DNA from: a virus
Taxonomy: Duplodnaviria; Caudoviricetes
Virus record (IMG/VR): IMGVR_UViG_3300009031_000221
Coordinates: 128,001-192,000 of that record
Reading direction: 5' to 3' (one strand)
DNA: 64,000 bases
In this document: positions 1-64,000 of the stretch, piece after piece
How the letters are laid out: each line of letters opens with the position of its first letter
How positions within the stretch are numbered: the first letter of the stretch is position 1
Program-made: the position numbers and the translations under genes
The notes under the pieces: generated by a model
What the model was told of the DNA's origin: nothing
Databases searched by the model: none
Seen by the model: only the letters and a program-made list of their open reading frames with translations

Positions 1-300
1 TGTGGAGAACAGACTTCCACCAAGCAACATGGTTGCATAACGTGCTAACTGTTGCCCGCCTGATAACCCCGTATGCATGTCCGCCACTTCATCGGATCCA
101 TACATCATCACGCCGCCATAGTTCCCGTTGGAGAACGTGACAGTTCGTTCGTCATTGACACCGGGAGACCACATGACACCCTGACCACCAGGCCAACCTT
201 GATCAATCATGTCCTGACTAGGCGTAACAGTGTAGCAATCTCCTTTGAAGAAGACGATAAGATCCCGAGTCCGTTCAATTTCTGTCATATTCATTGACAT
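1..300 (-). CDS. Third tandem paralogue of decoration-like protein (3'-truncated at window edge; missing from ORF track)
   Basis: Manual translation from ATG at 300 gives MSMNMTEIERTRDLIVFFKGDCYTVTPSQDMIDQGWPGGQGVMW...FSNGNYGGVMMYGSDE..., collinear with 302..829 and 826..1350; open to position 1. Confidence 0.85.
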   Translation of the reverse strand, partial: MSMNMTEIERTRDLIVFFKGDCYTVTPSQDMIDQGWPGGQGVMWSPGVNDERTVTFSNGNYGGVMMYGSDEVADMHTGLSGGQQLARYATMLLGGSLFST

Positions 301-301
301 G

Positions 302-829
302 TCAGATACTCGTTTGCAGGACAAGCCTGAATTCGTTCTCGGGCCTGGGGACTTGTACTACGTAGGCTACATAGAATGTGTTGTTCCCTCGAGGGTCTAG
401 AATCTTAGGCCACTCATCCTCGTTGGTGAACCATCCGCGATTGCTGAATACCAAGCGCTCCCCTACGGTGTAGACAATAGGAACATTTGGGGGTCCAATG
501 CCATGGCGACTATCCCATGTATAGCGTTCATAGGTGTCAAATGATGCTAGCCACCCCCCAGCACAGAATATGGCATAGCCGTAGACAAGTTGATTTGCGG
601 ATGCCCCAATGAGTTTGTCCGATACCTCATCGGATCCCCATAGCAGGAATCCCCCGTAAATGCCGTCTGAGAACGTCACACGGAATTCATCTAGGGGTGA
701 ATCATCCCACTTGACTCCCTGGCCTCCAGGCCACCCTGCAGCCATCATATCGGGATGAACAGCCACAGGGTACGCATCCCCTTTGAAGTGGACAGTTACA
801 TCGCGTGTTCTGAAAATCTCAGCCATCAT
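302..829 (-). CDS. Putative virion (decoration-like) protein, paralogue 2
   Basis: Shares FKGDAY, GWPGGQGVKW, CAGGWL, SRHGIGPPNVPIVY, RLVFSNRG and QTSI with 826..1350. Confidence 0.75.
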   Translation of the reverse strand: MMAEIFRTRDVTVHFKGDAYPVAVHPDMMAAGWPGGQGVKWDDSPLDEFRVTFSDGIYGGFLLWGSDEVSDKLIGASANQLVYGYAIFCAGGWLASFDTYERYTWDSRHGIGPPNVPIVYTVGERLVFSNRGWFTNEDEWPKILDPRGNNTFYVAYVVQVPRPENEFRLVLQTSI

Positions 830-1350
830 ATACTCGTTTGAATGGTCATGTAGTAATTGTTATCTACCGAAGGGACTTGAATTACAAATCCGATGAAATA
901 GCTATTTGGTGCCCGTGGGTCTCCAGATAGGGACCATTCATCCTCAGTAGTCCATAAACCGCGATTGCTAAACACTAAACGATCACTCTCCTGATAGACG
1001 ATGGGGACGTTTGGAGGTCCAATACCGTGGCGACTATTCCAGGTATACTGCTCGAATGAGGTGGTCATGATGAGCCACCCCCCAGCGCATAAAGTCGCGA
1101 ACTTGTAATAGGGCTGATTCTCTGTTACGCCTGTGAACATGTCCCCGGATTCATTTGAACCATTCAGCAGGAAACCCGCGTAGTAACCATCGGATCGGGT
1201 GACGAAGAATCCATCCTTAGGATCATCATACCACTTGACTCCTTGACCACCGGGCCAACCTTCTTCTGCCAATGAATCGGAAATCTCGCAAAAGTATGCG
1301 TCTCCCTTGAACAGGACTACAACGTCACGAAATCGAGGGGTATCAGACAT
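826..1350 (-). CDS. Putative virion (decoration-like) protein, paralogue 1
   Basis: Paralogue of 302..829; late-promoter motif upstream (1391..1406). Confidence 0.75.
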   Translation of the reverse strand: MSDTPRFRDVVVLFKGDAYFCEISDSLAEEGWPGGQGVKWYDDPKDGFFVTRSDGYYAGFLLNGSNESGDMFTGVTENQPYYKFATLCAGGWLIMTTSFEQYTWNSRHGIGPPNVPIVYQESDRLVFSNRGLWTTEDEWSLSGDPRAPNSYFIGFVIQVPSVDNNYYMTIQTSI

Positions 1351-1390
1351 GGGTGTCCCTGGATAGATACATCCTGATTAGGGTCAAGCC

Positions 1391-1406
1391 ATAATCGGAA
1401 TACCGA
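1391..1406 (-). promoter_or_regulatory. Putative late promoter TYGDTW-N6-YTAT
   Basis: TCGGTA-ttccga-TTAT on - strand; one of 7 identically spaced copies upstream of virion-region genes. Confidence 0.6.
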
Positions 1407-1427
1407 AGGACACCCATGCCCTAGAAC

Positions 1428-2648
1428 CTACTTCTTCTTCCGGATGCCGCGACCGGGCTTCTTTGCCGGGGGGGACTCAAGATGATTGTCTACCGCCTTC
1501 ATATGGCGCTTCAACTTCGCGACAACGGTATCCAGGTCATCCAGGTCAGTATCGTCCGGATGACGCCATATTGCCGAAAGATCATCGTCCAGTTTCTCTC
1601 CCTTCGCATTCGCCTTTCCGAACAACTCTTCCAACAGGGCATCCCCCGTCTTCACGTTATTACCCCAACCTTCAATGGCAGGGTTGTCAACACGGCTGAC
1701 AACGGTCTCCTCCTGAAACACATTCCCTGCCTCCGGAATGACGGACATACGAGGGTATTTGCTATTAGCAGGAGTGGTATTCGGGATCAAGCACAAGCCA
1801 TGCTTGGACTTGTCCGCAATACCGGAAGCCGGGGTCACATATGCCCATACATACTTACCGGAACGAACCAATTCCTGTGCCCCCGCCTTATCCGTTGCCG
1901 GTGCGTAATTCATGGGCCAATTGAAATCCTTGCCTTGCGCCGTGGAAAACTCGGAAGGCTGAGAAAGGTATGCGTCCCCCCTTGACATTCCATTCGGCAT
2001 ACTAGAACCGCCATTGAAAATCTTGGACACATCAGGTGCCGATTCCCACATGCCCGCAAGGGTTTCGAGTTCCAACGTACGATACTTCGCGGGCATGCTA
2101 CGCCGGTCTTTTCCGTCACTGTTGAGATCCCCAAAGGATTCCCACTTATCGTGACGCAGGGATTGCATTACAGCAAAGAACATTGCCCGTTGCGAAAGAT
2201 CCCCGTAAACCAGGATATCGTATCCAGCATCCCACAAATGCAGGTTCACTACATTCCCGTCATTCAACATGTACATGGACAGAACGGATCCCAACTCCTT
2301 GGTCTGATCCGTAATCGATTTGTCCATATCCAATGCGGCACGTAACCGATTCTTAAATGCTTCGACTTCAATTTCAATTTCAATTGGGGTGCAAACCGCT
2401 ACTTCGGATTGGGGTTCATCAACCTCAGGCGGAGAATCTTCCACAACCGGTGCTTGAACCGGGACGATTGCCGCAATCGTTTGCTTGATGACTAGTGCGT
2501 CCTCATGGAACGTATCTCTTGAGAATTGTCCGTTATTCCACCAGGCTACTTCAACTTGGTGACGACTTTGAATCAGGTCTGTTACAGTCACAACAGGAAT
2601 GGGGGTACCCGCAAGGTATACCAAATCACCAATCTTGAACTTGCTCAT
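1428..2648 (-). CDS. Hypothetical protein with N-terminal YodC/DUF2158-like SH3 module and internal copy of scaffold C-terminal peptide
   Basis: N-terminus FKIGDLVYL...VTV...VEVAWW...F; internal WESAPDVSKIFNG (2010..2048). Confidence 0.7.
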   Translation of the reverse strand: MSKFKIGDLVYLAGTPIPVVTVTDLIQSRHQVEVAWWNNGQFSRDTFHEDALVIKQTIAAIVPVQAPVVEDSPPEVDEPQSEVAVCTPIEIEIEVEAFKNRLRAALDMDKSITDQTKELGSVLSMYMLNDGNVVNLHLWDAGYDILVYGDLSQRAMFFAVMQSLRHDKWESFGDLNSDGKDRRSMPAKYRTLELETLAGMWESAPDVSKIFNGGSSMPNGMSRGDAYLSQPSEFSTAQGKDFNWPMNYAPATDKAGAQELVRSGKYVWAYVTPASGIADKSKHGLCLIPNTTPANSKYPRMSVIPEAGNVFQEETVVSRVDNPAIEGWGNNVKTGDALLEELFGKANAKGEKLDDDLSAIWRHPDDTDLDDLDTVVAKLKRHMKAVDNHLESPPAKKPGRGIRKKK

Positions 2649-2749
2649 ATTGCCTCGTGTGCGAAATACCCCGCACGTTAGGGCGATACTCTACCAAAGA
2701 ATCCATGTTCGGTAATCATTGAAATGCCAGATGCCTATTGGAGGCACGC

Positions 2750-2983
2750 ATGAAGCGATTTGTATTGATCCTGGTTACCCTAACTGGATGCTGCACAGCC
2801 AAGTTTTATGACCTGGATACGTGTGGGACACCAAACATCAGCCGGTGCGGTGTCACCGGGAACGTAGAACTATGTGGTCCAAACGGGCACTGGATGACCG
2901 TAATGAAATGCGCGGACCTCGGACCCGATTGGGCCTGCCGATATTCAGGAACACAACATGAATGCCATAGGAATGTACAATGA
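2750..2983 (+). CDS. Small Cys-rich lipoprotein
   Basis: GGAGG SD before ATG 2750; MKRFVLILVTLTG-C signal peptide/lipobox; several further Cys. Confidence 0.65.
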   Translation: MKRFVLILVTLTGCCTAKFYDLDTCGTPNISRCGVTGNVELCGPNGHWMTVMKCADLGPDWACRYSGTQHECHRNVQ

Positions 2984-3555
2984 ACATCACACCTAAACTA
3001 GTTCAAGACTTCTGGGCATTCATGCATAATAAGTACGGCACGACCGCGAAGTCCAAAGCCGATGCCGTTGAGATGAAAGTCATATCCCATATTCTAGATG
3101 TCCTCAAAGTCACGGACAAAGATGCCTTCTTGTCTCATTTCGTAACTACCATTGGCAAAACCATCTACATCCCCTTCACCGTGGGCGTGCCTAATGATAC
3201 ATGGAGCTTGGAAGGGCAAATTCATGTTTGCATGCATGAGCATCAACATGTCATCCAATCTCAAGATGTTGGGGAAACCATGTTTGCCCTCCGTTACCTG
3301 CTAGACTCAACGTGGCGAGCTACCTATGAGGGAGAAGGATACCGATGTAATATGACATTGAACTTCTGGGACACAGGGATGCCCCCGGATGTAGAACCCT
3401 ACTTGAAATCCATTACCAATTATGGGCTAGATGCAGCAAGCTTGGCCTTCTTCGAGCAATATATGAGGATGTCCGTTTCATCAATTGCCGAGGGTGCCAT
3501 CCCAGATGAAGCAACACGAGTCACGATAGCGTGGTTGAAAAGCCATCCCGCCTGA
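2980..3555 (+). CDS. Zn metallopeptidase-like protein (HExxH)
   Basis: TTIGKTIY...HEHQHVIQ...RATYEGEGY; ATGA overlap with the lipoprotein gene. Confidence 0.65.
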   Translation: MNITPKLVQDFWAFMHNKYGTTAKSKADAVEMKVISHILDVLKVTDKDAFLSHFVTTIGKTIYIPFTVGVPNDTWSLEGQIHVCMHEHQHVIQSQDVGETMFALRYLLDSTWRATYEGEGYRCNMTLNFWDTGMPPDVEPYLKSITNYGLDAASLAFFEQYMRMSVSSIAEGAIPDEATRVTIAWLKSHPA

Positions 3556-3558
3556 TAG

Positions 3559-3584
3559 ACTTACTTCCGACCCTATGAGCGTAG
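3559..3584 (+). promoter_or_regulatory. Phage-specific promoter-like motif ACTTACTTCY-N10-GCGTAG
   Basis: Same motif and spacing at 46973..46998 and 48285..48310; lies just after a stop codon. Confidence 0.65.
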
Positions 3585-3622
3585 ATATGATGTGGGCACA
3601 AACGATGCTCTAGGGACATATC

Positions 3623-3775
3623 ATGCGTATTGGTTCAAAGGCACAAGGGCAAGATCAAGCAGCCAAAGAGGCGAGCCATACACATACCTTCTCCCGGGCT
3701 ACTGCCCGCCGGTGCGAACGGGCAATCGAATCCCGTGTTCGCCAAGCCGGTCAACGACAGTGCCGCGAGGGGTAG
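3623..3775 (+). CDS. Small basic hypothetical protein (50 aa)
   Basis: MRIGSKAQGQDQAAKEASHTHTFSRATARRCERAIESRVRQAGQRQCREG fills the gap between the promoter motif and the nucleotidase. Confidence 0.4.
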   Translation: MRIGSKAQGQDQAAKEASHTHTFSRATARRCERAIESRVRQAGQRQCREG

Positions 3776-3786
3776 AAAGGAACATC

Positions 3787-4368
3787 ATGAAACCATCGGA
3801 AAGAATAGCTCTCATCGACATGGACGGCACGATTGCGGATCTCGATGGTCAGATGCAACAAGACCTGGAAAAGATGCGTTCCCCTGGGGAACCCCCTTTC
3901 GTTCCTGGCCCACAAGATGACCCGCCGCATATCGAAGCACGCAAGAATGCCATCAAACGGCAACCCGGTTGGTGGCGGCACTTGCCCACCCTCAGGGACG
4001 GATTTCGCATCGTCCATGCTCTACAGGAAGCAGGGTTCAGCCTGATGATCCTGACCAAAGGCCCTTACAAGACCACATCGGCTTGGACAGAGAAAGTGGA
4101 TTGGTGTCGAGAACACATTCCCGATGCACAAGTCACCATTGGCGAGGACAAAGGCCTTGTCTACGGGGCGGTGCTCGTCGATGATTGGCCTTTGTATATC
4201 CAAGGTTGGCTTGCACATCGTCCACGCGGGTTAGTGATCATGCCGGATCAACCGTGGAATAAAGATTTCCATCATCCTAATGTGTTTCGTTATCGAGGCC
4301 CGGAAGATGATTTGGGCATGGAACAACGAATTCAGGATCGGGTTGATTTAATGCGGATTCATTCGTAG
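3787..4368 (+). CDS. HAD-family 5'(3')-deoxyribonucleotidase (NT5C-like)
   Basis: IDMDGTIAD motif I, WTEKVDW, LVDD motif IV; start moved to ATG 3787 (AAGG upstream). Confidence 0.85.
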   Translation: MKPSERIALIDMDGTIADLDGQMQQDLEKMRSPGEPPFVPGPQDDPPHIEARKNAIKRQPGWWRHLPTLRDGFRIVHALQEAGFSLMILTKGPYKTTSAWTEKVDWCREHIPDAQVTIGEDKGLVYGAVLVDDWPLYIQGWLAHRPRGLVIMPDQPWNKDFHHPNVFRYRGPEDDLGMEQRIQDRVDLMRIHS

Positions 4369-5092
4369 ATTTTCGCCGTGCCCAAATGTTTTGCATAGAT
4401 ACCCTTCGTTTTTCCCGAGTTTCGGCACTGACGGGTCTACCCCGCACTGCATCCCCCATCTTAGCTCGACTTTCAGCACTGAAAACTTGATGTGATCGTG
4501 CCTCCCGAATTTTGGCACGAGTTTCTTGGGATGCATTAATCCCCAAATGGGATTTTGCTATCTTAGCCTTGGTTTCATCCGTGTGTTTCTTTTCCCGAAA
4601 CTTGGCTTTAGTTTCTTCCGTGTGTGTCCTGCCGGTTTGGCCCTTTGACATATTCACACGGGCTTCAGGGCTAGCTTTCGTCCCAAGTCGGGCTTCCCGA
4701 ATTCTTGCCCTGGTTTCAAGGGTCCGGATTTTGCCTTTGTTAGACGCACTGATTTTGGCACGGGTGGCATCAGAAACAATCCTGCAACCCGCCACAACAG
4801 GATCCAGGTTGTATCCCTTAGCACGTTCATCCGACATCATGTGTCGAATGTGGTGTTCTTCCCACATCGACAATTGTTCCACGGAACACAGTTGGAGGAC
4901 CCTAAATTCAAAAGCACCTTCACCGTATTTGTCCCATGACCGCTGTAGGTAGGAATTGTCATGCACCCCACGACGCAAATTCGATCGATGGTTGTACCAC
5001 CTGCCCCGAAATCCCTTTGTGGATCCTACATAGCACTTACCATTGATTGTGTTGAAAATGCCATAAACACCTGACGCATGTGCATATTCCAT
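4277..5092 (-). mobile_element. Free-standing GIY-YIG homing endonuclease with NUMOD3-like repeats
   Basis: SGVYGIFNTINGKCYVGST...RW..H..NL; repeated HTEETKAK/SAETREK DNA-binding motifs. Confidence 0.9.
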
Positions 5093-5140
5093 TGAGCACC
5101 TCCATCAGATTGCCTCTATAGGGAATCTATTTGGAAGATC

Positions 5141-5311
5141 CTCGTAGACGACTGGCCTCCGTATGTTACACGATGGTTGGAATGGCGTCCCCGTGGATTG
5201 GTCATCATGCCTGACCGCCCGTGGAATCAGGGATTCAATCACCCCAACGTATTCCGCTACACAGGCACGGAAGAAAATCACGCCGATATGCTGCTAAGGT
5301 TGCCGAATTAA
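5141..5311 (+). pseudogene. Orphaned alternative 3' end of the nucleotidase gene
   Basis: Translates LVDDWPPYVTRWLEWRPRGLVIMPDRPWNQGFNHPNVFRYTGTEENHADMLLRLPN*, homologous to 4174..4368; no start codon. Confidence 0.85.
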
Positions 5312-6318
5312 CCCGCCAACTGAACTAATGCAATGGTACCGTTGCCCCCATCACCGCCGTTATTCCCGGGCACAATACTAGTACCTGCACCCCCAAGACC
5401 GTGGGCGCCCCCAACAGCTGCCGATGCCCCCAACCATCCAGAAGAGTCATCAGTCACAACAATGACATATCCAGCGCCGCCGCCGCCGCCACCGCCGCCA
5501 CCATCACCGCCGCCAATACCTTCCCCACCGTTGCCGCCTGCGCCACCATAAGAAGTAATTTCCCCATCTCCGGCGATCCTTCGGGCGCATATAATGACAG
5601 GGCCCCCGCTACTACCGGAACCACCACCACCACCACCGGTACCAGCATTGTCAGCGCCCCCACCGCCGCCTGATCCACCAGCACCCCCATATACCAAAGT
5701 ACCGTCTAATTTCCTACCCGTATTCAGAATAGGAAATCCAACCCACAAACCTGGAATCCCTAAGAACCCTTCTGCGGCAGTTAGAGAAGTTACTGAAGAT
5801 GCCCCTATATCAGGAACAAGATTAGATCCGCCGCCAAGCCCTCCGAAATTCCCCAGGCTTGCAGTAGCCGCCGTGCCTATATCCCCTACCCCCACATTAT
5901 GATCCTTCCCATCTTTACCAACAGCGCCCCCTGCCAAAGTTCCTGCCGGAGGTGCGGCGCCTCCAATACCTGCAACACCCGCAACCGCATTTGCCCCTGC
6001 GATTCCGTCATTGTTAATGGAGCCATAATTCGTAAGCGTGCCTGTAGCAAACAACCGGAATCCAGCCATATTCAATATGGCTCCTAATTCAACAACCCCA
6101 TTGATCAAATGGATATCCCTAGTAGCGACCCATTTGACTCCGTCCCAAACAGCACCACAATTTGGTGTGTTTGCCCCCAATGCATCAAACATATTCCAAG
6201 CATCTGTGTGGTTTCCATCCCCTCCAGTCCCATAAAGAGACATCCAGGATCCCATGCCTAGCTTATCATTCGTAATTGCAGCGTTTGCAATCTGGGTAGC
6301 CTTGATTTCACCAGACAT
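5308..6318 (-). CDS. Glycine-rich virion fibre/adhesin-like protein
   Basis: Long poly-Gly tracts (GGAGGSGGGGG, GGGDGGGGGGGGGAG); lies in the structural region. Confidence 0.6.
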   Translation of the reverse strand: MSGEIKATQIANAAITNDKLGMGSWMSLYGTGGDGNHTDAWNMFDALGANTPNCGAVWDGVKWVATRDIHLINGVVELGAILNMAGFRLFATGTLTNYGSINNDGIAGANAVAGVAGIGGAAPPAGTLAGGAVGKDGKDHNVGVGDIGTAATASLGNFGGLGGGSNLVPDIGASSVTSLTAAEGFLGIPGLWVGFPILNTGRKLDGTLVYGGAGGSGGGGGADNAGTGGGGGGSGSSGGPVIICARRIAGDGEITSYGGAGGNGGEGIGGGDGGGGGGGGGAGYVIVVTDDSSGWLGASAAVGGAHGLGGAGTSIVPGNNGGDGGNGTIALVQLAG

Positions 6319-6320
6319 AT

Positions 6321-7358
6321 TTACGCCTCCATCTGGAACAATATGTAATCACCATTAGCTACTACAGCACCTGGATCGGTAAGCACGAGAGAATAGAACC
6401 CCGTGTCAATTTGCACTGCGGTCACACCCAACGTAGCAACACTCTTGAATACCCCGGATGATAAAAGCTGAACCCCATAGAACGTGGGGTTGACAATTGA
6501 CGGAAAACTCGCCACAACGACTTTCCCTGCCGCCGCTAACATCGTTATGTCATTGACTGTTACCAAGTAAGCTCCGGCAGACCTTTGCTTGACTGCGGGT
6601 AACGCTGACAACTGAGTATTCGCGGCAGATACAATAACATTGCCGCCACCAGTTACAGCGGAAGTTACGGGGTTTCCCCCTACAACAACCTTCAGCACGG
6701 CACCCATGCAGGCACCGCCCAGATCATGAACGTTGAATCCCCCAAGGGCATCCGCATTAATGGTAGCTACAGCGGCTGTAATCGAAGCTGCGGCTGTCCA
6801 GGGGGCTGGAGGTGCGCCTGACATGTCAATGTCAGTAGCAGTAAACGGCCCCACAGCCCTAAACGTATACGTGCGAGTACCCAAAGTTAGGGCATCCCCA
6901 TCTATAATGTCATTGGCCCCAAAGTAAAATGTTACAACACCCGGAATGCCGTTGGTCTTGTAAATCTTGGAAACCAACGCAGTATCTGGAATGGAACCCG
7001 CCGCCACAGAACCGTCATGCCAGAAAATACCGTTGTGAGTAGTGATACCACTCACAACAAAACCCCCTACCCCCACAACATCATCAGGCAATACCGCGAT
7101 CGTCGCCACCGGACCCGCTGAATTGTAGGATAATGCAGGCAAAGTCAAAACCCGAGGATCCGCACTACGGATTAGGATAGTGATTTCCTGGTCGACTTGA
7201 TTGACAGGACGTACCACTGTCAATATGCCATCTCCAGTCATATCCGCCACGAACCGCTGTGCGTGGGATAGATCAATGGTGAAGTCTGTAACACTTCCCA
7301 AATAAATAGTCTTGGACTCCTCAAAGGGAGTTTGAGTTACCAGCGTTGTTTCAGGCAT
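6321..7358 (-). CDS. Putative virion structural protein
   Basis: Long ORF rich in V/T/G/A, tightly packed with structural neighbours. Confidence 0.6.
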   Translation of the reverse strand: MPETTLVTQTPFEESKTIYLGSVTDFTIDLSHAQRFVADMTGDGILTVVRPVNQVDQEITILIRSADPRVLTLPALSYNSAGPVATIAVLPDDVVGVGGFVVSGITTHNGIFWHDGSVAAGSIPDTALVSKIYKTNGIPGVVTFYFGANDIIDGDALTLGTRTYTFRAVGPFTATDIDMSGAPPAPWTAAASITAAVATINADALGGFNVHDLGGACMGAVLKVVVGGNPVTSAVTGGGNVIVSAANTQLSALPAVKQRSAGAYLVTVNDITMLAAAGKVVVASFPSIVNPTFYGVQLLSSGVFKSVATLGVTAVQIDTGFYSLVLTDPGAVVANGDYILFQMEA

Positions 7359-7391
7359 TGAGGCCCCCTAACCGTTGAATCGTGTTGACAA

Positions 7392-8054
7392 TCACAGTAC
7401 TATTCCCGTATCGCTGTATACGACCAGGGCGGCACCTGTAATATCGAGATACTCGAATGTTGCGCTCTTGAAGACGGACAACTTGCCCTCTTCATTTGAT
7501 GCTTCAAACGCCATGCCGTTATACGTCCTACGTACACGTAGAGGGGTCACAAAGGCGCCCAGAGCGGCGGTCTTAATACCACCCGCCTCCATGTCCGATC
7601 CTACAGGCAATCGATACCGTTCCCCTGTTAGAATGGCCAGGAGGTCTTGTACCACTCCTGTAGAACCGCCAGTTGCGAATCCCGTGCCTGCTACGACCGC
7701 TGATAGATATGTGTCCAAGGCGAACTCAGTCATCGGATCGCCCGCCGTCAAATGTGCAGCAATGGATAGGGCTGCAGCATTTGCATTTGCATCCGACAAT
7801 GCACCTGTCCCTAATGCCAACCCACCACTAACGATGTGATCCAATAGGTATGCAGCAATGCCATAATAGTCCGAAGTGATCGTAACGCGACCGCCATTCG
7901 TGACTACTGTGTCATTGGCAGGGTGAAACGATACGTACTTGGTTTGACCAGGAGGATCAACAGCAGCATTCCGAAGTGACGTGTTTGGCCACAAGTCCAG
8001 AATCTGAAGCACACCCTCAGGAATATCAGTACGACGAAAGCAAATGTATGGCAT
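7392..8054 (-). CDS. Putative virion structural protein
   Basis: Long ORF downstream of the late motif at 8105..8120; ATG 8054 preferred. Confidence 0.6.
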   Translation of the reverse strand: MPYICFRRTDIPEGVLQILDLWPNTSLRNAAVDPPGQTKYVSFHPANDTVVTNGGRVTITSDYYGIAAYLLDHIVSGGLALGTGALSDANANAAALSIAAHLTAGDPMTEFALDTYLSAVVAGTGFATGGSTGVVQDLLAILTGERYRLPVGSDMEAGGIKTAALGAFVTPLRVRRTYNGMAFEASNEEGKLSVFKSATFEYLDITGAALVVYSDTGIVL

Positions 8055-8104
8055 GGGGAGCCCCTTCAAACGAAGCCTCAGCCTCGTGCTATTAGGAGTT
8101 CCGT

Positions 8105-8120
8105 ATAAGGAAGCTAACGA
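8105..8120 (-). promoter_or_regulatory. Putative late promoter
   Basis: TCGTTA-gcttcc-TTAT. Confidence 0.55.
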
Positions 8121-9061
8121 GCCTCTACAATTGACGGGCGCCCCACCTTCCGTTCATGCTTGATATCCAATTTGACCATCCACCGATCTATCGTAGCTTG
8201 TCCGACACCCAATCGTTCAGCCATTGTACGGATAGGCATGTTATCCGCCGCCATTTTCGCCAATACCTCAGGCGTTACTTTCTGCCGAATATCATAATGA
8301 GGCCCTTGGAACCCAAAAGGCCCAAGCTTGTATGCCATGCACTCGGGGACATGCGGCTTGATCAATTCGATGAATCTATCCGCCGTGTCCTCCCGTTCCA
8401 TATGAAACTGTCCAGTGTTCCTGACCTTCAATTGCCAACGAGGTTTCAAACCGAACTTCTCAAATATCGACCACGCTACTTCCCTACTAGCATCATCAGC
8501 CCCAAATGTAATCCCAGGCCACCACCCGGCATAACCGTCATCCAAATACCATATAGCCAATGCGAACTCGTCAACCTTGTCCACAATCTGGGGAACCAAC
8601 CGTTTCCAACCCTTGTGTTGGTCGACATAGAACATTTCTTGCCATTCATTTAGGGAATCATGAGCACAAGTGAACATGCCCACTTGAGTGAATCCGCGTT
8701 GATCTGGGACATCCACCACGGGATTCGCCCAAGGCCCCCACAAGGCAGCCTTCCATTCCAGATAGGGGCGTTGTGCCCCGCAATGTCTTTCTGAGTAATG
8801 AGTGGCATTGACTCGACGTACTAGCCTGCCGTCCCCTAACATAGAACCGACCAATAATGATTGGAGCCGCCCTTCTATCGGAGTGACCTCATTCCTTGCC
8901 CATCGGGGCAATGTTTCAATGCCATAACGCTTCCGCCATGACATCACCCGTTTGGGTGACCCCTCTAATACACGGGATGCGATTTCGGCATCCGTCAATT
9001 TGAGGTCGTGTACCAAGTGCCGAAGTTCAATTGCTGTCATGGGACATGGAATCGTTTTCAT
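8114..9061 (-). mobile_element. Free-standing LAGLIDADG homing endonuclease with flanking HTH segments
   Basis: LLVGSMLGDG and LAIWYLDDG motifs; HTH-like ends (LTDAEIA..., IRTMAERLGVGQATIDRW). Confidence 0.85.
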
Positions 9062-9068
9062 AGGAATC

Positions 9069-9097
9069 AGTGTATTCGATAATTCCCCGAAATGCAA
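9069..9097 (-). promoter_or_regulatory. Sigma70-like promoter, leaderless geometry
   Basis: TTGCAT-N17-TACACT, then 7 nt to ATG 9061. Confidence 0.55.
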
Positions 9098-9109
9098 GCA
9101 TCCAAAACG

Positions 9110-9145
9110 CCAAAGGCCCCGGAAGTTTCCTTCCGGGGCCTTTGG
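9110..9145 (-). terminator. Hairpin (probable terminator) after major capsid gene
   Basis: Perfect 16-bp stem with GAAA loop (- strand), about 40 nt after the MCP stop; short T-run downstream. Confidence 0.75.
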
Positions 9146-9186
9146 GATTATTGCTCAGTTTGTTGAAAACTCAGCGATTACTCGGA

Positions 9187-10062
9187 TTAGCGAGTGATCG
9201 TCAGACGTGCCAAACCACGAGGGTTGAACGCGCCAATACCCAAATTTTCGAATACTGAGAAGCCAATGGTACGTGCCTTGGGATCGTCAGCCGAAAGAAC
9301 CGTCAACTCAGTACGTACCGGAATACGTCCAAAGTGCTCAGGCTCGCAGCAAACGTACACCGTGCCAACAGGAACCAAACGGCTCGTGATGACAGATGCG
9401 CCCCACAGGGTGGCCATCAAGCCCGTCTTCAGCAAGGTTGCCTGAGACTCGATATCCAAGATATCGCGTCCAAACTTCCTCAAGTCCGCATAATCGCGGG
9501 CGTTCATGTAAATACGTGCTACACGCAAGTCATGACGCTCGATCAATGCGAATGCATCAGCGAGAACCGCACCCGAGATGGGGGCGACTACCGGGATGTC
9601 CGGGTTCAACTGCGCCGAGAGGGAGTCGAAGCCCGCCGTGGCGATAGAGTCCAGGATTGCGAACACACGCTCGTCTTCAGCTGCCTGAATCTGAGCACGG
9701 GCCAAGTCCTGGGCACGTTCGATCAAGTCGAACCTACGTTCCTTGATTTGCGTCAAAGGAATTTCGGGATTCGATGCGATCTCGAACAACGGAAAAATGA
9801 CACGCCTTGGCTTCGTGATAGCCAAGATGTTCTGACCTTCTTCACCGACCACGTACGCCGTAACGTCCGGGTCTTTATCGTAAATCGGGAGAGCGCCGTC
9901 AGGAAGCTGCTCTACCAAAAAGGTTTTCCGCCCAACAGCGGCATAATCGCGACGGGTACGCAGGGGCTGCGTCATGCTGGCTGCCAGCTTGACACGACCT
10001 GCAGGCGTCTTGATGTATTCGCCGATGATCTTCTGCTTGATTGCGTTGTTTACAGTACTCAT
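9187..10062 (-). CDS. Major capsid protein (HK97/encapsulin-like fold)
   Basis: 291 aa; position after protease-scaffold-decoration; FEIASNPEI...LIERAQ..A...IQAAED pattern; followed by a strong hairpin. Confidence 0.85.
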   Translation of the reverse strand: MSTVNNAIKQKIIGEYIKTPAGRVKLAASMTQPLRTRRDYAAVGRKTFLVEQLPDGALPIYDKDPDVTAYVVGEEGQNILAITKPRRVIFPLFEIASNPEIPLTQIKERRFDLIERAQDLARAQIQAAEDERVFAILDSIATAGFDSLSAQLNPDIPVVAPISGAVLADAFALIERHDLRVARIYMNARDYADLRKFGRDILDIESQATLLKTGLMATLWGASVITSRLVPVGTVYVCCEPEHFGRIPVRTELTVLSADDPKARTIGFSVFENLGIGAFNPRGLARLTITR

Positions 10063-10073
10063 GATGCTCCTCC

Positions 10074-10778
10074 TTAGATCCGCTGGTCGTAGACCAACTC
10101 GGTCTGGACTGCGTCAGGCGACATCTTGAGGACGCCGATGAGGGTTGAAGTTCCGGCGCCACCACCGCCAACGCCATTGCTGACGTAAGCTTCAGCCGAA
10201 ACCGAAATGACATCCTGTGTCACCATATCGGCATCAGCAGTGTTGTGGACCCACATGGGCGTCAAGTAGCCGTTCAGGGATGCGATGAGCCGGGCTCCCG
10301 CATAGTACCGAATGGCAGTTCCCTGTACCGGGTTACCGACCGTGCCGATGATCTGCGTCTCATACAATGCGTTCCCGTAGGTACCCATGGCAGAAACGTA
10401 GGGGCCAACGCCTGAAGCAACACCGGGGGTGTTCTCGAATGCGTTACCAACAGCGCTATTGATGAAACATCCAAGGGCCTTGAAACCAGCCTTCTCTTCA
10501 AATGACATCAGGGCGAGTTCGGTAGCGGTCACGGGACCACCAACGTAGTTCTCGCCATCACGAGCGCGGGAAAATGCAACAGACCCGGACAGAACGCCCG
10601 ACTTGGTCTGATTGACGCGAGTTGAAATTGTACCTACCGTCGTAATGACCGGCGGGTTGCTCTGGGTAAACGAATCGTCCGTGAGCACGCCGATGCTGTT
10701 GCGGATACCCACATTCAGCAAACGCAATGCGCTTGAGCTCTCCGTCCAACCGCCCGATGCCTGTCCAAGCAGTGGCAT
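10074..10778 (-). CDS. Head decoration/cement protein
   Basis: Between scaffold and MCP; YE...IRYYAGARLIASLNGYLT; ends LVYDQRI. Confidence 0.65.
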   Translation of the reverse strand: MPLLGQASGGWTESSSALRLLNVGIRNSIGVLTDDSFTQSNPPVITTVGTISTRVNQTKSGVLSGSVAFSRARDGENYVGGPVTATELALMSFEEKAGFKALGCFINSAVGNAFENTPGVASGVGPYVSAMGTYGNALYETQIIGTVGNPVQGTAIRYYAGARLIASLNGYLTPMWVHNTADADMVTQDVISVSAEAYVSNGVGGGGAGTSTLIGVLKMSPDAVQTELVYDQRI

Positions 10779-10906
10779 TTGATGCCTCCTATTGGCTGCT
10801 CCCTGTTTACAGGGGGCGGAGGATGTCCTCCGATTAAGCCCCCGCTGTCACCATGACTTTGGGGTTGTCTGGGGTTTTCACCCCGTTCAGTACTAATAGG
10901 GGTCTC

Positions 10907-10922
10907 ATAAGCAAACAACCGA
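10907..10922 (-). promoter_or_regulatory. Putative late promoter for decoration-MCP operon
   Basis: TCGGTT-gtttgc-TTAT. Confidence 0.6.
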
Positions 10923-10942
10923 AACAAAATGCCCAAAAACGA

Positions 10943-10974
10943 ACGACCCGGATAAGTTTCCTTATCCGGGTCGT
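10943..10974 (-). terminator. Hairpin/terminator after scaffold gene
   Basis: 14-bp perfect stem ACGACCCGGATAAG with GAAA loop, followed by TTCGTTTTT on the - strand. Confidence 0.75.
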
Positions 10975-10988
10975 CGTTTAGGTTCACA

Positions 10989-11018
10989 CCTATTTAGGGG
11001 AGTTTACCCCTAAATAGG
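10989..11018 (-). other. Second hairpin immediately after scaffold stop
   Basis: 12-bp perfect stem CCTATTTAGGGG/CCCCTAAATAGG with 6-nt loop. Confidence 0.6.
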
Positions 11019-11021
11019 GCC

Positions 11022-12776
11022 TTAGCCGTTGAAAACCTTGGAGACATCAGGTGCCGATTCCCACAAACGGGAGAGTTCGTCAACTTCACCGCCAGCCGAA
11101 GCCGTACGGGTCAATCCACCCACAGTGCGAACGCCGGTCGAAGCCTTGCGGGGCTGCGGACGCTGCGATGCAAGGCGCATGGCCTTCTTTGCAGCAGGGG
11201 AAGCATCCTCGTCTTCGCCTTCATCCTCATCCTCAGACTTCTTGGCCTTCTTGGATGCAACAGGAGCTTCCTCCTCTTCATCCTCATCCTCAGCCTCATC
11301 TTCCTCGGCGCCATCATCCTCATCCTCGTCCTCAGACTTCTTGGCCTTCTTGGATGCAACAGGAGCTTCCTCCTCTTCATCCTCATCCTCAGCCTTAGCG
11401 GACTTGCCGCCGAAGATCGATGCCAACAGCGCTTCGTCATCGTCGCCGAGAACGTCATCGCTACCGTCCGCGAGGCCCATCGGGTCTCCCGTCATGCCGA
11501 ACATACCGGCATCATCACCGCAAGCCTTCTTGCCTGCAGTAGGAGCATCCTCCTCATCTTCTTCATCCTCGGCCTCTGCCTTCTTCGCCTTCTTTCCGCC
11601 CTTCTTAGCTGCAACGGGAGCTTCCTCCTCATCTTCTTCAGCCTCAGCCTTCTTGGACGCAACAGGAGCTTCCTCTTCAGGTTCCGCCTTCTTGGCCTTG
11701 AGTGCCTTGAGCTTGGCAGCCTTCATGAAGGTAGCTTCCATCTCGGAAAGCATTGCAGCCTCAGCGGGATCAAGTCCAGCTACGGTTGTAACAGCCGCTA
11801 CGACAGGCTCAGGGGACAACGCATCAATAACTTCTTCCGAAGCCAGGATACCATCACGGTCAGTATCCAGGGCAGCGAACAGATCCTGCGATCCAACCCA
11901 CTCCGCCTGCATTACAAATCCGTCATTGTCCGTATCCATCGAAGCGAAGAACTTGCGTGCAGCCTTGCGAGCGGCAGCTTCCTTCTTTTCCTCGGGCTTG
12001 TCTTCGGGCTTGACTTCGGGTTCATCCTCGCCTTCGGCCTTCTTGGCTTCCTTGCGGGCTGCATCCTCATCCTTGGCCTTGGGGGCCAACGTCGGACCCT
12101 TGGGGTCATTCTGGTCAGCCTTCTTGAGGCTTTGTACCTTCTCGGTCAAAGCCGAAAGGGCACCCAGAACCTCGTCCATTTCAGACTTCTTTCCAGCATC
12201 AGGGGCTTCCTCAGCCAACATCATGTCCAGATCGTCATCATCCATATCGCCAAAGTCATTGGCAGGACCACCGAAATCATCAAAGTCGGGTTCGCCAAAA
12301 TCAGCCTGAGGAGCCATTTCCTCAGCCAAGAATCCTCCACCGATACGCTCCAATGTTGCATTGATGCGGGAATCCGACCAATCCATCATATCGAGCGCTT
12401 GATTTTCAACTGTATCGGATGAAGCCTTCTTGCCAAGCATGGCGCGAGCAATGCGAATGCACTTCTGTGCCTTGCGCTCCACGGCTGCACGCAAACTACG
12501 TGCTTCCTTGGGGACGCGGGGCTGCTCCTTGTGGGCAGGGTGATCCTGATCTTCCGTATCGTAGCCAGGAATGGCCGGGGGGTTACCCTGGGCATACGGG
12601 GGCTTCCGAACGTCCTCAGCCCATGCTGAAGGATCGCCTTTCTTGTAGGCCTCATAGGCAGGATCTGCCTGATGGGCGGGGTGGTCTTGATCCTCAGTAC
12701 CGTAACCGGGGATCTGGGGGGCGGCAGACGCCGAACGTCCTGCCGCCCACGTCATGCGATTCCTATTGGTGCTCAT
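11022..12776 (-). CDS. Capsid scaffolding protein (acidic, low complexity, EF-hand pair)
   Basis: Between protease and decoration/MCP; TGATG overlap with the protease stop and AGGAG SD; E/D/K/A-rich; ends WESAPDVSKVFNG. Confidence 0.75.
   Translation of the reverse strand: MSTNRNRMTWAAGRSASAAPQIPGYGTEDQDHPAHQADPAYEAYKKGDPSAWAEDVRKPPYAQGNPPAIPGYDTEDQDHPAHKEQPRVPKEARSLRAAVERKAQKCIRIARAMLGKKASSDTVENQALDMMDWSDSRINATLERIGGGFLAEEMAPQADFGEPDFDDFGGPANDFGDMDDDDLDMMLAEEAPDAGKKSEMDEVLGALSALTEKVQSLKKADQNDPKGPTLAPKAKDEDAARKEAKKAEGEDEPEVKPEDKPEEKKEAAARKAARKFFASMDTDNDGFVMQAEWVGSQDLFAALDTDRDGILASEEVIDALSPEPVVAAVTTVAGLDPAEAAMLSEMEATFMKAAKLKALKAKKAEPEEEAPVASKKAEAEEDEEEAPVAAKKGGKKAKKAEAEDEEDEEDAPTAGKKACGDDAGMFGMTGDPMGLADGSDDVLGDDDEALLASIFGGKSAKAEDEDEEEEAPVASKKAKKSEDEDEDDGAEEDEAEDEDEEEEAPVASKKAKKSEDEDEGEDEDASPAAKKAMRLASQRPQPRKASTGVRTVGGLTRTASAGGEVDELSRLWESAPDVSKVFNG
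11231..11395. repeat. 66-bp perfect direct repeat in scaffold gene
   Basis: 11231..11296 equals 11330..11395 (AEDEDEEEEAPVASKKAKKSE), offset 99 nt. Confidence 0.9.
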
Positions 12777-14299
12777 CACTTTTCTCCTCGCTGTGGCGAC
12801 TGCCTGGTATTTCCAGCCTTTCCCGAAGTACATCCCCGTGAAAGAAGTTTGCCAAGACGAATTAACGTCTTAGCCTCATCCATGTTGGGTTCGCGTCCCA
12901 TTGCCAGGCGGCAGGCATGAATGAAGGAATTAGCAGAACCATACCTATTGGAACCACCGACCTGCAGTGCAGTGCGATAAATTCCAACGGGGACAGTAAT
13001 GCCGATTTGCTGATTGAACACCGCCACGCGGTTGATCAGGTCAGCGTCAGATGATGCAGTACGGACAATATCGTCCAATCCTGCCTGATATGCTTTGCGT
13101 GCCATTGAGGCTTGCTTATTGAGCGTCTCGTTGGTGCTGCTATTTCCAGGGGCTGGCGGGGCCAAATCCTTCTGGAGACGATCCTGCACTCGAGTAATAA
13201 GATGGTTGTAAACCGCGTCCTCTACATCCTTGAATGGAGTGGGCGGCGCTACAGGTGCTGCCGGGGCTACTGGAGCCGGGGCCTCAGGGGCTCCGTCCTC
13301 ATCTTCCCATCCAGCAAAGAAATCATCGGATGCATCCACATTGATTCTGCCCGTACGTGCCGGGGGTCCAACACGGGATACTATCACCGCATCAACAGGG
13401 GTAGATGCCGCCTTGAGGCGATCATCCTTCGTCCACTGAGGAGGAGGAGTTGACAAAACCTTCTTAGCCTTCTTCGCAGTCTCAGGGCTAAACTCTAGAA
13501 CGTTCCGAAGCACTGCCCCAGTAAATGCAGGCGTGCCAACCCAGGATGCTTCAATAAACTGTACGCCGCCTGTTGGTCCTAATGACTCATGGCCACACAG
13601 TTCCGCAATACGATGCTTGTTGCCATTCTCGTCAAAGAACGTGTTACCCTTGGCATATTTGATGTGAGGGCACATCTCCGTTTCATCAGCAGCCCAATGT
13701 CCACACTTGGTGCAAATAGTCCCGTCAACAGTGCAGCCCATTGATAGGGTGCCCATTTTTCCGGACTCAATAGCCTTGACCAAATCTTCATGCTTGCGAT
13801 CCGTGGCAATCAGGATATCCACATAGATGGAATCCCCAATGTCACGTGCCACGGCATCAATGATTCTGCCCTTGGACAATTCTTCTACTTGGACGTGTTC
13901 AACGAAATTATGCCCGCCAACGAATGTTTGGTAGGAAGACATCAATACAGGGCGATTCCAACAATCCATGTTGTTATTGATGAATTGATCACTCGCAGGC
14001 TTAACACGGAAATCGCTAAACTTCCGATTAACCCGGAACCCATCCTCCATTACGGAGCCCGTTTTGATTCCCTGGGGTGAATAGGTATCTACCGACGCAA
14101 TAATTGTGGCATGCGTTAGGAGATAATTATTCGGATTGAATGTCTCACCGAAAAATTCAGATGCCCGATCTACAAGGGATCCGCTTAGATCCCCTTCAAC
14201 CTTGGCGTCTTTGCTTCCAGCTGTCCGGATGTTACTCCATTCAGTTTGGGAAACGTGTGGGCGAACTACCTGAGCACAGGCGTACTTCATGAATGCCAT
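12776..14299 (-). CDS. Prohead (capsid maturation) serine protease with Cys/His-rich insertion
   Basis: HK97-type protease motifs FVEHV, TLSMGC and FIEASWVGTPAF; CTKCGH...CPH...CGH insertion. Confidence 0.75.
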   Translation of the reverse strand: MAFMKYACAQVVRPHVSQTEWSNIRTAGSKDAKVEGDLSGSLVDRASEFFGETFNPNNYLLTHATIIASVDTYSPQGIKTGSVMEDGFRVNRKFSDFRVKPASDQFINNNMDCWNRPVLMSSYQTFVGGHNFVEHVQVEELSKGRIIDAVARDIGDSIYVDILIATDRKHEDLVKAIESGKMGTLSMGCTVDGTICTKCGHWAADETEMCPHIKYAKGNTFFDENGNKHRIAELCGHESLGPTGGVQFIEASWVGTPAFTGAVLRNVLEFSPETAKKAKKVLSTPPPQWTKDDRLKAASTPVDAVIVSRVGPPARTGRINVDASDDFFAGWEDEDGAPEAPAPVAPAAPVAPPTPFKDVEDAVYNHLITRVQDRLQKDLAPPAPGNSSTNETLNKQASMARKAYQAGLDDIVRTASSDADLINRVAVFNQQIGITVPVGIYRTALQVGGSNRYGSANSFIHACRLAMGREPNMDEAKTLIRLGKLLSRGCTSGKAGNTRQSPQRGEK

Positions 14300-14302
14300 G
14301 AT

Positions 14303-14938
14303 TCAGCCCTCCAATCCGATTTCATCGGTCTCAGGTTCCGAGTAATCTGAGTGCCCTATGATGTCACAGGGCTTGATCAAGAACAGGCACTCAGGGCAAG
14401 CTAGAAGCCGAACGTTTGCCCCGCCCTCTCGTTTGTACGAAGCAGGGCGCAGAAAAACAGTCTTGCAACGAGGGCAATTGAAATTGCCGCTATCGACTTC
14501 TTCCTGTGTTGCCTTGTGCTTCCGATCACGGGCTGCCCAGTACATCGCCTGTTTGACGAATGCCTGGGCAACCCGGTCGGAAGAACCTCTTTTAGGAAGC
14601 GGAGCTTGTGGGTAGGGGTCATTAGGCCCGCCATCTACAGGAACCGTTCCCGCACCACCAGGAATATTGTCATGGCCCATATTGGAAGGATTGTAATCGC
14701 CTGCTTGGTTGAAGTACTGCTGTACATCCTCAACAGGAACTCGTTCCGATCCATGGGGCCACTCAACATCAATCATGCCAATTGCGGGATAGACAGCCAT
14801 TACACGGCCGTTCAACCCTTCATTCCCGAGAACAAATGGATATACGATATCGCCAACAGCAAACTCGGAAGCCCGCTGCTGGTAATCGACGTACGCCGCT
14901 ATTTTGTTCCGTGAATTGGTCATGTATAATTGCCTCAA
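14303..14938 (-). CDS. Hypothetical virion-region protein (SH3-like N-term, C-terminal Zn ribbon)
   Basis: FAVGDIVYP...GRV..VYPAIGMIDVEW; CPRC...CPEC. Confidence 0.65.
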   Translation of the reverse strand: MRQLYMTNSRNKIAAYVDYQQRASEFAVGDIVYPFVLGNEGLNGRVMAVYPAIGMIDVEWPHGSERVPVEDVQQYFNQAGDYNPSNMGHDNIPGGAGTVPVDGGPNDPYPQAPLPKRGSSDRVAQAFVKQAMYWAARDRKHKATQEEVDSGNFNCPRCKTVFLRPASYKREGGANVRLLACPECLFLIKPCDIIGHSDYSEPETDEIGLEG

Positions 14939-15844
14939 TTAAGCCAACAGATCAAATCCGTGGGCCTTCTTGCCGCCTTCCTTGGCATCTTCCTTCTTCT
15001 TATCTACGTTCTTCTGGAACTGCGGAGGAACAACACCCTTCTTCGGGGGTTCTGCCTTGGGCTTGTCCTCGCCCTTATCCTCTTCACCCTTATCCTCGCC
15101 CTTGTCATCTTCCTTGCCCTTGAGGAAATCCGGCTTCTCGTCCTCGGACTTCTTTGCCACGATCTTGTTGGCAAGGGCTACCATCGAAGCAACCTTCGTT
15201 ACATCGTTGACATTGGCAAGGTGTGGCAGAATCGTAGCTACAGCCTTCAAGGTGCGATCAGCCTGATCCAAGCTAACGGTTCCCGTCTGCACGCCCATCT
15301 GCACGTCCATGACGCTATGTGCCAACTTGGCGACGGCCATCGGCAGATTGCCCTTGCCGCCCAAGTGTGCTACTGCGTTCTGAAGACGGCCACATGCCGT
15401 TGCAAGACGGGCATCAACTGCCTTCTTGCCAACTGCTGCATACTCGGCCTGCTTACCAACCTGAGGAGTCTGCTCCTCGAGGTTTGTCGTCATGCCAAGG
15501 TCTCCGTCCTGAACACGCTCGCGAAGCTCGCGATGCTCCTGCTGCGTAAATTCTGCCTTCATGTAGGGCTCGTCACTGTCACCCTCCAAAGGTCCGCCAT
15601 CCTCTTCACCGATGGTCTCTGGATCAAAACCTTGCTCTTGGTTCACATCCAATTCGGTAAGTGCCTTGCGATCCAATCCAGCCTGACGCTCTACAGCATC
15701 ACTGATTAGGTCACAACGATAAGCGAAGTCCATTGCGATTCGTTCCGGAACCCCAAGGGTGGTGAACTCTTCCTGCATAAGACTCGCGATACGGTCGAGG
15801 GCTGCCGTGACGGTCCTTGCGCCCTTTTTGGTCATATTTGCCAT
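14939..15844 (-). CDS. Hypothetical virion-region protein
   Basis: AGGAG SD before ATG 15844; late motif upstream; K/E-rich C-terminus. Confidence 0.65.
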   Translation of the reverse strand: MANMTKKGARTVTAALDRIASLMQEEFTTLGVPERIAMDFAYRCDLISDAVERQAGLDRKALTELDVNQEQGFDPETIGEEDGGPLEGDSDEPYMKAEFTQQEHRELRERVQDGDLGMTTNLEEQTPQVGKQAEYAAVGKKAVDARLATACGRLQNAVAHLGGKGNLPMAVAKLAHSVMDVQMGVQTGTVSLDQADRTLKAVATILPHLANVNDVTKVASMVALANKIVAKKSEDEKPDFLKGKEDDKGEDKGEEDKGEDKPKAEPPKKGVVPPQFQKNVDKKKEDAKEGGKKAHGFDLLA

Positions 15845-15919
15845 TTGATTGCTCCTGCGATATTGGCTAGGCCGACACGTCTGGGCGCAACAAGGCCCCA
15901 CGCTCTCTATGCCTGCATT

Positions 15920-15935
15920 ATAAGGACACTATCGA
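15920..15935 (-). promoter_or_regulatory. Putative late promoter
   Basis: TCGATA-gtgtcc-TTAT. Confidence 0.55.
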
Positions 15936-15970
15936 GGGAGATTATGGGGGTTAGCCATTATTTCCCTATT

Positions 15971-18900
15971 TCACCTCTGTTGTCTCATCCAGGTCATTCG
16001 TACTCGACCTTGATATTGTGAGGTTTTACCTGGAGAAGACCCTGAGGAATCTGCACCCCCCATTATCGCCCCCATACTCTCCATAAACTCATCTGGAGTC
16101 ATGTCCTTCATGCGCTCCCGAGTTTCTGGCTTTGCGTGCTCAAGAAAGTCCCTCATCAACTCGGCGGGGGATTTATCCTTGATTTTGTCTTTGTTGGCAG
16201 CGTGGAATTCCTCAATAGCGGATTTGTCTGCCGGGTGTACCTTCGGTATGGCAGGAGGCTCATCATCTTCAGGTGCTTCCTCAGGTTCTGCCTTCACGTA
16301 CTTCTTATCCAGTTCCCCAACATCCCCGGTTTCAATAACACGCCGCATCTGTACTACCGATGGGTCATCATCCGGTGGATCCCAACCTTCTGCTTTCATC
16401 GCTTCCATCTGGGCTTTCAGATATGCTACACGGGCTATTGGCCCCTTTGTATCCTTGCACGCCTGCATAGCGGCAACGTCACTTCCTGAATCCCTTAGGC
16501 ACTTCGTCATCTCATCGGCAGCCTTGATATATTCAGGGGAACTAGATGCCTTGTCATGAACACGGGCGTTCAATGCTTCCATCTCTTTGGGGCTAATCTT
16601 CTTGCGAGCCTTGGCACCGGATTCGGGCTTCGCTTCTTCACCCTTGTCCTCACCCTCTCCCCCTTCCGATATATCAAATCCGGCTTGTAGGGACGCATGA
16701 CTGGTAGTCATATTGTCAACAGCCATGTCGTTGAGGAAATTCTTGAGGACTTCCTTTGCTTCCTTGGACACGTCCCCACTATTGAGTGCCCGAAACATCG
16801 GATCTTCCTTGGCGAACCCGTGTACAACAGCGATGTCCTTATCCTTCATTGAATCAAGGGCTTTCCTAATGCGTTCTCGTGAATCTGGGCTATAAAAGTT
16901 GTCAGGACTGCCCAACAATAAATCGGCTGAACCCTTGTCTATCATAGCCTTGGCTAATGCTACGTACTGCCGGGAAGGGCTAGGCTGTAGGGGTTTCCCA
17001 TCAACCATAATGGGTTTATCCCCATTGGCAATTGCCGCTAGATTCAATCCACTTAGGACACTTTTCAATTCCGAATGTAGAGGGGAACCCGGTTTGGCCT
17101 TGGCTATCTCCGCTACAACATGCTGTGTTGCCGCATCCCGTTCCTTTGAATCTATATCACCACTCATGTATTGCTTGTATGCAGTGGTAGCACGGGCATT
17201 CAACTGATCTGGACTCTTCGGTTCATTATTCGCATCCTGTCCCCCAATGTTCACGGGACCAGAACGAACTACGGGAGGCTTCTTATCTTTGGGGGCCTTT
17301 TCCGCCGGCGTTGCTGGAGGCGTAGCCGCAGGAGGCGTTGGCGCCGCTGGCGCTGCCGCAGGAGGCGTTGGCGCTGCCGCAGGAGGCGTTGGCGCCGCTG
17401 GCGCTGCTGCAGGCGGGGCGGGAACCTCAGGGGCGGGAGTTGCCGCCGGTGCTTCTGTAGATCCTGGCGCCTTCGCAAGATCCCGGATGCCGGAAAGGGA
17501 ATCGTTGCGAAGTTTTTCAGCCGCATCCATCATAGTTTGTGATTCAGCCTTCGCCTTGTCACTCTTAGAGTTTTCCATTGCCTTAGATGCGAGCCGCAAA
17601 TCCGTAGTAGATTTGTTGAAATCCTTTACGGCTTTATCCAATGCGGGCTTATGCTTAGCGAGTTCGGGATCGGACTCATACATAGCATCAAGATCCTTCA
17701 TGATGCCCCGTATATTCTTGCTATTCCCTTCCTCTAAAGCCTTTGCCAAATTGTCAATATGCTCCCCATGCTTCTTAGCAGGATCCTCTGTGGGTGCCTT
17801 CGCACCGCCCTCGCCTTTGTCCTCGCCGGTACCCTCAGCAGTCTCACCCTTGGCATAAGCCTCTGCCTGTTCCTTTTCCTCAAATGTCTCCCGGTCACCA
17901 TCGGGGTTCTTAGCAGCCCAACCTTTATCGGTTTGCCACACTTCCCCAGGTTTATGTTCAGGTTCATCAGTCTTGGGCGTATCAGGGCCTTCTGGACCCT
18001 TTGGACCTTCTGGCCCCTTTGGACCTGTGGGTCCAGGAGGTGCTGGGGGCACTGCAGACCCTTTACTCAACACCCACTGATATGCTACACGCTTGTAATT
18101 CAAAGATAGATCAGGATCATCCTCAGCCCCACCATCAGCTACGGATGGTTTATCCGGGTCTACTCGGTGATTCCGAAGATCCTGACGTGGGGGCTTCGAC
18201 TTTGGGGCGGGACGGATATTGGCATTCGCCGCATCATCCTCCCTCTCCGCATGCGTCTTGGTAGCTACACGTGCCATCCCCGTTGCAGGATCCAGTGATT
18301 CTAAGCACTGATCACATACACCCGTCACAGACAATCGATCCGAATGCAACCACTTAGGGCATCGGCACTGAATCACATTCCCACAGTAATGACATTCCAA
18401 TCGGAAATGGCCAATACCCGACGCATGAATAGCCTTCAGCGTATGCCCTTTACGAATGAATTGAGCCAACAAGGCCCTGTTAATATCAAATGCGGCTTTG
18501 GAGAAACCCTTCTTTTCAAAGGACTCCGATACATTTCCATCCTTGAGGTATTCATCCTCAAGCCCCGGCACAAGATATTGGCTTCGCAACGTGGCAGATT
18601 CGTGTCCTACAGCTTCAGCCGTTTCATCCAATGCCGTCTTAAACTCACCCTTGAGTTTCTTTTCACGTTCCTTCTTATCGGTTGGGAGCTTTCCCCCCTT
18701 GGAACGGACGGCCTTGAGGCGTTCCTGCATTTCCGTATTAGCGTGAAACCCTCGAATGTCCTTGGCGGATATATCGAAAGGCTTCAGGTAAACGTTCACA
18801 TCCTCCGCAGTGATACGGCAATCCTCACCCTCACATAGTGGGGAGTCCTCGCCCTTACCCTTCGTGGCATCCTTCAAGGCTTTGACTAATACTGCGTCTT

Positions 18901-21367
18901 TCACTTCCTTAACATGATCCACACCCGACTTGCCAACATACTTAACGGTTGCCTTGCCCCCAGAAAACGTAACATGCTTCTTACGCCAACCGGTAACCCC
19001 GAAATGCCCTTCCTTGGCGGATTCATCATTGCCAACACGCTCGAAGGTTTCATCCATCAACCCGACAGCCAATGCCGTGTACCGAATCTTTTCATCATCA
19101 GACTTCAGGTCTTTGCGATACTGCGCCCGTAGTTTATCGATATGCCCTCGGAGCTTTTCAATTTGCCCCGCCTTGTCCTTGTTACGATCCGCAATCTGAC
19201 GGTCACTATACTCATAGACGATCATATCTTCGCCGTCTTTGGTCTTGACCTTCTTCTTGTCCTGGTATTTGGCAGCTACTCGACGTGCAGCCATCAATCG
19301 AATGTATTCCGGAGTGTGCCCCACCAAACCTTCCTTACCATCAGCTAATAGCTCAATATCCCCCGCAATTGGGGGCTTTGGGGGTGCCTTGTCTTCCCGA
19401 ATCTTGAATAGGTTGACAACTTGTTTCTTTCCGGTAGGAGTTTCGATTAGAACTGTTGGGTCGCCCTTCTCGCTAACCCCGAAGTCCCTGATTAGCCCAT
19501 GCTTATTCTTGTATTTTCCGAACAGAACAGGATCCCCTTCGTTGACATTGAATACTTTTGCGATATGCACAGGCTGTTCCATGTATCGATTCGCAACTCG
19601 AACTTCTATGGACAATGCAGTCTTCCCCCTACGAGCCATCTCCACATGAATTCGGTTTTCCCACCTTGAAGCGGAAGTAGCCAGTACGGGGTCATCAAGC
19701 AATACCGTCCGTGCGGTATCCATTAATGTACGAATCTCCGCACCCTTGAGTTCGTATTTACGAATCTGTCCGGGCATATCGATAACTTTGCCCGGTTGCT
19801 CCAGGACATCTACAAATGCCTCGCCCTCTTCAGCACCCATCTGAACCGTGATTTCCCGAACGCGATCCTTCTGGGCGGGTGTCAAGAACCCCAAGCGCCT
19901 GCCCACGGGCATACCCAAATCCATCAAGTCAAACAGGAATGCCAAATCCCCCTTTCGTTCCGCCCAGTTTGCCAATGCCTCACGGAAGGGTTTATCCGAC
20001 TGTGCAATGGACTTGACAACATCCAGCAATCCTAGTTTGTCCATTTCCAACAATGCACGTTTGCCAACCCCTGTTTCATAGAACAAGGTGATGATCATAT
20101 TAGACAAATGCCCGCCAGGAATATTGCGGAGCTTGTCCTTGTTCTTCTTGATGGATGCTTCAACCTCGGGATCGATCTTGAATCCATATTTCAACAGGAA
20201 CTTGATAGCCCGAATCATCCGGCTGGGGTCATCCGAGAATGTCTGGTCGGGGCTAGAAGGGCAACGCATTACCCCTTCCTGAAGATCCTTCAGGCCACAA
20301 CCCGTCAAGTCCAGGATTTCCGCTTTATCCGGCCCATCCGCCAAGTCATGCATTCTCCACAATAGAGTGTTGAATGTGAATTCACGACGAAATGTGTCAT
20401 CCTTGATATTGGCTGGGGCGACTGCATCAGGCTTATAGCCTCCCGCATAGGATTCAGTACGGGCATTTGCAATCTCAATGACCTCACCCGATAGATTCTG
20501 TCCCCCGACTTCCCAATCACCTTTGATGGTGAGGATTGCCACCCCATAGTTATTGGTTGTCAAGTTCGTGTCAGTTGGGATTGCCCGCTGCAACTGCTTG
20601 GCAAACCATTCCGAATCCTTACCCTTTAGTGCTACCGAATCAATGACGACATCGATGTCCTTGATAGGTTCCTTGATGATGAAATTACGTACAGCCCCAC
20701 CAACAACGTAGACATGCTTGGATACGCCCAGCTTTGTAGCCACGTTGGACAGGAACTTCATTAGTTCTACAGATACCTGATGTTGCATGGCGTCTACAAT
20801 ACGGGAGGCCATTCGGGTAGGATTCCCAAATTCCACTACATGAACCTTGGGCAAACCCCATATCTCGATGCCATCGAACGTCCAATCCCCCTGCGGAAGG
20901 ATCCCATCAAATTCGGTTTCCAGGCCGTCTAGGTATGCCAAGGTGACGTGCGGGGAGTAGACCAGGGGAAAGTAGTCATCTACATCAAATCCGGCGCCCA
21001 TGAGGGCATCCCGGAGTTTCCACCGCAATGCAGCCAAGTCATGGCTGTACCGAACTCGCATAATCGCGACTCGCCGTTCCTTGTCGGGTTGTGCAAAATA
21101 GTCTGGCCCATATACATGGGCTTTCACACCACCCCGAATTTCAGCCAATACACGAGATGAAATATCCAGGAATTCGGATTCCCGTTCCTTGGATACGGTG
21201 CCTACATACAGGAATGTTGTATGTGGGACGGATTGATCCTCGGACCCAAGATCAGGAAACTGATCCCCCAATTCTTTGGATAGAGGGATGAAGAACCCTA
21301 CACCTGTGCCGTCACCGGTTTTCTTACCGTCAGACGCACCCGCGTATTTATTCCAAGCTGTGATCAC
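15971..21367 (-). CDS. Multidomain polyprotein: 2H phosphoesterase, CCA/poly(A)-type nucleotidyltransferase, SH3-like domain, DNA topoisomerase IB, Zn finger, Pro/Ala-rich tail
   Basis: 2H motifs PHTT and PHVT. NTase motifs VGGAVRN..DID, DDTFRREFTFN and DDPSRMIRA. Topo IB motifs ERVGN, GKSG, KDIRGFHAN, GH and SQYL. Zn finger CHYC..C.C...CDQC. Confidence 0.9.
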   Translation of the reverse strand: MITAWNKYAGASDGKKTGDGTGVGFFIPLSKELGDQFPDLGSEDQSVPHTTFLYVGTVSKERESEFLDISSRVLAEIRGGVKAHVYGPDYFAQPDKERRVAIMRVRYSHDLAALRWKLRDALMGAGFDVDDYFPLVYSPHVTLAYLDGLETEFDGILPQGDWTFDGIEIWGLPKVHVVEFGNPTRMASRIVDAMQHQVSVELMKFLSNVATKLGVSKHVYVVGGAVRNFIIKEPIKDIDVVIDSVALKGKDSEWFAKQLQRAIPTDTNLTTNNYGVAILTIKGDWEVGGQNLSGEVIEIANARTESYAGGYKPDAVAPANIKDDTFRREFTFNTLLWRMHDLADGPDKAEILDLTGCGLKDLQEGVMRCPSSPDQTFSDDPSRMIRAIKFLLKYGFKIDPEVEASIKKNKDKLRNIPGGHLSNMIITLFYETGVGKRALLEMDKLGLLDVVKSIAQSDKPFREALANWAERKGDLAFLFDLMDLGMPVGRRLGFLTPAQKDRVREITVQMGAEEGEAFVDVLEQPGKVIDMPGQIRKYELKGAEIRTLMDTARTVLLDDPVLATSASRWENRIHVEMARRGKTALSIEVRVANRYMEQPVHIAKVFNVNEGDPVLFGKYKNKHGLIRDFGVSEKGDPTVLIETPTGKKQVVNLFKIREDKAPPKPPIAGDIELLADGKEGLVGHTPEYIRLMAARRVAAKYQDKKKVKTKDGEDMIVYEYSDRQIADRNKDKAGQIEKLRGHIDKLRAQYRKDLKSDDEKIRYTALAVGLMDETFERVGNDESAKEGHFGVTGWRKKHVTFSGGKATVKYVGKSGVDHVKEVKDAVLVKALKDATKGKGEDSPLCEGEDCRITAEDVNVYLKPFDISAKDIRGFHANTEMQERLKAVRSKGGKLPTDKKEREKKLKGEFKTALDETAEAVGHESATLRSQYLVPGLEDEYLKDGNVSESFEKKGFSKAAFDINRALLAQFIRKGHTLKAIHASGIGHFRLECHYCGNVIQCRCPKWLHSDRLSVTGVCDQCLESLDPATGMARVATKTHAEREDDAANANIRPAPKSKPPRQDLRNHRVDPDKPSVADGGAEDDPDLSLNYKRVAYQWVLSKGSAVPPAPPGPTGPKGPEGPKGPEGPDTPKTDEPEHKPGEVWQTDKGWAAKNPDGDRETFEEKEQAEAYAKGETAEGTGEDKGEGGAKAPTEDPAKKHGEHIDNLAKALEEGNSKNIRGIMKDLDAMYESDPELAKHKPALDKAVKDFNKSTTDLRLASKAMENSKSDKAKAESQTMMDAAEKLRNDSLSGIRDLAKAPGSTEAPAATPAPEVPAPPAAAPAAPTPPAAAPTPPAAAPAAPTPPAATPPATPAEKAPKDKKPPVVRSGPVNIGGQDANNEPKSPDQLNARATTAYKQYMSGDIDSKERDAATQHVVAEIAKAKPGSPLHSELKSVLSGLNLAAIANGDKPIMVDGKPLQPSPSRQYVALAKAMIDKGSADLLLGSPDNFYSPDSRERIRKALDSMKDKDIAVVHGFAKEDPMFRALNSGDVSKEAKEVLKNFLNDMAVDNMTTSHASLQAGFDISEGGEGEDKGEEAKPESGAKARKKISPKEMEALNARVHDKASSSPEYIKAADEMTKCLRDSGSDVAAMQACKDTKGPIARVAYLKAQMEAMKAEGWDPPDDDPSVVQMRRVIETGDVGELDKKYVKAEPEEAPEDDEPPAIPKVHPADKSAIEEFHAANKDKIKDKSPAELMRDFLEHAKPETRERMKDMTPDEFMESMGAIMGGADSSGSSPGKTSQYQGRVRMTWMRQQR
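17325..17405. repeat. Tandem 30/21/30-nt repeats encoding a TPPAA(APA) linker
   Basis: gccgcaggaggcgttggcg(ccgctggcg)ct x3. Confidence 0.85.
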
Positions 21368-21391
21368 AGGAGACCTCCCTAGGGGAGTCCA

Positions 21392-21407
21392 ATAGACTTA
21401 GAACCGA
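21392..21407 (-). promoter_or_regulatory. Putative late promoter for the polyprotein
   Basis: TCGGTT-ctaagt-CTAT, 25 nt upstream of ATG 21367. Confidence 0.6.
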
Positions 21408-21411
21408 AGTT

Positions 21412-23106
21412 CTAGAACCGTTCCGTGCCCTCGGCAGGCGGCTTCTTGTACTTCAGGCCCAAGTTCCCCGCGACCTTCTCTGTGATCTCGGTCGATTCAA
21501 CCAGAGCTTCACCAACACGGCTGTATGCCGCACGGACAACTTCATTCATCGAGGAGTCACTCAATGTAAACAAGTCGTTCTTCAACCCTTCGGCTGCCGT
21601 CACAGGATCGATGTTCAGCAGATCCAAAATGACATCGATTGGAATCGAACCCTTCTGGTACAGGCTGAATAGTGCATCATAGGTGTCCGCCGTATCCCGA
21701 AGCGCCAACCGTGTAAACGTCAGCTTCGGAACAATGACCTCAAGGATCCCATCTTCATCTTCTTCAACGAACCCCATGCGAGCGCACATTGGTTTGAAGA
21801 AGTATTCCTCAACTAGATCCTGCAGCATTTCGCGAAGTAGCATAAATCTAGTGTTGATAACCTCGAGGTGAATACGATCGCCGGAGTATGATGATTCACC
21901 GGATAGCAAACTCTCCGTCACACCTAGACCGGCATACAACTGCCTATCCGTCAAGTCATAAACCCATGACCAGTCAGGCAACCGTTGATCCGCACCCATT
22001 TCCTCCCAGTTGACCTGGAAGTTGGTGATGATCGAGTAATCAGGGTCTTGCAATGCAAGGTCAACCTGTTCACGCAAAGCGTCCGTCTGCTCATCAGACA
22101 TGTCCTCAGCATAGATCAATCGATAGGGCGTCATGTGACGCGACGCAATGCTAGTCAAAGACTGGCGAACCTTGTCCCGGAATACCAATGTCCGGAGGCA
22201 TCGCTGAAGGATGGACTTGCCACGCGGCTCATAAGGGCTCCGCTTGCGAGCCATGAAGTGACAGAAACTGCCTGCTTCGGGATCAGTATTCAGTGGGACA
22301 TTCCGCCCTTCAGCTACAGCCTCCACAATTTCAATCGGCATCGAGTTGGCAATACGCTGTGCTTGAGCATCCCCTTGACGGGCGCGCTCAATAATAGCCT
22401 TGGTCTTGGAGTCGGGCACTAGCTCAATGAGCTTCTCGTCCGTGAATGGGAATGACTCAACACGCACTTGCTCAGGGGGCAAGCATCGAATAGCTGTCCA
22501 ACCCTTGTAATTCTGATTGAGCCACTTGATCTCGCGTTCATCTGCATCCTCGAAGGGTTCCCAACGCTCGAGGAATTTCCCGTCAGCTGTGATTTCCCGA
22601 ATGGCTTGTTCCCGTACTTCACGGGGCATATCAGGATTGGTGTCCTCGATGAACAGCGCAACCTCACCAATCAGGTTCCACTCGTGAGTGACTTCCATGA
22701 GGCGACGTAGGAGCCCTACCTTCTTTGCCCACTTGGTGCAGAATCGCATTGACTTCTCAGCCAATTCCCGATTCCGTGCATCAGGCATGCCAACCCGAAC
22801 CTTGGACAACGGAAGCTCTGTGTGCAAGTCAATCGCCTGCCCAACAAAGGGTTCGTAGTCATAGAAGAATCGGTAGTAGTTATGTTGTTCGTCAACAGAC
22901 TGCGGTAGCTCGAGGAAGTCCGTCGATAGTTCAGGTGAGTAGAAATTACCGCCTGAACCAGCCTGGACACCGCCTGCCATCGGGAATGCGACTTTTGCCC
23001 GCATCGCTGTGGTGATGACTTTGCCGGGTTTGCCGACTGAAACACCAGGGCGTTGAGGGACAACCGCTACTTTGACGGTTTCATCAGGATTATTCTTGCG
23101 AGCCAT
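21412..23106 (-). CDS. Portal protein
   Basis: About 565 aa, downstream of terminase; YDYEPFVGQAIDLH, HFMARKRSPYEPRGKSILQRCLRTL. Confidence 0.8.
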   Translation of the reverse strand: MARKNNPDETVKVAVVPQRPGVSVGKPGKVITTAMRAKVAFPMAGGVQAGSGGNFYSPELSTDFLELPQSVDEQHNYYRFFYDYEPFVGQAIDLHTELPLSKVRVGMPDARNRELAEKSMRFCTKWAKKVGLLRRLMEVTHEWNLIGEVALFIEDTNPDMPREVREQAIREITADGKFLERWEPFEDADEREIKWLNQNYKGWTAIRCLPPEQVRVESFPFTDEKLIELVPDSKTKAIIERARQGDAQAQRIANSMPIEIVEAVAEGRNVPLNTDPEAGSFCHFMARKRSPYEPRGKSILQRCLRTLVFRDKVRQSLTSIASRHMTPYRLIYAEDMSDEQTDALREQVDLALQDPDYSIITNFQVNWEEMGADQRLPDWSWVYDLTDRQLYAGLGVTESLLSGESSYSGDRIHLEVINTRFMLLREMLQDLVEEYFFKPMCARMGFVEEDEDGILEVIVPKLTFTRLALRDTADTYDALFSLYQKGSIPIDVILDLLNIDPVTAAEGLKNDLFTLSDSSMNEVVRAAYSRVGEALVESTEITEKVAGNLGLKYKKPPAEGTERF

Positions 23107-23524
23107 AAATGCCTCTTGCTGCAATCAGCTTCTTCTTAGCTTCATCGGCAGTTCGTTTTGCTTCCCGCGATGCACGGAATGCTTTCAATCGATCGGAGTC
23201 CGAATATTCGGAACCCACACGTTCATTCAAAGGAACCACAGGTCTAATAGATGCAATCCTACCTAGGCATTGATCAATGATCCCCTGCGTATCCTTAGCA
23301 CGGCGCAATCCCGATGATTCCGATCCATTACGGCGCCCTTCCGAAGCCATTTTCGAACATATATCCGCAGCGTGGCGAAGGGACTTTTCGGCATCCCGCA
23401 AATGCTTTCGCATTTCGATTTCTGCCAACCGAATCTGGTTCTCGTGTTGTTCCTGCTGCCTAGTCTGTTGATCAGCTTTCGCTTTATCTTGTGCTTCTTG
23501 ACGTGATGTCACTTTGCACCCCAT
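23090..23524 (-). CDS. Hypothetical coiled-coil protein
   Basis: Overlapping ORF between terminase and portal. Confidence 0.55.
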   Translation of the reverse strand: MGCKVTSRQEAQDKAKADQQTRQQEQHENQIRLAEIEMRKHLRDAEKSLRHAADICSKMASEGRRNGSESSGLRRAKDTQGIIDQCLGRIASIRPVVPLNERVGSEYSDSDRLKAFRASREAKRTADEAKKKLIAARGIYGSQE

Positions 23525-23769
23525 TCATAATGTTTGGTGAGCTTCCCAATATTGTTTGCTCTACGGACGATACGTTTGATCAAACCAATGTCATCAGGGG
23601 ATCCATTGAACAGCCTCTGCCAGGATCCGCCCGCCTTGGAAAACACACGGCTTATGAGGTTAAATTCCTCAGGCACGTCCTCTACCTTACCACCCAAAAG
23701 AGATGACATGACCCGTTTGATGAATCGATGATCTGCACGGACAGGGGATTGTGGATCGGGTGTTGCCAT
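23509..23769 (-). CDS. Hypothetical protein
   Basis: Starts 2 nt after the TerL stop. Confidence 0.55.
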   Translation of the reverse strand: MATPDPQSPVRADHRFIKRVMSSLLGGKVEDVPEEFNLISRVFSKAGGSWQRLFNGSPDDIGLIKRIVRRANNIGKLTKHYEWGAK

Positions 23770-23770
23770 G

Positions 23771-25732
23771 TTACCTACCTCGGGTATGCCCTCTTAGGCT
23801 TCGTGATTGTTGCCGGTCAGGGCTACTACCTGACCTTCGTGCTTGCATGGCCAATCTAACATTGTCACGAGATGAACCTTGAACACCACCCGCAGAACCT
23901 CGATGAGTTCCTGTCCGAACACCGGAAATCAATTTCGGTTTGGTCATATGATCCGAAGCCAACCAAATCATACGAACTAATGCGTCAGGGCGGTCGTCAT
24001 GTTTACCTTCAATATTGGGGGCTTCTACCTTGATGACATACTTGGATTTCTTTTCTTCTTGAAGCTCCATCATTTCCTCAATGTAAGCACAATGTTCCTT
24101 CCCATCCTCAATAGGCCAATCGTAAAGGACAAGGCGCTTGTCCCACATCATATCCTTGAAATTCTTGTAGACTTCCGAGTTGATGACATCCGTAAAATGC
24201 GTCCGCTGGATCTGATGCAATCCTCGCTTTGCCAATGCCTGCTCGAATGGAATTCCGGCGTGCTGGTCAATTACTCCATGGGCAATAAAGTACTTCTTGG
24301 ACAACCGTTGAATCCAATCCGCTACTTCCTCAAAATTGAGGGTGTCCACATTTTCATATTTGCCCTCGCCCGCCTTCATCTGGTCAATGAGGTCCAAAAC
24401 GATAACAGGCCCCCGTTCCGAGGATTCCAAATGTCCAATAGCAACAGCCGTCGCGTCCCCCTTTAGGGCCAAGTCGATTGCGATGAAGTGCGGACGGCGA
24501 GCGGGGATTGCTTGTCCAGGCCTGTGTGTCGGATCAATACAATCAAACAGGTCTTGTGGACGATCCAGATAGCCTCGAGTACGGTCGGTGAACCTACCTC
24601 CAAACTCCGTGAAGAATGACGTGGCATCCTTCATATATTCACTTTCAAAAGCCGAAGCCGGAAGGGTTGGGTTCACTTCCCAGGTTGGCGCCTCGATACA
24701 CAACATATTTCCAGACCCACGGCCACCCTTCATGCCCTGCTGAAAGAGCTTGTAGAACATCCCCTGCTTGCCCAAGGGGGATGAAATGGCAATGATACGG
24801 GCTTCTACGTCCCCAATAGGTCGTTTGTAGTTCTTGGGATCCTTATGCGAGAAGGTCGCCATAGACGGCGTAACCGCCTTGTAAACAGATTCAGCGGAAC
24901 TAGATCCCGATTCCTCTGTAAAGTGCGCCATCTCGTCAAGGATAACCACGATGTTACCAGCACCACGAAGGCCTTGGGCAATACATGACATGAAGGTAAC
25001 CTTGAGGGTCGCCTTTGCCGTCGCATCGTCAACATATCTGCCATACCGTTCCACATCTTTAGGCGTCTGGAATCGGGCGTATGTCTGTGTATTATTCGCG
25101 GTATAGGGGGAGAAGAATCCGCAATTACGGAAGTGGCTCGATACCTCCTGGTAAAGAAGTCCTGCCTGATCCTTTCCCGTTGCGACAGAAATGATCTGGA
25201 TGTTGTTACCAGGGGGCAACCCGTAGTACTCCTGAGGGTTCCCCTTCAGAATCAACTTGTACGTTTCATAGCCCGCGATAATAGCCGCGATGTAGGTTTT
25301 GCCGGAACGACGTCCAATGGACAGAACCAATTCTCGTCGCTCGTGGTCTACCTCAGCGATGTTCGCCCGACCTTCTGAATACAGAAACCGTAGATATCCG
25401 GCCTCCGTCATATACCTAGGATTGGATCGATCCCAATCCGTTATGGGCACGCGATTCTTGTAATGAAGGTAATCTAGACTGTTTTCGTCTAGATCCGTAA
25501 TAATATCATAATCAGGATGATCTAGTGGAATAGGATCATCCAATGAAACCCCATAAGAGTTGTCATCTAGCTTAAGACCGTAATGGGCCTTGAGGATGAT
25601 TTTCTGTACGGGGAAAAGGGATAGCCCTAGCCCCCAATCAGGAGACTCCGCAAACTCAATTACGTTGGCAGGTTCCCGCTTGACATTGTTAGTCGCTTGG
25701 CTGACGCCAAGAATAAGCTCGGAGAAACTCAA
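23771..25732 (-). CDS. terL: Terminase large subunit
   Basis: Walker A IGRRSGKT, Walker B VILDEMAHF, coupling motif ISSP, nuclease AIDLALKGD...HDDRPD. Confidence 0.92.
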   Translation of the reverse strand: MSFSELILGVSQATNNVKREPANVIEFAESPDWGLGLSLFPVQKIILKAHYGLKLDDNSYGVSLDDPIPLDHPDYDIITDLDENSLDYLHYKNRVPITDWDRSNPRYMTEAGYLRFLYSEGRANIAEVDHERRELVLSIGRRSGKTYIAAIIAGYETYKLILKGNPQEYYGLPPGNNIQIISVATGKDQAGLLYQEVSSHFRNCGFFSPYTANNTQTYARFQTPKDVERYGRYVDDATAKATLKVTFMSCIAQGLRGAGNIVVILDEMAHFTEESGSSSAESVYKAVTPSMATFSHKDPKNYKRPIGDVEARIIAISSPLGKQGMFYKLFQQGMKGGRGSGNMLCIEAPTWEVNPTLPASAFESEYMKDATSFFTEFGGRFTDRTRGYLDRPQDLFDCIDPTHRPGQAIPARRPHFIAIDLALKGDATAVAIGHLESSERGPVIVLDLIDQMKAGEGKYENVDTLNFEEVADWIQRLSKKYFIAHGVIDQHAGIPFEQALAKRGLHQIQRTHFTDVINSEVYKNFKDMMWDKRLVLYDWPIEDGKEHCAYIEEMMELQEEKKSKYVIKVEAPNIEGKHDDRPDALVRMIWLASDHMTKPKLISGVRTGTHRGSAGGVQGSSRDNVRLAMQARRSGSSPDRQQSRSLRGHTRGR

Positions 25733-25740
25733 ACACCCTC

Positions 25741-26421
25741 CTAGACCACATGCTTCATGCGGTTACGGGCTTCCGCTTCCCATTCATCTCCCATCATCTT
25801 AGCGAGCTTCGCGAAAACGGTTTCCACCATTTCAGGGCGTGCCCCCGAGCTAGACATGGATTCTTGAAATGTTTCCATGATGAATTTGAGAAGCACCCGA
25901 AACGCGGGAGAATTCATATCAATGCCGCGTGATGAAATCTGGTCCTTTCGCTTAAGCCACGTATCGGCAATCGCCTTCAACGCCCCAATACGACGTACAG
26001 ACAATTCACTAGTTTTTTCCCCATTTTGTTCAGCTCTTGTCCGCTCAAACCCAATACTGGCGGCTTCCTCGCCTAGAGCCATGATAATCTGATGAAGAAC
26101 ATCAGGATCCTCAGGCTTCTCGCGGGCAATCTTCAATACAGGATCGTTCAGCATAGCGTCACTTTTGAGTTGAATGACGGCGGCTGCAACACGATTAACG
26201 GGTTCCATGACTACAGTCTTAGGACGCCCAGGGTTCCCCTTCATAGATACCGGGACACCTTCCTTGTTGACCTGAATCTCATCCTTATCGGTAACTTCGT
26301 CGAGGGGCTTGTACTTACACTTGCCCATTTCATTCTTGACCTGAATGTACTTTGTGCCCTTGGGCACTTTAGCCATAAGATCATCGAATCGGTCAGTTGC
26401 CTTTGTCCTCTTGGTTGGCAT
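25741..26421 (-). CDS. Candidate terminase small subunit
   Basis: Directly upstream of TerL; AT-hook-like GNPGRPK; helical. Confidence 0.45.
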   Translation of the reverse strand: MPTKRTKATDRFDDLMAKVPKGTKYIQVKNEMGKCKYKPLDEVTDKDEIQVNKEGVPVSMKGNPGRPKTVVMEPVNRVAAAVIQLKSDAMLNDPVLKIAREKPEDPDVLHQIIMALGEEAASIGFERTRAEQNGEKTSELSVRRIGALKAIADTWLKRKDQISSRGIDMNSPAFRVLLKFIMETFQESMSSSGARPEMVETVFAKLAKMMGDEWEAEARNRMKHVV

Positions 26422-26429
26422 GGTTTCAC

Positions 26430-26966
26430 CTAGTGCGTGAACACCGGAGGCCCTGCTACAGGGACACCCTTTGTTAGGTAGCCATTCCCCGTAAACAGGG
26501 TGAATGACAATACGGTGCTATGTTGAATTGCCCTGAATTCTGTGTCATCAGCGGCATGGATATAATTTACGGTTACTACGTCAACAAGAGCTGTCGCAGA
26601 AAACCCCGGAACTCGAGATATTGCGGCCGCAATATTTGTAGCGGTATCCGCCGCCGCCGCCCCGATTAGATAATCGAAGTTGTTGATGAGGCGGTAATCC
26701 CCCATAATCAATTCCGCAGTTCCAGGAAATGTATTGTCGGCAACCTTGAATGACCCAGTGGCCTGGACAGGCCCCGTATTCGGGGTGATCATCATGCCAT
26801 TACCAAGGGCTCCAGCATCACTCAAAATCGGGCCTTGTGTAACCGTCTTCCTATTTGGACGAGGGCGCCCCAGGACGCCCGGTACTGCGGGATCCGTTCC
26901 GTAGGGATACGTATTGAGGAGCATCTTAAACCCCCCAGCTGATTTGACGCCCTTGTTATTCATCAC
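26430..26966 (-). CDS. Hypothetical virion protein
   Basis: Tightly coupled ORF in the structural run. Confidence 0.6.
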   Translation of the reverse strand: MMNNKGVKSAGGFKMLLNTYPYGTDPAVPGVLGRPRPNRKTVTQGPILSDAGALGNGMMITPNTGPVQATGSFKVADNTFPGTAELIMGDYRLINNFDYLIGAAAADTATNIAAAISRVPGFSATALVDVVTVNYIHAADDTEFRAIQHSTVLSFTLFTGNGYLTKGVPVAGPPVFTH

Positions 26967-29329
26967 TCCACCTCCATCCCACCAAACGTCAAGTCCCCAA
27001 GAATCTCGATGTGGTGTTCATCCGCAACCCGAACGTCTTCGATACCCTCATTACGAAGGTCGAATTCCTTAGGGTTGAACAAGGAAGCAGTGACTTCCGA
27101 TTCATCCGCATTAGCCAGTTCAATGGCACGTGCCTGATACTTCTTGATGTTCTTTACAGGAAGCTCCTCCCTAGTAGCGAGCTTCTTGTTGTACTGCGAA
27201 CACACACCATCCGCATTGGCGAATGTGCATCCCGCACAACGGGACATTGCCAGGACATGCTTGATACCATTGGCACGATGCTTCAATGCGCCTTCTTCGC
27301 ATCCCGTGGTCCCATTCTTGGAAGCGTATGCCGCAGCATCTACATACAAATGCCCCGACAACCCCTCATGCGTTGCCCGAAGATCCTTAATGTCCTCTCG
27401 TGCGGCCTTACGGATTGGTAGAGGGAACTTGACCTTGAGCATTTCGCTCAATTCCTGCCCCATAGAACCTTCAGCCATCTTCTGCCGCGCCCAACGGCGT
27501 AATGCACGGAATTCATGCTCCGTAATATTGGGAGTAACCTTGGACACCTGTTGGATTGCCGTATACTGAGTATCAGCATACTTCTTAGCCGGAACGGCCT
27601 CAGGCATCTTCTTCCGATTGTCAGGCAACTTATCCAGGCTATTTGCGGCCTTCTTTGCTGCCACCCGCTGCTCAATGGCATCATCACTATTGGCAGCTTC
27701 TTGCGCCGCCGCCCGTTGCTTGATAGATGCAATACTAGCCTTGGAGAACTCGGCCTGAGCCACAGGGCGATATGCAGTATAGGCATGACCCATGTACGAC
27801 TTGATATCCGGGACTTCAACCGAAGCCTGACGATGTTGTCGTGCCATCTGGACAGCCGCAGCAATCAAGCGCTCCAATTCTGCCACAGGACGATTCATAG
27901 ACTCAATCCGCCCACGTTCCTCGGCAGTCAAAAGCCCTGACTTCACAACCCGTCCCAGGTAAGCGCTGAACTTCCGCTTGATGTTCGCCTCAACCCCCGC
28001 CTGTAGCTCATCCAACGAACGCAATGCCGCCTTGCGGGCGTGCATCGCTGTATCGGGCAATGTCGTACCGTCTCCATCGTAAACGCGATATTCGCCCGTT
28101 GCCGTAACCAGGGCGGCACCTACTTCTAACAGTTCTTCTGCAGAAGCTCCGGAAGCATTCAGCTGAATAGCATCGGACTGTGTGATTTTCCCCGCCTGAA
28201 CCCACCGTGCAATCCGAACCAATGCAGCCTTTCGCTTGGTTTCCAAAGATTGCTCTTCCGCTGTCTTCGGCAAAGGCGCCTTGATTACGGGAGCCTTGAG
28301 CGCAGCTTGTGCCTCGGCGTGGGATGCAATGACAGGCTTAACGACTGGCTGGAATTGTTCTGGGACAGAAGCCTTGGTCGGGCCGACCCGGAATGCTCGA
28401 CGCAGAATGTCCTTAGCATTACCTACGGATGCAACCTTATATCCCGATGCGGTCAATCGTGGTGCGTAATATTCTAGAGCTTCCTTCCACGGAATCTCGG
28501 ATACCATCACCATTCCGAGTTTATCGGCTACAGCTTGATCCTCCGTAATAACGTAATGTGCATCATGTGCAGACTTATGGATCTTGTCCAACCACTTGCC
28601 ATTCTTGATACCCGGAAATGCATTGGCACGAATGAATACCTTGCCAATCAACCCATGCTCTTCCTTGATGATCCGCATAGCCGAAGCCGCACGGTAGGAT
28701 TCATGCCCTAATGTTTCCACCAATTCAGCATGGATGCTATTAATGCTTTCCCCGTAATGTGCTCGACGCAAGGCCCGAAGAACCGCGTGTTTTACTTCCT
28801 CCGCAGTCTTCCCACTTTTCGCAGGAGCCTTCAAGGAGGCTTCGTAATCCGCCCTTTCCTTGTCAGTATTAGGAACAATGGTCAAACCATTGGTAGGGCG
28901 ATTCCGACCCCAGGCTTTCTCCAATTGTGGGATAGAATTGAGCTTCTTCTTGTTGTTGGGGAGACGCTCGTGATCGGGCTCCTGAGTTGGATCCATCCAT
29001 TGAAGATCGATAATCGAGGAATCCCTATCCAAGCCGCCTTCTTCCGCTGATAGCATGGCGGTCATGTTAATGCCCAAGCCACTTTCGCTATCATCTGTCA
29101 AGTCCTGAAAACTGAGGTCTTGGCCCGCATCTACAACTAGACCATCCGGCAATCCGGACAACCCTCGAGTAGTAGGTAGACGACCTCCATCCTCAGGCCC
29201 TTGATTATCGGGTTCATCAAACTGAAACCCATCCAATCCAAAATTGTTGCCTGTCGTGAATGTAAACTCATCAGCAGGGAGTGCCGATTCGCCCAGAAAT
29301 TCAGTCCAGTCATTAGTTTTCTTCATCAT
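26963..29329 (-). CDS. Large hypothetical virion-region protein (788 aa)
   Basis: Acidic N-terminus, many KxA motifs, C-terminal Cys cluster (C..C...C). Confidence 0.7.
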   Translation of the reverse strand: MMKKTNDWTEFLGESALPADEFTFTTGNNFGLDGFQFDEPDNQGPEDGGRLPTTRGLSGLPDGLVVDAGQDLSFQDLTDDSESGLGINMTAMLSAEEGGLDRDSSIIDLQWMDPTQEPDHERLPNNKKKLNSIPQLEKAWGRNRPTNGLTIVPNTDKERADYEASLKAPAKSGKTAEEVKHAVLRALRRAHYGESINSIHAELVETLGHESYRAASAMRIIKEEHGLIGKVFIRANAFPGIKNGKWLDKIHKSAHDAHYVITEDQAVADKLGMVMVSEIPWKEALEYYAPRLTASGYKVASVGNAKDILRRAFRVGPTKASVPEQFQPVVKPVIASHAEAQAALKAPVIKAPLPKTAEEQSLETKRKAALVRIARWVQAGKITQSDAIQLNASGASAEELLEVGAALVTATGEYRVYDGDGTTLPDTAMHARKAALRSLDELQAGVEANIKRKFSAYLGRVVKSGLLTAEERGRIESMNRPVAELERLIAAAVQMARQHRQASVEVPDIKSYMGHAYTAYRPVAQAEFSKASIASIKQRAAAQEAANSDDAIEQRVAAKKAANSLDKLPDNRKKMPEAVPAKKYADTQYTAIQQVSKVTPNITEHEFRALRRWARQKMAEGSMGQELSEMLKVKFPLPIRKAAREDIKDLRATHEGLSGHLYVDAAAYASKNGTTGCEEGALKHRANGIKHVLAMSRCAGCTFANADGVCSQYNKKLATREELPVKNIKKYQARAIELANADESEVTASLFNPKEFDLRNEGIEDVRVADEHHIEILGDLTFGGMEVE

Positions 29330-30000
29330 TATTGATCCCTCTCCTGGAGAAGATACCGACTGGCGACACGCAAAGCACCAAGATCGGAGGATCTCTTATG
29401 GCGAGCCTGCTTCCGACCTGCTCCGGACGGGCCTTGGGGTTCCTCATCGTCGGCATCCATTTCGGATTCTTCCTTCTCCGCATATCCTTCAGGGTCAGCC
29501 CGAATTTCATCCACATCCATCATGATATTCTTCACATCAAGACGTTCACGAGGGCTCTGTTCAGTTATCGAGGGATTCCAGTGGGGCGCTTTGATTTCAT
29601 CGTGAATAGTATCTGTAAATGCAGACAAAGCTTCTACAACATTCATCAACTGCCGACGCATTTCAGCGATCTTCTGAATATAGCCTTTCCCGCCCAGGCT
29701 TCCATCAGGGCTAACTTGCGAGGACTTGATACGGGCAAAATCATCATGTGCAGATAGAGCGTGCCCCATTGCCAATAATGCAGCACGAAGAATCTTGGCT
29801 AACGGCTTGAGATTCTTCGAATCATACTTGAAATCCTCGGAAATAAGCCGTTCTGAAGGGCCAGGAGATCCCCAACCCCACTCATTTTTATCGCCGCCAC
29901 GATCCTTAACGAATCGGACTTCGCCGGCGGTCTTCATCCGTCGCATGTGGCGTGCTGCAACTTGTTCTACTATCCGGTCACTCATAGCACTCCTCCACAC
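29329..30000 (-). CDS. Hypothetical protein with two RVAxRY-like motifs
   Basis: EQVAARHM and LRVASRYL; late motif upstream; start may be 29985. Confidence 0.65.
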   Translation of the reverse strand: MWRSAMSDRIVEQVAARHMRRMKTAGEVRFVKDRGGDKNEWGWGSPGPSERLISEDFKYDSKNLKPLAKILRAALLAMGHALSAHDDFARIKSSQVSPDGSLGGKGYIQKIAEMRRQLMNVVEALSAFTDTIHDEIKAPHWNPSITEQSPRERLDVKNIMMDVDEIRADPEGYAEKEESEMDADDEEPQGPSGAGRKQARHKRSSDLGALRVASRYLLQERDQ

Positions 30001-30018
30001 CTCTCAAGATGGGTAGGC

Positions 30019-30034
30019 ATAGGAAGATAACCAA
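30019..30034 (-). promoter_or_regulatory. Putative late promoter
   Basis: TTGGTT-atcttc-CTAT. Confidence 0.5.
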
Positions 30035-30490
30035 TCAGATAATCCCTAGCACCAACATCCAACTTGGACTGCCATCTGGACCATAGCCATCCGGCTCCAC
30101 TCGTTTCCCGGTCGGCGTCAATGCAATGGCATCGTTGGACCATTTCTCCATAGTCTTTACACTAGGCGCCTTGAATCCAGAAACCTGATCTGGCAATCGG
30201 GAAATCGAAGTCTTCATTGCATCCCGAAAATAATCTCGTCCCGAGGGGCCATTGAAGTTCATTACCAATTGGCACAAACGGGCGCCATCAGGATGATGTT
30301 CCCCTAGAAACACAACCGTTACCTTCGTCCCTCGTGGAATCACGTCACCACTCTTCAACCGGAGATCCTTCTTGATGGTGCGATCCGCTGCCGCATCCTT
30401 CAGCAATGGGACAATATGTGCCCGTAGCTCAGGATTGGCATGCGCCAGCCGCATTAGGTCTTCCCGCAATTTGTCATTCGAATTACTCAT
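30035..30490 (-). CDS. Hypothetical protein
   Basis: GAGG SD; N-terminal LMRLAHANPELRAHIVPLL helix. Confidence 0.65.
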   Translation of the reverse strand: MSNSNDKLREDLMRLAHANPELRAHIVPLLKDAAADRTIKKDLRLKSGDVIPRGTKVTVVFLGEHHPDGARLCQLVMNFNGPSGRDYFRDAMKTSISRLPDQVSGFKAPSVKTMEKWSNDAIALTPTGKRVEPDGYGPDGSPSWMLVLGII

Positions 30491-30504
30491 ATTGCCCTCG
30501 CAGG

Positions 30505-31206
30505 TTAGACCTTCAATGGTTTGCCCGTATCATCGAATAACCGGTTAATGATGTAATTATCGCCCTTCTGGCTAACAGACCAAAGATCCTTCGTGGCCTT
30601 GTGTACTAATTCCTCGCCACGTCCTGCTACGACAGAGAACAAGGAAGAAATATCGCCGAGGCTCGAGACCACCATTCGCACATTGTTAGCGTGCCTATGA
30701 CTCGGCCCTGCCAAACGAAGATGCTCCGCCATGATTGGAATAAATTGCCCGTCATCCCATGACACGAACACTCGACCGTCCAAGTCTGTTCGGGGGCCAT
30801 CAGCCGTCTTAACCGTGACGATGGTTCCCCCAAAGTTAGGATCGGGGACGCTGGCGTAGGTCAAAACCGAACCCAGGTTAGCAATGAACCGAACTCGGGT
30901 TCCGGCATTCTGTGGGAGCATGAGGGCGGAAGCTGCCCGACCCTGATCCGTCAAGGATTGCATCGAAGTAAATGCAGATCCACCCAAGGCCTTCGCCATC
31001 TTGGGTTCCCCATTCAGAACCAAGTCTAGAACCGTGCCTTCCTTGAGGAACATCTCGTTCGTCCAAGCGAAGTCATCCCCATCATCGGGACCGTAGCCCC
31101 CATTCTTGATGTTATCATAGACTTCATCAATCAAGCTAGGATCATCGACAAGGTTATTCAATGCAGCCTTCAACGATTCGCGTATTTTCTTTGTACGATC
31201 CGACAT
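30505..31206 (-). CDS. Hypothetical protein
   Basis: AGGAG SD; long ORF. Confidence 0.65.
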   Translation of the reverse strand: MSDRTKKIRESLKAALNNLVDDPSLIDEVYDNIKNGGYGPDDGDDFAWTNEMFLKEGTVLDLVLNGEPKMAKALGGSAFTSMQSLTDQGRAASALMLPQNAGTRVRFIANLGSVLTYASVPDPNFGGTIVTVKTADGPRTDLDGRVFVSWDDGQFIPIMAEHLRLAGPSHRHANNVRMVVSSLGDISSLFSVVAGRGEELVHKATKDLWSVSQKGDNYIINRLFDDTGKPLKV

Positions 31207-31215
31207 GGTACTCCT

Positions 31216-32460
31216 TTAGAACCTCGTAACCACCCAACCAGCATCCAAGGACACTGGAGCGGCTAGATTAATCGTGAATCCGGCAACGGTCTTATTTGTG
31301 ACCCACCATGCGCCACCGGGATCCCCATTGAATTCCACGGATATTGCGTAATTGGTATCAGGGTGTGCCGAAACAAATGTCACTGCCTTGGTAGCTTCAG
31401 CAACAAACGTCACCGTACCTGTTTGCCGATTCTCTGATAATACGGTGCCTATAGCGGCTGTTATCACGCTGTGGCGGACATTGACTAGCTCCACTTGCAC
31501 TGTATTTTCAAGGGCTAGGTCGGCGATATTTGCCCCAATGAAATAAACCGTTTGATCCCCTGCCACTACGACATTGCCCTTAGTTCCGCCACCTGTGAAC
31601 ACGAAGTCTCCTACTATGCCCGTCAGTGTTGCACGCAACACTGGATTCAGGGATGAACCCGTACCTACAAGGCATGACACCAAGCTTGTATCCGTCAAGG
31701 CCTGAACGGGCATAACCCCCGTGGAATCCAATATGACTTGAAGTGCCGGAATGGTGCAATTGGTCATCAACACCTGGGCACAGTTTGTAAGGTCAAACAA
31801 GGACAATCCTGTATCGCCTGTCTGATTACAATCGGTCAATGTGAGTACATTGATAGACGTTGCCCAAACGCCTCTATTTCCCCCAGGGGATACAGGAGCC
31901 AATTGGCAGTTGACTATTTCAATGCCCGCCGCACCAACAAGAGATCCGGCGCCGCCAATGATACGAACGCATGCATAGGCGTCATGTGCATTAGATATGT
32001 AGAGATTCTGGAAAGTCACCCGCTGAGGAATCGACCCCAAACCAGCCTGAATGATGACCGTGTGGTTAGCTCCCACACCATTAGGCGTATCCTCGGCAGA
32101 TGATTTCAGATAGACGCCCCCAAGGCCCACTAGGAACACCCCATTACGAGATATGGTGATGGTTTCTTTGTAGACCCCTGGGAGAATCAAAACCGTGTAG
32201 GGGTTCAACTCACTAGCCCCAGCCGGGATTGCATCAATGGCTGCCTGAACGGTTGTGTATGCAGCCCCCGCCCCGGCCTTGCCTACTACCAATGTATTCT
32301 GAACGGACTGGAATCCAGCCAATTGTTTGATGGTAATTCCACCAGGAATCACAGCATCCACAATCTCGATAGACCCGTCCGCAGCCTTGCGAATAAGGCG
32401 AGTCCCCGTTGCACCGGGTTCAATTTGGACTTGATCTACTAGTATTGGATTCTGTGCCAT
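31216..32460 (-). CDS. Pectin-lyase-like beta-helix virion protein (spike/appendage)
   Basis: VVGKAGAGAAYTTVQAAID...TVLILPGVYKETITI, typical of a pectinesterase-like N-cap. Confidence 0.7.
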   Translation of the reverse strand: MAQNPILVDQVQIEPGATGTRLIRKAADGSIEIVDAVIPGGITIKQLAGFQSVQNTLVVGKAGAGAAYTTVQAAIDAIPAGASELNPYTVLILPGVYKETITISRNGVFLVGLGGVYLKSSAEDTPNGVGANHTVIIQAGLGSIPQRVTFQNLYISNAHDAYACVRIIGGAGSLVGAAGIEIVNCQLAPVSPGGNRGVWATSINVLTLTDCNQTGDTGLSLFDLTNCAQVLMTNCTIPALQVILDSTGVMPVQALTDTSLVSCLVGTGSSLNPVLRATLTGIVGDFVFTGGGTKGNVVVAGDQTVYFIGANIADLALENTVQVELVNVRHSVITAAIGTVLSENRQTGTVTFVAEATKAVTFVSAHPDTNYAISVEFNGDPGGAWWVTNKTVAGFTINLAAPVSLDAGWVVTRF

Positions 32461-32466
32461 TGTTCA

Positions 32467-32730
32467 TTAATCCCAAAGGTAATTTGAGTCTAGCTGCTTG
32501 TGAAATTCATCCCAGGCCTTCTTGACATCATCCAATTTGGCCTTGAGTACCTTGTCTCCCTTGGTGACGGAATCCTCAGCAATAGCATCAACCAAGGCAT
32601 ATAGACCATCGCCACAATCATAGTACTTCTCACGAATCCTATGACCTTCGACTTCCTTCTTACCAGCCTTGGCAGCCGTTACCAGTCCGATATCCCATTT
32701 GCGTTCTAGTTCATCCATGGTCATCCTCAT
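32467..32730 (-). CDS. Small hypothetical protein
   Basis: Coupled ORF between structural genes. Confidence 0.55.
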   Translation of the reverse strand: MRMTMDELERKWDIGLVTAAKAGKKEVEGHRIREKYYDCGDGLYALVDAIAEDSVTKGDKVLKAKLDDVKKAWDEFHKQLDSNYLWD

Positions 32731-33410
32731 GCAAACACGTCATAGCCAACCGTAATCGTTTCCCCTGTCTGGAGGGTGTATCCCACAAGGATAGTGAAAC
32801 CGGTCTTGGTCGGATTGATAACCCGGGCCTCGAAGAAACCACTAGGGGATAGAAGCACTCGATAGTTTGCTGTCTGGAATGCCGCGGCAAACGTCACTGC
32901 CTTCTGGCTGCTATCCGCATCTGTGATAATCACGGTGCCCGATGTTGTGCTGGCCTGCTGCGTAGCAACAAGCACAACATAGCTGACGATTTTGGGGCTG
33001 GGGACAGAACCATAGGCAGAAGCCACGGTCGCACGAAACCCTGTTATGGTTGGGTTCTCCATGACAACAAGAATGCCATCAGTAGTAGAGAATACAACTC
33101 GGTAATTGGTGTTGTTCAATATTCCCGGGGCAATTGGGACATCCTGATATGTCTCCCCCGTGAATGTAATATCCCCAGACGATACTGCAGTTTCGGATTG
33201 TGTCTGAACAACCACGCCCTTGGCAACCGTCATATCATCAATCACGAATTGCGGGACGCTAGTCAAAGCATCCTGAATCAATCCCCGTGGACCCCGAATA
33301 TTCCGAATCGATACAAGCCCCTGAGAGTCCAATACCACATCAAAGTAGTAGGACTGACCTCCAGAAGAAGACGTGTACGTCGTTACAGACTGGGAACGGG
33401 ACAATGCCAT
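32727..33410 (-). CDS. Virion protein with two beta-sandwich (H-lectin/gp53-like) modules
   Basis: Two G.(V/I)TF...V.F...NY.V...T.TGF units. Confidence 0.55.
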   Translation of the reverse strand: MALSRSQSVTTYTSSSGGQSYYFDVVLDSQGLVSIRNIRGPRGLIQDALTSVPQFVIDDMTVAKGVVVQTQSETAVSSGDITFTGETYQDVPIAPGILNNTNYRVVFSTTDGILVVMENPTITGFRATVASAYGSVPSPKIVSYVVLVATQQASTTSGTVIITDADSSQKAVTFAAAFQTANYRVLLSPSGFFEARVINPTKTGFTILVGYTLQTGETITVGYDVFA

Positions 33411-33725
33411 TTACCACACCCCCGTCGTCTCAAAGCCCCGAGCTTCTAGCCATACGTTCAGCGACATCAAGGCGTCTTTATTGGATGACCATACCTCGAA
33501 CCCATCGAAGTCTTCCTTGACCCCCATATCAGGGAGTGCTTGAAGACCACTCATCGCGACTTTGCCATCCCGAAAAGCCCGAAGTAGGTTGGGGAGGTTC
33601 TTGAATTCAACAGCACCATAGAGCACACGAAGACGGTATTCAGCCTTCGCGACTCGCCCAACCCATCGGCGGGCGACACTTCTCGCCATAACTACGCGCT
33701 TTTCACTGTCATTTGCTTTTGGCAT
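33411..33725 (-). CDS. Hypothetical protein
   Basis: First gene after the late motif at 33761..33776; RSVARRW motif. Confidence 0.6.
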   Translation of the reverse strand: MPKANDSEKRVVMARSVARRWVGRVAKAEYRLRVLYGAVEFKNLPNLLRAFRDGKVAMSGLQALPDMGVKEDFDGFEVWSSNKDALMSLNVWLEARGFETTGVW

Positions 33726-33760
33726 GAATGTACCTATCGTTGCCCTACGAGGCGGACGTG

Positions 33761-33776
33761 ATAAGTCATTTACCGA
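33761..33776 (-). promoter_or_regulatory. Putative late promoter at head of structural run
   Basis: TCGGTA-aatgac-TTAT. Confidence 0.6.
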
Positions 33777-33785
33777 AAACGCGGA

Positions 33786-34391
33786 CTAGCAAACGCAACA
33801 CATCATCCGGTCGTTCCAAGCGGGACGCTGAACTTCGCGGAGGATGTTGAGGTTTGCGCTGATGTAATCGAATACCGCGACGTATTTCGCAAATCGGGCA
33901 TTACTTCGCATTCGGCTTAATGACCGGAGGAATCGGTGCCGTACCAACCCTTGACTTACATTGAGTTGTTTGGCGACTTCTGATTGGCAAGTGGTCTTCC
34001 ACATCAGTACCATAATCTGTACGTCAAGTGGGTCACTCAGGAATCCAGCCATATCCTGGACTAAGGCACTTTCTTCTACACGGGGGATACTCAGGAGAAA
34101 ACGAATACGGTCGGCGGCACGGGCGAGGCGGTAACAGACAGTTGGTTGGGACACTCCGAACATGGATGCGATATCTGTTTGCCGGAGTCGCTTGAAGTAG
34201 TACAAGTCCACAAAGTCCGCTTCCCTAGGTGGCAACATGTCTACTACTGAACGTACCCTATCTATCTGTGCATTATCCTCTTCACCGGGTTCCGAAAATA
34301 TGGAGTCCATATACGAAATGCCGTCCTCCTGGGAGAATCGACTTTCCATATCCGAGGGATCAATTGTATGGTGACCAGACCATGATTGCAT
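33786..34391 (-). CDS. Tandem sigma70-region-4-like HTH transcription factor
   Basis: LPPREADFVDLYYF..LRQTDIASMFGVSQPTV and SEVAKQLNVSQGLVR; no region 2 recognised. Confidence 0.7.
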   Translation of the reverse strand: MQSWSGHHTIDPSDMESRFSQEDGISYMDSIFSEPGEEDNAQIDRVRSVVDMLPPREADFVDLYYFKRLRQTDIASMFGVSQPTVCYRLARAADRIRFLLSIPRVEESALVQDMAGFLSDPLDVQIMVLMWKTTCQSEVAKQLNVSQGLVRHRFLRSLSRMRSNARFAKYVAVFDYISANLNILREVQRPAWNDRMMCCVC

Positions 34392-34449
34392 GGAAACCTC
34401 GCATTCTAGGTTATGCTAAAGCCCAAAAAGCACAAGGTTTTTGCCACAT

Positions 34450-35010
34450 CTAATGGTCATTCATGTCGTCAGAAGACCGGGTAGCCTCTAAGAACACAAT
34501 AGGGATTGTCGCTACTATTTCAATAGAACGCAACTTGATTCGTACAACCGCGGTTTCCCCGACCACTATCATGACCACGCCATCAAGGTTCCGATAGGCA
34601 CCATTGATGACCCTGATATTTTCCCCGTTCGATATGTCCGCTGCAATCATCTGCCGAAGTTGAGCGCGAAGTTCCTCAATCTTTGAATTCTGAACCACAT
34701 TGAGAGTTCGGATCTTGCCGGGAGTGGATATAATCTGATTCACGTAAGGTCGGCGTTCCAATGCGAAATACGTCGTATCGGGCAATCCTGCCCCCACAAA
34801 CACATAACCTTCCATCAAGTGGAGGGTGATCGTTTTGTGCCCTTTTGGATAAACCGCAACCGGAATGAATATTGGGAAGTCGGCGTTCACGCCTAGATCA
34901 TTACGAAGTGCTGACTCTAAATTGCCATCAACCACCTTGGTTTCCCCAAGATGGTTCAATTCAACGACTATCCAAGTTTGAGCGTCCCGTTGATCCAAGT
35001 GATTCCCCAT
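34450..35010 (-). CDS. NusG-family (NGN+KOW) transcription elongation/antitermination factor
   Basis: WIVV..., LMEGYVFV, PYV; KOW GENIRVINGAYRNLDGVV. Confidence 0.8.
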   Translation of the reverse strand: MGNHLDQRDAQTWIVVELNHLGETKVVDGNLESALRNDLGVNADFPIFIPVAVYPKGHKTITLHLMEGYVFVGAGLPDTTYFALERRPYVNQIISTPGKIRTLNVVQNSKIEELRAQLRQMIAADISNGENIRVINGAYRNLDGVVMIVVGETAVVRIKLRSIEIVATIPIVFLEATRSSDDMNDH

Positions 35011-36382
35011 CCCAATGAACTATTTGCATCGCCACTAAACTGCAAAACGTCGAAGGCTCTATTTCCGGCAACGCCCCCTTATTCCCCGGGGCGATAGAAA
35101 CCGCATCTGCCCGTCCACCTACTGCCTTCGGATTCGGCTGTACCTCGCCACCTTTACCTTTCGGTGGCGGTGATCCCAATTTACCCGAGTTATGCGCCAA
35201 AGGTACAACGGGAGCCAAATGAGTCTGGGTGGAAATATTGCTATCCCTAACAATGGCGTTAGACTCCATAGGGGTTCGATTCTGAACTACCAGAATTGGG
35301 GTGTCGCCAATGACGGAGGCTCCGCTATAATGCAGGCTGCCGATATCACACAGCAACATTGCCTCAGTGGGTTTCCCTGGGCGGCTTGCAAATCGAGCCG
35401 CAAACCCGATCAAATTCTGTTGCTGAGTCTGACTCAATGCATCCAAACGCCCCGCGTCAATGTAGGATGGGGATTTCAATGCCCCGATACCTACCTGGTA
35501 GGCTAGCATCGCCATGTACGCCAAACGTTCGTAGCATGTCGCAGGCGATGATCGTTCCAGTGCCTGCTTGGCGTACTTCATGGCTAACGGCAGGTCTTTA
35601 CCGATGTTCTCCAGGATGTCTACAAACATCAGGTTCAAGTCCAACCTGAGGTATTTGGCAACGTTATCCCTGTCAAGTTTCCCCAACATAGACACGCCTT
35701 CTACAGCCTTCAGCGCATCCCGGATATGGCATTCCGTAATCTCTGCTATGACTTGCAGCATGTCTAGATCATATTCAAACCCTTCCTTCTCACATATGGA
35801 AGCCAATCGCTTCGCGATCAATGCAGGAGTCACAGGTTGAATGACGAAGGTAGGGGCGCACCGACTGAAAATCGTCGCCTTCATCTTCTCGGGTTCCGTT
35901 GTACAGAAAATGCAGATCAACCGCTTTTCTTGGGTGCCAGGAATTACCTCTTCCAAGGGTTTCAACAAGGCATCCAAGGCGTCCTTGGATAGTTGGTGCG
36001 CTTCGTCAAACAGGTAAATACGGCGTTTGCCTGAAAACGTCGAGTACTGAATTTCCTCAGTAATCTTCTGCACGTCCGCTTTGCCTGAATTTGTCGCTGC
36101 ATCTACCTCAACAAAATCCAAGGACGCCCCGGTATCCAGGATAGTCCTGCACGAATCGCATTCATCGCAAGGATCGCCTGAAGGCAAAGGAGTCGGGCAC
36201 ATCAACGCTCGAGCCATAATACGGCCCAGTGTTGTTTTACCCGATCCAAATGGACCCGCAAACAAATACGATTGATGCAATGACCGTCCTGTGGAAATGA
36301 ATCTCCGCAGGATAGTGATAATTGCTTCTTGGCCTAACACATCATCGAATGTGCGAGGACGATATTTCGTGTCTAACGACAT
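34961..36382 (-). CDS. dnaX: DNA polymerase III gamma/tau-like clamp loader ATPase
   Basis: KYRPRTFDDVLGQE, GPFGSGKTT, PCDECDSC, EVDAATN, DEAHQLS..A.DALLK, SRC. Confidence 0.92.
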   Translation of the reverse strand: MSLDTKYRPRTFDDVLGQEAIITILRRFISTGRSLHQSYLFAGPFGSGKTTLGRIMARALMCPTPLPSGDPCDECDSCRTILDTGASLDFVEVDAATNSGKADVQKITEEIQYSTFSGKRRIYLFDEAHQLSKDALDALLKPLEEVIPGTQEKRLICIFCTTEPEKMKATIFSRCAPTFVIQPVTPALIAKRLASICEKEGFEYDLDMLQVIAEITECHIRDALKAVEGVSMLGKLDRDNVAKYLRLDLNLMFVDILENIGKDLPLAMKYAKQALERSSPATCYERLAYMAMLAYQVGIGALKSPSYIDAGRLDALSQTQQQNLIGFAARFASRPGKPTEAMLLCDIGSLHYSGASVIGDTPILVVQNRTPMESNAIVRDSNISTQTHLAPVVPLAHNSGKLGSPPPKGKGGEVQPNPKAVGGRADAVSIAPGNKGALPEIEPSTFCSLVAMQIVHWDGESLGSTGRSNLDSR

Positions 36383-36416
36383 GATTTCCTTCTACATCGA
36401 TGCCAAATGTCTAGCA

Positions 36417-36881
36417 CTAGGGGGCCTTGGATCCGAAGATATCCTCAATGAGCGAAGGAGTCGGGGCGGCACCGGAAGTACGCCACAAACCATGCCGCTC
36501 AATCTCACCCTTGTAAAACGACACGTCAGGCGGAACCACTGAGAACTTCATGTTCCCGTTGGACTTGTTCTCCTCCGCACGGCACCCGCACAGATGATGG
36601 TCAAGCAATGCCACACGTTCAGCATCGCTCAGGGTGCTCCACGTATCCGCTGCCAAGGTGATGATGAACTTGTACTTCACGTCACCCAGGACGCCAAACA
36701 GTTCGGATGCCTTGGAAGTCTTACCCGCGATCTCTACGTCACCCTGAATGGCTGCCTTCTCCTTGAACAGGACGGCGATCTCATCATCGCACAAGGCCAA
36801 ATTGGGGTGATACTTGGCAATCAGATCCTGCATCGTTGTGATGACATCCGTTCCCGCCTTCCAGTATTTTGCGTCTGACAT
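36417..36881 (-). CDS. Phage metallopeptidase-like protein
   Basis: FIITLAADTW...ALLDHHLCGC...PPDV; ATG 36881 preferred. Confidence 0.6.
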   Translation of the reverse strand: MSDAKYWKAGTDVITTMQDLIAKYHPNLALCDDEIAVLFKEKAAIQGDVEIAGKTSKASELFGVLGDVKYKFIITLAADTWSTLSDAERVALLDHHLCGCRAEENKSNGNMKFSVVPPDVSFYKGEIERHGLWRTSGAAPTPSLIEDIFGSKAP

Positions 36882-36891
36882 TGAATTCTCC

Positions 36892-37656
36892 CTATGAAAA
36901 TGCAGCTTTGATTGCTGCGACACCACCATGATCCCAAATCTCGCCTGGGTCTTTCCCACCTTTGTAGGGGACTTCCCGGCACTTCAATCCGACTCGATTG
37001 AGTACAGCGAGTGCACCGTACCGTGTCTTACCCGTTTCAGGGTCTTTCGACCCTACTGAAATCATCTTGTTGGTAATTCCGTCCTTCACATTCGGCAATC
37101 CTGTCGCCTTGATGCCAGTTGGGTCATGATCATAAACCATATGGACAGTGCCTTTACAGAATCTCCGCAGGAATTCTACATGCGTATTGGACAACTTCGC
37201 ACGTACGGTCGATAGAACAGCATCCGTTGATGGCACTGCCCATTCTAACGGGCACTTGTCAAACAGCCCCTCGCATATCCACACGTCACCACCTGCCCAT
37301 ATGGCAGGCATCGCCGTTCGTGTCCCCAGGAAGAACGGAATCCATTTCGCCTCAGGAAGGCGGTAATCCTGGATATTCTTCTTGTGGATATTACGTGCCT
37401 CAAATCCAATCAGCTTCCCACGAGGCGAACGTACCGGGCATATCAAATAGCCGTTTAGCTGCTCCCCGTATTTTCCGTATTTAAGCGCAAATTCAGCATC
37501 GGGGATAGGTTCGGGCAATGTTCGCCATGTCACCATCCCTTCTCCAAGGATGGTGCTTTCCTTGGCACCGCGTCCAAGGAGATACCCTTCAACCTCTTCG
37601 GTCAGGGTAAACGAACTTAGGATAGGTTCTAGCCAACTCACTACGCACCTCGGCAC
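36892..37656 (-). CDS. DnaG-like primase catalytic/TOPRIM domain (no Zn finger)
   Basis: PVRSPRGKLIGFEAR, ICEGLFD, YDHDPTG, KDPGE. Confidence 0.75.
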   Translation of the reverse strand: MPRCVVSWLEPILSSFTLTEEVEGYLLGRGAKESTILGEGMVTWRTLPEPIPDAEFALKYGKYGEQLNGYLICPVRSPRGKLIGFEARNIHKKNIQDYRLPEAKWIPFFLGTRTAMPAIWAGGDVWICEGLFDKCPLEWAVPSTDAVLSTVRAKLSNTHVEFLRRFCKGTVHMVYDHDPTGIKATGLPNVKDGITNKMISVGSKDPETGKTRYGALAVLNRVGLKCREVPYKGGKDPGEIWDHGGVAAIKAAFS

Positions 37657-38213
37657 ATAGCAAAACCACGACTCGGATTATGTACGGCAATAGCTACTGC
37701 CGTTGGGGACAAGTGGACCATCATCCCCACAAATTGCCGATCAGTTGGAACGATGATGGCACAATCATCGGGAATCCATGCTGACATACGCACCCTATGG
37801 CCAATGTTCTTCTCCAACAACCAATCCGGATGCTTCTTGGTTGGGCCACTTGCATGCCCAACCAAGATGTCCAGCTGCCCCATGTCATAGGAGTCAACGT
37901 GGTCAATCGCCGCTGCAACGCCCGCCTCTGTGAATGGGTGAGCGCTGCCCCACTGAAGCTCCAAAGATCGATTGTAGATGGCCTCTGAGGCCTCCCAGAA
38001 CAAATCTCCGGGACGTACACCCTTACGGACAGCAGCCTTGATAGTGGGGATGGTTCCTTCATGGGGGCTGTCAACCCACATGAATCCTGTGGTGGATGAT
38101 ACAAGGTAGGGAACCGTTTGGGGGTCTACGTTGAATTCCAAAATAAGGGGTGTGACCCCCTTCCGACTCATAGCATCGGGTTTAACCCGAATCACTTGAA
38201 GGAGATTACTCAT
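37641..38213 (-). CDS. Hypothetical protein
   Basis: Coupled ORF in the replication run. Confidence 0.6.
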   Translation of the reverse strand: MSNLLQVIRVKPDAMSRKGVTPLILEFNVDPQTVPYLVSSTTGFMWVDSPHEGTIPTIKAAVRKGVRPGDLFWEASEAIYNRSLELQWGSAHPFTEAGVAAAIDHVDSYDMGQLDILVGHASGPTKKHPDWLLEKNIGHRVRMSAWIPDDCAIIVPTDRQFVGMMVHLSPTAVAIAVHNPSRGFAMCRGA

Positions 38214-38692
38214 TCTACAACCTCAGAAAAAGGTTCCATTTCAGCTTCAATCTGACGAACTTCCTCAGCTACGTCTACCCCATCCAAAACCCACATCAGG
38301 GCTGCCACGTCAGGATATTGAGAAGCGATCTTGCCCCGGTCATTGGAGGACATCAATTCACGAAATGCCGTCTTAACTTCTTCCTTGGTGCGGAAAGGTT
38401 GGCGACATTTGCATGCACGAGCTTGATTAATACACCCGGCAACCCGCGTATCACACACCTTTCCCCTTGGGGAGTTCTCCTTGATGGAACCCTCATAGCG
38501 GCAAATCCCGATCTTCTCCGAAGATCCTCCAATCCCAGTCAGATGATTGTAATAGCACGCCTCGGGGGATTCGCGAAAGTTGTCCCGAATCTCCCGTTGC
38601 AAATGCCTGAACAATACCTGCTTCAACTGTTGGCGAATCTGACTCGGAGATCGAGCGCCATTGTTATCAATTGGGTCCATGAGATTCTCCAA
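38210..38692 (-). CDS. Hypothetical Cys-containing protein
   Basis: Coupled ORF; C..., C...C......C..C. Confidence 0.55.
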   Translation of the reverse strand: MENLMDPIDNNGARSPSQIRQQLKQVLFRHLQREIRDNFRESPEACYYNHLTGIGGSSEKIGICRYEGSIKENSPRGKVCDTRVAGCINQARACKCRQPFRTKEEVKTAFRELMSSNDRGKIASQYPDVAALMWVLDGVDVAEEVRQIEAEMEPFSEVVE

Positions 38693-38694
38693 GG

Positions 38695-39330
38695 TTACTT
38701 CAGCACCTCGAACTTTGCGTGCCCATTCTTCTTGGTAATTCGGTAAGCCTTGTCCGCAGCATCCACCATCGATGAATTATGCGATACCAAGAGAATATCC
38801 ATATCTAACCGTTTGCATAACGTCGATAGGAAATTCCCCATATTCGTAACATAGTTGTTGTCAAATGCGGGTAATGATTCATCTAACAGAAGTAGAGGGC
38901 GTAACCCTCGGCGCATGACGATGATGAGTCGCAACAACACAGACTGTACCGTTGATACAGCCCCCCCAAATGCGTCGTTGGACAACCCCTCAACCTCTGC
39001 GCCACCTGGATGCGTCTGCATGGTGATAAGGTCAACGGATACCTTGCCACGCTGTACTTCAACCTGAGCCTTGACCCTGATGTCTTGGTCATCAAATACA
39101 GCCTGCAAACCTTCGGTTTGTAGCTGTTCTACGGCCTGAACACCAACTGTCACTTCCTGGTCGATTAGCTGTCGTAGAAATGTTTCTACCGCATCCAGAA
39201 GAATGCCTTCCCCCTCTAATCGAGTAATGTCCTTCCGCACGCCACCAAGGCGTGCTACGGCATCATCTCGTAGAGTGCGAGCCTTTTCCAATGACGCACG
39301 CAAGGAGGCATAATTCGCGGATACCGACAT
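38695..39330 (-). CDS. Rad50/SbcC C-terminal half
   Basis: Coiled coil, then signature-like FGGAV, Walker B LLLLDES and H-loop LVSH; no Walker A. Confidence 0.8.
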   Translation of the reverse strand: MSVSANYASLRASLEKARTLRDDAVARLGGVRKDITRLEGEGILLDAVETFLRQLIDQEVTVGVQAVEQLQTEGLQAVFDDQDIRVKAQVEVQRGKVSVDLITMQTHPGGAEVEGLSNDAFGGAVSTVQSVLLRLIIVMRRGLRPLLLLDESLPAFDNNYVTNMGNFLSTLCKRLDMDILLVSHNSSMVDAADKAYRITKKNGHAKFEVLK

Positions 39331-39331
39331 C

Positions 39332-40513
39332 CTACCACAACAAGCCCGCAAGCACGTGAACGTACTTGTCGCCGCCCTCACCCTTGTCATCCGCAAACAT
39401 CGGACGTTCAACGCGGATGTACCGATGCTTCTTCTCAGTGATCACGTTGATTCCCAACGTGATCGTGTCCGAAGTCGAACAACCCACCGTATCAATGATG
39501 TGGAGAAGATGGTCAGCGCTAACCGGAAAACCATCCTTCGGGATTTCGGGTGCCGTTGCCACATTGAGAACTGCCTCGCACTTCACCGAAACTACGGAAG
39601 GCTTGCCGTTCTCATTCTGCATCGATACCAAAAGGGGTCCGTCCTCATCGGGCAGGCTCAAGTACAGGCGCGAATCCTTCTTCGCAGCACCCGCCTGATT
39701 GGCCTCAACCGCACGCTTCAAGGCGTCCGTGTTGACAGTCCAAGTCCGTTGGTCTTCCGAAGGAGGAGGGCTTAGGTTCGGGTAGTTTGCCTGATAGCGG
39801 GTTTCACCGTAAGTCGCTCCATCACTCCGCTTCATGAACAGATTGCGGTCACTCTCCAGGATTTCGACATCTCCTTCACAGGATGCCAAGAATCCCGCCA
39901 AGCACGGCACGTCCTTGCTATGGATCCGCAAACCAGAGCTTTCCAACCCCACAACCTTGAAGAAGGATACAACGGAACGCTTATCCGTGGCCGTCACCAT
40001 CCCATTACGCACATCGACAACAACTGCCTCAGGCATATTGCTCTCGTCCAAGGATGCGAAGTTCCGTGCGCTCTTCAACGCAAACGCCAACCGACTGGCA
40101 CTCAATGAACCCTTGGAAACGGATTTCTCCAATGTCTTGTCCCAGAAAACAAAGTTCTGGGGATCCAAGGAACGGAAGTTCTGAACGTAGCTCCCGGTAT
40201 CGCACTTCACGTCGCCGCCGGCCTGCGGTTCCACCACCACAGCGGCGTCGCCAATCGTACCAAGCCACTTCTTGATCCGCCACCCCTCAACGGTGAAGGG
40301 ATCGCCAACTTCCATCACCTTTGCTTTGACTGGGCATGATGCGAATACCCGTTGGTGAGAAGTCAATACCTCAACCTGTTCCGCATCCTTGGGAGAAATA
40401 CGAAACAGGAAGTGCGAAGTAATATCGCCTTCGGTTGAAGACATCGCACCGGATACCGTCTGGAGTGCTTCCAAAAGGTCACTTTTTGCTACCTGAAACT
40501 TCATCATTATCAA
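39332..40513 (-). CDS. DNA polymerase III beta-like sliding clamp
   Basis: MKFQVAKSDLLEALQTV N-terminus, YPN, about 390-aa three-domain pattern. Confidence 0.7.
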   Translation of the reverse strand: MIMMKFQVAKSDLLEALQTVSGAMSSTEGDITSHFLFRISPKDAEQVEVLTSHQRVFASCPVKAKVMEVGDPFTVEGWRIKKWLGTIGDAAVVVEPQAGGDVKCDTGSYVQNFRSLDPQNFVFWDKTLEKSVSKGSLSASRLAFALKSARNFASLDESNMPEAVVVDVRNGMVTATDKRSVVSFFKVVGLESSGLRIHSKDVPCLAGFLASCEGDVEILESDRNLFMKRSDGATYGETRYQANYPNLSPPPSEDQRTWTVNTDALKRAVEANQAGAAKKDSRLYLSLPDEDGPLLVSMQNENGKPSVVSVKCEAVLNVATAPEIPKDGFPVSADHLLHIIDTVGCSTSDTITLGINVITEKKHRYIRVERPMFADDKGEGGDKYVHVLAGLLW

Positions 40514-40782
40514 CGATCTCCCATGTATGGAGTAAGGGTTTGTTCCGACGCATCAATCCTGTTAGCAAGATCCTGCGTTAGGGTCTCGTAACGGCGAGTC
40601 AATTCCGTAATCGTCGCCTCTAACTTCTCTGGGGGCACACCCCGTTTCCGGCAATCATCTTCAACTAGGGACAATTCAGCCCTAGCAGATTCCAACCGCC
40701 CCTGAAGACGACTAGCCGTCTCTCGTACCCGATCCCGGCGTTTAACCAGTTCATCTAGTTTCACACGGCGTTCATCTACCAT
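40510..40782 (-). CDS. Small coiled-coil protein
   Basis: Heptad-rich 90 aa; GGAGG SD. Confidence 0.6.
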   Translation of the reverse strand: MVDERRVKLDELVKRRDRVRETASRLQGRLESARAELSLVEDDCRKRGVPPEKLEATITELTRRYETLTQDLANRIDASEQTLTPYMGDR

Positions 40783-40813
40783 TTATTCCTCCGTCAGGTA
40801 TTTACCCGACAGA

Positions 40814-41839
40814 TTAGGATTTTGATCCACCGGACATCGAAAATGTAGTAATGCCGTCAGATGCCTCAAATAGATCCGCATTTCTAGGGCCACGCCTGTT
40901 GCCATCTTTCTGGGTTTGGCGTTCAGGGCAAACCCCTTCATATTCACAGTATTTGCATGTCTTAGGAGTAGGCTTGGGCTCAAACTTCTTCTTATCCATA
41001 CCCTTCATGGCATCGGATGCCCGTGCTGCCAAACCCTTGAGATCATCCCGGGTAAATGGAACCCAATCCACCCCTTCCTCACAAGTCCCTGTTGGAAGCC
41101 CCTCATTATCCAAAATGGGAGTCCCGTAAGGATACCGGTAATATACGAACCCCAATCGATCAGGTAATTTCTGATATGTCAGGTAAAACAACAAGGCATA
41201 CCAACGCAATTGGTCAGGATCCGTATAGGTCAATGTGTTCAACCCTGTCTTGGGATCCTTGTATCGTTTGCTATTTTTGCCGTCGAGGATGGTGACACCC
41301 GTATCTTCCCTACGGATAATCATGTCAGCACGCCCGCCAACAGGCGTATACTTGTTGACGTAGCCAAGCAATTCTACTTCCGCCTTGGCATAGGGACCAA
41401 GGAGGCGATGCTGCTTCAACGTCCGCATGTATCCAAGGACGGCATCGTTGACAAGCTTTTCCAGGTCAACACGGTCCCCCGCCATACGCCAATCCACGTA
41501 TTTCCGTGCTAATTCAAATCGAAATGTTTCGTTCGCCAATTCTAGCAGGCGACGCTTGAGCGTCTCAGGATCCAATGAACGCCATAGCTCATCATTGTAG
41601 AATCGCTCAATGGCATATTGAATTGCGATACCTAGGATTGCATGATGCTCCGACTTCCTCGGAATGGGTTTGCCATTGAGGTCAACCGTAGGTATGGGCT
41701 TCTTACGCCCTGGTCCGCCCCCTACATCAATATCCCCCCAGCCTTTCGACCACAGGTATTTCTGAGGGCATTCCTCGTACACGCCCAAACTGGACCAGTA
41801 GAGGGTGTAGGATTTCTTCTCACCGGGATTCCAGGCCAT
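40814..41839 (-). CDS. PD-(D/E)XK (Cas4/AddB-like) exonuclease
   Basis: ECP..Y, GRADMI, LDGKNS, C.YC...CP; GGAG SD before ATG 41839. Confidence 0.8.
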   Translation of the reverse strand: MAWNPGEKKSYTLYWSSLGVYEECPQKYLWSKGWGDIDVGGGPGRKKPIPTVDLNGKPIPRKSEHHAILGIAIQYAIERFYNDELWRSLDPETLKRRLLELANETFRFELARKYVDWRMAGDRVDLEKLVNDAVLGYMRTLKQHRLLGPYAKAEVELLGYVNKYTPVGGRADMIIRREDTGVTILDGKNSKRYKDPKTGLNTLTYTDPDQLRWYALLFYLTYQKLPDRLGFVYYRYPYGTPILDNEGLPTGTCEEGVDWVPFTRDDLKGLAARASDAMKGMDKKKFEPKPTPKTCKYCEYEGVCPERQTQKDGNRRGPRNADLFEASDGITTFSMSGGSKS

Positions 41840-41851
41840 TACACACTCCAT

Positions 41852-41896
41852 AGTGAATGGCCGTCAACGCACGAGGGCAATTGACGGCCATTCACT
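41852..41896. other. Perfect 16-bp inverted repeat with 13-nt loop
   Basis: AGTGAATGGCCGTCAA / TTGACGGCCATTCACT, intergenic between HU and the nuclease. Confidence 0.85.
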
Positions 41897-41922
41897 CTAC
41901 CCTCGAACAAGGGACGGAGGTG

Positions 41923-42183
41923 CTACAGGGCTTCCGTCCACGCCTTCGATGCGTGGAAACGAACGACCGTACGTGCCGGGATATCGAGGGTCGCACCCGT
42001 CTTGGGGTTGCGGGCCTTGCGTGCCGGGGCGGTCTTGATCTTGAAGGTTCCGAACTTGTACAAACTCAGCGAACCCGCACCCTCGTCGCCAGTCTTGGGG
42101 GCATTGGCCTCCAATTCACGCTTGATGATTGATGCCGCTGCCTTGAGGGTTTCCGTATCTTCCTTGCTAAGTGCCATGGTCAT
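41923..42183 (-). CDS. HU/IHF-like DNA-binding protein
   Basis: FGTFKIKTAPARKARNPKTGATLDIPA..VVRF. Confidence 0.88.
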   Translation of the reverse strand: MTMALSKEDTETLKAAASIIKRELEANAPKTGDEGAGSLSLYKFGTFKIKTAPARKARNPKTGATLDIPARTVVRFHASKAWTEAL

Positions 42184-42285
42184 TTTCCTTGTGAATAGAG
42201 CCCTCTCATGGACTCATAGAAAATACCCATTAAATCCGAAAAGCGATCTAGCATTATGCGAATGCAATGATGTTTTTCAGATCAA

Positions 42286-43203
42286 TTATCCACGCCACCC
42301 AGGAGGGGCAGGAACAGCAGGATATGACGCAGGAAACGGATTGGGAGCCTTCGGTGCCATTTGCACATCGTCGATAGGAACTCCCCATGACTTCAACCTT
42401 TCACGAGTTGCATACCGCAAAGAAACCACCAATGCCGGAGAAGTCGTGGCACGAGTAAACGAAGTGCTTGAAGTGTGGAACTTGGCTTCGTGACCATAGC
42501 CCGTCCCCACATCTACAGGCGCCGCTGCCGCGGACGCCATGAAAACACTATTCACATTGCATTCCACACTCCGTTCATTATCCGCGAACATGCCCACACA
42601 ATCATGGTCGTTACCCGTGTTCAGGCTATCGACAACATTGTTGGCGGTTTCACGCATGGACTTGGTATTAGCAGAATCAACCCGCCGCCCACGAAGCCGC
42701 ACCTGACCTCCAAAGTTCAGAGAATCGGGCGGGCAATTCGTGGTGCTTGTGGTGCTCGAGTAGGTGTACTTCCATACCGGAGTTGCCACAGGATAAACCG
42801 GCGTTGGCGGAATGAACCAAGGAACTGTCGTTACTACCTTCTCGTCAAATACGGCGACGCCAATAACGCCAACATTGTTGGTACCCTTTCCCGTCTGGGC
42901 AGAATAGCTTCCACCCTGCTCCGTGAACAGAAACTGTGCAACCGAAGAATCCGTACGACGCCATCCAGGAATATCGATGGTTTCCCAGGGACGCAGGACA
43001 TAACCCTGACCGTCAATCCCCGCAGACTTGCCATCCAATACATTAACGCCATCCACAGAGATGACAGCCAAACGCCTACTCGCAGTATCGTTACGCAACC
43101 GGATGGTGTATGCCCCTGACTGAGGGGCCTCTACGTAAACCTGCCCGTTATGCGTTATCGTCTTCAGCGTCCGATTCTTCTTCCCAATGATCTCTACTTG
43201 CAT
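42286..43203 (-). CDS. Conserved hypothetical protein
   Basis: YTIRLRN...AVISVDGVNV..G...GYVL.P...I.GWR...NVGVIGVAVF pattern, recalled from uncharacterised bacterial proteins. Confidence 0.7.
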   Translation of the reverse strand: MQVEIIGKKNRTLKTITHNGQVYVEAPQSGAYTIRLRNDTASRRLAVISVDGVNVLDGKSAGIDGQGYVLRPWETIDIPGWRRTDSSVAQFLFTEQGGSYSAQTGKGTNNVGVIGVAVFDEKVVTTVPWFIPPTPVYPVATPVWKYTYSSTTSTTNCPPDSLNFGGQVRLRGRRVDSANTKSMRETANNVVDSLNTGNDHDCVGMFADNERSVECNVNSVFMASAAAAPVDVGTGYGHEAKFHTSSTSFTRATTSPALVVSLRYATRERLKSWGVPIDDVQMAPKAPNPFPASYPAVPAPPGWRG

Positions 43204-43205
43204 AG

Positions 43206-43895
43206 CTATTTCTCCTCTTTGAAATGAGCCGGGAACGCCTTCCGCTCCTGCTCAAGTTGCACCAATACATCACGTTCCCCATAACTATTCATAGGGTACT
43301 GAAGGTAGGGGTATTTTTTCACAGCATCTGCCGGAAAAGGATCTGGCCCGGGGGGTTGCACTACCGGGGGCCATGACCATTCCGCAGGATCTTTTGGACG
43401 ATTAGCATCAAGGCAAGCGTTCTTTCGGGCTCGATCCTTAGAGTTATCATCTGAAGTGCCTAAACGTAAATGGTCTGGGGATATACATCCGGGAGTGTCA
43501 CAAAGATGGCATACCACCCAACCAAAAGGAATAGGTTGCCGAAAAACCATATAACTCAGACGATGAGCCCTATAGGTATTTTCCCCCACCCGAATGGTAG
43601 GGTACTGCATTGGGTCTGCCCCGGGCCGAATCCAACAACCTTTTGACGGTCGGGCACCAAACATCTTATTCAACGATGCGATGCTAATTGCAATGTCTGA
43701 TTTGGGAACCCGAAAAAATTTCTCTCTCATTATGGAGCTGATTTCGGGTTCTGAAATCACGACACGATCTTCAACCACAGCATTTAGCAACTCCGTAACA
43801 AACCCTGTTCTAGTCATACCAGCGCGGCCGGCACACCAGTCAATTTGGTTGAGGAGGCTTTCTTCGACTTTCAGATTTATTGGTACCTGACTCAT
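43206..43895 (-). mobile_element. HNH endonuclease with N-terminal ribbon-helix-helix-like domain
   Basis: N-terminal INLKV...L..ID..A...GMTRT; AHRLSY...VCHLCDTPGCISPDHL..GT..DN. Confidence 0.8.
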
Positions 43896-43902
43896 GTGTT
43901 AC

Positions 43903-43931
43903 ATGATACGTACGGTGTAACACTATGTCAA
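43903..43931 (-). promoter_or_regulatory. Sigma70 promoter, leaderless geometry, with 8-bp inverted repeat
   Basis: TTGACA-N17-TATCAT, 7 nt to ATG 43895; GTGTTACA (43896..43903) / TGTAACAC (43916..43923). Confidence 0.75.
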
Positions 43932-43938
43932 GGGGTTT

Positions 43939-44742
43939 TTACATCCAATTCGTATATTCTAATTTCTCAACTAATTTGCCCATATCGGCTCCATAGAACC
44001 CGGCAGCATTCATGCACCCCACTTCAATTACTCGTAATCCCTCGGGGGTATCGGCAATATCCATGACATAAGCACGGCAAGGAGACCACAATTGGGCAGT
44101 TTCCTCCGCATAGGAAATCACATTATCATCCATTTGCGGGGCGTGAACCATATGGGATCCAATTCCAAACAATGCCCTTCCCCCCATCTTGTAGAGGGAT
44201 GACGTAATCACCTTACCATCCAGAATCCATAGGCGATACTCACGATGAATTGCCTTGACCCTACTGGTCATGACCATAGTTTCGCCGCACAACGTTCCGC
44301 CGTTATCGGCACCGTGCGTTAGGACACGATCCCGCCACTCCACAAAGGAAGGCCAATCCTTGACCTGCCCGTTGAAGGACTTGGAATCCAGTACGGGGCG
44401 AATGAAGAACGGCTTGATCTGTTCCGGGACTTCATCGAACCGAGTTACGATACTATCCCCATTGAGCATACGGGCGCCCCAGTGCCCGCGTTGGATCGTA
44501 TAGTCCAGGTTTGCGTTGTCGAATGATCCAGGCGTCCAGCCCCGTTCTCGTGCGATTCTAGCCATGGTATATGACCCCATGACAATGACACGCTCCTCCG
44601 TAGGAACCGGATCGGGCACAATGCCTCCTCCGAACGGAAGTACCTTGTGAATGCTATAGGGCAACCCAAAGCGTTCCAGCACATCTACAAGACGGTGAAA
44701 CCCTTCCTCCTGAAACATATTGTCTTGAAGAATCCAGTACAT
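43939..44742 (-). CDS. ATP-grasp domain protein (R2K/DUF4343-like)
   Basis: FFIRPVLDSKSFNG, EYRLWILDGKVI, YVMDIA...VIEVG..NAAGFY. Confidence 0.75.
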   Translation of the reverse strand: MYWILQDNMFQEEGFHRLVDVLERFGLPYSIHKVLPFGGGIVPDPVPTEERVIVMGSYTMARIARERGWTPGSFDNANLDYTIQRGHWGARMLNGDSIVTRFDEVPEQIKPFFIRPVLDSKSFNGQVKDWPSFVEWRDRVLTHGADNGGTLCGETMVMTSRVKAIHREYRLWILDGKVITSSLYKMGGRALFGIGSHMVHAPQMDDNVISYAEETAQLWSPCRAYVMDIADTPEGLRVIEVGCMNAAGFYGADMGKLVEKLEYTNWM

Positions 44743-44808
44743 ACGTTTCCAAGATAATGGTGTAAAGCAGGGGTCTAACTGTATGACGTGTCAAGGGAAT
44801 CCCGGCAA

Positions 44809-45018
44809 TTAAATACCGGCGCCATCCTCAAAGTTCGCGTCATACCTATCGAGAGTCATCGGGTCAAGGAGTCTTCGGGTCTTCCAATCAACCCTTGCCA
44901 TGAAAGGTTCATCAGGGCATGGGCGAGACATCAGGTTTTGGAATGGAATAATTCGTCGAGAGGGTTCCTCCCACGGGCGGCGCCGGATGCCATCATCATA
45001 ATCACCATTCAGATCCAT
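44809..45018 (-). CDS. Small hypothetical protein
   Basis: GGAGG SD; fills the gap. Confidence 0.45.
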   Translation of the reverse strand: MDLNGDYDDGIRRRPWEEPSRRIIPFQNLMSRPCPDEPFMARVDWKTRRLLDPMTLDRYDANFEDGAGI

Positions 45019-45031
45019 GAAATCCTCCTAG

Positions 45032-45649
45032 TTATCTAGGCACATAGACATATCCCAAGAACTCCGGAGGAACATGCTCCGTCAACCACACGCCATTCTC
45101 AGAACAGTAAAACTTATGCCCGCTTGCGAGCATTGCCTTGGCATCTACCCGAAATACGATCGGGGTTCCATGCCGCATGCCCACGGATGAAGCGGTAGCG
45201 GTCTCAGCAGCCATATGGACGTGCTGCCGCTTCATCTTCTTCAGGCCTTCCTTCATGATCATAGGAACGGCATTTGGATAGGTGCCGTGGTACAACACGT
45301 CCGGAGGTGTGACGGGCACGAGACCCAAGTCCACAGGGAAGCTGTGACCTTGACGGGCTCGAATCCGTTTCCCATCTTCCGATATGGCGAATCGTTGCTT
45401 GTTGTTCGTGGCTACAATGTCATTAATGATCGGTCGGGTCAATCTGCCATGCGACCCACGAATCAAGGCGTCAATGTCCACCCATCCTTCGGCATCTGCC
45501 GTGACGTTGGCTGCGGATGGATTGTGCCGAAGCACAAGGCACATGAACAACCCTGCCTTTTTGTCTTCCCGGGACGTAAGGCCCATGGGATCCACGTTGG
45601 GGTTGAACGATCGCATTTCTTTGATGTCATCTTCCAAAGGCGTCTCCAC
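45032..45649 (-). CDS. kptA: RNA 2'-phosphotransferase (Tpt1/KptA)
   Basis: LRH, DAEGWV, NKQRF, IRARQGHS, LYHGT, GLKKMKRQHVH, ENGVWL. Confidence 0.92.
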   Translation of the reverse strand: METPLEDDIKEMRSFNPNVDPMGLTSREDKKAGLFMCLVLRHNPSAANVTADAEGWVDIDALIRGSHGRLTRPIINDIVATNNKQRFAISEDGKRIRARQGHSFPVDLGLVPVTPPDVLYHGTYPNAVPMIMKEGLKKMKRQHVHMAAETATASSVGMRHGTPIVFRVDAKAMLASGHKFYCSENGVWLTEHVPPEFLGYVYVPR

Positions 45650-45706
45650 ATCCAGTTTGTGCCGATGAAGTTCGGATCCGTTAGGGGGATTCTAGGATGC
45701 TCATTT

Positions 45707-45964
45707 TCATTGCTTCTTTTCCAACGTAGCGGCGATCATCGCATCAACATCTTCCGTGGATTCAATGAAACGGACTGCCGGGGCATCATCGGGATGGATA
45801 CGCACTCGCCGCCGATAGGTTGCCTGATAGGGCGGGATAATCCCTGGATCTCCGGCATTTCGGAACTGATGCAATAGTACATCCCAATACGTGGGTTTCT
45901 TACATGTCATCGTCACAGGCTTTGGCATGGAATTCTTCAGGGATTCTTCATCGCTCATCGTCAT
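45707..45964 (-). CDS. Small hypothetical protein
   Basis: Overlaps the PNKP stop; fills the gap. Confidence 0.4.
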   Translation of the reverse strand: MTMSDEESLKNSMPKPVTMTCKKPTYWDVLLHQFRNAGDPGIIPPYQATYRRRVRIHPDDAPAVRFIESTEDVDAMIAATLEKKQ

Positions 45965-46934
45965 CCCCAAAGAAATCACTAGCCCACCGAAACTGGAAAC
46001 CGCACCGCTTCGCGAAGGTCGCGTCACTGGTCATGTCCCCCACGTAGATGCACTGGGCGGGGTCCAACTTGTAGGTCTCGATGTGGGTCACACCCATGCC
46101 AGGCATCGGCTTGCGGAGGAACGTCTTGGGCACGCCAGCCGCATCAGGAGCATACAGGTAGTGGATCGCCAAACCCAAACCCTTGTTGGTAAACTCGAAG
46201 CATGCCTGAGCATTTGCATCGGAAACGTACTTGGGATCCCCAAGATCCTTGGAACAACCGGACTGGTTCGACGCACCCAGCAGCAGGTAGCCCTGTGCCA
46301 CGTACTTGCGAAGGATATCCGCCCGACCAGGAAGTACCCGCACGTCACCGACATGCTTGGGATACTTGTCTCCCGAAATAGTCTCCCGAAGCGTCCCGTC
46401 GTAGTCCAGGATAATCGCCTTGTTGACATACTCCGGTCCAAGATTGATCTCAACGAACACGGGATCCACGGAGGTGAAACCCTCGCTACAAGTCGGTTCC
46501 TGAACCTTCTTCCAATAGGCAAAGGTCGCCGCCGGCGGAAACATGTTGTCATCGGTCTTGCCGATCGTCTTGTACTCCGCCTCAGTCAGGATATGACCGT
46601 AGCGCTGCACTTGCCGACGCGATGCGAAGAACTGGGCCTGATCCGGGGAAGTCATCAACCACATGATGCGGATGGGCAACCCCAACTTCTGTGCTTCCTC
46701 GATAACAACCTGCCGGCTCTCCCGTGTCGCATAGACGTTGTCCATGACGAACGAACGCTCGCCGGCGGCATGCGCCATACGAAGAATGGAGTAGCACTTA
46801 TCCTTGGCACTCAAACCGCCGCCAATATCATCCCGGTTGATACGGGCATATCCCTCAGCAACCAGTGCCTTGACGTAGGTAGACTTGCCGCCACCGGGCG
46901 GGCCTGCAACGAGAACGATTTCAGCCTTGGGCAT
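45948..46934 (-). CDS. Polynucleotide kinase/3'-phosphatase (P-loop kinase + HAD-IIIA)
   Basis: GPPGGGKST, INRD, VMDN, EP...EGF; DYDGT, SNQSG, RKP.PGM, YVGD. Confidence 0.85.
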   Translation of the reverse strand: MPKAEIVLVAGPPGGGKSTYVKALVAEGYARINRDDIGGGLSAKDKCYSILRMAHAAGERSFVMDNVYATRESRQVVIEEAQKLGLPIRIMWLMTSPDQAQFFASRRQVQRYGHILTEAEYKTIGKTDDNMFPPAATFAYWKKVQEPTCSEGFTSVDPVFVEINLGPEYVNKAIILDYDGTLRETISGDKYPKHVGDVRVLPGRADILRKYVAQGYLLLGASNQSGCSKDLGDPKYVSDANAQACFEFTNKGLGLAIHYLYAPDAAGVPKTFLRKPMPGMGVTHIETYKLDPAQCIYVGDMTSDATFAKRCGFQFRWASDFFGDDDER

Positions 46935-46972
46935 GTGAACATCCTTCGGGCATACCTCGCCCTGTGCCCCAT

Positions 46973-46998
46973 CTACGCATGTAGATCAAGAAGTAAGT
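46973..46998 (-). promoter_or_regulatory. Phage-specific promoter-like motif
   Basis: ACTTACTTCT-tgatctacat-GCGTAG. Confidence 0.65.
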
Positions 46999-47261
46999 CC
47001 TCTTGACAAATGGCGGATACTCATGACGCACAGATCTTCGGGAAGCCCCCAGTGCCCGCCACAAGTTATGTACGTAACCCCGACCAGCATCTCCCGTCCC
47101 GAATAGGTATCCGTATCGGGATCGTACTCGCGGAGTTGTAGCGCATCCCCGATACGGAAGTCCCTATCGTCCTTGCGGATTTCATAGCACTTGATCTCAT
47201 CCCATACTGCCTGAAAAGGCGCAGGCCAGGTTTTGAGCGTATGTGTTCGAAGCGGGGACAT
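46986..47261 (-). CDS. ASCH/DUF3850 domain protein
   Basis: HTLKTWP..FQAV...K..EIRKDDRDFRIGD.L.LREY. Confidence 0.85.
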   Translation of the reverse strand: MSPLRTHTLKTWPAPFQAVWDEIKCYEIRKDDRDFRIGDALQLREYDPDTDTYSGREMLVGVTYITCGGHWGLPEDLCVMSIRHLSRGLTS

Positions 47262-47263
47262 GA

Positions 47264-48247
47264 TTACAACTCCCACACGGTGCCCTCAACAGCAAACTCG
47301 ACGATGCCCGTGTAGCCAATCTCGATGGCGTAAGCCCGGGCATCTGCCAACATAGCATCCAGCTTGTCGTCATCATGCTTCGGATCAAAGTGCCCGATGA
47401 CGCACCGCTTGGCATTGATCGCCTTGGCCAGTTCCACACAACGCCGAGGGGTGCCGTGGCCAAAAGTCTGGCACATGCCAGCCAGTTGTTCATAGGTGTA
47501 CTGCCCATCCGACACGAAGATGTCAGCGCCCTGAGCGTGCTTGAGGATCTCCTTGTTCATGAACATCAAGGGCTCATCGTCCGTGCAGTAGACGAACACT
47601 TCACCCATGTACTCGATCTTGTAGCCCAGGCAACCATCTGGATGGTTGAGGGGGATCGTAGTCACCTTGACCCACCGCTTCGGGTCGTTCTTCAAGGATG
47701 CGGGCAAGGTTTCGTGAGTCAGGCCAATGTATGCATCGGGGCACATGACAATCTTGTCGTTCTCGTCCAGGTAATACCAGAACGATTCCGAGAACTGCCG
47801 CTGATGTGCCTTCGGGTAGACCTTCTTGCAAGGCATCGAACCGTGTGCTACGGGGAAGTGCGGCGAGGATTGCTGATGAGACAGCAGGTTCTCAACCGCA
47901 TGCTCCACGTCATCCTTGCTTTCCATGCCCGCCGGGGCAAACCCGTGGAAATGGAATGTATTGGATGCGATGAAGAAGGGGACGAAGAATGGCCCACCCT
48001 GGATGTGATCCCAGTGCCAGTGGGAGATCAGCACGATATGCTCTTTGCCAACCCCACGTCCTGTCCGCATGAAGTTGTCCCCAATGACGGACAATGCAGA
48101 CCCCATATCCAGCAGGAACGAGAATGGCCCCGCCTCAAGATGATAGGATGACGTGTTGCCGCCATACCGCAACGTGGAGAAACCAGGGCGGGATGGGGAA
48201 GGGATAGAACCGCGATGCCCGCCACAAGTAACCTTCATATAGCTCAT
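47264..48247 (-). CDS. Metallo-beta-lactamase-fold hydrolase (RNase Z/phosphodiesterase-like)
   Basis: RYGGNTS, SHWHWDH, LNHPDG, CTDDE, DGQY, GHGT, GHFDP. Confidence 0.88.
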   Translation of the reverse strand: MSYMKVTCGGHRGSIPSPSRPGFSTLRYGGNTSSYHLEAGPFSFLLDMGSALSVIGDNFMRTGRGVGKEHIVLISHWHWDHIQGGPFFVPFFIASNTFHFHGFAPAGMESKDDVEHAVENLLSHQQSSPHFPVAHGSMPCKKVYPKAHQRQFSESFWYYLDENDKIVMCPDAYIGLTHETLPASLKNDPKRWVKVTTIPLNHPDGCLGYKIEYMGEVFVYCTDDEPLMFMNKEILKHAQGADIFVSDGQYTYEQLAGMCQTFGHGTPRRCVELAKAINAKRCVIGHFDPKHDDDKLDAMLADARAYAIEIGYTGIVEFAVEGTVWEL

Positions 48248-48284
48248 GATGCGTCCTTTAGGGAGATCGATCCCTCTAGGTATG

Positions 48285-48310
48285 CTACGCAATCCAATCT
48301 AGAAGTAAGT
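48285..48310 (-). promoter_or_regulatory. Phage-specific promoter-like motif
   Basis: ACTTACTTCT-agattggatt-GCGTAG. Confidence 0.65.
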
Positions 48311-48823
48311 CTAGACGTGGATCCCCTGTTCATTCAGGACGGACAAATCCAACGTCCAAGGATGTTTAGATCGCTTTTCCCACAACGCAAAGGCTTCTAC
48401 AACATGGTTCTCAGCCTGATCCCGCCGCCAGTTGTTCACTGCTTCCAAGTGCTCAATAGCCTGCCGCCGATTGCCTCGCATCTGGGTCAACCCAAAGTGC
48501 TTGACCTGATGGCATCGAGGGCATAGAGCAATGAGGCGGACGAGTTTCTGTATATGGCTCGCATCATCGTATTCCCATACTTCATGGCATTCAACAGGCC
48601 AATTGAATCCCTGATCGATACCTTTCCCACCGCATATTTCGCATTGGTAATTGGCCAACTTGTAGCTGTTCTTCCTAACCCGATCCCATTCAAGGGTTGT
48701 CATTCGGGACCGAAGATTCTCGAACCATGCAGTTTTTGGCACTAGTTCAATGGTCAACGGTTCGCCTACTTTTGCAACACCTTGGGGTGCGTCATCTTCG
48801 CCCCCCATTTCAAATGGTTTCAT
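48311..48823 (-). CDS. HNH endonuclease-family protein
   Basis: CEICGG...ECHEVW...LCPRCH..KH. Confidence 0.8.
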   Translation of the reverse strand: MKPFEMGGEDDAPQGVAKVGEPLTIELVPKTAWFENLRSRMTTLEWDRVRKNSYKLANYQCEICGGKGIDQGFNWPVECHEVWEYDDASHIQKLVRLIALCPRCHQVKHFGLTQMRGNRRQAIEHLEAVNNWRRDQAENHVVEAFALWEKRSKHPWTLDLSVLNEQGIHV

Positions 48824-49791
48824 CTTGCACCCGCTCGCTCAAGGTAATGGATGGTGCGTTCCCTGATTGGATCCGAGATGTTTTCCACTTCCCGCACCAA
48901 ATCCAGAACCGAACCTTCCTCCCGCATATTCAATGTTCCCTTCAGACGTTCTACGACGGCATCCATCGTAGTCTGACGGGCCTCCATACGTGCCTTACCC
49001 GCAATGTTGAAAATCTCCTCTGGGGGAGCTACCTTAAGCGCTATCTTCTCAAACGTCACATTGTCTGGGGAAAACCGCATCACCACGCAGGAGGGTTTGC
49101 GTCCCATATCATCCTGGGAAATTGATCCCCGTGACATACTTCCAATATTGACAACAACCTTGCCGGGAGCAATTTCAGTGACACCCTGATCTTTATGCCA
49201 ATGTCCAAAGCACCAAACATCCGGGTCTAGATTAGCAAGTTCCTTGTAGCTGATGATGTCCTCAGCCTCAAACATCGATCCGCCAGTGGGTGACGCCAAG
49301 CAGTGTGCAATCACTACCAATCGATCCTCGTCCTTCTTGACGATCCCCGTAAATCGATTCATGTCATAGCGAGTGCCATGGTAGGGAATCCCTACAACAC
49401 GAACCTTGAACCCATTATGAACGAACACTGCCTCATATTCATCATAGAGACGTTGAAATACACCGGACTCGAATAGAACCGCTAAGGGGCTTTCCGATAA
49501 ATACTCCATGCTGCCATATTTCACATCATGGTTGCCCACGTTGCCAAATACAGGGCAAGGATACGCGGCATGAGCCGCCGCAACCTTACGAACAAGGTCA
49601 TGCGAGTTCCTGCCCGGGGATTTGAGATGGAAGAAGTCTCCGCCATCCAATACCGCATCGGCCTTGACTGCTCGAGCGATAACGCCAACCTGGGCAATCT
49701 TGCCTAGAATTGTTTCTGCCCAATCATCAGTACGGGATTGCGGGGCTGTATCAGCCATGTGAATATCAGTGCGCCATACCAAAGTGACCAT
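48820..49791 (-). CDS. Mre11/SbcD-like metallophosphoesterase nuclease
   Basis: TDIH, GGDFF, VGNHD, IAH, FGHWH, NIGS..R. Confidence 0.88.
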   Translation of the reverse strand: MVTLVWRTDIHMADTAPQSRTDDWAETILGKIAQVGVIARAVKADAVLDGGDFFHLKSPGRNSHDLVRKVAAAHAAYPCPVFGNVGNHDVKYGSMEYLSESPLAVLFESGVFQRLYDEYEAVFVHNGFKVRVVGIPYHGTRYDMNRFTGIVKKDEDRLVVIAHCLASPTGGSMFEAEDIISYKELANLDPDVWCFGHWHKDQGVTEIAPGKVVVNIGSMSRGSISQDDMGRKPSCVVMRFSPDNVTFEKIALKVAPPEEIFNIAGKARMEARQTTMDAVVERLKGTLNMREEGSVLDLVREVENISDPIRERTIHYLERAGAR

Positions 49792-49800
49792 ATTGCCCCG

Positions 49801-51027
49801 TTAATGTCCTACGTGGTCTTCCGTTGCTACACGACCGCACGTTGGACATTCATCCATTCCACCAAGGATGGTGGCAATATCACTACCCGCTGCATTCAAA
49901 TTCGTTTCACTAGATGCCAATTCTTGTTCCAATGACGCAATATCCTGAATTACCTTCGCCCAACGAACATGAATATCATCCAATGCCGTCAAGGTGTTCA
50001 GCATCTTCTCAACGTTGGATGCATCCAAATCCTCGATGGTAGGCAACCCAGCCAATTTCCGCACTGCATTATTGGCAGCATTCAATCGGTTATGAAGAAC
50101 CCCATAGGAATCAATATCGGAAATCACAGATTTGATTTCGGTTACGGAGTCATCATTAGGTACATCTATGGTTTCTACACCGTCCAATTTTGCTACGGCA
50201 TTTGTCGCATTGACCAATCGAGTACGAAGCCCAACATGCTGGTCAATACTTCCGGCAACGTTCTTGATAGGATCAATGCAATCATCGCCAGGGACATCGA
50301 TTAATTCGACCCCTTCCAATCGAGCGACGGCATCCCGTGCATCCTTGAGTTTATCCCGAAGGGACGTAAGGGTTTGGATGGCAGTGTATAGCTTGGTTGC
50401 CTTGGTGATGTCCGCATCAATGGCGTCAATCGTTAAGGCAACCTCATCCAACCCATTGTACTTCTGAACGGATGATTCCAAATTCGTCTGGTCAATCAAC
50501 CTAACTTTCAACTCCGAGGACGCAGCCCTACGGTCAGATTCCGCCATCCGTAGAGCTTCATTCAACTGTGAAACACGGTTTACATCTGCCACGGCATCCG
50601 CAAGGACAGAACCAGGTTCATTCAGTAGAAAAACTTGGCCAGTGAATTGTGGAGCGAATTGGGGCCATATTTCTCTGCCGCCGGCGATAATGGGGCGGAC
50701 GCCAAGCGCACGAACTTCATCCGGGACACCTTGTCCTGGGTAGATGGGTTTGCCCCCATCTATGATGAACGTGGGCTTATCGCCCGCCCCTTTACCTTTC
50801 TCCCATCGCAGGGTATGCCCATCGGCAAATTTCAATTCCACCACAGACTTGGTTTTGCCGTGCCGGATGAAGGAATTGCCCCGGGTATTTTGGAAGGCCC
50901 CGCGAATGGCCCGCATGAGGGCGGATTTACCGCTATTATTAGTCCCCGTAATAACGGTAAACCCGTCCACTTCGACATCCACGTCAAGTAACGATTGAAA
51001 GTTCTCGACGTGGATGGTGAATGCCAT
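49801..51027 (-). CDS. Rad50/SbcC N-terminal half ending in Zn hook
   Basis: VENFQS, Walker A GTNNSGKS, Q-loop, coiled coil, terminal CPTCG. Confidence 0.85.
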   Translation of the reverse strand: MAFTIHVENFQSLLDVDVEVDGFTVITGTNNSGKSALMRAIRGAFQNTRGNSFIRHGKTKSVVELKFADGHTLRWEKGKGAGDKPTFIIDGGKPIYPGQGVPDEVRALGVRPIIAGGREIWPQFAPQFTGQVFLLNEPGSVLADAVADVNRVSQLNEALRMAESDRRAASSELKVRLIDQTNLESSVQKYNGLDEVALTIDAIDADITKATKLYTAIQTLTSLRDKLKDARDAVARLEGVELIDVPGDDCIDPIKNVAGSIDQHVGLRTRLVNATNAVAKLDGVETIDVPNDDSVTEIKSVISDIDSYGVLHNRLNAANNAVRKLAGLPTIEDLDASNVEKMLNTLTALDDIHVRWAKVIQDIASLEQELASSETNLNAAGSDIATILGGMDECPTCGRVATEDHVGH

Positions 51028-51029
51028 GA

Positions 51030-52259
51030 TTAATCCTCAACAGATTCCGCGGGCTTAGGATCCGCCAACAGGAGATCCAAATCCCCCAAGTCGTCATCCT
51101 CCGCAGCTTCCACTACAAAGGTGCCAGGAGCGGCAGAGAAGGCAGCAATAGCAGCAAGGTACAATTCATCCCACGCTCCTTCAGCGGCCTTTACCTTGCT
51201 CTTGAATTCATCCATGCCGCAACCCTTGATCAAGTCCCCATTAGGACGTTCCCAAGAGTACCATGCCCCCGACTTCTTTACGATACCGTGCGCCGAGGTA
51301 ATGTCGATGATGGAACGAATATCATCAATTCCCTCACCAAACCGGATGTAGAAATCCGCAGCCTTTCCCTGGGAAGCCGAAACCTTGCACTTGTCAATGC
51401 GGCAACGGACAGTTTGACCAACCATTGCCTCCTCAACCTTGTGGACAAGGGCGTTGTACTCCTTGCCCTTCTCCTGAGCAATGCGCTTGAGGCCCATGCG
51501 AACCTCAGAGTAGAACTTCCACGCCTCGCCGCCCTGTGCTTGCGTATCGTCACCACCGTAACCGGTCATACCAATCTTCTTCCGAAGCTGGCTAATGCCG
51601 ATGACACACGTTCCCGTGCGGTTGATGACATTCTTGAGTTCAGGCAACACCTTGGACCACTTGGCGGCATTCAAGCCGATACGTCCCATTTCGCCCTTCT
51701 CCGCAACTGTCTGCTCAAGGGATGCTTGAGGCACACCGGCTCCTACAGAGTCGATGACAATCAGGTCTACACCCGCCTTCGCCATCGTCCAAAGGATTGC
51801 CAAACCCTTTTCCAGGGACTCCGGTTGAGCCAACAGGAACGAATCGGGATCATCCAAAGGAACGCCCAAGGACTTGGCATACGCCACGTCAATGGCATTC
51901 TCCCAGTCGATGTAGCATACCGTCCCACCCGAAGCGCACACCATTGCCGCTGCCGTCAAGGCTACCGTGGTTTTACCCGACGATTCCTGTCCGTAGAGGT
52001 TGATGATGCACTTACGGGGAAATCCAGGGCACGGACGAACGTTGAACCGATTCAACCGTCCGCCAATGAGGTAATCCAGGATGATGGATCCCGTGGGCAA
52101 GTGAGGACGGGAATGCCGAATTGCATCCTCGTCAATTTCCACGAAGGATTCATCCTTGGGAAATGCCTTGGTAATGAGTGCTCTGGCTTGCGACAAAGAA
52201 CTCTTCTTGTTCGTGACGTTAACTTCAGTCACAGTCTTGGGAATTTTGCGAGGGGGCAT
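51030..52259 (-). CDS. recA: RecA/UvsX recombinase
   Basis: YGQESSGKTT, IDWENA, IVIDSV, SQLRKKIG, GGEAWKFYS. Confidence 0.93.
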   Translation of the reverse strand: MPPRKIPKTVTEVNVTNKKSSLSQARALITKAFPKDESFVEIDEDAIRHSRPHLPTGSIILDYLIGGRLNRFNVRPCPGFPRKCIINLYGQESSGKTTVALTAAAMVCASGGTVCYIDWENAIDVAYAKSLGVPLDDPDSFLLAQPESLEKGLAILWTMAKAGVDLIVIDSVGAGVPQASLEQTVAEKGEMGRIGLNAAKWSKVLPELKNVINRTGTCVIGISQLRKKIGMTGYGGDDTQAQGGEAWKFYSEVRMGLKRIAQEKGKEYNALVHKVEEAMVGQTVRCRIDKCKVSASQGKAADFYIRFGEGIDDIRSIIDITSAHGIVKKSGAWYSWERPNGDLIKGCGMDEFKSKVKAAEGAWDELYLAAIAAFSAAPGTFVVEAAEDDDLGDLDLLLADPKPAESVED

Positions 52260-52260
52260 A

Positions 52261-52917
52261 TCAGGACTCCTTAGACCAGCAGAAAAACCGCTCGTCCTCA
52301 CGATAAATAATCCCCTTCTTCACAGTATCGCCTGCTTTGGCGCCCCGTTGGAAGGTATGGATTTCGGTGAACTGCTTTGTTTCAGCTACCGTCAAATCAT
52401 CAGGTTTCAACAACCCATCATGAAGCGACCAGAATCTACCTGCGATTCGGGCTGCCCAATAAGCATCCGCCTCGTTGTGATTCCACACGCCTTTCTCGCC
52501 ACAGTCTGTCTTCGCGGCTTCTACCATGTCAGGTTTCATCATTTTCCACCCTTTCGGGCGAGCCAGGAATGCATGTGCATGTGACTTGATTTGGCCTGGG
52601 GAGAAAAACACTACATCCATCTTGGCGGCTTTGAGTGCCTCGCAATTGTAGAGGAATAACCCATACAACCCCTCAGAGTACATCTCGTGAAATACCGGAT
52701 ATTCAACCCCAATACGATGCACCCCATATTCAACACCCATTTTCTCTACAAGGGTGCGAACACTTTCCCGCAAATCGGTATACCGATCTATGAAAAGGGT
52801 TTTGGATGACGTTTGAAATCGTCCCCGTGCAACACAACGGGCAAGTCCCGTCGCGTCCGTGTCATGAACTGCCCAACCGAAATTGGTAAGGGACGGGTCA
52901 AAGCCCAGGACTCGCAT
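52261..52917 (-). CDS. RuvC-like Holliday junction resolvase
   Basis: MRVLGFDPSLTNFGW, GVEYP, NEADAY. Confidence 0.8.
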   Translation of the reverse strand: MRVLGFDPSLTNFGWAVHDTDATGLARCVARGRFQTSSKTLFIDRYTDLRESVRTLVEKMGVEYGVHRIGVEYPVFHEMYSEGLYGLFLYNCEALKAAKMDVVFFSPGQIKSHAHAFLARPKGWKMMKPDMVEAAKTDCGEKGVWNHNEADAYWAARIAGRFWSLHDGLLKPDDLTVAETKQFTEIHTFQRGAKAGDTVKKGIIYREDERFFCWSKES

Positions 52918-53009
52918 AATAAGCCACCATGACTTATGGGGATTGAATATCGGAAACCCGTAGGAGGGCAACCCATTGAGGAACAGGTTGCCCTCCTACT
53001 ATCAGGGGC

Positions 53010-53753
53010 TTAGGAATCGAGGAGGTCGTCCACAATTCCGTCGATCTCACCCGTAACCATGGTGTCCGTGGGGGACGAAGAACCACCGCCACCACCAATC
53101 GATCCGCCGCCGCCACCGCCAGCCAACTTCTCGCGAATCTGCTGGATAGTCATTTCGCGACCAACGTGATCGTTGATGTTGCCGGAAATCATCTGCGCCT
53201 TGGAAATCATGTCACGCACGATCGTCTCAGCCTTCGGATTACCCATCAATGCCCGAAGCAACGAATCCTTGCAAGGCGTGAAGGTCATCTTCTGGAAGTT
53301 CGCGTCCGAGCACGAAGCCGTGAAGTCATGGTTGCTGAAGGGGAACTCGTTGTGAATCTGAACCAACGACTTGTATTTATCACCGGAGAACACCCAAGGC
53401 TGAACCTCAGCATCACCCGCGGCCAAACGGCTCTTGTCAATGATGCCGCTCTTATCGGTCGGCCACACGACAATTACCGAAGCGATACGAGTACGGGGGG
53501 CTTCGCCGCCAGCCAACTTGGTGTATTCCGCACCCTTGTTGACGATGTACCCGACGTTCGGGATGTAATTCGTTGACGCCCGAACGAAAAACGGGGCTTG
53601 TGTATCCAAGTCGGGCTTGCCATCATCCAGACCCTTCCACCAAATGAAGGAGATCCGGTACGTACGACCCGCTTCCGCCTTGAAGGGCTTGGACTTGCCG
53701 CCGAGATTGCTGTCATTTTCCCCGAACGAAAACTGCTGAAAAGTGCTACTCAT
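53010..53753 (-). CDS. Single-stranded DNA-binding protein (gp32-like)
   Basis: Position in the recombination cluster, aromatic OB-like core, Gly linker and acidic C-terminal tail (IVDDLLDS). Confidence 0.55.
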   Translation of the reverse strand: MSSTFQQFSFGENDSNLGGKSKPFKAEAGRTYRISFIWWKGLDDGKPDLDTQAPFFVRASTNYIPNVGYIVNKGAEYTKLAGGEAPRTRIASVIVVWPTDKSGIIDKSRLAAGDAEVQPWVFSGDKYKSLVQIHNEFPFSNHDFTASCSDANFQKMTFTPCKDSLLRALMGNPKAETIVRDMISKAQMISGNINDHVGREMTIQQIREKLAGGGGGGSIGGGGGSSSPTDTMVTGEIDGIVDDLLDS

Positions 53754-53852
53754 GGTTATTGGTACTCCAGTTGTGTTAAGACGGATGAGTCATTGTTGGA
53801 CATTTCCCGTCAATTTGTTTTACCCATTTGCGGGGGATTACGATCCCCCTAT

Positions 53853-54887
53853 TTATCGAGGATCCTCGAATATTCCGAGAATGGCATCAACATCGATGTC
53901 ATCCACAATCTTCGCCAAGTTGGGCTTGGCACGAGGAACCAACCCGCTGATTACAACTTCATCCAGGAATTCATCCACTTGATCGGTGGAAGTAGTGCTA
54001 GGCAAATCCGTTGTGACATCATTTCCACCATCCAACATATCACTCGCAGAAACTTCGGAAGAAGCCTCAGGAGATACTGACACAACTGCAATCTCTACGT
54101 CAGTAACGATATTATTCGATGGATTTGCGGGGGCCGGAATTTCCGGGGTATTGAGAACCACCTGGGGTTCTACAATTTCTGGGACAGACATGACAAGGAT
54201 CTCACCGGAGGGATCTTCCAGATCCTCTGGATCATTCCATGTCCCGGCTTCCCGAGACAACTTGATTTCCCCATCCACGTCACGAAGGAGGTTATCCAAG
54301 TCAAGAACATCATCGCCTGTTGCCCGCTGGGCGGGCGAACCCTTGATGTCTGGGGCGTAGGGCACCTTCGTACCCCAACGGCCTCCAAGGCCAATCTCCT
54401 CACTGCACAGCCGCATCTGATCCCGCAACCGACCTTCCGTATCTTTGAGGTCAGCACGCTTGGCCTTGATGACAGCCATGACGGCTTCAAGGTCTTCAGT
54501 TGCGATATTCAAATTGTGTGCGTGCATAATCTCATCGCGAAGTTTGCCCGAGGCAATTGCTTCCCGATCCGATACACTACGACCCGCCCGAGTTGTTGGA
54601 TCGTTGGCAAACAAATCCTTCTTTGCAAGATCCAAATCCGTCAATGCCACCCGCAATGCCCGCCGAGTTGCTTGAAGCCGCCGGGATACATCCAGGAACA
54701 ACTTCTCACACCTATCAAGCATTCTCCGGATTTGTGCCGTTTTGCTATTCAACCGTTTAGGGCCAAAGGGAAGGGGATCATCATCCAATTCCACAGAGAG
54801 TTCCCCTAACACGTCAAATACGCGATCGGCTTCCTCCTGCGGGTATTCCATTGAACCCCGAACAGGGGTGTCAGGAATGTCAGCCAT
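53853..54887 (-). CDS. Coiled-coil protein with acidic tail (possible recombination mediator)
   Basis: Helical N-half, acidic disordered C-half. Confidence 0.55.
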   Translation of the reverse strand: MADIPDTPVRGSMEYPQEEADRVFDVLGELSVELDDDPLPFGPKRLNSKTAQIRRMLDRCEKLFLDVSRRLQATRRALRVALTDLDLAKKDLFANDPTTRAGRSVSDREAIASGKLRDEIMHAHNLNIATEDLEAVMAVIKAKRADLKDTEGRLRDQMRLCSEEIGLGGRWGTKVPYAPDIKGSPAQRATGDDVLDLDNLLRDVDGEIKLSREAGTWNDPEDLEDPSGEILVMSVPEIVEPQVVLNTPEIPAPANPSNNIVTDVEIAVVSVSPEASSEVSASDMLDGGNDVTTDLPSTTSTDQVDEFLDEVVISGLVPRAKPNLAKIVDDIDVDAILGIFEDPR

Positions 54888-55312
54888 TACTTGCCTCCAT
54901 TTCCAGTCCCGGTGCGAATGAGATCCGCCATCAACCGAGTATAATTGTGCTTGATTGCACGGGTTGCTTCTTCGTACTGCTCAGGGGACATATTACCACC
55001 AGCCATCGCTTGGGCATGTGCCGCACAGTCTACTTGCATCCCCAACATCAATGCTGCCAAACGCCCTTCACGCAAGGTAAGTCCCCCAGCATTGATCTTC
55101 TCCGGGGCATCCCCATCCTGAGCCGAAACCAAATCGGCACCCATGCCGCCTGCATCATCTTGAATCGTGTCCCAAGCCGCCGAAAAACCCGCATAGGAAT
55201 CCCCACGCTGACCCTTCACTGACCGAGTAACCACAATCTTTGTGATCTTGATTGCGCTCCGAATATGAGCCGTTGCTGCCTTGACCAATTCTACATCATC
55301 ATTGAGTGCCAT
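54887..55312 (-). CDS. Hypothetical protein
   Basis: GGAGG SD before ATG 55312. Confidence 0.55.
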   Translation of the reverse strand: MALNDDVELVKAATAHIRSAIKITKIVVTRSVKGQRGDSYAGFSAAWDTIQDDAGGMGADLVSAQDGDAPEKINAGGLTLREGRLAALMLGMQVDCAAHAQAMAGGNMSPEQYEEATRAIKHNYTRLMADLIRTGTGNGGK

Positions 55313-55349
55313 TTTGTCCAGCCTCCTACGGCGGTTATTGCATTTCCTT

Positions 55350-57686
55350 TTACGCAGATTTCGGAGTTTGCGATCCACCCCATCCCAGTAAACGATCCCG
55401 AAACATTGTGTTCCGCAAGTCTTCCGTATCATTTAGGACTGCTACCCCTAAGGCACTGTGCGTCCCGATAAGAATAACCTTTCGTTTCGCCCGGGTAACT
55501 GCCGTGTAGAGAAGGTTCCGCTGCAATTGATGCCGAAATCCATCCACAACAGGCATTACAATAACGTCATATTCCAATCCCTGGGCCTTGTGGACTGTGC
55601 AAGCGTATGCCAATCGAATAGTTGCCCCTACATTCTTGAATGGAATATACACAAGGGTATCCCCATCCCCGAAGATTTTGACCTCTACTTCCTTAGCCTT
55701 GCGATCAATTCGGTTGACCTTGCCAATATCCCCGTTGAATACCTTCAATGTGTAATCATTCTTGACTACCATAATCCGGTCATCCTCACGGATAGTACTG
55801 TCCCCAACCTTCATTTCCTGTGCCCCCCGTCCAGCAGGATTCAACAAATCCCTAAGCCGGGCATTGAGAGCGGTCACACCAACAGGCCCCCCATGACGTG
55901 GGGACAGAATCTGAAAGTTGGTACGCTTTTCATAGAGTTTCGTGGCCAGTTGGACAATAGCATCCGCTACCTTTTCTTCGCCCTGGATTTGAATCAATCG
56001 AAAATCTGGGGATGTCGTATCCGGAATTTCCCCTCGGTGAATGGAGTGCGCCGCATAAACAATGCCCGAGGTATCCTTCTGCCGAAAGATCTCTGTCAAG
56101 CTAACTACAGGGAATCGGTTGGAACCAATGAGATCCCGTAACACGTTGCCTGCTCCTACAGAAGGCAACTGTGCAGCATCCCCAACAAACACCATCCGAC
56201 AATCAGGTCTCGTACATGCCATGAGGCGGTAAATGAGGTGCTGATCCAACATGGAGGCTTCATCCACTACAACAACATCTGCGGGATAAAAGTTGCTAGG
56301 CGCCCCATAACCCCAATCCTCATCCCCCTCAGACCCGTTCGTAATCCCGTCTGAATCGCCTACAATGCCCGCATAAGTGCTTTCCCGTTTACTATCGGAA
56401 GAACCCTTCGCCGAGAATGCCCGATGGATTGTATAGGCACTAGCTCCAGTCCGGGCACCCAGGTTCTTTGCCGCAATCCCCGTAGGCGCACACAGTAGAA
56501 ATGGAACCCCCATATCCTTGAGGATGGATACCACCGCCAACATGCACGTCGTCTTTCCCGTCCCAGGCAATCCCGTAATGATGGATACAGGAGTTGCCAG
56601 GGCATTGATAACACCCTGCCGTTGGGCCTTGGATAATGCCAAATGGGCTGAACTCCCCCATTCATCTACAGCAGTTTCAACAACCCGAATTAGTTTCGCC
56701 CGTTTCTTCTTGGAAGCCTTCTCAGTGGCAACCCCTACATTAGCCAATCGTTTCATGTAATCAGGTTCATCTCCGAATACAGCGGTTTGCATCCGGGTTT
56801 CCATGAATTCCGATGATTCCTTTTCCATCCTCCATGCCCAGGGATCATAGATTCCCTTGAACCCAGGACGAGTATCCCGATCAATAACCAGAATCTTGTC
56901 CCGATGGCATTCAGCAAGTGCCTTGGCAAATGCATCATTCGTAACCTCAGGCACAAGCATTTGTACTTCGGCATGCATCTGTCCGGTGGTCATGTACAAA
57001 TGCCCAAAGGACTTCTGATTCTTGCAAGCGTGAATGACGGCACCCTTGAGCCGCAATGGACTTGTCGGATCCAAACCTAATCGTCTAGCAATCTCATCCG
57101 CATGCTGGAATGTGATTCCATCTACACGCACCAATTCCCAAGGATTTGTACTGAGGATCTTTTCAGCGTCATCCCCAAACAATGTCCACACTTGCTTGAC
57201 CTTACCGGAAGCCAACCCCAAATCATTGAGGAACCCCAAGGCCTTGAAGTATGCCTGAACGACTTGCCACCGCTGCGTAATGTGCATCGCTACAAAGGAT
57301 GTCACCCCAGGAGCTTCCTCTAGCCGCTTCTGGTCGCTCAGGGCATTGATGAATTCGGATTCGCCAAAGTGCGCCCGTACCTGCTGAATAACCCGTTCAC
57401 CAACACCATTTGAACACAGTGCCCGCTCTGCGGATGCCGGATCCCACGAGGTCTTGATGACAGGCGCACGGGAAATCGCCAACTGAGGCCCGTATTCTTT
57501 ATGGTTTGACCAAGTAGCATCAAACCCAAACCAAGATCCTACCTTGATCGCCATGCCCGGAATGTTGCCCCGAACGGCTACGGATTCCGCAGACCCCGTA
57601 TCATCCAGAACCATTCGCAATATGTAGAATGCCTGTGCAGGGTTATCATAAATGATTGAATGGACACGACCAGAGAAATAACTCAC
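55350..57686 (-). CDS. recD2: RecD2-like SF1B helicase
   Basis: HhH N-region, GLPGTGKTT, CAPTG.AA, VDEASM, GDAAQLPSVGAG, YACTVHKAQGLEY, LYTAVTRA. Confidence 0.93.
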   Translation of the reverse strand: MSYFSGRVHSIIYDNPAQAFYILRMVLDDTGSAESVAVRGNIPGMAIKVGSWFGFDATWSNHKEYGPQLAISRAPVIKTSWDPASAERALCSNGVGERVIQQVRAHFGESEFINALSDQKRLEEAPGVTSFVAMHITQRWQVVQAYFKALGFLNDLGLASGKVKQVWTLFGDDAEKILSTNPWELVRVDGITFQHADEIARRLGLDPTSPLRLKGAVIHACKNQKSFGHLYMTTGQMHAEVQMLVPEVTNDAFAKALAECHRDKILVIDRDTRPGFKGIYDPWAWRMEKESSEFMETRMQTAVFGDEPDYMKRLANVGVATEKASKKKRAKLIRVVETAVDEWGSSAHLALSKAQRQGVINALATPVSIITGLPGTGKTTCMLAVVSILKDMGVPFLLCAPTGIAAKNLGARTGASAYTIHRAFSAKGSSDSKRESTYAGIVGDSDGITNGSEGDEDWGYGAPSNFYPADVVVVDEASMLDQHLIYRLMACTRPDCRMVFVGDAAQLPSVGAGNVLRDLIGSNRFPVVSLTEIFRQKDTSGIVYAAHSIHRGEIPDTTSPDFRLIQIQGEEKVADAIVQLATKLYEKRTNFQILSPRHGGPVGVTALNARLRDLLNPAGRGAQEMKVGDSTIREDDRIMVVKNDYTLKVFNGDIGKVNRIDRKAKEVEVKIFGDGDTLVYIPFKNVGATIRLAYACTVHKAQGLEYDVIVMPVVDGFRHQLQRNLLYTAVTRAKRKVILIGTHSALGVAVLNDTEDLRNTMFRDRLLGWGGSQTPKSA

Positions 57687-57687
57687 T

Positions 57688-58194
57688 TCAGGCTCCCTTC
57701 TTCAAATGGTCTTGCAAGTTCGCCAGCAAATCCCGCAAATCCCTTGCCTGAGCCCCAAGTGTTTCAACCTGATCCGGCGTAATTGAACCTAGAGAATCTC
57801 GCATAGCTTCTACATCAAATACGGACGCGGCAGCTACCCGTGCCTGATGGCCATCCAACAGGTTGAAAGGGATCATGACTCGCTTACCATCCAATTGTTC
57901 TACCCACCACTGCCCATCCGTTTGGCCTAGCCAACCACGGGCTGTCACGTTCAACAATCGATCAGGATTTTCATGATGCCCAGCTGGGCAAGGGTTTGGT
58001 TGCCACATGCAGCAACCACCTCCCCACTTCGATGAATCAATAGGAATTGGGGGCAAATAATGAACAGCTAGATGAATGTCTTCGCCAATCATCGGACGGA
58101 GCATTTCATCTACGAAATCGCCCCTATCCGTCTGAAGCTTTCCATCCGACTCGTAGAAAAGCCCTTCCATCAAAATAGTGTGAAACGCGCCCAT
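57688..58194 (-). CDS. Hypothetical protein
   Basis: GGAGG SD; CC...C..H motif. Confidence 0.6.
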   Translation of the reverse strand: MGAFHTILMEGLFYESDGKLQTDRGDFVDEMLRPMIGEDIHLAVHYLPPIPIDSSKWGGGCCMWQPNPCPAGHHENPDRLLNVTARGWLGQTDGQWWVEQLDGKRVMIPFNLLDGHQARVAAASVFDVEAMRDSLGSITPDQVETLGAQARDLRDLLANLQDHLKKGA

Positions 58195-58242
58195 GGTACC
58201 TCCGCAATTGAAGTACCCTATTTGAGGGCTAAATGAGGCGAG

Positions 58243-61200
58243 TTATTTGGGAATGGGCAACATGCACTTATCGCCCTCACAGAACTTGTCATCTGTATCG
58301 TGGGCATTTTCATGGAATACTAACGGGGATATGCGGGCTGCCATTGCCTCGTACTGATCTTTCGTAATCGTCTGGTACGGGGGGCATACGTAGCCGTGGT
58401 CCTCTTCCAACAAGGGCAACATGGAAATGCCCTTCAAGCGCGTCTCGAATGATTCCAAGCAAGCCTTGATATCGCCGACCTCAGCCTTGTTGAATGTCAC
58501 CGTGGCGGATACCAAGTTGTCAGACCAATGTGCCTGCATGTCAGCGGAATTGACAAACTGCTCCCAAATGGAAACCTCTGCCTTGCCCTTGACGAAGTAA
58601 GGTTCCTTGATAGGAAATGCCACAACCGAAGTCTGATCCGCATAGACATCCGGGAACACGTCGTAACCTGCATCCCTTGCGGCCTGACACAACGGGCTCT
58701 GGTTCGATACCCGAATGTGCCGAATGTAGTATTCGCTATGTGGATAGTGGATACCAGGGGTCGCTCCGCACAACAACGACACCGTGCCCGAAGGCTTCAC
58801 AGTGGTCGTCTTGATGGACAACGGAATTCCCAACCAATCGGAATACGTGCGATCCAGTTTCTGTACATAGCCGTAGCCGTTGTCACACCACTTGAGGAAT
58901 TCACGCCGACCGAACTTCTGCATCGCCTGAACAATGCCGCTCATTGAAGCGCCAATGCGCCTATTTCGCGTCATCACGGCATTTGCCCGTACGTCATGCG
59001 TCGGAATCAAAGTGACCGTCTTGGCGTAAAGGTACGCCATCTTCAACGTACGCTCGAAGTCCTCGTAGGAATCATGGTGCGCCGGATAGGTTTCTACCAA
59101 GTTGCACTGGTAGGTCAAAACGTTTCCAAACACCGCCATGTGGTTATCAGGTTCATCAAAACAGTAAGTGGTATGCAATCCAGGCAGTTTAACCACACTG
59201 ACAATCTTTTGCTTTCGGGCACGGTCAATGCACATCCCTTCCGGGTGTGCATTGTTATTCGCCGTCCGACCCCCAAACCGTGAAGCCTTCTTGATCCGTG
59301 TAGGAATGATGGAACTTTCAAAACTGGGGATCTGGCAATACCACATGTCGTAATTGCGAATCCCCAAATTGGTTTCATCCCCAGCATTCGCAAATTTGCG
59401 AATCGTGGCGTGATTGATGCCTACACGACGCAACAGGATTTGCAGATCCCGCATCTTCGGTTCCGTCCCGTAGATACGATAGCCTTCCGTTGAAGTATCT
59501 TTATTTACGATAGTGCCGTCCGTTTCAATCCAACCCGCCACGAATTCCAGAATACTAGCCCGATCAAAACCAAACACCCGTGAAGTCAATCCATTGGATT
59601 TGTCATTCAATGACACGGCTTCATCAATATCCAAAAGATCATGCAGGGACAAACGATTTACGGGATCCGTATAGCCTTCAAGAAATTGTGGTTTCATCCA
59701 CAAACCTTGGACATCGAGATCTTGCAACTTGATTTTGTCCCCACACACCAACACGCGGGGATAGGCGTAATCCCCTCCCGACAGGTTAGGTCGATCAATG
59801 TAGCCGTCGCCGACGAACAACCCAATCTCAAATGCCAAAGGATCGTGTACACCAACAATCGATTTGTCCATATCAAACCCGATAACTTGGGCACCCAAGG
59901 TCAAATCCATGGTGTCAACCCGACGAAAAATACGTTTCCCGTCAGGCTTCACATGCCAACCATGATTGGACGTGCAATCCAGGTAAGATCCATCGGTAAG
60001 GGTTACCCTGAAAAGTTCCCGGTTTTCCCCAGTGATACGAGGTTGAACATTAGACCAACAATCGCCATTCCATACTTCCACGAACTTCCCGACTAGATCT
60101 CCGATTTTTGCCACATCATCTTTCAACTGAATATAAGTATCCGAGCTTACACACAACTCAAATGACTCCAGCCCTTGTTCCCCACAAGGATTCGTTCCCG
60201 CAATACGCCAGTCCTTGTTGTCCGGAAGATCATTCATCCGACCAAACTTCCGGGCATTGTCCAACCAAACAACTCCAGGCTCCCCATTGACGGAAATCGA
60301 ACGGGACAATTCCGTATAATCCATGCCAATATAGCCAAACACCGAGTTGTTGGAAGCCCAACGACGGTCAGCCAAAGCTGCTTCATCTTGCTTGAGGTTC
60401 ATGAATGAAACATCATCCACTTCCCCAAACATGATCTCCGCCGTCCGACGAATTCCGCCAGCAACCACGGCTTTGCCAATGTAATTGAAGATGTCCACAA
60501 TCTGCGTTGATAGAATACGGTAGGAAACATCTTCCACAGGGCGTTGGATGAAAGCATTCGCCAAACCAATAGTCGCCCAATCATCCGTTGTGCGGGCATC
60601 AAATTCAACACTTGCCGTATTGGGCAACAACAAGTGCGTGAGGTTGACAACCAAATCATGCAAGGGCTTCGGCCCAGATGCCGTTCCTCCAAATGTCTTG
60701 AGGGGTTCCCCACGACCACGAACCTTCGAATAGTCAACGGTCAAAGGATAGGCGCCCTTTCCCACGAATGAATTCAGGACGGTACGAATCAATTCCACCC
60801 ATCCTTCCCGCGTGTCATCCACAACAAAGGGTTCCGCCGTGGTCTTGGGGATGATCAACTTGACCTTGCCAGCCCCTCGAGTATCCCCACCAACGCCGAC
60901 ACCCAACATGGACATATCCATGAGGAACGTGAAAGGCCCCGCGAAATCATCCGCAATATTGTCCGACGAAACAAATGCGCAATTCTGAAGGGACGCAGAT
61001 CCCCGCTGATATACAACGTCCGTTCCCATTACCGCCAATCCACGACCGGGAGGCGTGAACTTAAATTCCCACATGCGACGAAACATATCCTGTGCCGAAT
61101 GCTGTGCCTTCGAATCATTCCAGGGTAGCCCCATTTGATGGCAATGGATCTTCTGGATGTTGAAACACCCCTCGACCACACGTTGACACGTCTGCCAAAA

Positions 61201-61365
61201 CTCCTCGTTCCCACCATCTGGAAGGGCACGGGCATACGTACGAACATAGGTGAATTTCCCTAGTGGTCCCCACTTTGGCTCAAGGCCTCGGAATTCATCT
61301 ACAAATCCCGAACTCAAAGAAAACTGACGAACCTTGCGGCCTTCTACGGAGTGATTGAATATCAT
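58243..61365 (-). CDS. nrdJ: Class II (B12-dependent) ribonucleoside-triphosphate reductase, intein-containing
   Basis: PPGRG, QNCAF, VAGGIRR, NPCGEQ..ESFEL/CNL, TTVKPSGTVS, C-terminal CxxxxC. Confidence 0.92.
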   Translation of the reverse strand: MIFNHSVEGRKVRQFSLSSGFVDEFRGLEPKWGPLGKFTYVRTYARALPDGGNEEFWQTCQRVVEGCFNIQKIHCHQMGLPWNDSKAQHSAQDMFRRMWEFKFTPPGRGLAVMGTDVVYQRGSASLQNCAFVSSDNIADDFAGPFTFLMDMSMLGVGVGGDTRGAGKVKLIIPKTTAEPFVVDDTREGWVELIRTVLNSFVGKGAYPLTVDYSKVRGRGEPLKTFGGTASGPKPLHDLVVNLTHLLLPNTASVEFDARTTDDWATIGLANAFIQRPVEDVSYRILSTQIVDIFNYIGKAVVAGGIRRTAEIMFGEVDDVSFMNLKQDEAALADRRWASNNSVFGYIGMDYTELSRSISVNGEPGVVWLDNARKFGRMNDLPDNKDWRIAGTNPCGEQGLESFELCVSSDTYIQLKDDVAKIGDLVGKFVEVWNGDCWSNVQPRITGENRELFRVTLTDGSYLDCTSNHGWHVKPDGKRIFRRVDTMDLTLGAQVIGFDMDKSIVGVHDPLAFEIGLFVGDGYIDRPNLSGGDYAYPRVLVCGDKIKLQDLDVQGLWMKPQFLEGYTDPVNRLSLHDLLDIDEAVSLNDKSNGLTSRVFGFDRASILEFVAGWIETDGTIVNKDTSTEGYRIYGTEPKMRDLQILLRRVGINHATIRKFANAGDETNLGIRNYDMWYCQIPSFESSIIPTRIKKASRFGGRTANNNAHPEGMCIDRARKQKIVSVVKLPGLHTTYCFDEPDNHMAVFGNVLTYQCNLVETYPAHHDSYEDFERTLKMAYLYAKTVTLIPTHDVRANAVMTRNRRIGASMSGIVQAMQKFGRREFLKWCDNGYGYVQKLDRTYSDWLGIPLSIKTTTVKPSGTVSLLCGATPGIHYPHSEYYIRHIRVSNQSPLCQAARDAGYDVFPDVYADQTSVVAFPIKEPYFVKGKAEVSIWEQFVNSADMQAHWSDNLVSATVTFNKAEVGDIKACLESFETRLKGISMLPLLEEDHGYVCPPYQTITKDQYEAMAARISPLVFHENAHDTDDKFCEGDKCMLPIPK
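59107..60153 (-). mobile_element. Intein (349 aa) with LAGLIDADG endonuclease, C-terminal Gln
   Basis: Begins CVSSDT and ends TYCF.EP.NH..VFGNVLTYQ|C; GLFVGDG and AGWIETDG; removal restores ESFELCNL. Confidence 0.9.
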
Positions 61366-61425
61366 TGAAAAAACCTCTTTCCTACTGTTTGTTGAAATTG
61401 TCTATGGGGGGTGCGTATCAAAAGC

Positions 61426-62445
61426 CTACCGACACAATTCAAGCAACCGGGCAACTAATCCGGTCCAAGGGTCGATATGGCCATTCAGAACACCGCGTCG
61501 AGATTCCGCAATCACCCGAATCAAATTTATTACATCATCGGGCTTCCATGCACGTACTTCGGGCAACAATGTTTTCTGGCAGAACCAAGGATTCATCCCC
61601 AACTGATTTGCAATATTCTCGGGAGATATCCCTTGGTCTATCAATACAGATAGATGAAGCCACCCTACGGAAGGTTTTTCGCTCTTACCATCGGCCTTGC
61701 GACCTAGGGCGATGGATTCCATGTATCCGCAAAGGCCCATAATCGGATCCTTCACAGATTGATTCACACGGTCTAATGCGGAAGCCATACGCCGACGATT
61801 CCGTGATACCAACGCATCCTTGACACTATCGAAGGACACGTCCCCAATAGCGGACATCACATCCCGCAGTTCCTCTACTCGGATCGCATCCACCCCTCGA
61901 GCATCTGCCAACATGGCAAACTTCTGAATCTCGAAGGCTAGAAACCCATAATCCGTACCACAGCGCTTCACAAGCGTCTGTGCAATATTCTCCGCCATGG
62001 TCTTCTTCAACCGAAGAGCTTCCTGAATGCAGAATTCAGTTGCCATCTTCGGCAGTTCCCACTTCTTGTCCGGGAAGGGATAACCTTTGTGCGCCTTTGG
62101 ACCCAAGCTACCGACAAACTTGCCGAACTTGGTATTCATCTTGGGGTCGTTCTGGATGTCCAGCAACAGCATCACATTGGAAGTCTTGTCATCCCGATGT
62201 TGCTCTAGCATTGCCAAATCCGTTTTCTCGGGATTACGGATTACTACTAGCAAGGGGGTGTCATCAGCAAACATCCCCCCGCCTTGAGTCAAAGCTGCCT
62301 GAACTCCTGTTACATCGTCACCATCCACAGTTTGGATGCGCCAACCATTTTGACGTTGAACATCAATGGTTGAAGCCACCTGACGACGTTGCAAGAATTC
62401 CATTGCCCCGGAAATGGCAAATATGCGGGGCATACTAGCAGCCAT
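61426..62445 (-). CDS. Clamp loader delta-like subunit (HolA-like)
   Basis: GMFAD..LLVVI, LVKRCGTDYGFLAFEIQK, SFD..DAL. Confidence 0.75.
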   Translation of the reverse strand: MAASMPRIFAISGAMEFLQRRQVASTIDVQRQNGWRIQTVDGDDVTGVQAALTQGGGMFADDTPLLVVIRNPEKTDLAMLEQHRDDKTSNVMLLLDIQNDPKMNTKFGKFVGSLGPKAHKGYPFPDKKWELPKMATEFCIQEALRLKKTMAENIAQTLVKRCGTDYGFLAFEIQKFAMLADARGVDAIRVEELRDVMSAIGDVSFDSVKDALVSRNRRRMASALDRVNQSVKDPIMGLCGYMESIALGRKADGKSEKPSVGWLHLSVLIDQGISPENIANQLGMNPWFCQKTLLPEVRAWKPDDVINLIRVIAESRRGVLNGHIDPWTGLVARLLELCR

Positions 62446-63053
62446 TAATCCCCCACCAAAGCTACAATGATCTCAGCCATAAAGGGATTCTTCCACAAGG
62501 AAACCTTCCGAAGGCGCTCCCACAAAGCCCGATGATCAGGATTATCAATCGTTGTAGCCAATACTTCTGCCAACGATCCCAATAGCTGAACCTCACGCTT
62601 CTCAAATGCCCGGGCGGTATCTACGATGGTCATGTAGTCCCGCTTTCCCACTGCATCCACAATCTTGAAACTTCCTGCCATCAGGGTTTCATCATCGTCT
62701 ACACCCAAGGCATTGACCCAACGATCCATGCAACGAGACCGAATGGTCATTGTTACCCCGCCTAGATCATTCGCCCACATAATGGGTTGCAAATAATCCC
62801 CACGGAATTCCTCGATAGATTTGAGGAGCACGTCGGATGCCTTGGGGTTGGCCTCATCCATAGGCCCAATGATAATCACCCCCATGAGATCTCCCACGGG
62901 AACCGACATCATCAAGTCCACTATGTGCCTAGCATCATCAACCTTTAGCCCGTCATCCCCAATAGGAGGAGACACAAGTCGCCCTAAGCGAGCAGCCTCA
63001 TCAATAGCTGCTCGCTTAGCTCCGGGTCCATGAAATAGTACACAGGATGACAA
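62445..63053 (-). CDS. Clamp loader delta'-like subunit (HolB-like)
   Basis: LFHGPG, KVDDAR, D.ANP.ASDVLLKSIEE, TIRSRC; TTG start after GGAGG. Confidence 0.78.
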   Translation of the reverse strand: MSSCVLFHGPGAKRAAIDEAARLGRLVSPPIGDDGLKVDDARHIVDLMMSVPVGDLMGVIIIGPMDEANPKASDVLLKSIEEFRGDYLQPIMWANDLGGVTMTIRSRCMDRWVNALGVDDDETLMAGSFKIVDAVGKRDYMTIVDTARAFEKREVQLLGSLAEVLATTIDNPDHRALWERLRKVSLWKNPFMAEIIVALVGD

Positions 63054-63103
63054 TTGGAACCTCCACAATAGCAAATACCCAAAGCCAGGGATTACCCAGC
63101 CTA

Positions 63104-63319
63104 TTAGGTATTGATGTGGAATGTCCCCTTGCACGTCAGGCAGCGATACCGGACAGCCTTCCCTCCTCCAGTAGGAATGAAGGATCCATCTGAAGAAGAC
63201 GCATTAGCGTTCCTTTCAAATACTACCTCACATTGATTGCCTTCACATTCTTGACCCGAGTCTCCATGACGGGCACGGCACTTAATCCAAACAACTTTCT
63301 TCTGTGGTTGGTCGCTCAT
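63104..63319 (-). CDS. Small Zn-ribbon protein
   Basis: C...C...C...CLTC; GGAGG SD. Confidence 0.6.
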   Translation of the reverse strand: MSDQPQKKVVWIKCRARHGDSGQECEGNQCEVVFERNANASSSDGSFIPTGGGKAVRYRCLTCKGTFHINT

Positions 63320-63340
63320 AGATCCTCCAATTAGCAGGCA

Positions 63341-63829
63341 TCAGCCTTTCGTAATTCTACCCGTAGGAACGTAACCCTGATCCTCTAGCAACATCCCAAT
63401 CGCTACTGTTAGCTTTCCTATTAGGCTGTCGTAATCCCCGTACCCAATACTTGCTACGTTTCCTTGTAGCCTAAGATTGTCCCGTAATGTAGTTTGGATC
63501 TCCACTCCCAGGTCGTAACATTTTCCTGTTAGCTGATTTGGTACCGATCCCGATCCTATTACATAGGGTGCTCTCCCAGGATCTGTCACAGTTAGTATTG
63601 GTATGATTACCCATTGCCAAATGTTCCACTGTATCTTGAATGGGAAATATACCTGATCCCCATCTCTCAATGGTTTCCCAGTAGCCAAACTCACAACCAC
63701 CCATTCTGAAGGTGCTGCTCTTGTTGTCCCAGGAAAATCTGGTATTGCCCGTCTCGCTAATAGGTAAAGACACCCAATAGCCAAATGCTTCGCTTCTTGT
63801 ACAGGATTTCCCATGGTATACCTCATCAA
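63341..63829 (-). CDS. Hypothetical protein
   Basis: Best-fitting frame ending just upstream of 63319; start uncertain. Confidence 0.5.
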   Translation of the reverse strand: MMRYTMGNPVQEAKHLAIGCLYLLARRAIPDFPGTTRAAPSEWVVVSLATGKPLRDGDQVYFPFKIQWNIWQWVIIPILTVTDPGRAPYVIGSGSVPNQLTGKCYDLGVEIQTTLRDNLRLQGNVASIGYGDYDSLIGKLTVAIGMLLEDQGYVPTGRITKG

Positions 63830-64000
63830 GGAAGTACCATAAGGATTCCACCATCAAAAAGGCATAGCTCGGCTAAGGCCTAGAGGCCAGAATGGATCGG
63901 ATTTTCGCTTAATTCGATGGTGGCTATAATGATGATGACGTAGATAATGAGGATAATGAACAGTAGAAGGATAATGAACAGTGTTTGTATTTGAATCATG

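Follow-up and report, generated by a model that had tools for sequence, protein, structure and literature searches.

An uncultivated groundwater phage with a genome of 536,053 bp carries the C-terminal peptide of its scaffold-like protein a second time, inside an otherwise different protein of the head-gene region, ORF406. From the sequences and by analogy with other phages, we assign a probability of roughly 55 % to the reading that the internal copy is a mimic of the scaffold tail, which would dock ORF406 and the other proteins carrying it on the partner of the scaffold, presumably the inner capsid surface. Coordinates refer to the window, the stretch of 64,000 nucleotides of this genome that was analysed. 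The peptide, WESAPDVSK[V/I]FNG, has exactly two copies in the 536-kb genome, both on the minus strand. One is WESAPDVSKIFNG at 2010..2048, residues 201-213 of ORF406, in the context ...LELETLAGM-WESAPDVSKIFNG-GSSMPNG... (residues 192-219); the other is WESAPDVSKVFNG at 11025..11063, with which a 603-aa protein ends (...EVDELSRL-WESAPDVSKVFNG, then stop). The sequence-only reading had described a match of 36/39 nt with one conservative and two silent changes between unrelated flanks. DNA alignment confirmed the 36/39 nt (38/41 with two extra bases), and codon comparison identified the three differences as GTG/GTC (silent), ATT/GTT (I/V) and AAT/AAC (silent). The identity ends exactly at the last sense codon of the scaffold, and the flanks are unrelated. 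The search of the full genome that had been proposed as a check returned the scaffold and ORF406 copies only, both in a six-frame scan of 536,053 bp with up to five mismatches and with a profile HMM of 85 scaffold tails (E 4e-14 for the scaffold and 4e-8 for ORF406, next match E 0.5). In the same scan and HMM search the protease-like protein of this phage was without the motif.

The gene order protease-like protein, 603-aa protein, 234-aa protein and capsid protein was kept in all long related loci. The HK97-fold major capsid protein (9187..10062, minus strand) was assigned by phrog_2522 (E 1e-48), with PF25209 matching homologues and 2101 relatives; its clade is very widespread in groundwater and sediment, with >2000 capsid-protein clusters. 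The gene of the prohead-protease-like protein (12776..14299, minus strand; phrog_18299, E 1e-13) overlaps the start of the scaffold gene. The 603-aa protein (P0002; 11022..12833, minus strand) is acidic, with a pI of 4.45, and its gene has the position typical of a scaffold, between the prohead protease gene and the decoration and major capsid protein genes. Comparison to Pfam and PHROG gave no scaffold family match and only EF-hand models (two matches), and the protein is called scaffold-like on the basis of gene order and composition. The 234-aa protein, encoded between the scaffold and capsid genes, is conserved together with the module.

The scaffold tail has a heptad-like pattern, E-[VI]-x-x-L-x-x-L-W, followed by a Pro-containing hook; in this phage the amphipathic stretch EVDELSRL (11064..11087, minus strand) precedes the tail peptide. 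Across 85 distinct scaffold tails the consensus was L-x-x-L-W-x-S-x-PDVS-x-[VIF]-F, with invariant W, P, D, V and F, S/T at position +7, L/I at -4 and L/I/M at -1. The tail is near-identical over hundreds of related phages, and the motif was kept in phages with a capsid protein of only 65-72% identity. At the DNA level orthologous scaffold tails share 21-33/39 nt, their codons varying freely. Within the module, no other element is as conserved as the tail and the capsid protein, the latter to an unusual degree. The motif was located 0-9 residues from the stop in 110/110 IMG/VR matches; since it is C-terminal in all these scaffolds, the internal copy of ORF406 lies outside the natural range. 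Natural scaffolds continue for up to 9-11 residues past the motif, thus a free C-terminus right at the motif is not required. The conservation in the 85 tails and the 110/110 matches supports the earlier view that the peptide has a conserved function at the scaffold C-terminus.

ORF406 (P0001; 1428..2648, minus strand) has 406 aa and a GAGG ribosome-binding site 5 nt before the ATG. Residues 1-59 (2472..2648, minus strand) constitute a small DUF2158/YodC-like domain (phrog_3261 E 1e-5; PF09926 weak, E 0.11; P0004 E 9e-4; ESM Atlas structural match with TM 0.77, by row) that is not present in other members of its family. Directly before the tag, the stretch LELETLAGM (residues 192-200; 2049..2075, minus strand) would probably form a helix. 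It keeps the L(-4), the hydrophobic residues at (-1) and (-7) and the E(-8) of scaffold tails; the similar helix previously noted before both copies was borne out in that L at -4 and L/M at -1, near-invariant in scaffold tails, are present in ORF406. The tag is followed by a Gly/Ser-rich linker, GSSMPNGMSRG (1977..2009, minus strand), a conserved core at residues 238-324 (W..[FY].PA.D..GA.EL.R.G.Y.W; 1677..1937, minus strand), a second, partial tail-like element DLSAIW at residues 356-361 (1566..1583, minus strand; a weak second tail-HMM domain) and a basic C-terminal tail, PPAKKPGRGIRKKK (1431..1472, minus strand). In total, 193 residues separate the tag from the stop. The AlphaFold2 model of ORF406 from a 2-sequence alignment was unusable (mean pLDDT 29), and in the ESM Atlas model (pLDDT 0.38) only the DUF2158-like N-terminus was recognisable. 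A complex prediction, run without controls, of the capsid protein (36-sequence alignment) with ORF406 residues 178-227 had a score of 0.00 and a partner pLDDT of 28-29, which speaks neither for nor against binding.

ORF406 is a member of a new small head-region family, F1, with four known members: ORF406, P0003 and two homologues of 406 aa and 408 aa in the related loci L208 and L209. ORF406 and P0003 align by BLASTP with an E of 4e-14 over 142 residues; the four-way alignment has 26 invariant columns, and an F1 HMM matched only these proteins. Common to the family are the core, a homologous pre-tag stretch with L-x-x-x-L, an 'S-x-M-P' pattern past the tag, the location in the head region and the basic tail, with a net charge of +4 to +5 over the last 20 residues in all four members. 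The L208 and L209 homologues, found only via the gene neighbourhoods of close capsid-protein relatives, occupy a syntenic site. As in ORF406, where the first of tandem decoration-like paralogues (826..1350, minus strand) lies directly downstream, their next downstream neighbour is a decoration-like gene. They carry LLSSLW[DV]S[SD]PDVSSVFNT internally at the position of the ORF406 tag, with substitutions only at positions also variable among scaffolds, and DLSALW / DLASLW in place of DLSAIW. The L208 and L209 genes are under purifying selection (dN/dS 0.25). Loss or decay of the tag in homologues had been named as a refutation: the tag was kept in L208 and L209, and only in P0003 was the invariant PDVS core replaced, which makes the element dispensable for at least one F1 member. 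With two of the three detectable homologues keeping it at the homologous internal position, the tag in ORF406 is no accident. F1 is limited to a narrow subclade and was not found in relatives with 88-94% capsid identity; it is therefore not essential for assembly. A word-indexed homologue search with ORF406 returned ORF406 itself only, an exhaustive HMMER search only P0003 and a 58-aa DUF2158-like protein; IMG/VR scans with ORF406, P0125 and two family alignments gave no match, and Pfam, PHROGs and PDB profiles gave no assignment for the family.

A further internal motif, SLSGLWTSEPDVSAIFDG, was present in P0125 of L203, the closest large relative (capsid protein 98% identical). P0125 is unrelated outside of 24 residues and contains 'G-S-S-S-S-P', comparable to the linker of ORF406. 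The tag shares only 19/33 nt (W to F; also counted as 20/36) with the scaffold tail of its own genome, and a motif kept despite such diverged DNA is maintained at the protein level. The acidic N-terminal half of P0125 was considered as a partial scaffold duplicate (DEFAAIFAG vs ALLAEIFGG), but BLASTP supported the tag only. The tagged genes were all within ~8 kb of the capsid gene, on the same strand and adjoining capsid or decoration genes. Further internal tags were found neither in a pattern scan of four large relatives nor among the 110 IMG/VR motif matches. The motif with a sense continuation occurred 0 times in IMG/VR and once in JGI metagenomes, in a scaffold ending ...FNGSTK. Inspection by eye for a frameshift product ending just past the scaffold-tail tag revealed no canonical slippery site.

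In the docking reading, the 13-residue peptide and the preceding helix would be the C-terminal docking element of the scaffolding protein of this clade, anchoring the scaffold at the inner side of the HK97-fold capsid protein during procapsid formation, by analogy with other tailed phages. The internal copy in ORF406, placed between a variable N-terminal part and the conserved C-terminal core with its basic tail, would bind the same site. In this way ORF406 would get into the procapsid, or onto its inside, during assembly and be a minor protein of the interior or an accessory of assembly. Gene conversion of short patches, recurring with the scaffold gene as donor, would keep its copy matched to the resident scaffold.

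Several known systems resemble this arrangement in part. In phage lambda (C/Nu3) and in herpesviruses (UL26/UL26.5), nested protease and scaffold genes have one common C-terminus, and the HK97 protease has a C-terminal targeting tail; two head-assembly proteins use one C-terminal capsid-binding end to enter the procapsid. In those systems the common end arises from in-frame nested translation, whereas here the products of two distinct genes, 9 kb from each other, have no more than 13-21 residues in common, and the motif is missing from the protease-like protein. Encapsulin cargo-loading peptides are terminal and bring diverse cargo, encoded beside a shell gene that has no portal, terminase or tail genes with it, into the lumen of an HK97-fold shell. 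The principle of one short tag directing diverse cargo domains to such a shell would be common to them and the peptide described here, but their motif is unrelated, and the head genes here (protease, scaffold, capsid and decoration) are those of a true tailed phage of 536 kb. The 80alpha scaffold and SaPI1 CpmB have a common C-terminal helix-and-hook with an RIIK motif that binds the capsid N-arm (PMC5644958). The likeness would consist of an amphipathic helix and short hook ending the scaffold, and of a second, otherwise different protein with the same element; the scaffold tail fits this pattern in its sequence, and the sequence recurs in ORF406, there 193 residues ahead of the stop. The motifs are unrelated (W-x-S-x-PDVS-x-[VIF]-F here, RIIK there) and there is no homology; the second protein is encoded here by the phage and not by a satellite, and its copy is internal rather than C-terminal and kept like the scaffold by gene conversion. 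The peptide described here would at most work like the 80alpha tail and is not a member of that family. Short portable peptides that load accessory proteins into a large-phage prohead are known as the T4 capsid-targeting sequence on IPI-III and Alt (Mullaney and Black 1996, as cited in PMC7411985) and, as long propeptides, from head proteins of the giant phage SPN3US (PMC7411985); their passengers are frequently basic and remain associated with the DNA. The T4 tag, a propeptide of 10-20 residues at the N-terminus, attaches to the scaffold core instead of imitating the scaffold's tail, and gp21 removes it by a cut at L/I-x-E; the ORF406 tag is internal, at residues 201-213 of 406. L-W-E was considered as a T4-type L-x-E protease site; its position +1 varies (E/A/D/K/T), which makes such a cleavage unlikely.

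A more elaborate version, tentative and in our estimate unlikely, regards the N-terminal part and the tag as a detachable mini-scaffold propeptide that docks on the scaffold site of the capsid. The prohead protease would cut the Gly/Ser linker just past the tag; the N-terminal fragment would then end exactly like the scaffold and leave the head with it, and the core with its basic tail would remain in the head together with the DNA, as a protein that binds DNA or is ejected. A built-in updating of the passenger's address label to the scaffold-capsid interface would be provided by gene conversion. On this view a subclade of huge phages would have a modular system for loading the capsid that updates itself and accepts exchangeable cargo (F1, P0125).

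Rather improbable is a role of ORF406 as competitor or modulator, in which the mimic would occupy scaffold-binding sites of the capsid, tuning scaffold occupancy, capsid size or assembly timing or interfering with co-infecting relatives. SaPI1 CpmB offers a precedent, as it has the 80alpha-scaffold docking motif, competes and redirects capsid size (PMC5644958). Because the tail is near-identical among hundreds of related phages, a mimic would affect each of these, and the F1 family is accessory and patchy. Yet the gene belongs to the phage itself, in whose head operon region it lies, and not to a satellite, ORF406 is not small or dimeric like CpmB, and its conserved globular core and basic C-terminal tail look more like a carried protein.

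The origin of the tag bears on the possibility, judged about as improbable, that it is a functionless by-product, a 3' patch of the scaffold gene copied during double-strand-break repair in a region with many homing endonucleases and persisting as harmless. Genes for a GIY-YIG (4277..5092) and a LAGLIDADG endonuclease (8114..9097) are situated between the two copies, and P0003 demonstrates that F1 manages without the PDVS core. The 36/39 nt identity of the ORF406 copy to the resident scaffold exceeds that of any orthologous tail (21-33/39), which makes the present copy young. Against a mere by-product, the copied tract preserves the reading frame and stops precisely with the last sense codon. 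In L208 and L209 the tag occupies the equivalent position and retains every invariant residue although its codons differ, and P0125 retains the motif with only 19/33 nt (20/36) in common with its scaffold. The tags of the three F1 members that have one share 31, 29 and 27/33 nt with the scaffold tail of their own genome; the ORF406 tag shares 23-25/33 nt with the L208 or L209 tags. Between the near-identical pair L208 and L209 the tags share 28/33 nt, about equal to each versus its own scaffold. F1 tags are thus nearer to their own scaffold tail than to the tags of distant homologues, which argues for gene conversion and points to a concerted evolution of the tag and the resident scaffold tail. 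Conversion events recurring in three genomes would hardly be expected had no ancestral tag been present as their target. The earlier idea of a one-off transplant into an unrelated protein had to be given up; the tag goes back to the ancestor of a small family and has been kept similar to the resident tail.

Still less probable is docking on another partner, such as the prohead protease, the portal or the 234-aa protein, by which the peptide would mark protease substrates or portal- or vertex-associated proteins. This would fit the overlap of the protease-like gene with the scaffold gene and the conservation of the 234-aa protein with the module; however, tail and capsid protein are the module's two most conserved elements, and wherever structures have been studied, to our knowledge, it is the capsid protein that the scaffold C-terminus contacts. 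The 80alpha scaffold C-terminus does so (PMC5644958), which weighs against another partner, whereas proteases and cleaved head proteins of giant phages are targeted via terminal propeptides (PMC7411985). A chance resemblance is of negligible probability given 36/39 identical nt and two profile matches in 536 kb with the next at E 0.5; as a rough estimate, the expectation of such matches by chance is <1e-10.

Huge phages pack many head proteins, and their addressing is known for few cultured models, such as the T4 capsid-targeting sequence and the SPN3US propeptides. The present genes suggest a different addressing rule, the re-use of the scaffold's own capsid-docking tail at internal positions of accessory head-region proteins, and the scaffold-tail peptide probably serves as a handle that can be re-used for docking on the capsid as it assembles. 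The tag is a first functional clue for four or five proteins without detectable relatives elsewhere. If binding is confirmed, an element of 13-21 residues would predict packaged proteins in a widespread phage clade of groundwater and sediment, provide a natural example of such tags working away from the chain end and be a compact means of bringing foreign proteins into HK97-fold shells.

The late-promoter-like motif TYGDTW-N6-YTAT was enriched in the window (8 versus 2 expected); none was directly upstream of ORF406, and the copy at 1391-1406 follows this gene. Among sequencing runs searched for the stretch, RNA runs gave no match and only DNA runs contained it: the source groundwater samples, and a sediment run with two short near-identical fragments.

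The window covers bases 128001-192000 in the record of a single virus (536,053 bp, 52 % G+C) from groundwater metagenomes, and two genes in it, both on the minus strand, encode the same peptide. ORF406 (P0001; 1428..2648, 406 residues) reads LELETLAGM-WESAPDVSKIFNG-GSSMPN at residues 192-219, while a very acidic scaffold-like protein of 603 residues (11022..12833, pI 4.45) ends in EVDELSRL-WESAPDVSKVFNG-stop. The 39-nt copies differed at three bases, two of them silent and one causing a V/I change. Their identity stopped exactly at the last sense codon of the scaffold, and the flanks did not align. A profile of 85 scaffold tails matched only the scaffold (E 4e-14) and ORF406 (E 4e-8), with the next match at E 0.5, and no third copy appeared when the whole genome was scanned in six frames at up to five mismatches. 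The presence of a scaffold-tail peptide in ORF406, as described in the sequence-only reading, was thus confirmed far beyond chance.

The 603-aa protein had no match to any described scaffold family and is regarded as the scaffold on account of its gene position and composition. The gene order on the minus strand is kept in every long related locus. It starts with a prohead-protease-like gene (phrog_18299, E 1e-13; 12776..14299), continues with the genes for the 603-aa protein, for a 234-aa protein (10074..10778) and for the major capsid protein, which has the HK97 fold (phrog_2522, E 1e-48; PF25209 matches its homologues; 9187..10062), and ends with a LAGLIDADG endonuclease gene (8114-9097) that follows the capsid gene directly, as it does in about 30 related loci. 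Three kb beyond, a GIY-YIG/NUMOD3 endonuclease is encoded on the minus strand (4277-5092). The capsid protein shows unusual conservation, with at least 88 % identity in the best 120 of 2101 related clusters; the body of the scaffold, unlike the capsid protein, diverges to 40-60 % identity among relatives. The conserved capsid clusters span contigs of up to 619 kb and many habitats, and decoration and protease proteins beside them also fall to 40-60 % identity. Two EF-hand matches on the scaffold (11832-11936, minus strand; EF-hand_6 27.1 bits, EF-hand_1 26.3 bits) pass or nearly pass the Pfam thresholds. Scaffolds of the related phages L209 and L213/L214, and that of another close relative, gave faint EF-hand matches as well.

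The tail peptide is a conserved element of these scaffolds. It was located 0-9 residues before the stop codon in 41 of 80 capsid-anchored IMG/VR loci, with the scaffold end included, as well as in another 110 IMG/VR motif matches, and it was still present where the capsid protein was only 65-72 % identical. In a set of 85 different tails, the residues W, P, D, V and F never varied, nor did the residue classes S/T at +7, L/I at -4 and L/I/M at -1, counted from the W; positions +1, +3 and +8 varied. The codons are free, orthologous tails sharing 21-33 of 39 nt with the tail in this window. Constancy at the protein level with free codons is what a binding element should show. In phage 80alpha, the final 16-21 residues of the scaffold make up a helix-and-hook that sits on the capsid N-arm (PMC5644958); by analogy, the tail would most likely have the capsid protein's inner surface as its partner.

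A word-indexed search of large databases found only ORF406 itself. An exhaustive search yielded P0003 (282 aa), whose gene comes next after the capsid gene in the related phage L082 and which is 35 % identical to ORF406 residues 192-324, and a 58-aa DUF2158-like protein that matched the ORF406 N-terminus. A walk along the loci of the closest capsid relatives added homologues at L208:12456-13673 (406 aa) and L209:12781-14004 (408 aa), each placed, like ORF406, just upstream of the first of the decoration-like paralogues. All four members share a putative helix before the tag, as we call the internal peptide copy, an M-P after it, a basic tail and the core W..[FY].PA.D..GA.EL.R.G.Y.W. A dN/dS of 0.25 between the L208 and L209 homologues indicates a real gene under constraint. 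Three members, P0003 being the exception, have a partial second tail-like element near the end, DLSAIW in ORF406 (1566-1583, minus strand) and DLSALW or DLASLW in L208 and L209. In the latter two it is followed by ELEAIFGKK, which resembles the scaffold-internal ALLASIFGGK. Profile searches (Pfam, PHROGs, PDB) gave no annotation for the family. An ORF406-type gene was absent from the more distant L017, L018, L020, L030 and L032 and from four records 222-619 kb long; the genes flanking the site abut in L017 and its close relatives. Two short sediment-metagenome contigs from a different study were about 98 % identical to 2574-2800 (ORF406 start and upstream), thus this or a very closely related phage also occurs outside the source groundwater samples.

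At the tag position L208 has LLSSLWDSSPDVSSVFNT and L209 LLSSLWVSDPDVSSVFNT, both scaffolds ending in LSRLWESSPDVSKVFGN; the two tags differ by two substitutions, at +1 and +3, positions that are variable among scaffolds too. P0003 reads TLKDVW-ISSEEEGQVAAAL-KVF, with its own scaffold ending in MWKSDPDVSKVFNG, and has kept W, S and KVF but lost the PDVS core. The element was kept in two of the three ORF406 homologues, so that the loss or decay among homologues which the sequence-only reading named as refuting a tag was mostly not observed, P0003 being the one case. A further copy occurs in L203, the closest large relative (520,740-bp ENA scaffold, capsid protein 98 % identical). There P0125 (281 aa), encoded two genes after the capsid gene, is unrelated to ORF406 save for 24 residues (SLSGLWTSEPDVSAIFDGSSSSPS versus TLAGMWESAPDVSKIFNGGSSMPN). 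Its tag matches its own scaffold tail at 19/33 nt from W to F (20/36 over a slightly longer stretch), with every invariant residue kept. A search for internal tags came up empty in L210 and L212-L214 (capsid protein 92-94 % identical), in four large relatives from IMG/VR and among 110 IMG/VR motif matches, as did pattern scans targeted at IMG/VR and JGI metagenomes. Internal tags are real, yet limited to a narrow subclade.

Comparison of the 33 nt from W to F, small numbers throughout, placed each tag nearer to the scaffold tail of its own genome than to the tag of a more distant phage. ORF406 matched its own scaffold at 31/33 nt and the L208 and L209 tags at 25/33 and 23/33; the L208 and L209 homologues matched their own scaffolds at 29/33 and 27/33, and the G000 and L208 scaffolds matched at 26/33. 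Between the near-identical phages L208 and L209, the tag-tag match (28/33) was about equal to the match with the own scaffold. On these small counts the pattern appears to be the mark of gene conversion that has repeatedly copied short patches out of the scaffold gene. The proposed transplant has to be revised accordingly: members of the family have homologous flanks on either side of the tag, which makes the tag ancestral in the family, and only the sequence it now has in this genome is young. Between the scaffold tail and the ORF406 tag sit two homing-endonuclease genes; speculatively, such enzymes may promote repair events between the copies.

The best-supported reading is that the tag mimics the scaffold tail and would bind whatever that tail binds, placing ORF406 and its relatives inside the assembling procapsid. 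This reading is favoured by the location in the head region on the same strand, adjoining capsid or decoration genes, by conservation of the tag at the protein level in two unrelated frameworks, by the flexible Gly/Ser linker that follows it and by the basic C-terminal tails of the family. Such tails are common in DNA-associated internal head proteins. Moreover, some natural scaffolds tolerate 9-11 extra residues after the motif. Against it stand the otherwise strictly C-terminal position of the motif, its loss in P0003 and the accessory nature of the family. By analogy to CpmB, ORF406 could also be a competitor or modulator rather than a passenger, the present evidence fitting both, and the tag could conceivably bind a partner different from the capsid protein. 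That the tag is a purely neutral product of gene conversion is unlikely, as L208, L209 and P0125 also carry copies. Functionally, the 80alpha scaffold/CpmB pair, the T4 capsid-targeting sequence and the giant-phage propeptides (PMC7411985) are among the closest systems, without sequence membership here. New are the internal position of the tag, its occurrence, in a huge-phage clade, on accessory proteins that the phages themselves encode, and the sequence evidence for a gene conversion that would keep it matched to the scaffold.

The motif TYGDTW-N6-YTAT occurred eight times in the window (about two expected). Seven copies were on the minus strand at gene boundaries of the structural region (1391-1406, 8105-8120, 10907-10922, 15920-15935, 21392-21407, 30019-30034, 33761-33776), consistent with a phage-specific promoter class. 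This putative late-promoter motif was not present upstream of ORF406; a copy sits downstream of it.

Upstream of the head genes a 1798-aa protein is encoded (15971-21367, minus strand), a conserved giant enzyme protein of the head module with counterparts of 1749-3381 aa in relatives, several with PolyA_pol and Topoisom_I Pfam matches. The L210 gene in the position of the protease encodes 1755 aa with faint or weak Hint/intein and LAGLIDADG matches, which suggests an intein. The variable stretch just after the capsid gene is an accessory-gene hotspot: an Acb2/Tad1-hairpin (anti-CBASS sponge-like) gene, together with AdoMet decarboxylase or OMP decarboxylase genes, was located there in relatives (L213 and L214, 12338-12580 in both, and the contig of P0012). 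Several different proteins of sister phages in this position (L203:13171-13881, L208:11259-11732, L209:11020-11340, L209:11355-12056) begin with another shared peptide of about 25 residues, ELKEALIKLGTTNPELRQHIRPLL. The genome studied here has one copy of it, far outside the window (385433-385468, minus strand), and the peptide may be a second, N-terminal, portable peptide of the clade.

Follow-up and report, generated by a model that had tools for sequence, protein, structure and literature searches.

The window, as we call the whole stretch of 64,000 nucleotides analysed here, is taken from a 536,053-base virus record of groundwater origin and covers its positions 128001-192000; the 536-kb genome has 68 tRNA calls and one tmRNA. 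Its minus strand carries a head operon which consists, in this order, of the genes for a portal protein and a three-enzyme protein of 1798 aa, two small genes, and the genes for a maturation protease, a 584-aa protein, a probable decoration protein and the major capsid protein (Table 1). The reading frame of the 584-aa protein opens with an ATG at 12776 in overlap with the stop codon of the protease gene and is equipped with a GAGGAG ribosome-binding site. The capsid protein shares 88% identity with that of the huge phage LR745208, 49% with that of Tunturi 5 and 39% with gp27 of phage G, with which it aligns end to end, and possesses neither an N-terminal extension nor a delta domain. The probable decoration protein has no sequence match to phage G gp26. 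The 1798-aa protein (15971-21367, minus strand) combines a 2H phosphoesterase, a CCA/poly(A) nucleotidyltransferase and a topoisomerase IB domain; in LR745208 its slot is occupied by a 508-aa gene whose N-terminal domain, located before the topoisomerase-like part, differs as judged by eye. Two free-standing homing endonuclease genes, one of the LAGLIDADG type (8114-9097, minus strand) and one of the GIY-YIG type (4277-5092, minus strand), are found near the capsid gene. Outside the window, the phage tmRNA (G000:C1:225791-226190, minus strand) sits among more than 60 clustered tRNAs and encodes the tag ANDNVEFTSFAAAA, which presumably resembles myxobacterial tags and is taken by us as a host hint only. 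A separate TTA-anticodon tRNA call is located at position 483473 of the genome.

Table 1. Head genes and features of the 584-aa protein, in coordinates of the window.
Feature	Position	Strand	Remarks
Portal protein	21412..23124	-	phrog_16240; homologous to phage G gp14
Head maturation protease	12776..14299	-	phrog_18299; homologous to phage G gp19 and Tunturi 5 gp331
Putative capsid scaffolding protein, 584 aa	11022..12776	-	pI 4.4 (acidic), disordered for the most part, with 25 K/R-x-A motifs
Conserved N-terminal region: two Pro/Gly/His repeats (14-83) and three-helix domain (95-145)	12342..12737	-	conserved in the family
K/R-x-A cluster, residues 265-273, start of entering helix	11958..11984	-	putative protease sites
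Compact two-EF-hand module, residues 268-320	11817..11975	-	helix, loop, W-x-G turn, helix, loop, helix
EF loop 1 DTDNDGFVMQAE, residues 281-292	11901..11936	-	Met at position 9
Inter-loop linker, 11 residues	11868..11900	-	conserved Trp, Gly, Phe
EF loop 2 DTDRDGILASEE, residues 304-315	11832..11867	-	loop pattern match
Conserved C-terminal helix motif ending WESAPDVSKVF	11025..11087	-	candidate capsid-binding element
Probable capsid decoration protein, 234 aa	10074..10778	-	position only: slot of phage G gp26
Major capsid protein, 291 aa	9187..10062	-	39% identity to phage G gp27 over residues 1-289

The 584-aa protein is very probably the capsid scaffold, a function which we infer from gene order and composition and not from homology. 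Its gene lies between those of protease and capsid protein, and its acidic, largely disordered chain ends in a conserved element, as expected of HK97-type phage scaffolding proteins. Counting homologues by means of a scaffold query had yielded the EF-hand pair in about 110 of 120 sequences. Since this number is biased by the query, it was replaced by a set of 80 loci collected by capsid similarity (88-96% identity), which contain 46 distinct full-length scaffold genes including that of LR745208. In all 46 loci this gene adjoins the protease gene and holds the scaffold slot within the order protease-X-decoration-capsid, which corroborates the preliminary description insofar as it had placed the EF-hand pair in a scaffold gene. 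In most loci the decoration gene comes next, at a distance of 130-290 bases. A gap of this size between scaffold and decoration gene is present in almost all relatives; in the present genome it measures 243 bases (10779-11021) and harbours a 15-pair hairpin (10942-10975) as well as further inverted repeats recognised by eye. Bacillus phage G and Tunturiibacter phage Tunturi 5 have head modules of the same gene order with homologous protease and capsid genes and, in the case of phage G, a homologous portal gene. Directly downstream of their proteases, in a like slot, acidic proteins are encoded (phage G gp21 and Tunturi 5 gp332), which have no detectable similarity to the 584-aa protein and no EF loops. 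The scaffolds of lambda, P22 and phi29 are the comparison systems for proteins of this kind. Searches of PHROG, Pfam and BFVD returned no characterised scaffold homologue of the 584-aa protein, for which PHROGs contains no family, and a fold search with its full-length model against viral structures gave nothing meaningful. Scaffolds diverge fast, so that a blank homology search does not exclude a scaffold.

The missing homology to known scaffolds would also suit an internal head protein or a cargo-recruiting protein whose EF-hand pair provides a docking surface for a partner from phage or host. Such a function might also explain the reuse of the C-terminal peptide in another reading frame, where it may act as a general docking tag. 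We nevertheless regard this as improbable in view of the fixed gene order, the acidic and disordered composition, the capsid protein devoid of an N-terminal extension and the acidic proteins in the like slot of phage G and Tunturi 5. A complex prediction for the capsid protein and the C-terminal 55 residues of the scaffold returned a score of 0.00, which we count neither for nor against any reading. The reading frame sharing the C-terminal peptide encodes 406 aa (1428-2648, minus strand); its residues 201-213 are a near-exact copy of the last 13 residues of the scaffold (WESAPDVSKIFNG), and it contains a stretch, LLEELFGK, which resembles the LLASIFGG motif of the scaffold. A second reading frame, outside the window (G000:C1:330051-330740, minus strand), weakly matches the N-terminal profile of the scaffold (E 1.6e-5).

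The two EF-hand loops of the scaffold are located exactly where they had been reported (11832-11936, residues 281-292 and 304-315), their starts being 23 aa apart, which leaves a linker of 11 residues. Both consist of 12 residues with oxygen ligands at positions 1, 3, 5 and 12, a glycine at position 6 and a hydrophobic residue at position 8, and in the copy of this genome both carry Glu at position 12. As a check with EF-hand profiles, the Pfam models EF-hand_6 (27.1 bits, cut-off 25) and EF-hand_1 (26.3 bits, cut-off 25.4) were exceeded, which supports the assignment, while the pair model EF-hand_7 remained below its cut-off (18.4 vs 30). The attribute “canonical” given to the loops in the preliminary description calls for one reservation: loop 2 passes a PROSITE-like EF-hand pattern (our own version), but loop 1 fails it with a non-consensus methionine at position 9. 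No second EF-hand pair of this kind is present in the other reading frames of the 536-kb genome.

AlphaFold2, supplied with a 50-sequence alignment, predicts the pair with a pLDDT of 87.7 as a succession of a helix, a loop with a strand, a one-turn helix, the W-x-G turn, a helix, a second loop with a strand and a final helix, the first exiting helix thus being truncated to a single turn. The top structural matches of this model are, without exception, EF-hand proteins, at Z values of 7-8 which are modest for so small a domain. Judged from its sequence, the module would with high probability bind Ca2+ in vitro. In a full-length AlphaFold2 model, the helices at residues 95-145 and the EF-hand pair at 268-320 are the only confident parts. 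The protein had been portrayed as otherwise disordered, which is correct for most of its length but not for the conserved N-terminal repeats and C-terminal motif.

Conservation was assessed with 131 homologous modules. Loop 2 is nearly invariant, with Asp in 99%, 100% and 99% of the modules at positions 1, 3 and 5 and either Glu (83%) or Asp (17%) at position 12. In loop 1, the corresponding aspartates are found in 94%, 86% and 89%, and Asp (60%) prevails over Glu (40%) at position 12; Glu at this position in both loops is a feature of 34 of the 131 modules. At position 2 of the loops, Thr is the commonest residue. Both loops are intact in 110 modules and loop 2 alone in 20, loop 1 being degraded in 15%. 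Even where loop 1 has lost aspartates, the Trp following it, Gly6 and the Phe of the linker are kept, which points to the fold as the object of selection; its importance seems to equal that of the first site. An EF loop with Asp at position 12 tends to tolerate Mg2+. Since loop 1 has Asp12 in 60% of the modules and is degraded in 15% with loop 2 intact, a structural or Mg2+-tolerant site explains this pattern no less well than a Ca2+ trigger would. The conserved ligands and a pooled dN/dS of about 0.17 (seven related pairs; a rough figure resting on 42 codons, with several pairs saturated) indicate that the module is under purifying selection.

These data also bear on the possibility that the pair arose by chance in a protein rich in Asp, or is carried along neutrally. 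The protein does contain 11.6% Asp and the module is often absent from relatives. Yet, among 20,000 composition shuffles, one loop arose in 0.47% and two loops in none, and clear cellular homologues of the module exist. Shuffles and ligand conservation together refute a chance origin of the loop pair, and the low dN/dS is at odds with neutrality, so that we attach next to no probability to either version.

Among the 46 capsid-selected scaffolds the module is present in 23 and absent from 23. The absence is clean in each of the latter, their N-terminal and C-terminal motifs being kept. On a tree of capsid and decoration proteins, from which L088, a locus of an unpublished genome, was omitted and with no claim depending on L088 alone, module presence changes six times, and at least four of these changes are forced by well-supported branches. 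For instance, L022 and L037 are without the module, yet the tree places them together with L030, which has it, in a clade of carriers. Natural plus/minus sister pairs are thus at hand in L030 versus L022/L037 and in L071 versus L076. In L031, L063 and L071 the module is situated closer to the N-terminus than in the present genome, and this position suggests either shuffling or a second insertion. A compensating EF-hand gene was found neither in the flanks of the EF-less loci nor elsewhere in this genome. A link to genome size was considered and rejected, as contigs with the module span 290-536 kb and contigs of 485 and 619 kb are without it; very large heads hence do not require the module. 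The module is an optional add-on and not a required switch.

This distribution sets limits to what had been proposed for the pair, namely that Ca2+ regulates procapsid assembly, scaffold release or protease access. Conservation of the loops in homologous scaffolds holds where the module is present but does not extend to the half of the relatives lacking it. As half of the close relatives, with capsid proteins 88-96% identical, make their heads without the module, the family as a whole cannot depend on a Ca2+ switch, and regulation by Ca2+ is not supported as a general mechanism.

In the scaffold family, K/R-x-A occurs 3226 times compared to 1401 expected occurrences (2.3-fold), an excess above that of other spacings of the same residues. 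It is also enriched in the protease and in a 301-aa protein, whereas capsid and decoration proteins show no such excess. The assemblins of herpesviruses cleave behind x-x-Ala, which makes cleavage at K/R-x-A by the neighbouring protease a reasonable inference. In about 100 of 128 modules, K/R-x-A is found 5-13 residues ahead of loop 1, in or beside the entering helix, and the module is bracketed by such motifs (median distance 9 residues upstream and 35 downstream), with few inside.

Metal-driven folding could accordingly hide a putative cleavage site, and a rise of host Ca2+ might fold the module and thereby alter protease access, scaffold release or the timing of assembly. The occurrence of Glu12 in both loops of the present copy and of 34 of 131 modules would be in line with such a sensor. 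Against it stand the absence of the module from half of the close relatives, the frequent Asp12 or degradation of loop 1 and the short linker, which leaves almost no exiting helix for an opening of the calmodulin type. Moreover, with 25 sites punctuating the whole protein, the adjacency of K/R-x-A to the loops needs no special cause. We therefore consider a Ca2+ sensor unlikely. The same low probability is assigned to the more specific idea that a captured bacterial EF-hand pair serves as a Ca2+ switch which gates cleavage of the scaffold by the protease and couples maturation to host calcium. If it were true, a Ca2+ switch on scaffold cleavage would be the first EF-hand-controlled step of phage assembly.

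The bracketing by K/R-x-A, with few motifs inside, could also mean that a piece of about 50-80 residues is released by the protease after maturation and either stays behind in the head, where it would buffer metal, or is ejected with the DNA. Other genes of the head region, such as that of the 1798-aa three-enzyme protein, likewise look as if they encoded processed cargo, and T4 retains peptides of its core proteins. Scaffold fragments, however, usually exit the head, and we rate such a fate of the module as rather doubtful.

The reading which we prefer, tentatively and at somewhat less than even probability, is that of an accessory folded knot, loaded with Ca2+ or Mg2+, within a disordered scaffold processed by a protease. 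It is favoured by the optional distribution of the module, the decay-prone loop 1 rich in Asp12 and the conserved hydrophobic core. The protein would be the scaffold, or internal core protein, of a large family of uncultured giant phages with capsids of the phage G/Tunturi 5 type, built from short conserved motifs which are joined by acidic spacers ending in K/R-x-A, where the protease encoded next to it probably cleaves. The element inserted among these motifs would be an EF-hand pair of the compact bacterial type, akin to the EF tail of transaldolases. The pair would bind two divalent ions, loop 2 representing a Ca2+-type site and loop 1 an often Mg2+-tolerant one, and in the host cytoplasm would probably be loaded most of the time; resting free Ca2+ in bacteria is low, which renders its occupancy in vivo uncertain. 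As to its structural role, a small folded, protease-resistant knot may stiffen the acidic, otherwise repulsive scaffold or allow it to self-associate, which would bring about a modest gain in head assembly dependent on host or habitat.

Phage capsids are known to respond to divalent ions. The full-text literature covered by our search, to which most subscription papers do not belong, contains no report on an EF-hand in a phage scaffold or procapsid, in agreement with the preliminary description, whose author knew of none. Nothing relevant was found for Bxz1 and T5. For phage TP-84, whose virions disintegrate in EDTA, a PROSITE EF-hand screen of the structural proteins prompted by this behaviour gave none (PMC5889276). 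The combination of a scaffold with an EF-hand pair thus appears undescribed in the searchable literature, both parts being of known kinds. A metal-binding domain which is genetically separable and resides within the assembly core offers a clean experimental handle. With its 53 residues, the module can also serve as a model of the compact EF-hand pair of bacteria, the transaldolase tail included, which is very widespread but has received little study.

The closest relative of the phage module among known systems is the C-terminal EF tail of PRK12309 (NF008965) transaldolases from Cyanobacteriota, Myxococcota and Pseudomonadota, which shares with it the 23-residue spacing and the EW-x-G...F linker. 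PRK12309 is the best NCBIfam match of the phage protein (E 7e-10, residues 266-320 versus model positions 329-383), and a search with a transaldolase-like phage copy as the query ranked four transaldolases of this type first among 185,579 genomes. The predicted models of phage module and transaldolase tail superimpose with an rmsd of 1.4 Å. Over 46 aa, some phage copies are 65-72% identical to the tail, including its AAGLG end, compared to 39% for the copy of this genome. Spacing and linker are present throughout the phage modules, while the GLG end is kept in about nine copies and eroded here. In a 46-column tree, phage and transaldolase modules are grouped together (SH-aLRT 98), apart from repeat proteins, with the transaldolases nested among the phage modules. 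The tail is optional in the transaldolases as well: of 14 cyanobacterial genomes (L153-L166) with matches above the cut-off, seven match to the end of the model and seven stop near position 330. In the phage, the module lies in the middle of a head protein and without an enzyme domain; no transaldolase gene was found in this phage genome, and our literature search on the function of the transaldolase EF tail returned nothing. From the sequences compared, kinship of the two is likely, and capture of the module by the phage from a host would be the simpler story.

Secreted proteins with multiple EF-hand repeats from Acidobacteriota, Planctomycetota and others (Pfam EF-hand_5/6) possess the same 23-spaced pair with its linker, yet in three to eight or more repeats and often behind an N-terminal hydrophobic leader; the phage protein, by contrast, is cytoplasmic and contains a single pair. 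For 108 of 126 modules, a broad profile of these repeats scored higher than a narrow one made from transaldolases, a comparison biased by the fact that it was the phage profile which had retrieved the secreted repeats. When 1.8 billion proteins were searched by profile, 112 of the best 150 matches contained 23-spaced pairs with an aromatic-x-G...F linker, and many of these were multi-repeat proteins equipped with a leader peptide. The 23-spaced EF-hand pair is a common bacterial unit.

The distance between EF loops is typically about 25 residues, and 12-13 in lanmodulin (PMC10232371). It is this short spacing to which lanmodulin (LanM) owes its rank as the best sequence match in the PDB (E 8e-5). 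Lanmodulin has four hands, Pro at loop position 2 and the 12-13 spacing, in contrast to two hands, no Pro2 and an 11-residue linker in the 584-aa phage protein, which scores 23 bits with the LanM model compared to a cut-off of 135. A lanthanide-binding function modelled on that of lanmodulin was rejected, given that hand number, Pro2 and spacing all disagree. Pairs of the calmodulin type, as in CRACR2a, parvalbumin and the calmodulin lobes, exhibit the same fold (TM 0.77 and Z 8.6 to CRACR2a, 6psd), but separate their loops by about 25 residues and have full F and E helices, where the phage module has its 11-residue linker and an exiting helix of one turn. The phage pair is not calmodulin-like but belongs to the compact bacterial type.

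Follow-up and report, generated by a model that had tools for sequence, protein, structure and literature searches.

A modular multi-enzyme protein encoded between the portal and prohead protease genes of a huge groundwater phage: a variant of the polyvalent phage proteins and a candidate head cargo

The 1798-aa protein described here (P0001), encoded by a 536-kb uncultivated phage from groundwater, represents a variant form of the polyvalent proteins already known from phages. We consider it, with a probability of roughly 0.6, to be a modular multi-enzyme head cargo by which the infecting phage would repair or mature tRNA 3' ends and relax DNA. Its gene occupies 15971..21367 by ORF call (minus strand, as for every coordinate given within P0001 below) in a window of 64,000 nucleotides, the whole stretch of DNA that was analysed. 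Judged by residue conservation, the catalytic sets of its 2H phosphoesterase, nucleotidyltransferase (NTase) and topoisomerase IB (topo IB) modules are all intact, with little or no variation among 33, 47 and 110 homologous modules, respectively. Carriage of P0001 in the capsid is probable in view of its synteny, its terminal domain (termed F here) and a weakly supported model of a complex of that domain with the portal protein.

The gene lies where the sequence-only reading of this DNA had placed it, between the portal and prohead protease genes. The portal gene (21412..23124, minus strand; phrog_16240, E 9.7e-29, with a weak Portal_Mu match) is immediately upstream, its stop 44 nt from the start of the P0001 gene, and the prohead protease (12776..14299, minus strand; phrog_18299, E 1.1e-13; no sequence relative in the PDB) is found downstream beyond two conserved ORFs of no assigned function (14939-15901 and 14303-14938); the same window holds the genes for TerL (23771-25732), scaffold (11022-12833) and MCP (9187-10062). 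Synteny is retained in the loci of four related huge phages (L005-L008), in which the order runs TerL, two small ORFs, portal, cargo ORF(s), two small ORFs, protease, scaffold, decoration and MCP. The fusion itself is retained in part: about 17-20 cluster representatives have precisely the 2H-NTase-barrel-topoIB-F order (homologues P0002-P0006 also display it), and it is absent where the modules are separate ORFs, as with the stand-alone NTase, stand-alone 2H and separate topo IB among the four loci. This slot between portal and protease is filled by more than 120 relatives, which are 1000-3100 aa long and lie on contigs of up to 618 kb. The family varies least in topo IB and domain F; its remaining enzyme modules are exchanged, encoded as ORFs of their own or broken by inteins. 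Modules met in the relatives include RNA ligase (PF09414), tRNA_lig_CPD, PAP2 and PF10307, an RNA-repair theme that was counted for the repair reading, as well as NUDIX, GNAT, ART, PARP-like, ChaC/GGACT, HAD-type and InPase modules. The genes that follow the portals of phage G (gp15) and Tunturi_5 (gp8) encode proteins with no similarity to P0001 or its modules, a point against the head-cargo reading, and a megablast of 50,697 phage records returned zero matches, all matches being at the protein level.

Polyvalent proteins, as described by Iyer et al. 2017 (PMC5512222), carry many unrelated catalytic domains in one giant polypeptide, are encoded beside the portal and terminase genes of tailed phages, undergo extreme domain shuffling, and are predicted to be packaged and injected. 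P0001 likewise unites unrelated catalytic domains (2H, NTase and topo IB) with a barrel, a Zn-ribbon and domain F, likewise stands in the virion-gene context of a phage of the portal-terminase kind, and has homologues bearing the polyvalent-protein markers ART-PolyVal (PF18760) and InPase (PF18823). The earlier remark of knowing no described fusion of this kind is wrong or overstated, as P0001 belongs in concept to the polyvalent proteins (PMC5512222) and its module order recurs. At the centre of the P0001 family repertoire are topo IB, RNA ligase, a CCA-type NTase and modules for the healing of RNA ends, and its constant part is a new C-terminal helical domain, F, along with a short helix tag; in Iyer et al. 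2017 a topoisomerase appears only in the reference list, and the 2H domains are never associated with RNA ligases (PMC5512222). Pfam searches of P0001 itself detected no MuF, MPTase, ART-PolyVal, InPase, LPD, helicase or methylase domain.

The C-terminal part of P0001 was previously read as a long Pro/Ala/Lys/Glu tail, a description which is apt for portions of it only. A variable, disordered low-complexity linker (aa 1100-1366; 17270..18070) does consist of collagen-like GPxGP, acidic/Gly-rich, helical and Pro/Ala repeat stretches, and a variable acidic tail (aa 1701-1798; 15974..16267) closes the protein, but between them lies a conserved folded domain. This is domain F (aa 1367-1700; 16268..17269; pLDDT 88.5), an all-helical domain and candidate capsid or portal anchor, which is present in 199 cluster representatives among 1.84 billion proteins, accompanies topo IB in 131 of 198, and is always the last recognised module, ending a median of 57 aa before the C-terminus. 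Comparison of its model with the PDB, BFVD, ESM Atlas models, AFDB clusters and VIA wide gave nothing significant (the best VIA Z, 7.1, is inside the noise for helical proteins), and a search of the ESM Atlas by features gave no usable match. Furthermore, P0001 has no PF04233 match at E up to 1 and F has no MuF-like fold; these searches found no sequence or fold link between domain F and MuF/gp7 or known head proteins. A predicted complex of F with the portal protein hints at a contact between the two, scoring an ipSAE of 0.36 (runs of 0.18, 0.36 and 0.36) against 0.00 for the best control, with partner pLDDT of at least 73 and at least 90% of contacts agreeing between runs, a result that the prediction tool grades as 'weak support'. 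The mark attained by this pair was also attained by 58 of 80 solved complexes and by 2 of 110 mismatched pairs, although at an ipSAE of 0.60 or below it was attained by only 7 of the 80 solved complexes together with both of the passing mismatches.

The joints of P0001 are marked by a short helix motif, R-V-A-x-R-Y/W. One copy, RVANRY (aa 590-595; 19583..19600), lies where the NTase meets the barrel, and another, RVAAKY (aa 696-701; 19265..19282), directly precedes topo IB; the third is DLSLNYKRVAYQW, at the end of a conserved acidic stretch (aa 1066-1099; 18071..18172) which is a candidate processing or docking site and which, with its terminal DLSLNYKRVAYQW, is found in 89 of 250 family proteins. 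The motif occurs 17 times in the proteome of this genome against 0.8 expected (the maximum in 300 shuffles was 5), and it ranked first when compared with 480 order-permuted controls. Most of the tags are terminal, spread over roughly a dozen unrelated proteins of the genome, for most of which PHROG and Pfam supply no function, and the stand-alone 2H ORF of locus L007 also terminates in one; none of 211 tags falls within a domain core once module edges are trimmed. Short terminal peptides address unrelated proteins to an HK97-fold shell in the case of the T4 internal proteins and Alt and of encapsulin cargo. The tag is likewise terminal on unrelated proteins, a Dps-like protein among them, and as such is a candidate targeting peptide; it is placed at the fusion joints of the cargo protein as well, and it differs from the T4 CTS in sequence. 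Since the tag is also carried by a UvrD-like helicase and by an RNase II-like protein, it could address something other than the capsid. We tentatively propose, as a possibility somewhat short of an even chance, that this lineage of huge phages runs a cargo-loading system in which F and a portable tag address swappable enzymes into the capsid, the tags at the joints doubling as prohead-protease processing or docking sites; in that proposal topo IB would be the commonest cargo, and the others would serve tRNA/RNA end repair or the destruction of nucleotide signals.

If P0001 is a head cargo, the course of events may be sketched as follows. Its synthesis would coincide with that of the head proteins; domain F, the tags or both would bring it into the procapsid, and the prohead protease may cut it at its joints. 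Head cargo and ejection proteins of T4 and of phiKZ/SPN3US-like giant phages are trimmed by the prohead protease; cleavage logic of the LxE or S/A/G-x-E kind was not evident in P0001. The enzymes would then enter the host along with the DNA, where 2H and NTase could open ends that bear a 2',3'-cyclic phosphate and restore CCA to tRNAs that are damaged or still immature, and topo IB could relieve the torsional stress of a very long incoming genome, by analogy with the encapsidated topo IB of poxviruses.

The alternative which survives best, though we hold it to be unlikely, is that P0001 is a late or middle multi-enzyme of the cytoplasm that is never packaged, its NTase and 2H domains maturing or repairing the phage's own large tRNA set during infection and its topo IB serving replication, transcription or packaging of the genome, with its location reflecting co-regulation only. 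On this reading as on the head-cargo one, the genome has a use for such an enzyme, as CCA is encoded in about 22 of its 68 tRNA genes and absent from about 46 (about two thirds), and P0001 is the sole PF01743 match, and hence the single CCA-type enzyme, in the 536 kb. Jumbo phages commonly encode CCA enzymes as free-standing proteins (PMC7824862), and tblastn finds matches in phage G, Lak phages and others. Against this, the portal-protease slot is kept in every relative examined despite the shuffling of enzyme content, and it is hard to see why a soluble enzyme should have tags at termini and a conserved C-terminal domain that is not enzymatic. The portal-F prediction points faintly in the same direction. 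Last, tRNA maturation would be needed early, and a late cytoplasmic protein would come too late for it.

The repair component of the head-cargo reading depends upon the identities of the two N-terminal enzymes. The 2H module (aa 7-185; 20813..21349) is LigT/ThpR-like and has both of the HxT motifs that had been claimed for it (H49-T51 and H140-T142), with H/T residues invariant in 33 of 33 homologous modules. P0001 matches PF13563 at aa 46-151 with E 2.3e-5 and 24.9 bits, just below the curated cut-off of 27, and reaches 22.7 bits with TIGR02258, for which the cut-off of 65.7 is not reached; homologous modules do exceed the cut-off, e.g. P0040 at 45 bits. A profile built from 25 homologous 2H modules matches the LigT/ThpR-type structures 2fyh, 1vdx, 1iuh and 5h7e (E 2e-4 to 9e-4). 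The NTase module (aa 194-590; 19598..20788) is of the class II CCA/poly(A) type, with a head, a neck and a divergent body. The head was correctly recognised from sequence, with PF01743 (PolyA_pol) matching aa 219-368 at E 2.4e-15 and 57.4 bits against a cut-off of 23, and a weak PolyA_pol_RNAbd match follows at aa 395-451. Its motifs are GGAVRN (223-228), DID (237-239), RRE (327-329) and DDPSR (379-383), and the catalytic residues G, G, R, D, D, R, R, D and R are present in 47 of 47 homologous modules. GGxxRN, RRE and DDxxR are family-wide variants, and DDxxR also occurs in the T. maritima chain 3h37; these variants are therefore no argument for inactivity of the NTase. Inteins split the module at RREFTFN in at least eight relatives, an insertion point that fits a functionally important site. 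The best NCBIfam match is TIGR02692 (76.7 bits against a cut-off of 438.8), with PcnB at 75.4 against 305.65, so that the scores stay far below every equivalog cut-off of NCBIfam. The sequence does not discriminate between CCA, CC, A and poly(A) specificity. The head and neck motifs are common to the P0001 NTase, class II CCA-adding enzymes and poly(A) polymerase I, and NCBIfam includes a model, NF008137, named 'multifunctional CCA addition/repair protein'. In E. coli Cca the NTase is fused to an HD phosphohydrolase domain which acts on 2',3'-cyclic phosphate; the partner in P0001 is a 2H domain rather than HD, and the 2H-NTase pairing mirrors that fusion.

It is improbable, in our estimation, that the 2H domain is instead an anti-signalling enzyme, of the type of Acb1 or of viral 2',5'-phosphodiesterases, which would break down cyclic oligonucleotide or 2'-5' oligoadenylate immune signals, and that the NTase carries out poly(A) tailing or the marking of host RNA in place of tRNA repair. 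Such a role has been proposed for the 2H domains of polyvalent proteins by Iyer et al. 2017 (PMC5512222), and it would accommodate both the divergent body and tail of the NTase and the PcnB-type models that score on it about equally to the CCA models. However, an Acb1-like 2H is not favoured, since the 2H profile matches only RNA 2',3'-cyclic phosphodiesterases or 2'-5' ligases of the LigT/ThpR type and not Acb1. Furthermore, of the 32 relatives with a 2H domain most have it beside the NTase, and the RNA ligase, tRNA-ligase CPD, PAP2 and HAD-type modules of the family constitute a typical set for end healing and sealing.

Beyond the NTase, the SH3-like barrel noted earlier is borne out by a structure model and Foldseek as a five-strand, Tudor/KOW-like barrel (aa 605-662; 19382..19555; pLDDT 81-90), which in the relatives is a mobile module of about 65 aa and is frequently N-terminal. 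The topo IB catalytic module (aa 702-954; 18506..19264) possesses the full R-K-R-H-Y set attributed to it, namely R777, K813, R872, H922 and Y931, and matches PF01028 (Topoisom_I) at aa 727-926 with E 1.2e-25 and 90.6 bits against a cut-off of 23.7, the sole such match in the genome. These residues align with R137, K174, R239, N280 and Y289 of D. radiodurans TopIB (2f4q); among the homologues R and K are present in 110 of 110, H in 99 and Y in 98, the remainder being gaps. The core is thus of the same family as vaccinia Top1, 2f4q and mimivirus TopIB, whereas in P0001 the enzyme is one module within 1798 aa. The alignment begins at residue 76 of 2f4q, and the preceding segment of P0001 is the barrel and tag; the usual N-terminal DNA-binding domain of the poxvirus and bacterial enzymes was not detected. 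The topo IB of vaccinia, which is packaged in the virion and assists early transcription, provides a functional precedent for a virion-borne topo IB, and in the literature searched we found no report of a virion topo IB, or of topo IB at a virion locus, for phages. The Zn finger reported after the core corresponds to a Cys-rich, Zn-ribbon-like insert with CxxC, CxC and CxxC (aa 992-1021; 18305..18394), two CxxC pairs that only about one third of the relatives share. The nucleotide ranges first assigned to the 2H, NTase and topo IB modules agree with ours to within about 20 aa.

The single 1798-aa ORF is a real gene, with a GTG start and a Shine-Dalgarno GGAGG (21374..21378, minus strand) 6 nt before it. 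The putative late promoter placed 25 nt upstream was not recovered: the class-2 pattern is unmatched in 21368-21411 with one mismatch allowed, and over the whole window, with at most one mismatch, it is no commoner than in shuffles (29 matches versus 32.9). A search among RNA runs found none that contains the gene. That separate genes were fused by mis-assembly or sequencing error is highly improbable, and the idea was dropped: the nearest GenBank phage, LR745208.1, does have topo IB as a separate 508-aa ORF after the portal, and the per-run contigs are interrupted, only within the Pro/Ala repeat at 17354-17378, but the interval 17378-21700 is one contig in each of four per-run assemblies with zero differences, placing all enzyme joints on single contigs in the four runs, the reading frame is open across the repeat, the identical module order is found in one ORF in about 20 independent representatives, homologue P0004 is present on 16-19 contigs, and topo IB and F are joined within one ORF in 131 proteins.

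Were P0001 packaged, a kit of topo IB and tRNA 3'-end repair or maturation enzymes would be in the cell ahead of gene expression and would pre-empt both the defences that target tRNA and the torsion of half a megabase of ejecting DNA. Were the more tentative cargo-loading proposal also true, the virion would bring a pre-made DNA-relaxing and RNA-repair kit together with a tagged helicase, a Dps-like protein and other proteins. With its compact tag and anchor domain the family could also account for the way in which cargo enters large capsids, and both elements could be reused for loading engineered ones. The P0001 family would then stand as a natural catalogue of the enzymes which huge phages find worth delivering.

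Our analysis demonstrates that P0001, a 1798-residue protein, is encoded in the slot between the portal and the prohead protease by a real and conserved gene, built of modules for several enzymes whose active sites are intact. The gene (15971-21367, minus strand) is a single open frame of 1798 codons with a GTG start, carries GGAGG 6 nt 5' of the start codon, and begins just 44 nt past the portal stop codon. From the N-terminus on, Pfam recognises a 2H phosphoesterase at aa 46-151 (E 2.3e-5, slightly below the curated cut-off), then at aa 219-368 the head domain PolyA_pol (E 2.4e-15) with a weak match to PolyA_pol_RNAbd on its C-terminal side, and lastly Topoisom_I at aa 727-926 (E 1.2e-25); the PHROGs label for the middle part is tRNA nucleotidyltransferase (3e-27). 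The motifs that the sequence-only reading had named for these enzymes were all found, namely H49-T-T and H140-V-T in the 2H domain, GGAVRN, DID, RRE and DDPSR in the nucleotidyltransferase (NTase), and R777, K813, R872, H922 and Y931 in topo IB, each of the last five aligning with one catalytic residue in D. radiodurans TopIB; its nucleotide ranges for the enzymes match to about 20 residues. Among homologues that are only 40–70% identical, the catalytic residues are invariant or nearly so: all 33 of the 2H modules keep both HxT motifs, all 47 NTase modules keep nine positions, and all 110 topo IB modules keep R and K; of these 110, 99 have the H and 98 the Y, the remainder being alignment gaps. 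The variant motifs RRE and DDxxR had raised doubt as to the specificity of the NTase. They are variants of the family at large (45 of 47 modules have E329 and 44 of 47 have D379), and so is N228 of GGxxRN; DDxxR is also present in T. maritima chain 3h37, which aligns to the P0001 NTase. The NTase scores alike with CCA-adding, A-adding and PcnB models, and well below every equivalog cut-off, so that the models single out no one specificity.

The 2H profile matches only LigT/ThpR-type RNA 2',3'-cyclic phosphodiesterases and 2'-5' ligases (E 2e-4 to 9e-4), and Acb1 is not among its matches. The 2H-NTase pair points to a putative role in healing 2',3'-cyclic phosphate ends and rebuilding tRNA 3' ends, a reading that draws both on this pairing and on the ligase, phosphatase and CPD modules of relatives. 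The same reactions would serve equally well to mature the phage's own tRNAs, given that P0001 is the sole CCA-type NTase (and the sole topo IB) in the 536-kb genome and that, of the 68 tRNA genes called by ARAGORN (G000:C1:208343-259393 and 483473-483562, in whole-genome coordinates), only about 22 encode CCA. Among the 68 calls, one tRNA bears the anticodon UUA, of the ochre-suppressor type, and an odd one at 213498-213586 has a 4-base anticodon.

The locus around the gene is a classical head module, all on the minus strand: the large terminase (23771-25732) is followed by two small ORFs, and the portal (21412-23124) stands directly before P0001; further along lie the prohead protease (507 aa, 12776-14299), a scaffold-like protein with EF-hands (11022-12833; Pfam EF-hand_6 E 2.6e-6, EF-hand_1 E 4.3e-6), a 234-aa ORF and the HK97-type capsid protein (9187-10062). 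In smaller phages, the slot that P0001 occupies here is instead held by MuF/gp7-type minor head proteins. Two ORFs of 320 and 211 aa with no assigned function (14939-15901 and 14303-14938) separate P0001 from the protease; neither has a match in Pfam or PHROG, and ORFs of similar size hold this position in L001 and in the head loci L005-L008 of related huge phages, making them candidate head-assembly or adaptor proteins. In the protease there is a cluster of Cys residues (GCTVDGTICTKCGHW...MCPH) as well as a long Pro/Ala linker; no PDB entry is related to this protease in sequence.

A word-seeded search recovered 123 large relatives (1000–3100 aa) on contigs of up to 618 kb, and mapping these onto P0001 delimits discrete blocks: the 2H module (aa 7-185, common to 32 relatives), the NTase (aa 194-590, 54), a barrel (aa 590-660) that also occurs alone, often at the extreme N-terminus, topo IB (aa 693-954, 110), a conserved segment (aa 1028-1180, 60–78) and the C-terminal domain F (aa 1367-1700, about 60). 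Topo IB and domain F are the most constant parts of the family. Relatives additionally carry RNA ligase, tRNA-ligase CPD, PAP2, PF10307, NUDIX, GNAT, ART-PolyVal, PARP-like, ChaC/GGACT, InPase and DUF5661 modules. As to whether homologues keep both synteny and fusion, the head order stands in all four relatives' contigs, whereas the fusion varies, with modules split into separate ORFs: L006 has a stand-alone 254-aa NTase and three further ORFs ahead of a 2833-aa protein, L007 a stand-alone 2H gene (212 aa), and L008 a 3032-aa protein followed by a 276-aa ORF and a 1194-aa topo IB protein, and in LR745208.1, the GenBank phage closest to this one (its portal is 62% identical), topo IB is a lone 508-aa ORF. 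As the same head order accompanies differing cargo genes, the slot is constant and its content shuffled, which is the signature of polyvalent proteins. Eight relatives (P0010, P0012, P0028, P0029, P0034, P0035, P0038 and P0053) hold a LAGLIDADG intein of about 460 aa within the NTase, just past RREFTFN at the position of P0001 aa 333-335; the NTase of P0001 itself has none. Other head genes of relatives also contain inteins or LAGLIDADG inserts: in L007 the ORF at the protease position (17606-20473), and in L008 the ORFs for terminase and portal (462-3731, 5714-8965).

Every sampled word of the gene was found in four groundwater-metagenome runs, all from one study and possibly including the source sample of the 536,053-bp record (whose bases 128001-192000 form the window), such that they are not independent support. 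The stretch 17378-21700, which holds all enzyme joints, lies on one contig in each per-run assembly with 0 differences, and the sole break in all four falls at 17354-17378, within Pro/Ala repeat DNA near aa 1330. Linkage over this repeat is backed by 131 proteins with topo IB and domain F in one ORF, and together with the single-contig joints these rule out P0001 as an artefact. The copy number of the repeat (17327-17407) may be uncertain because the assemblies break there.

The joints of P0001 bear a short tag, R-V-A-x-R/K-Y/W (RVANRY at aa 590, RVAAKY at aa 696, KRVAYQW at aa 1093). The 2H/NTase joint has a degenerate copy; at this joint the relatives P0015 and P0037 show RVASRF and KLAHRH. 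The loose motif has 356 copies in 121 family proteins versus 52 ± 7 in shuffles; the strict tag has 17 in the genome's 686 greedy ORFs versus 0.8 expected (maximum 5 over 300 shuffles) and ranks first against 480 order-permuted control motifs (control median 1). Most genomic copies lie within 18 residues of the C-terminus or 10 of the N-terminus, and about a dozen unrelated proteins carry a terminal tag, including a UvrD-like helicase with intein, SWIM-finger and Dps-like proteins and several small unknown ones (carriers at window 29329-30000, minus strand, and L009, L010, L012-L016, L018, L020 and L021). The helicase (L009, G000:C1:15402-20048, plus strand) is a 1548-aa protein with an intein-like insert (Intein_splicing, weak) and the tag at its end. 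An RNB RNase with a dsRBD has an internal copy at residue 55, and in L007 the tag ends the stand-alone 2H ORF and starts the preceding one. The 241 family proteins contain 211 strict tags, none of which falls in a recognised domain core and 65 of which directly precede topo IB (binomial p 5e-38, the homologues not being independent). The third tag lies within a strongly conserved acidic stretch ending DLSLNYKRVA in 89 proteins, downstream of which the sequences diverge completely. The tag is modelled with moderate confidence as a short helix.

The barrel, earlier called SH3-like, is modelled from a 26-sequence alignment as a five-strand barrel (pLDDT 81–90) similar to Tudor and KOW domains (6hq9: TM 0.79 by target, E 3e-3), which backs that description. 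Domain F is predicted with high confidence to be all-helical (pLDDT 88.5, pTM 0.83) and has no convincing match in the PDB, BFVD, AFDB clusters, the ESM Atlas or an exhaustive VIA search. A profile search of 1.84 billion representatives places it in only 199 proteins, always as the last recognised module, ending at a median of 57 aa before the C-terminus, and it is the leading anchor candidate. Complex prediction of the portal with domain F gave an ipSAE of 0.36 (runs 0.18, 0.36 and 0.36; best control 0.00), with partner pLDDT of at least 73 and at least 90% contact agreement between runs. The tool grades this as "weak support", a mark that 58 of 80 solved complexes reached, as did 2 of 110 mismatched pairs; with an ipSAE of 0.60 or less only 7 of the 80 reached it, and so did both of the passing mismatches. 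These counts apply only roughly because author-made alignments were used. As such, the predicted contact is a hint only.

It is reasonable to postulate that P0001 would be produced alongside the head proteins, loaded via domain F and/or the tags, possibly cleaved at its joints, and delivered together with the phage DNA. Topo IB would then relax the long genome as it enters or shortly afterwards, or else while it is being packaged. The topo IB of poxviruses is encapsidated, a precedent for a virion-borne enzyme.

The sequence-only reading knew of no described fusion of this kind; the concept had in fact already been described, as P0001 follows that of the polyvalent proteins, the multi-domain phage proteins of Iyer et al. 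2017 (PMC5512222), and its relatives bear the ART-PolyVal and InPase of that work. The P0001 family differs in its repertoire of topo IB, CCA-type NTase and RNA ligase (PMC5512222 names topoisomerase solely in its reference list, and its 2H domains were never found associated with RNA ligases), in the absence of MuF, and in the presence of the new C-terminal domain F and the helix tag. We found no report in the literature of a phage virion topo IB or of the P0001 architecture. The main interest of P0001 lies in a topo IB and tRNA-end kit that would be packaged and delivered, and in the putative tag for loading it.
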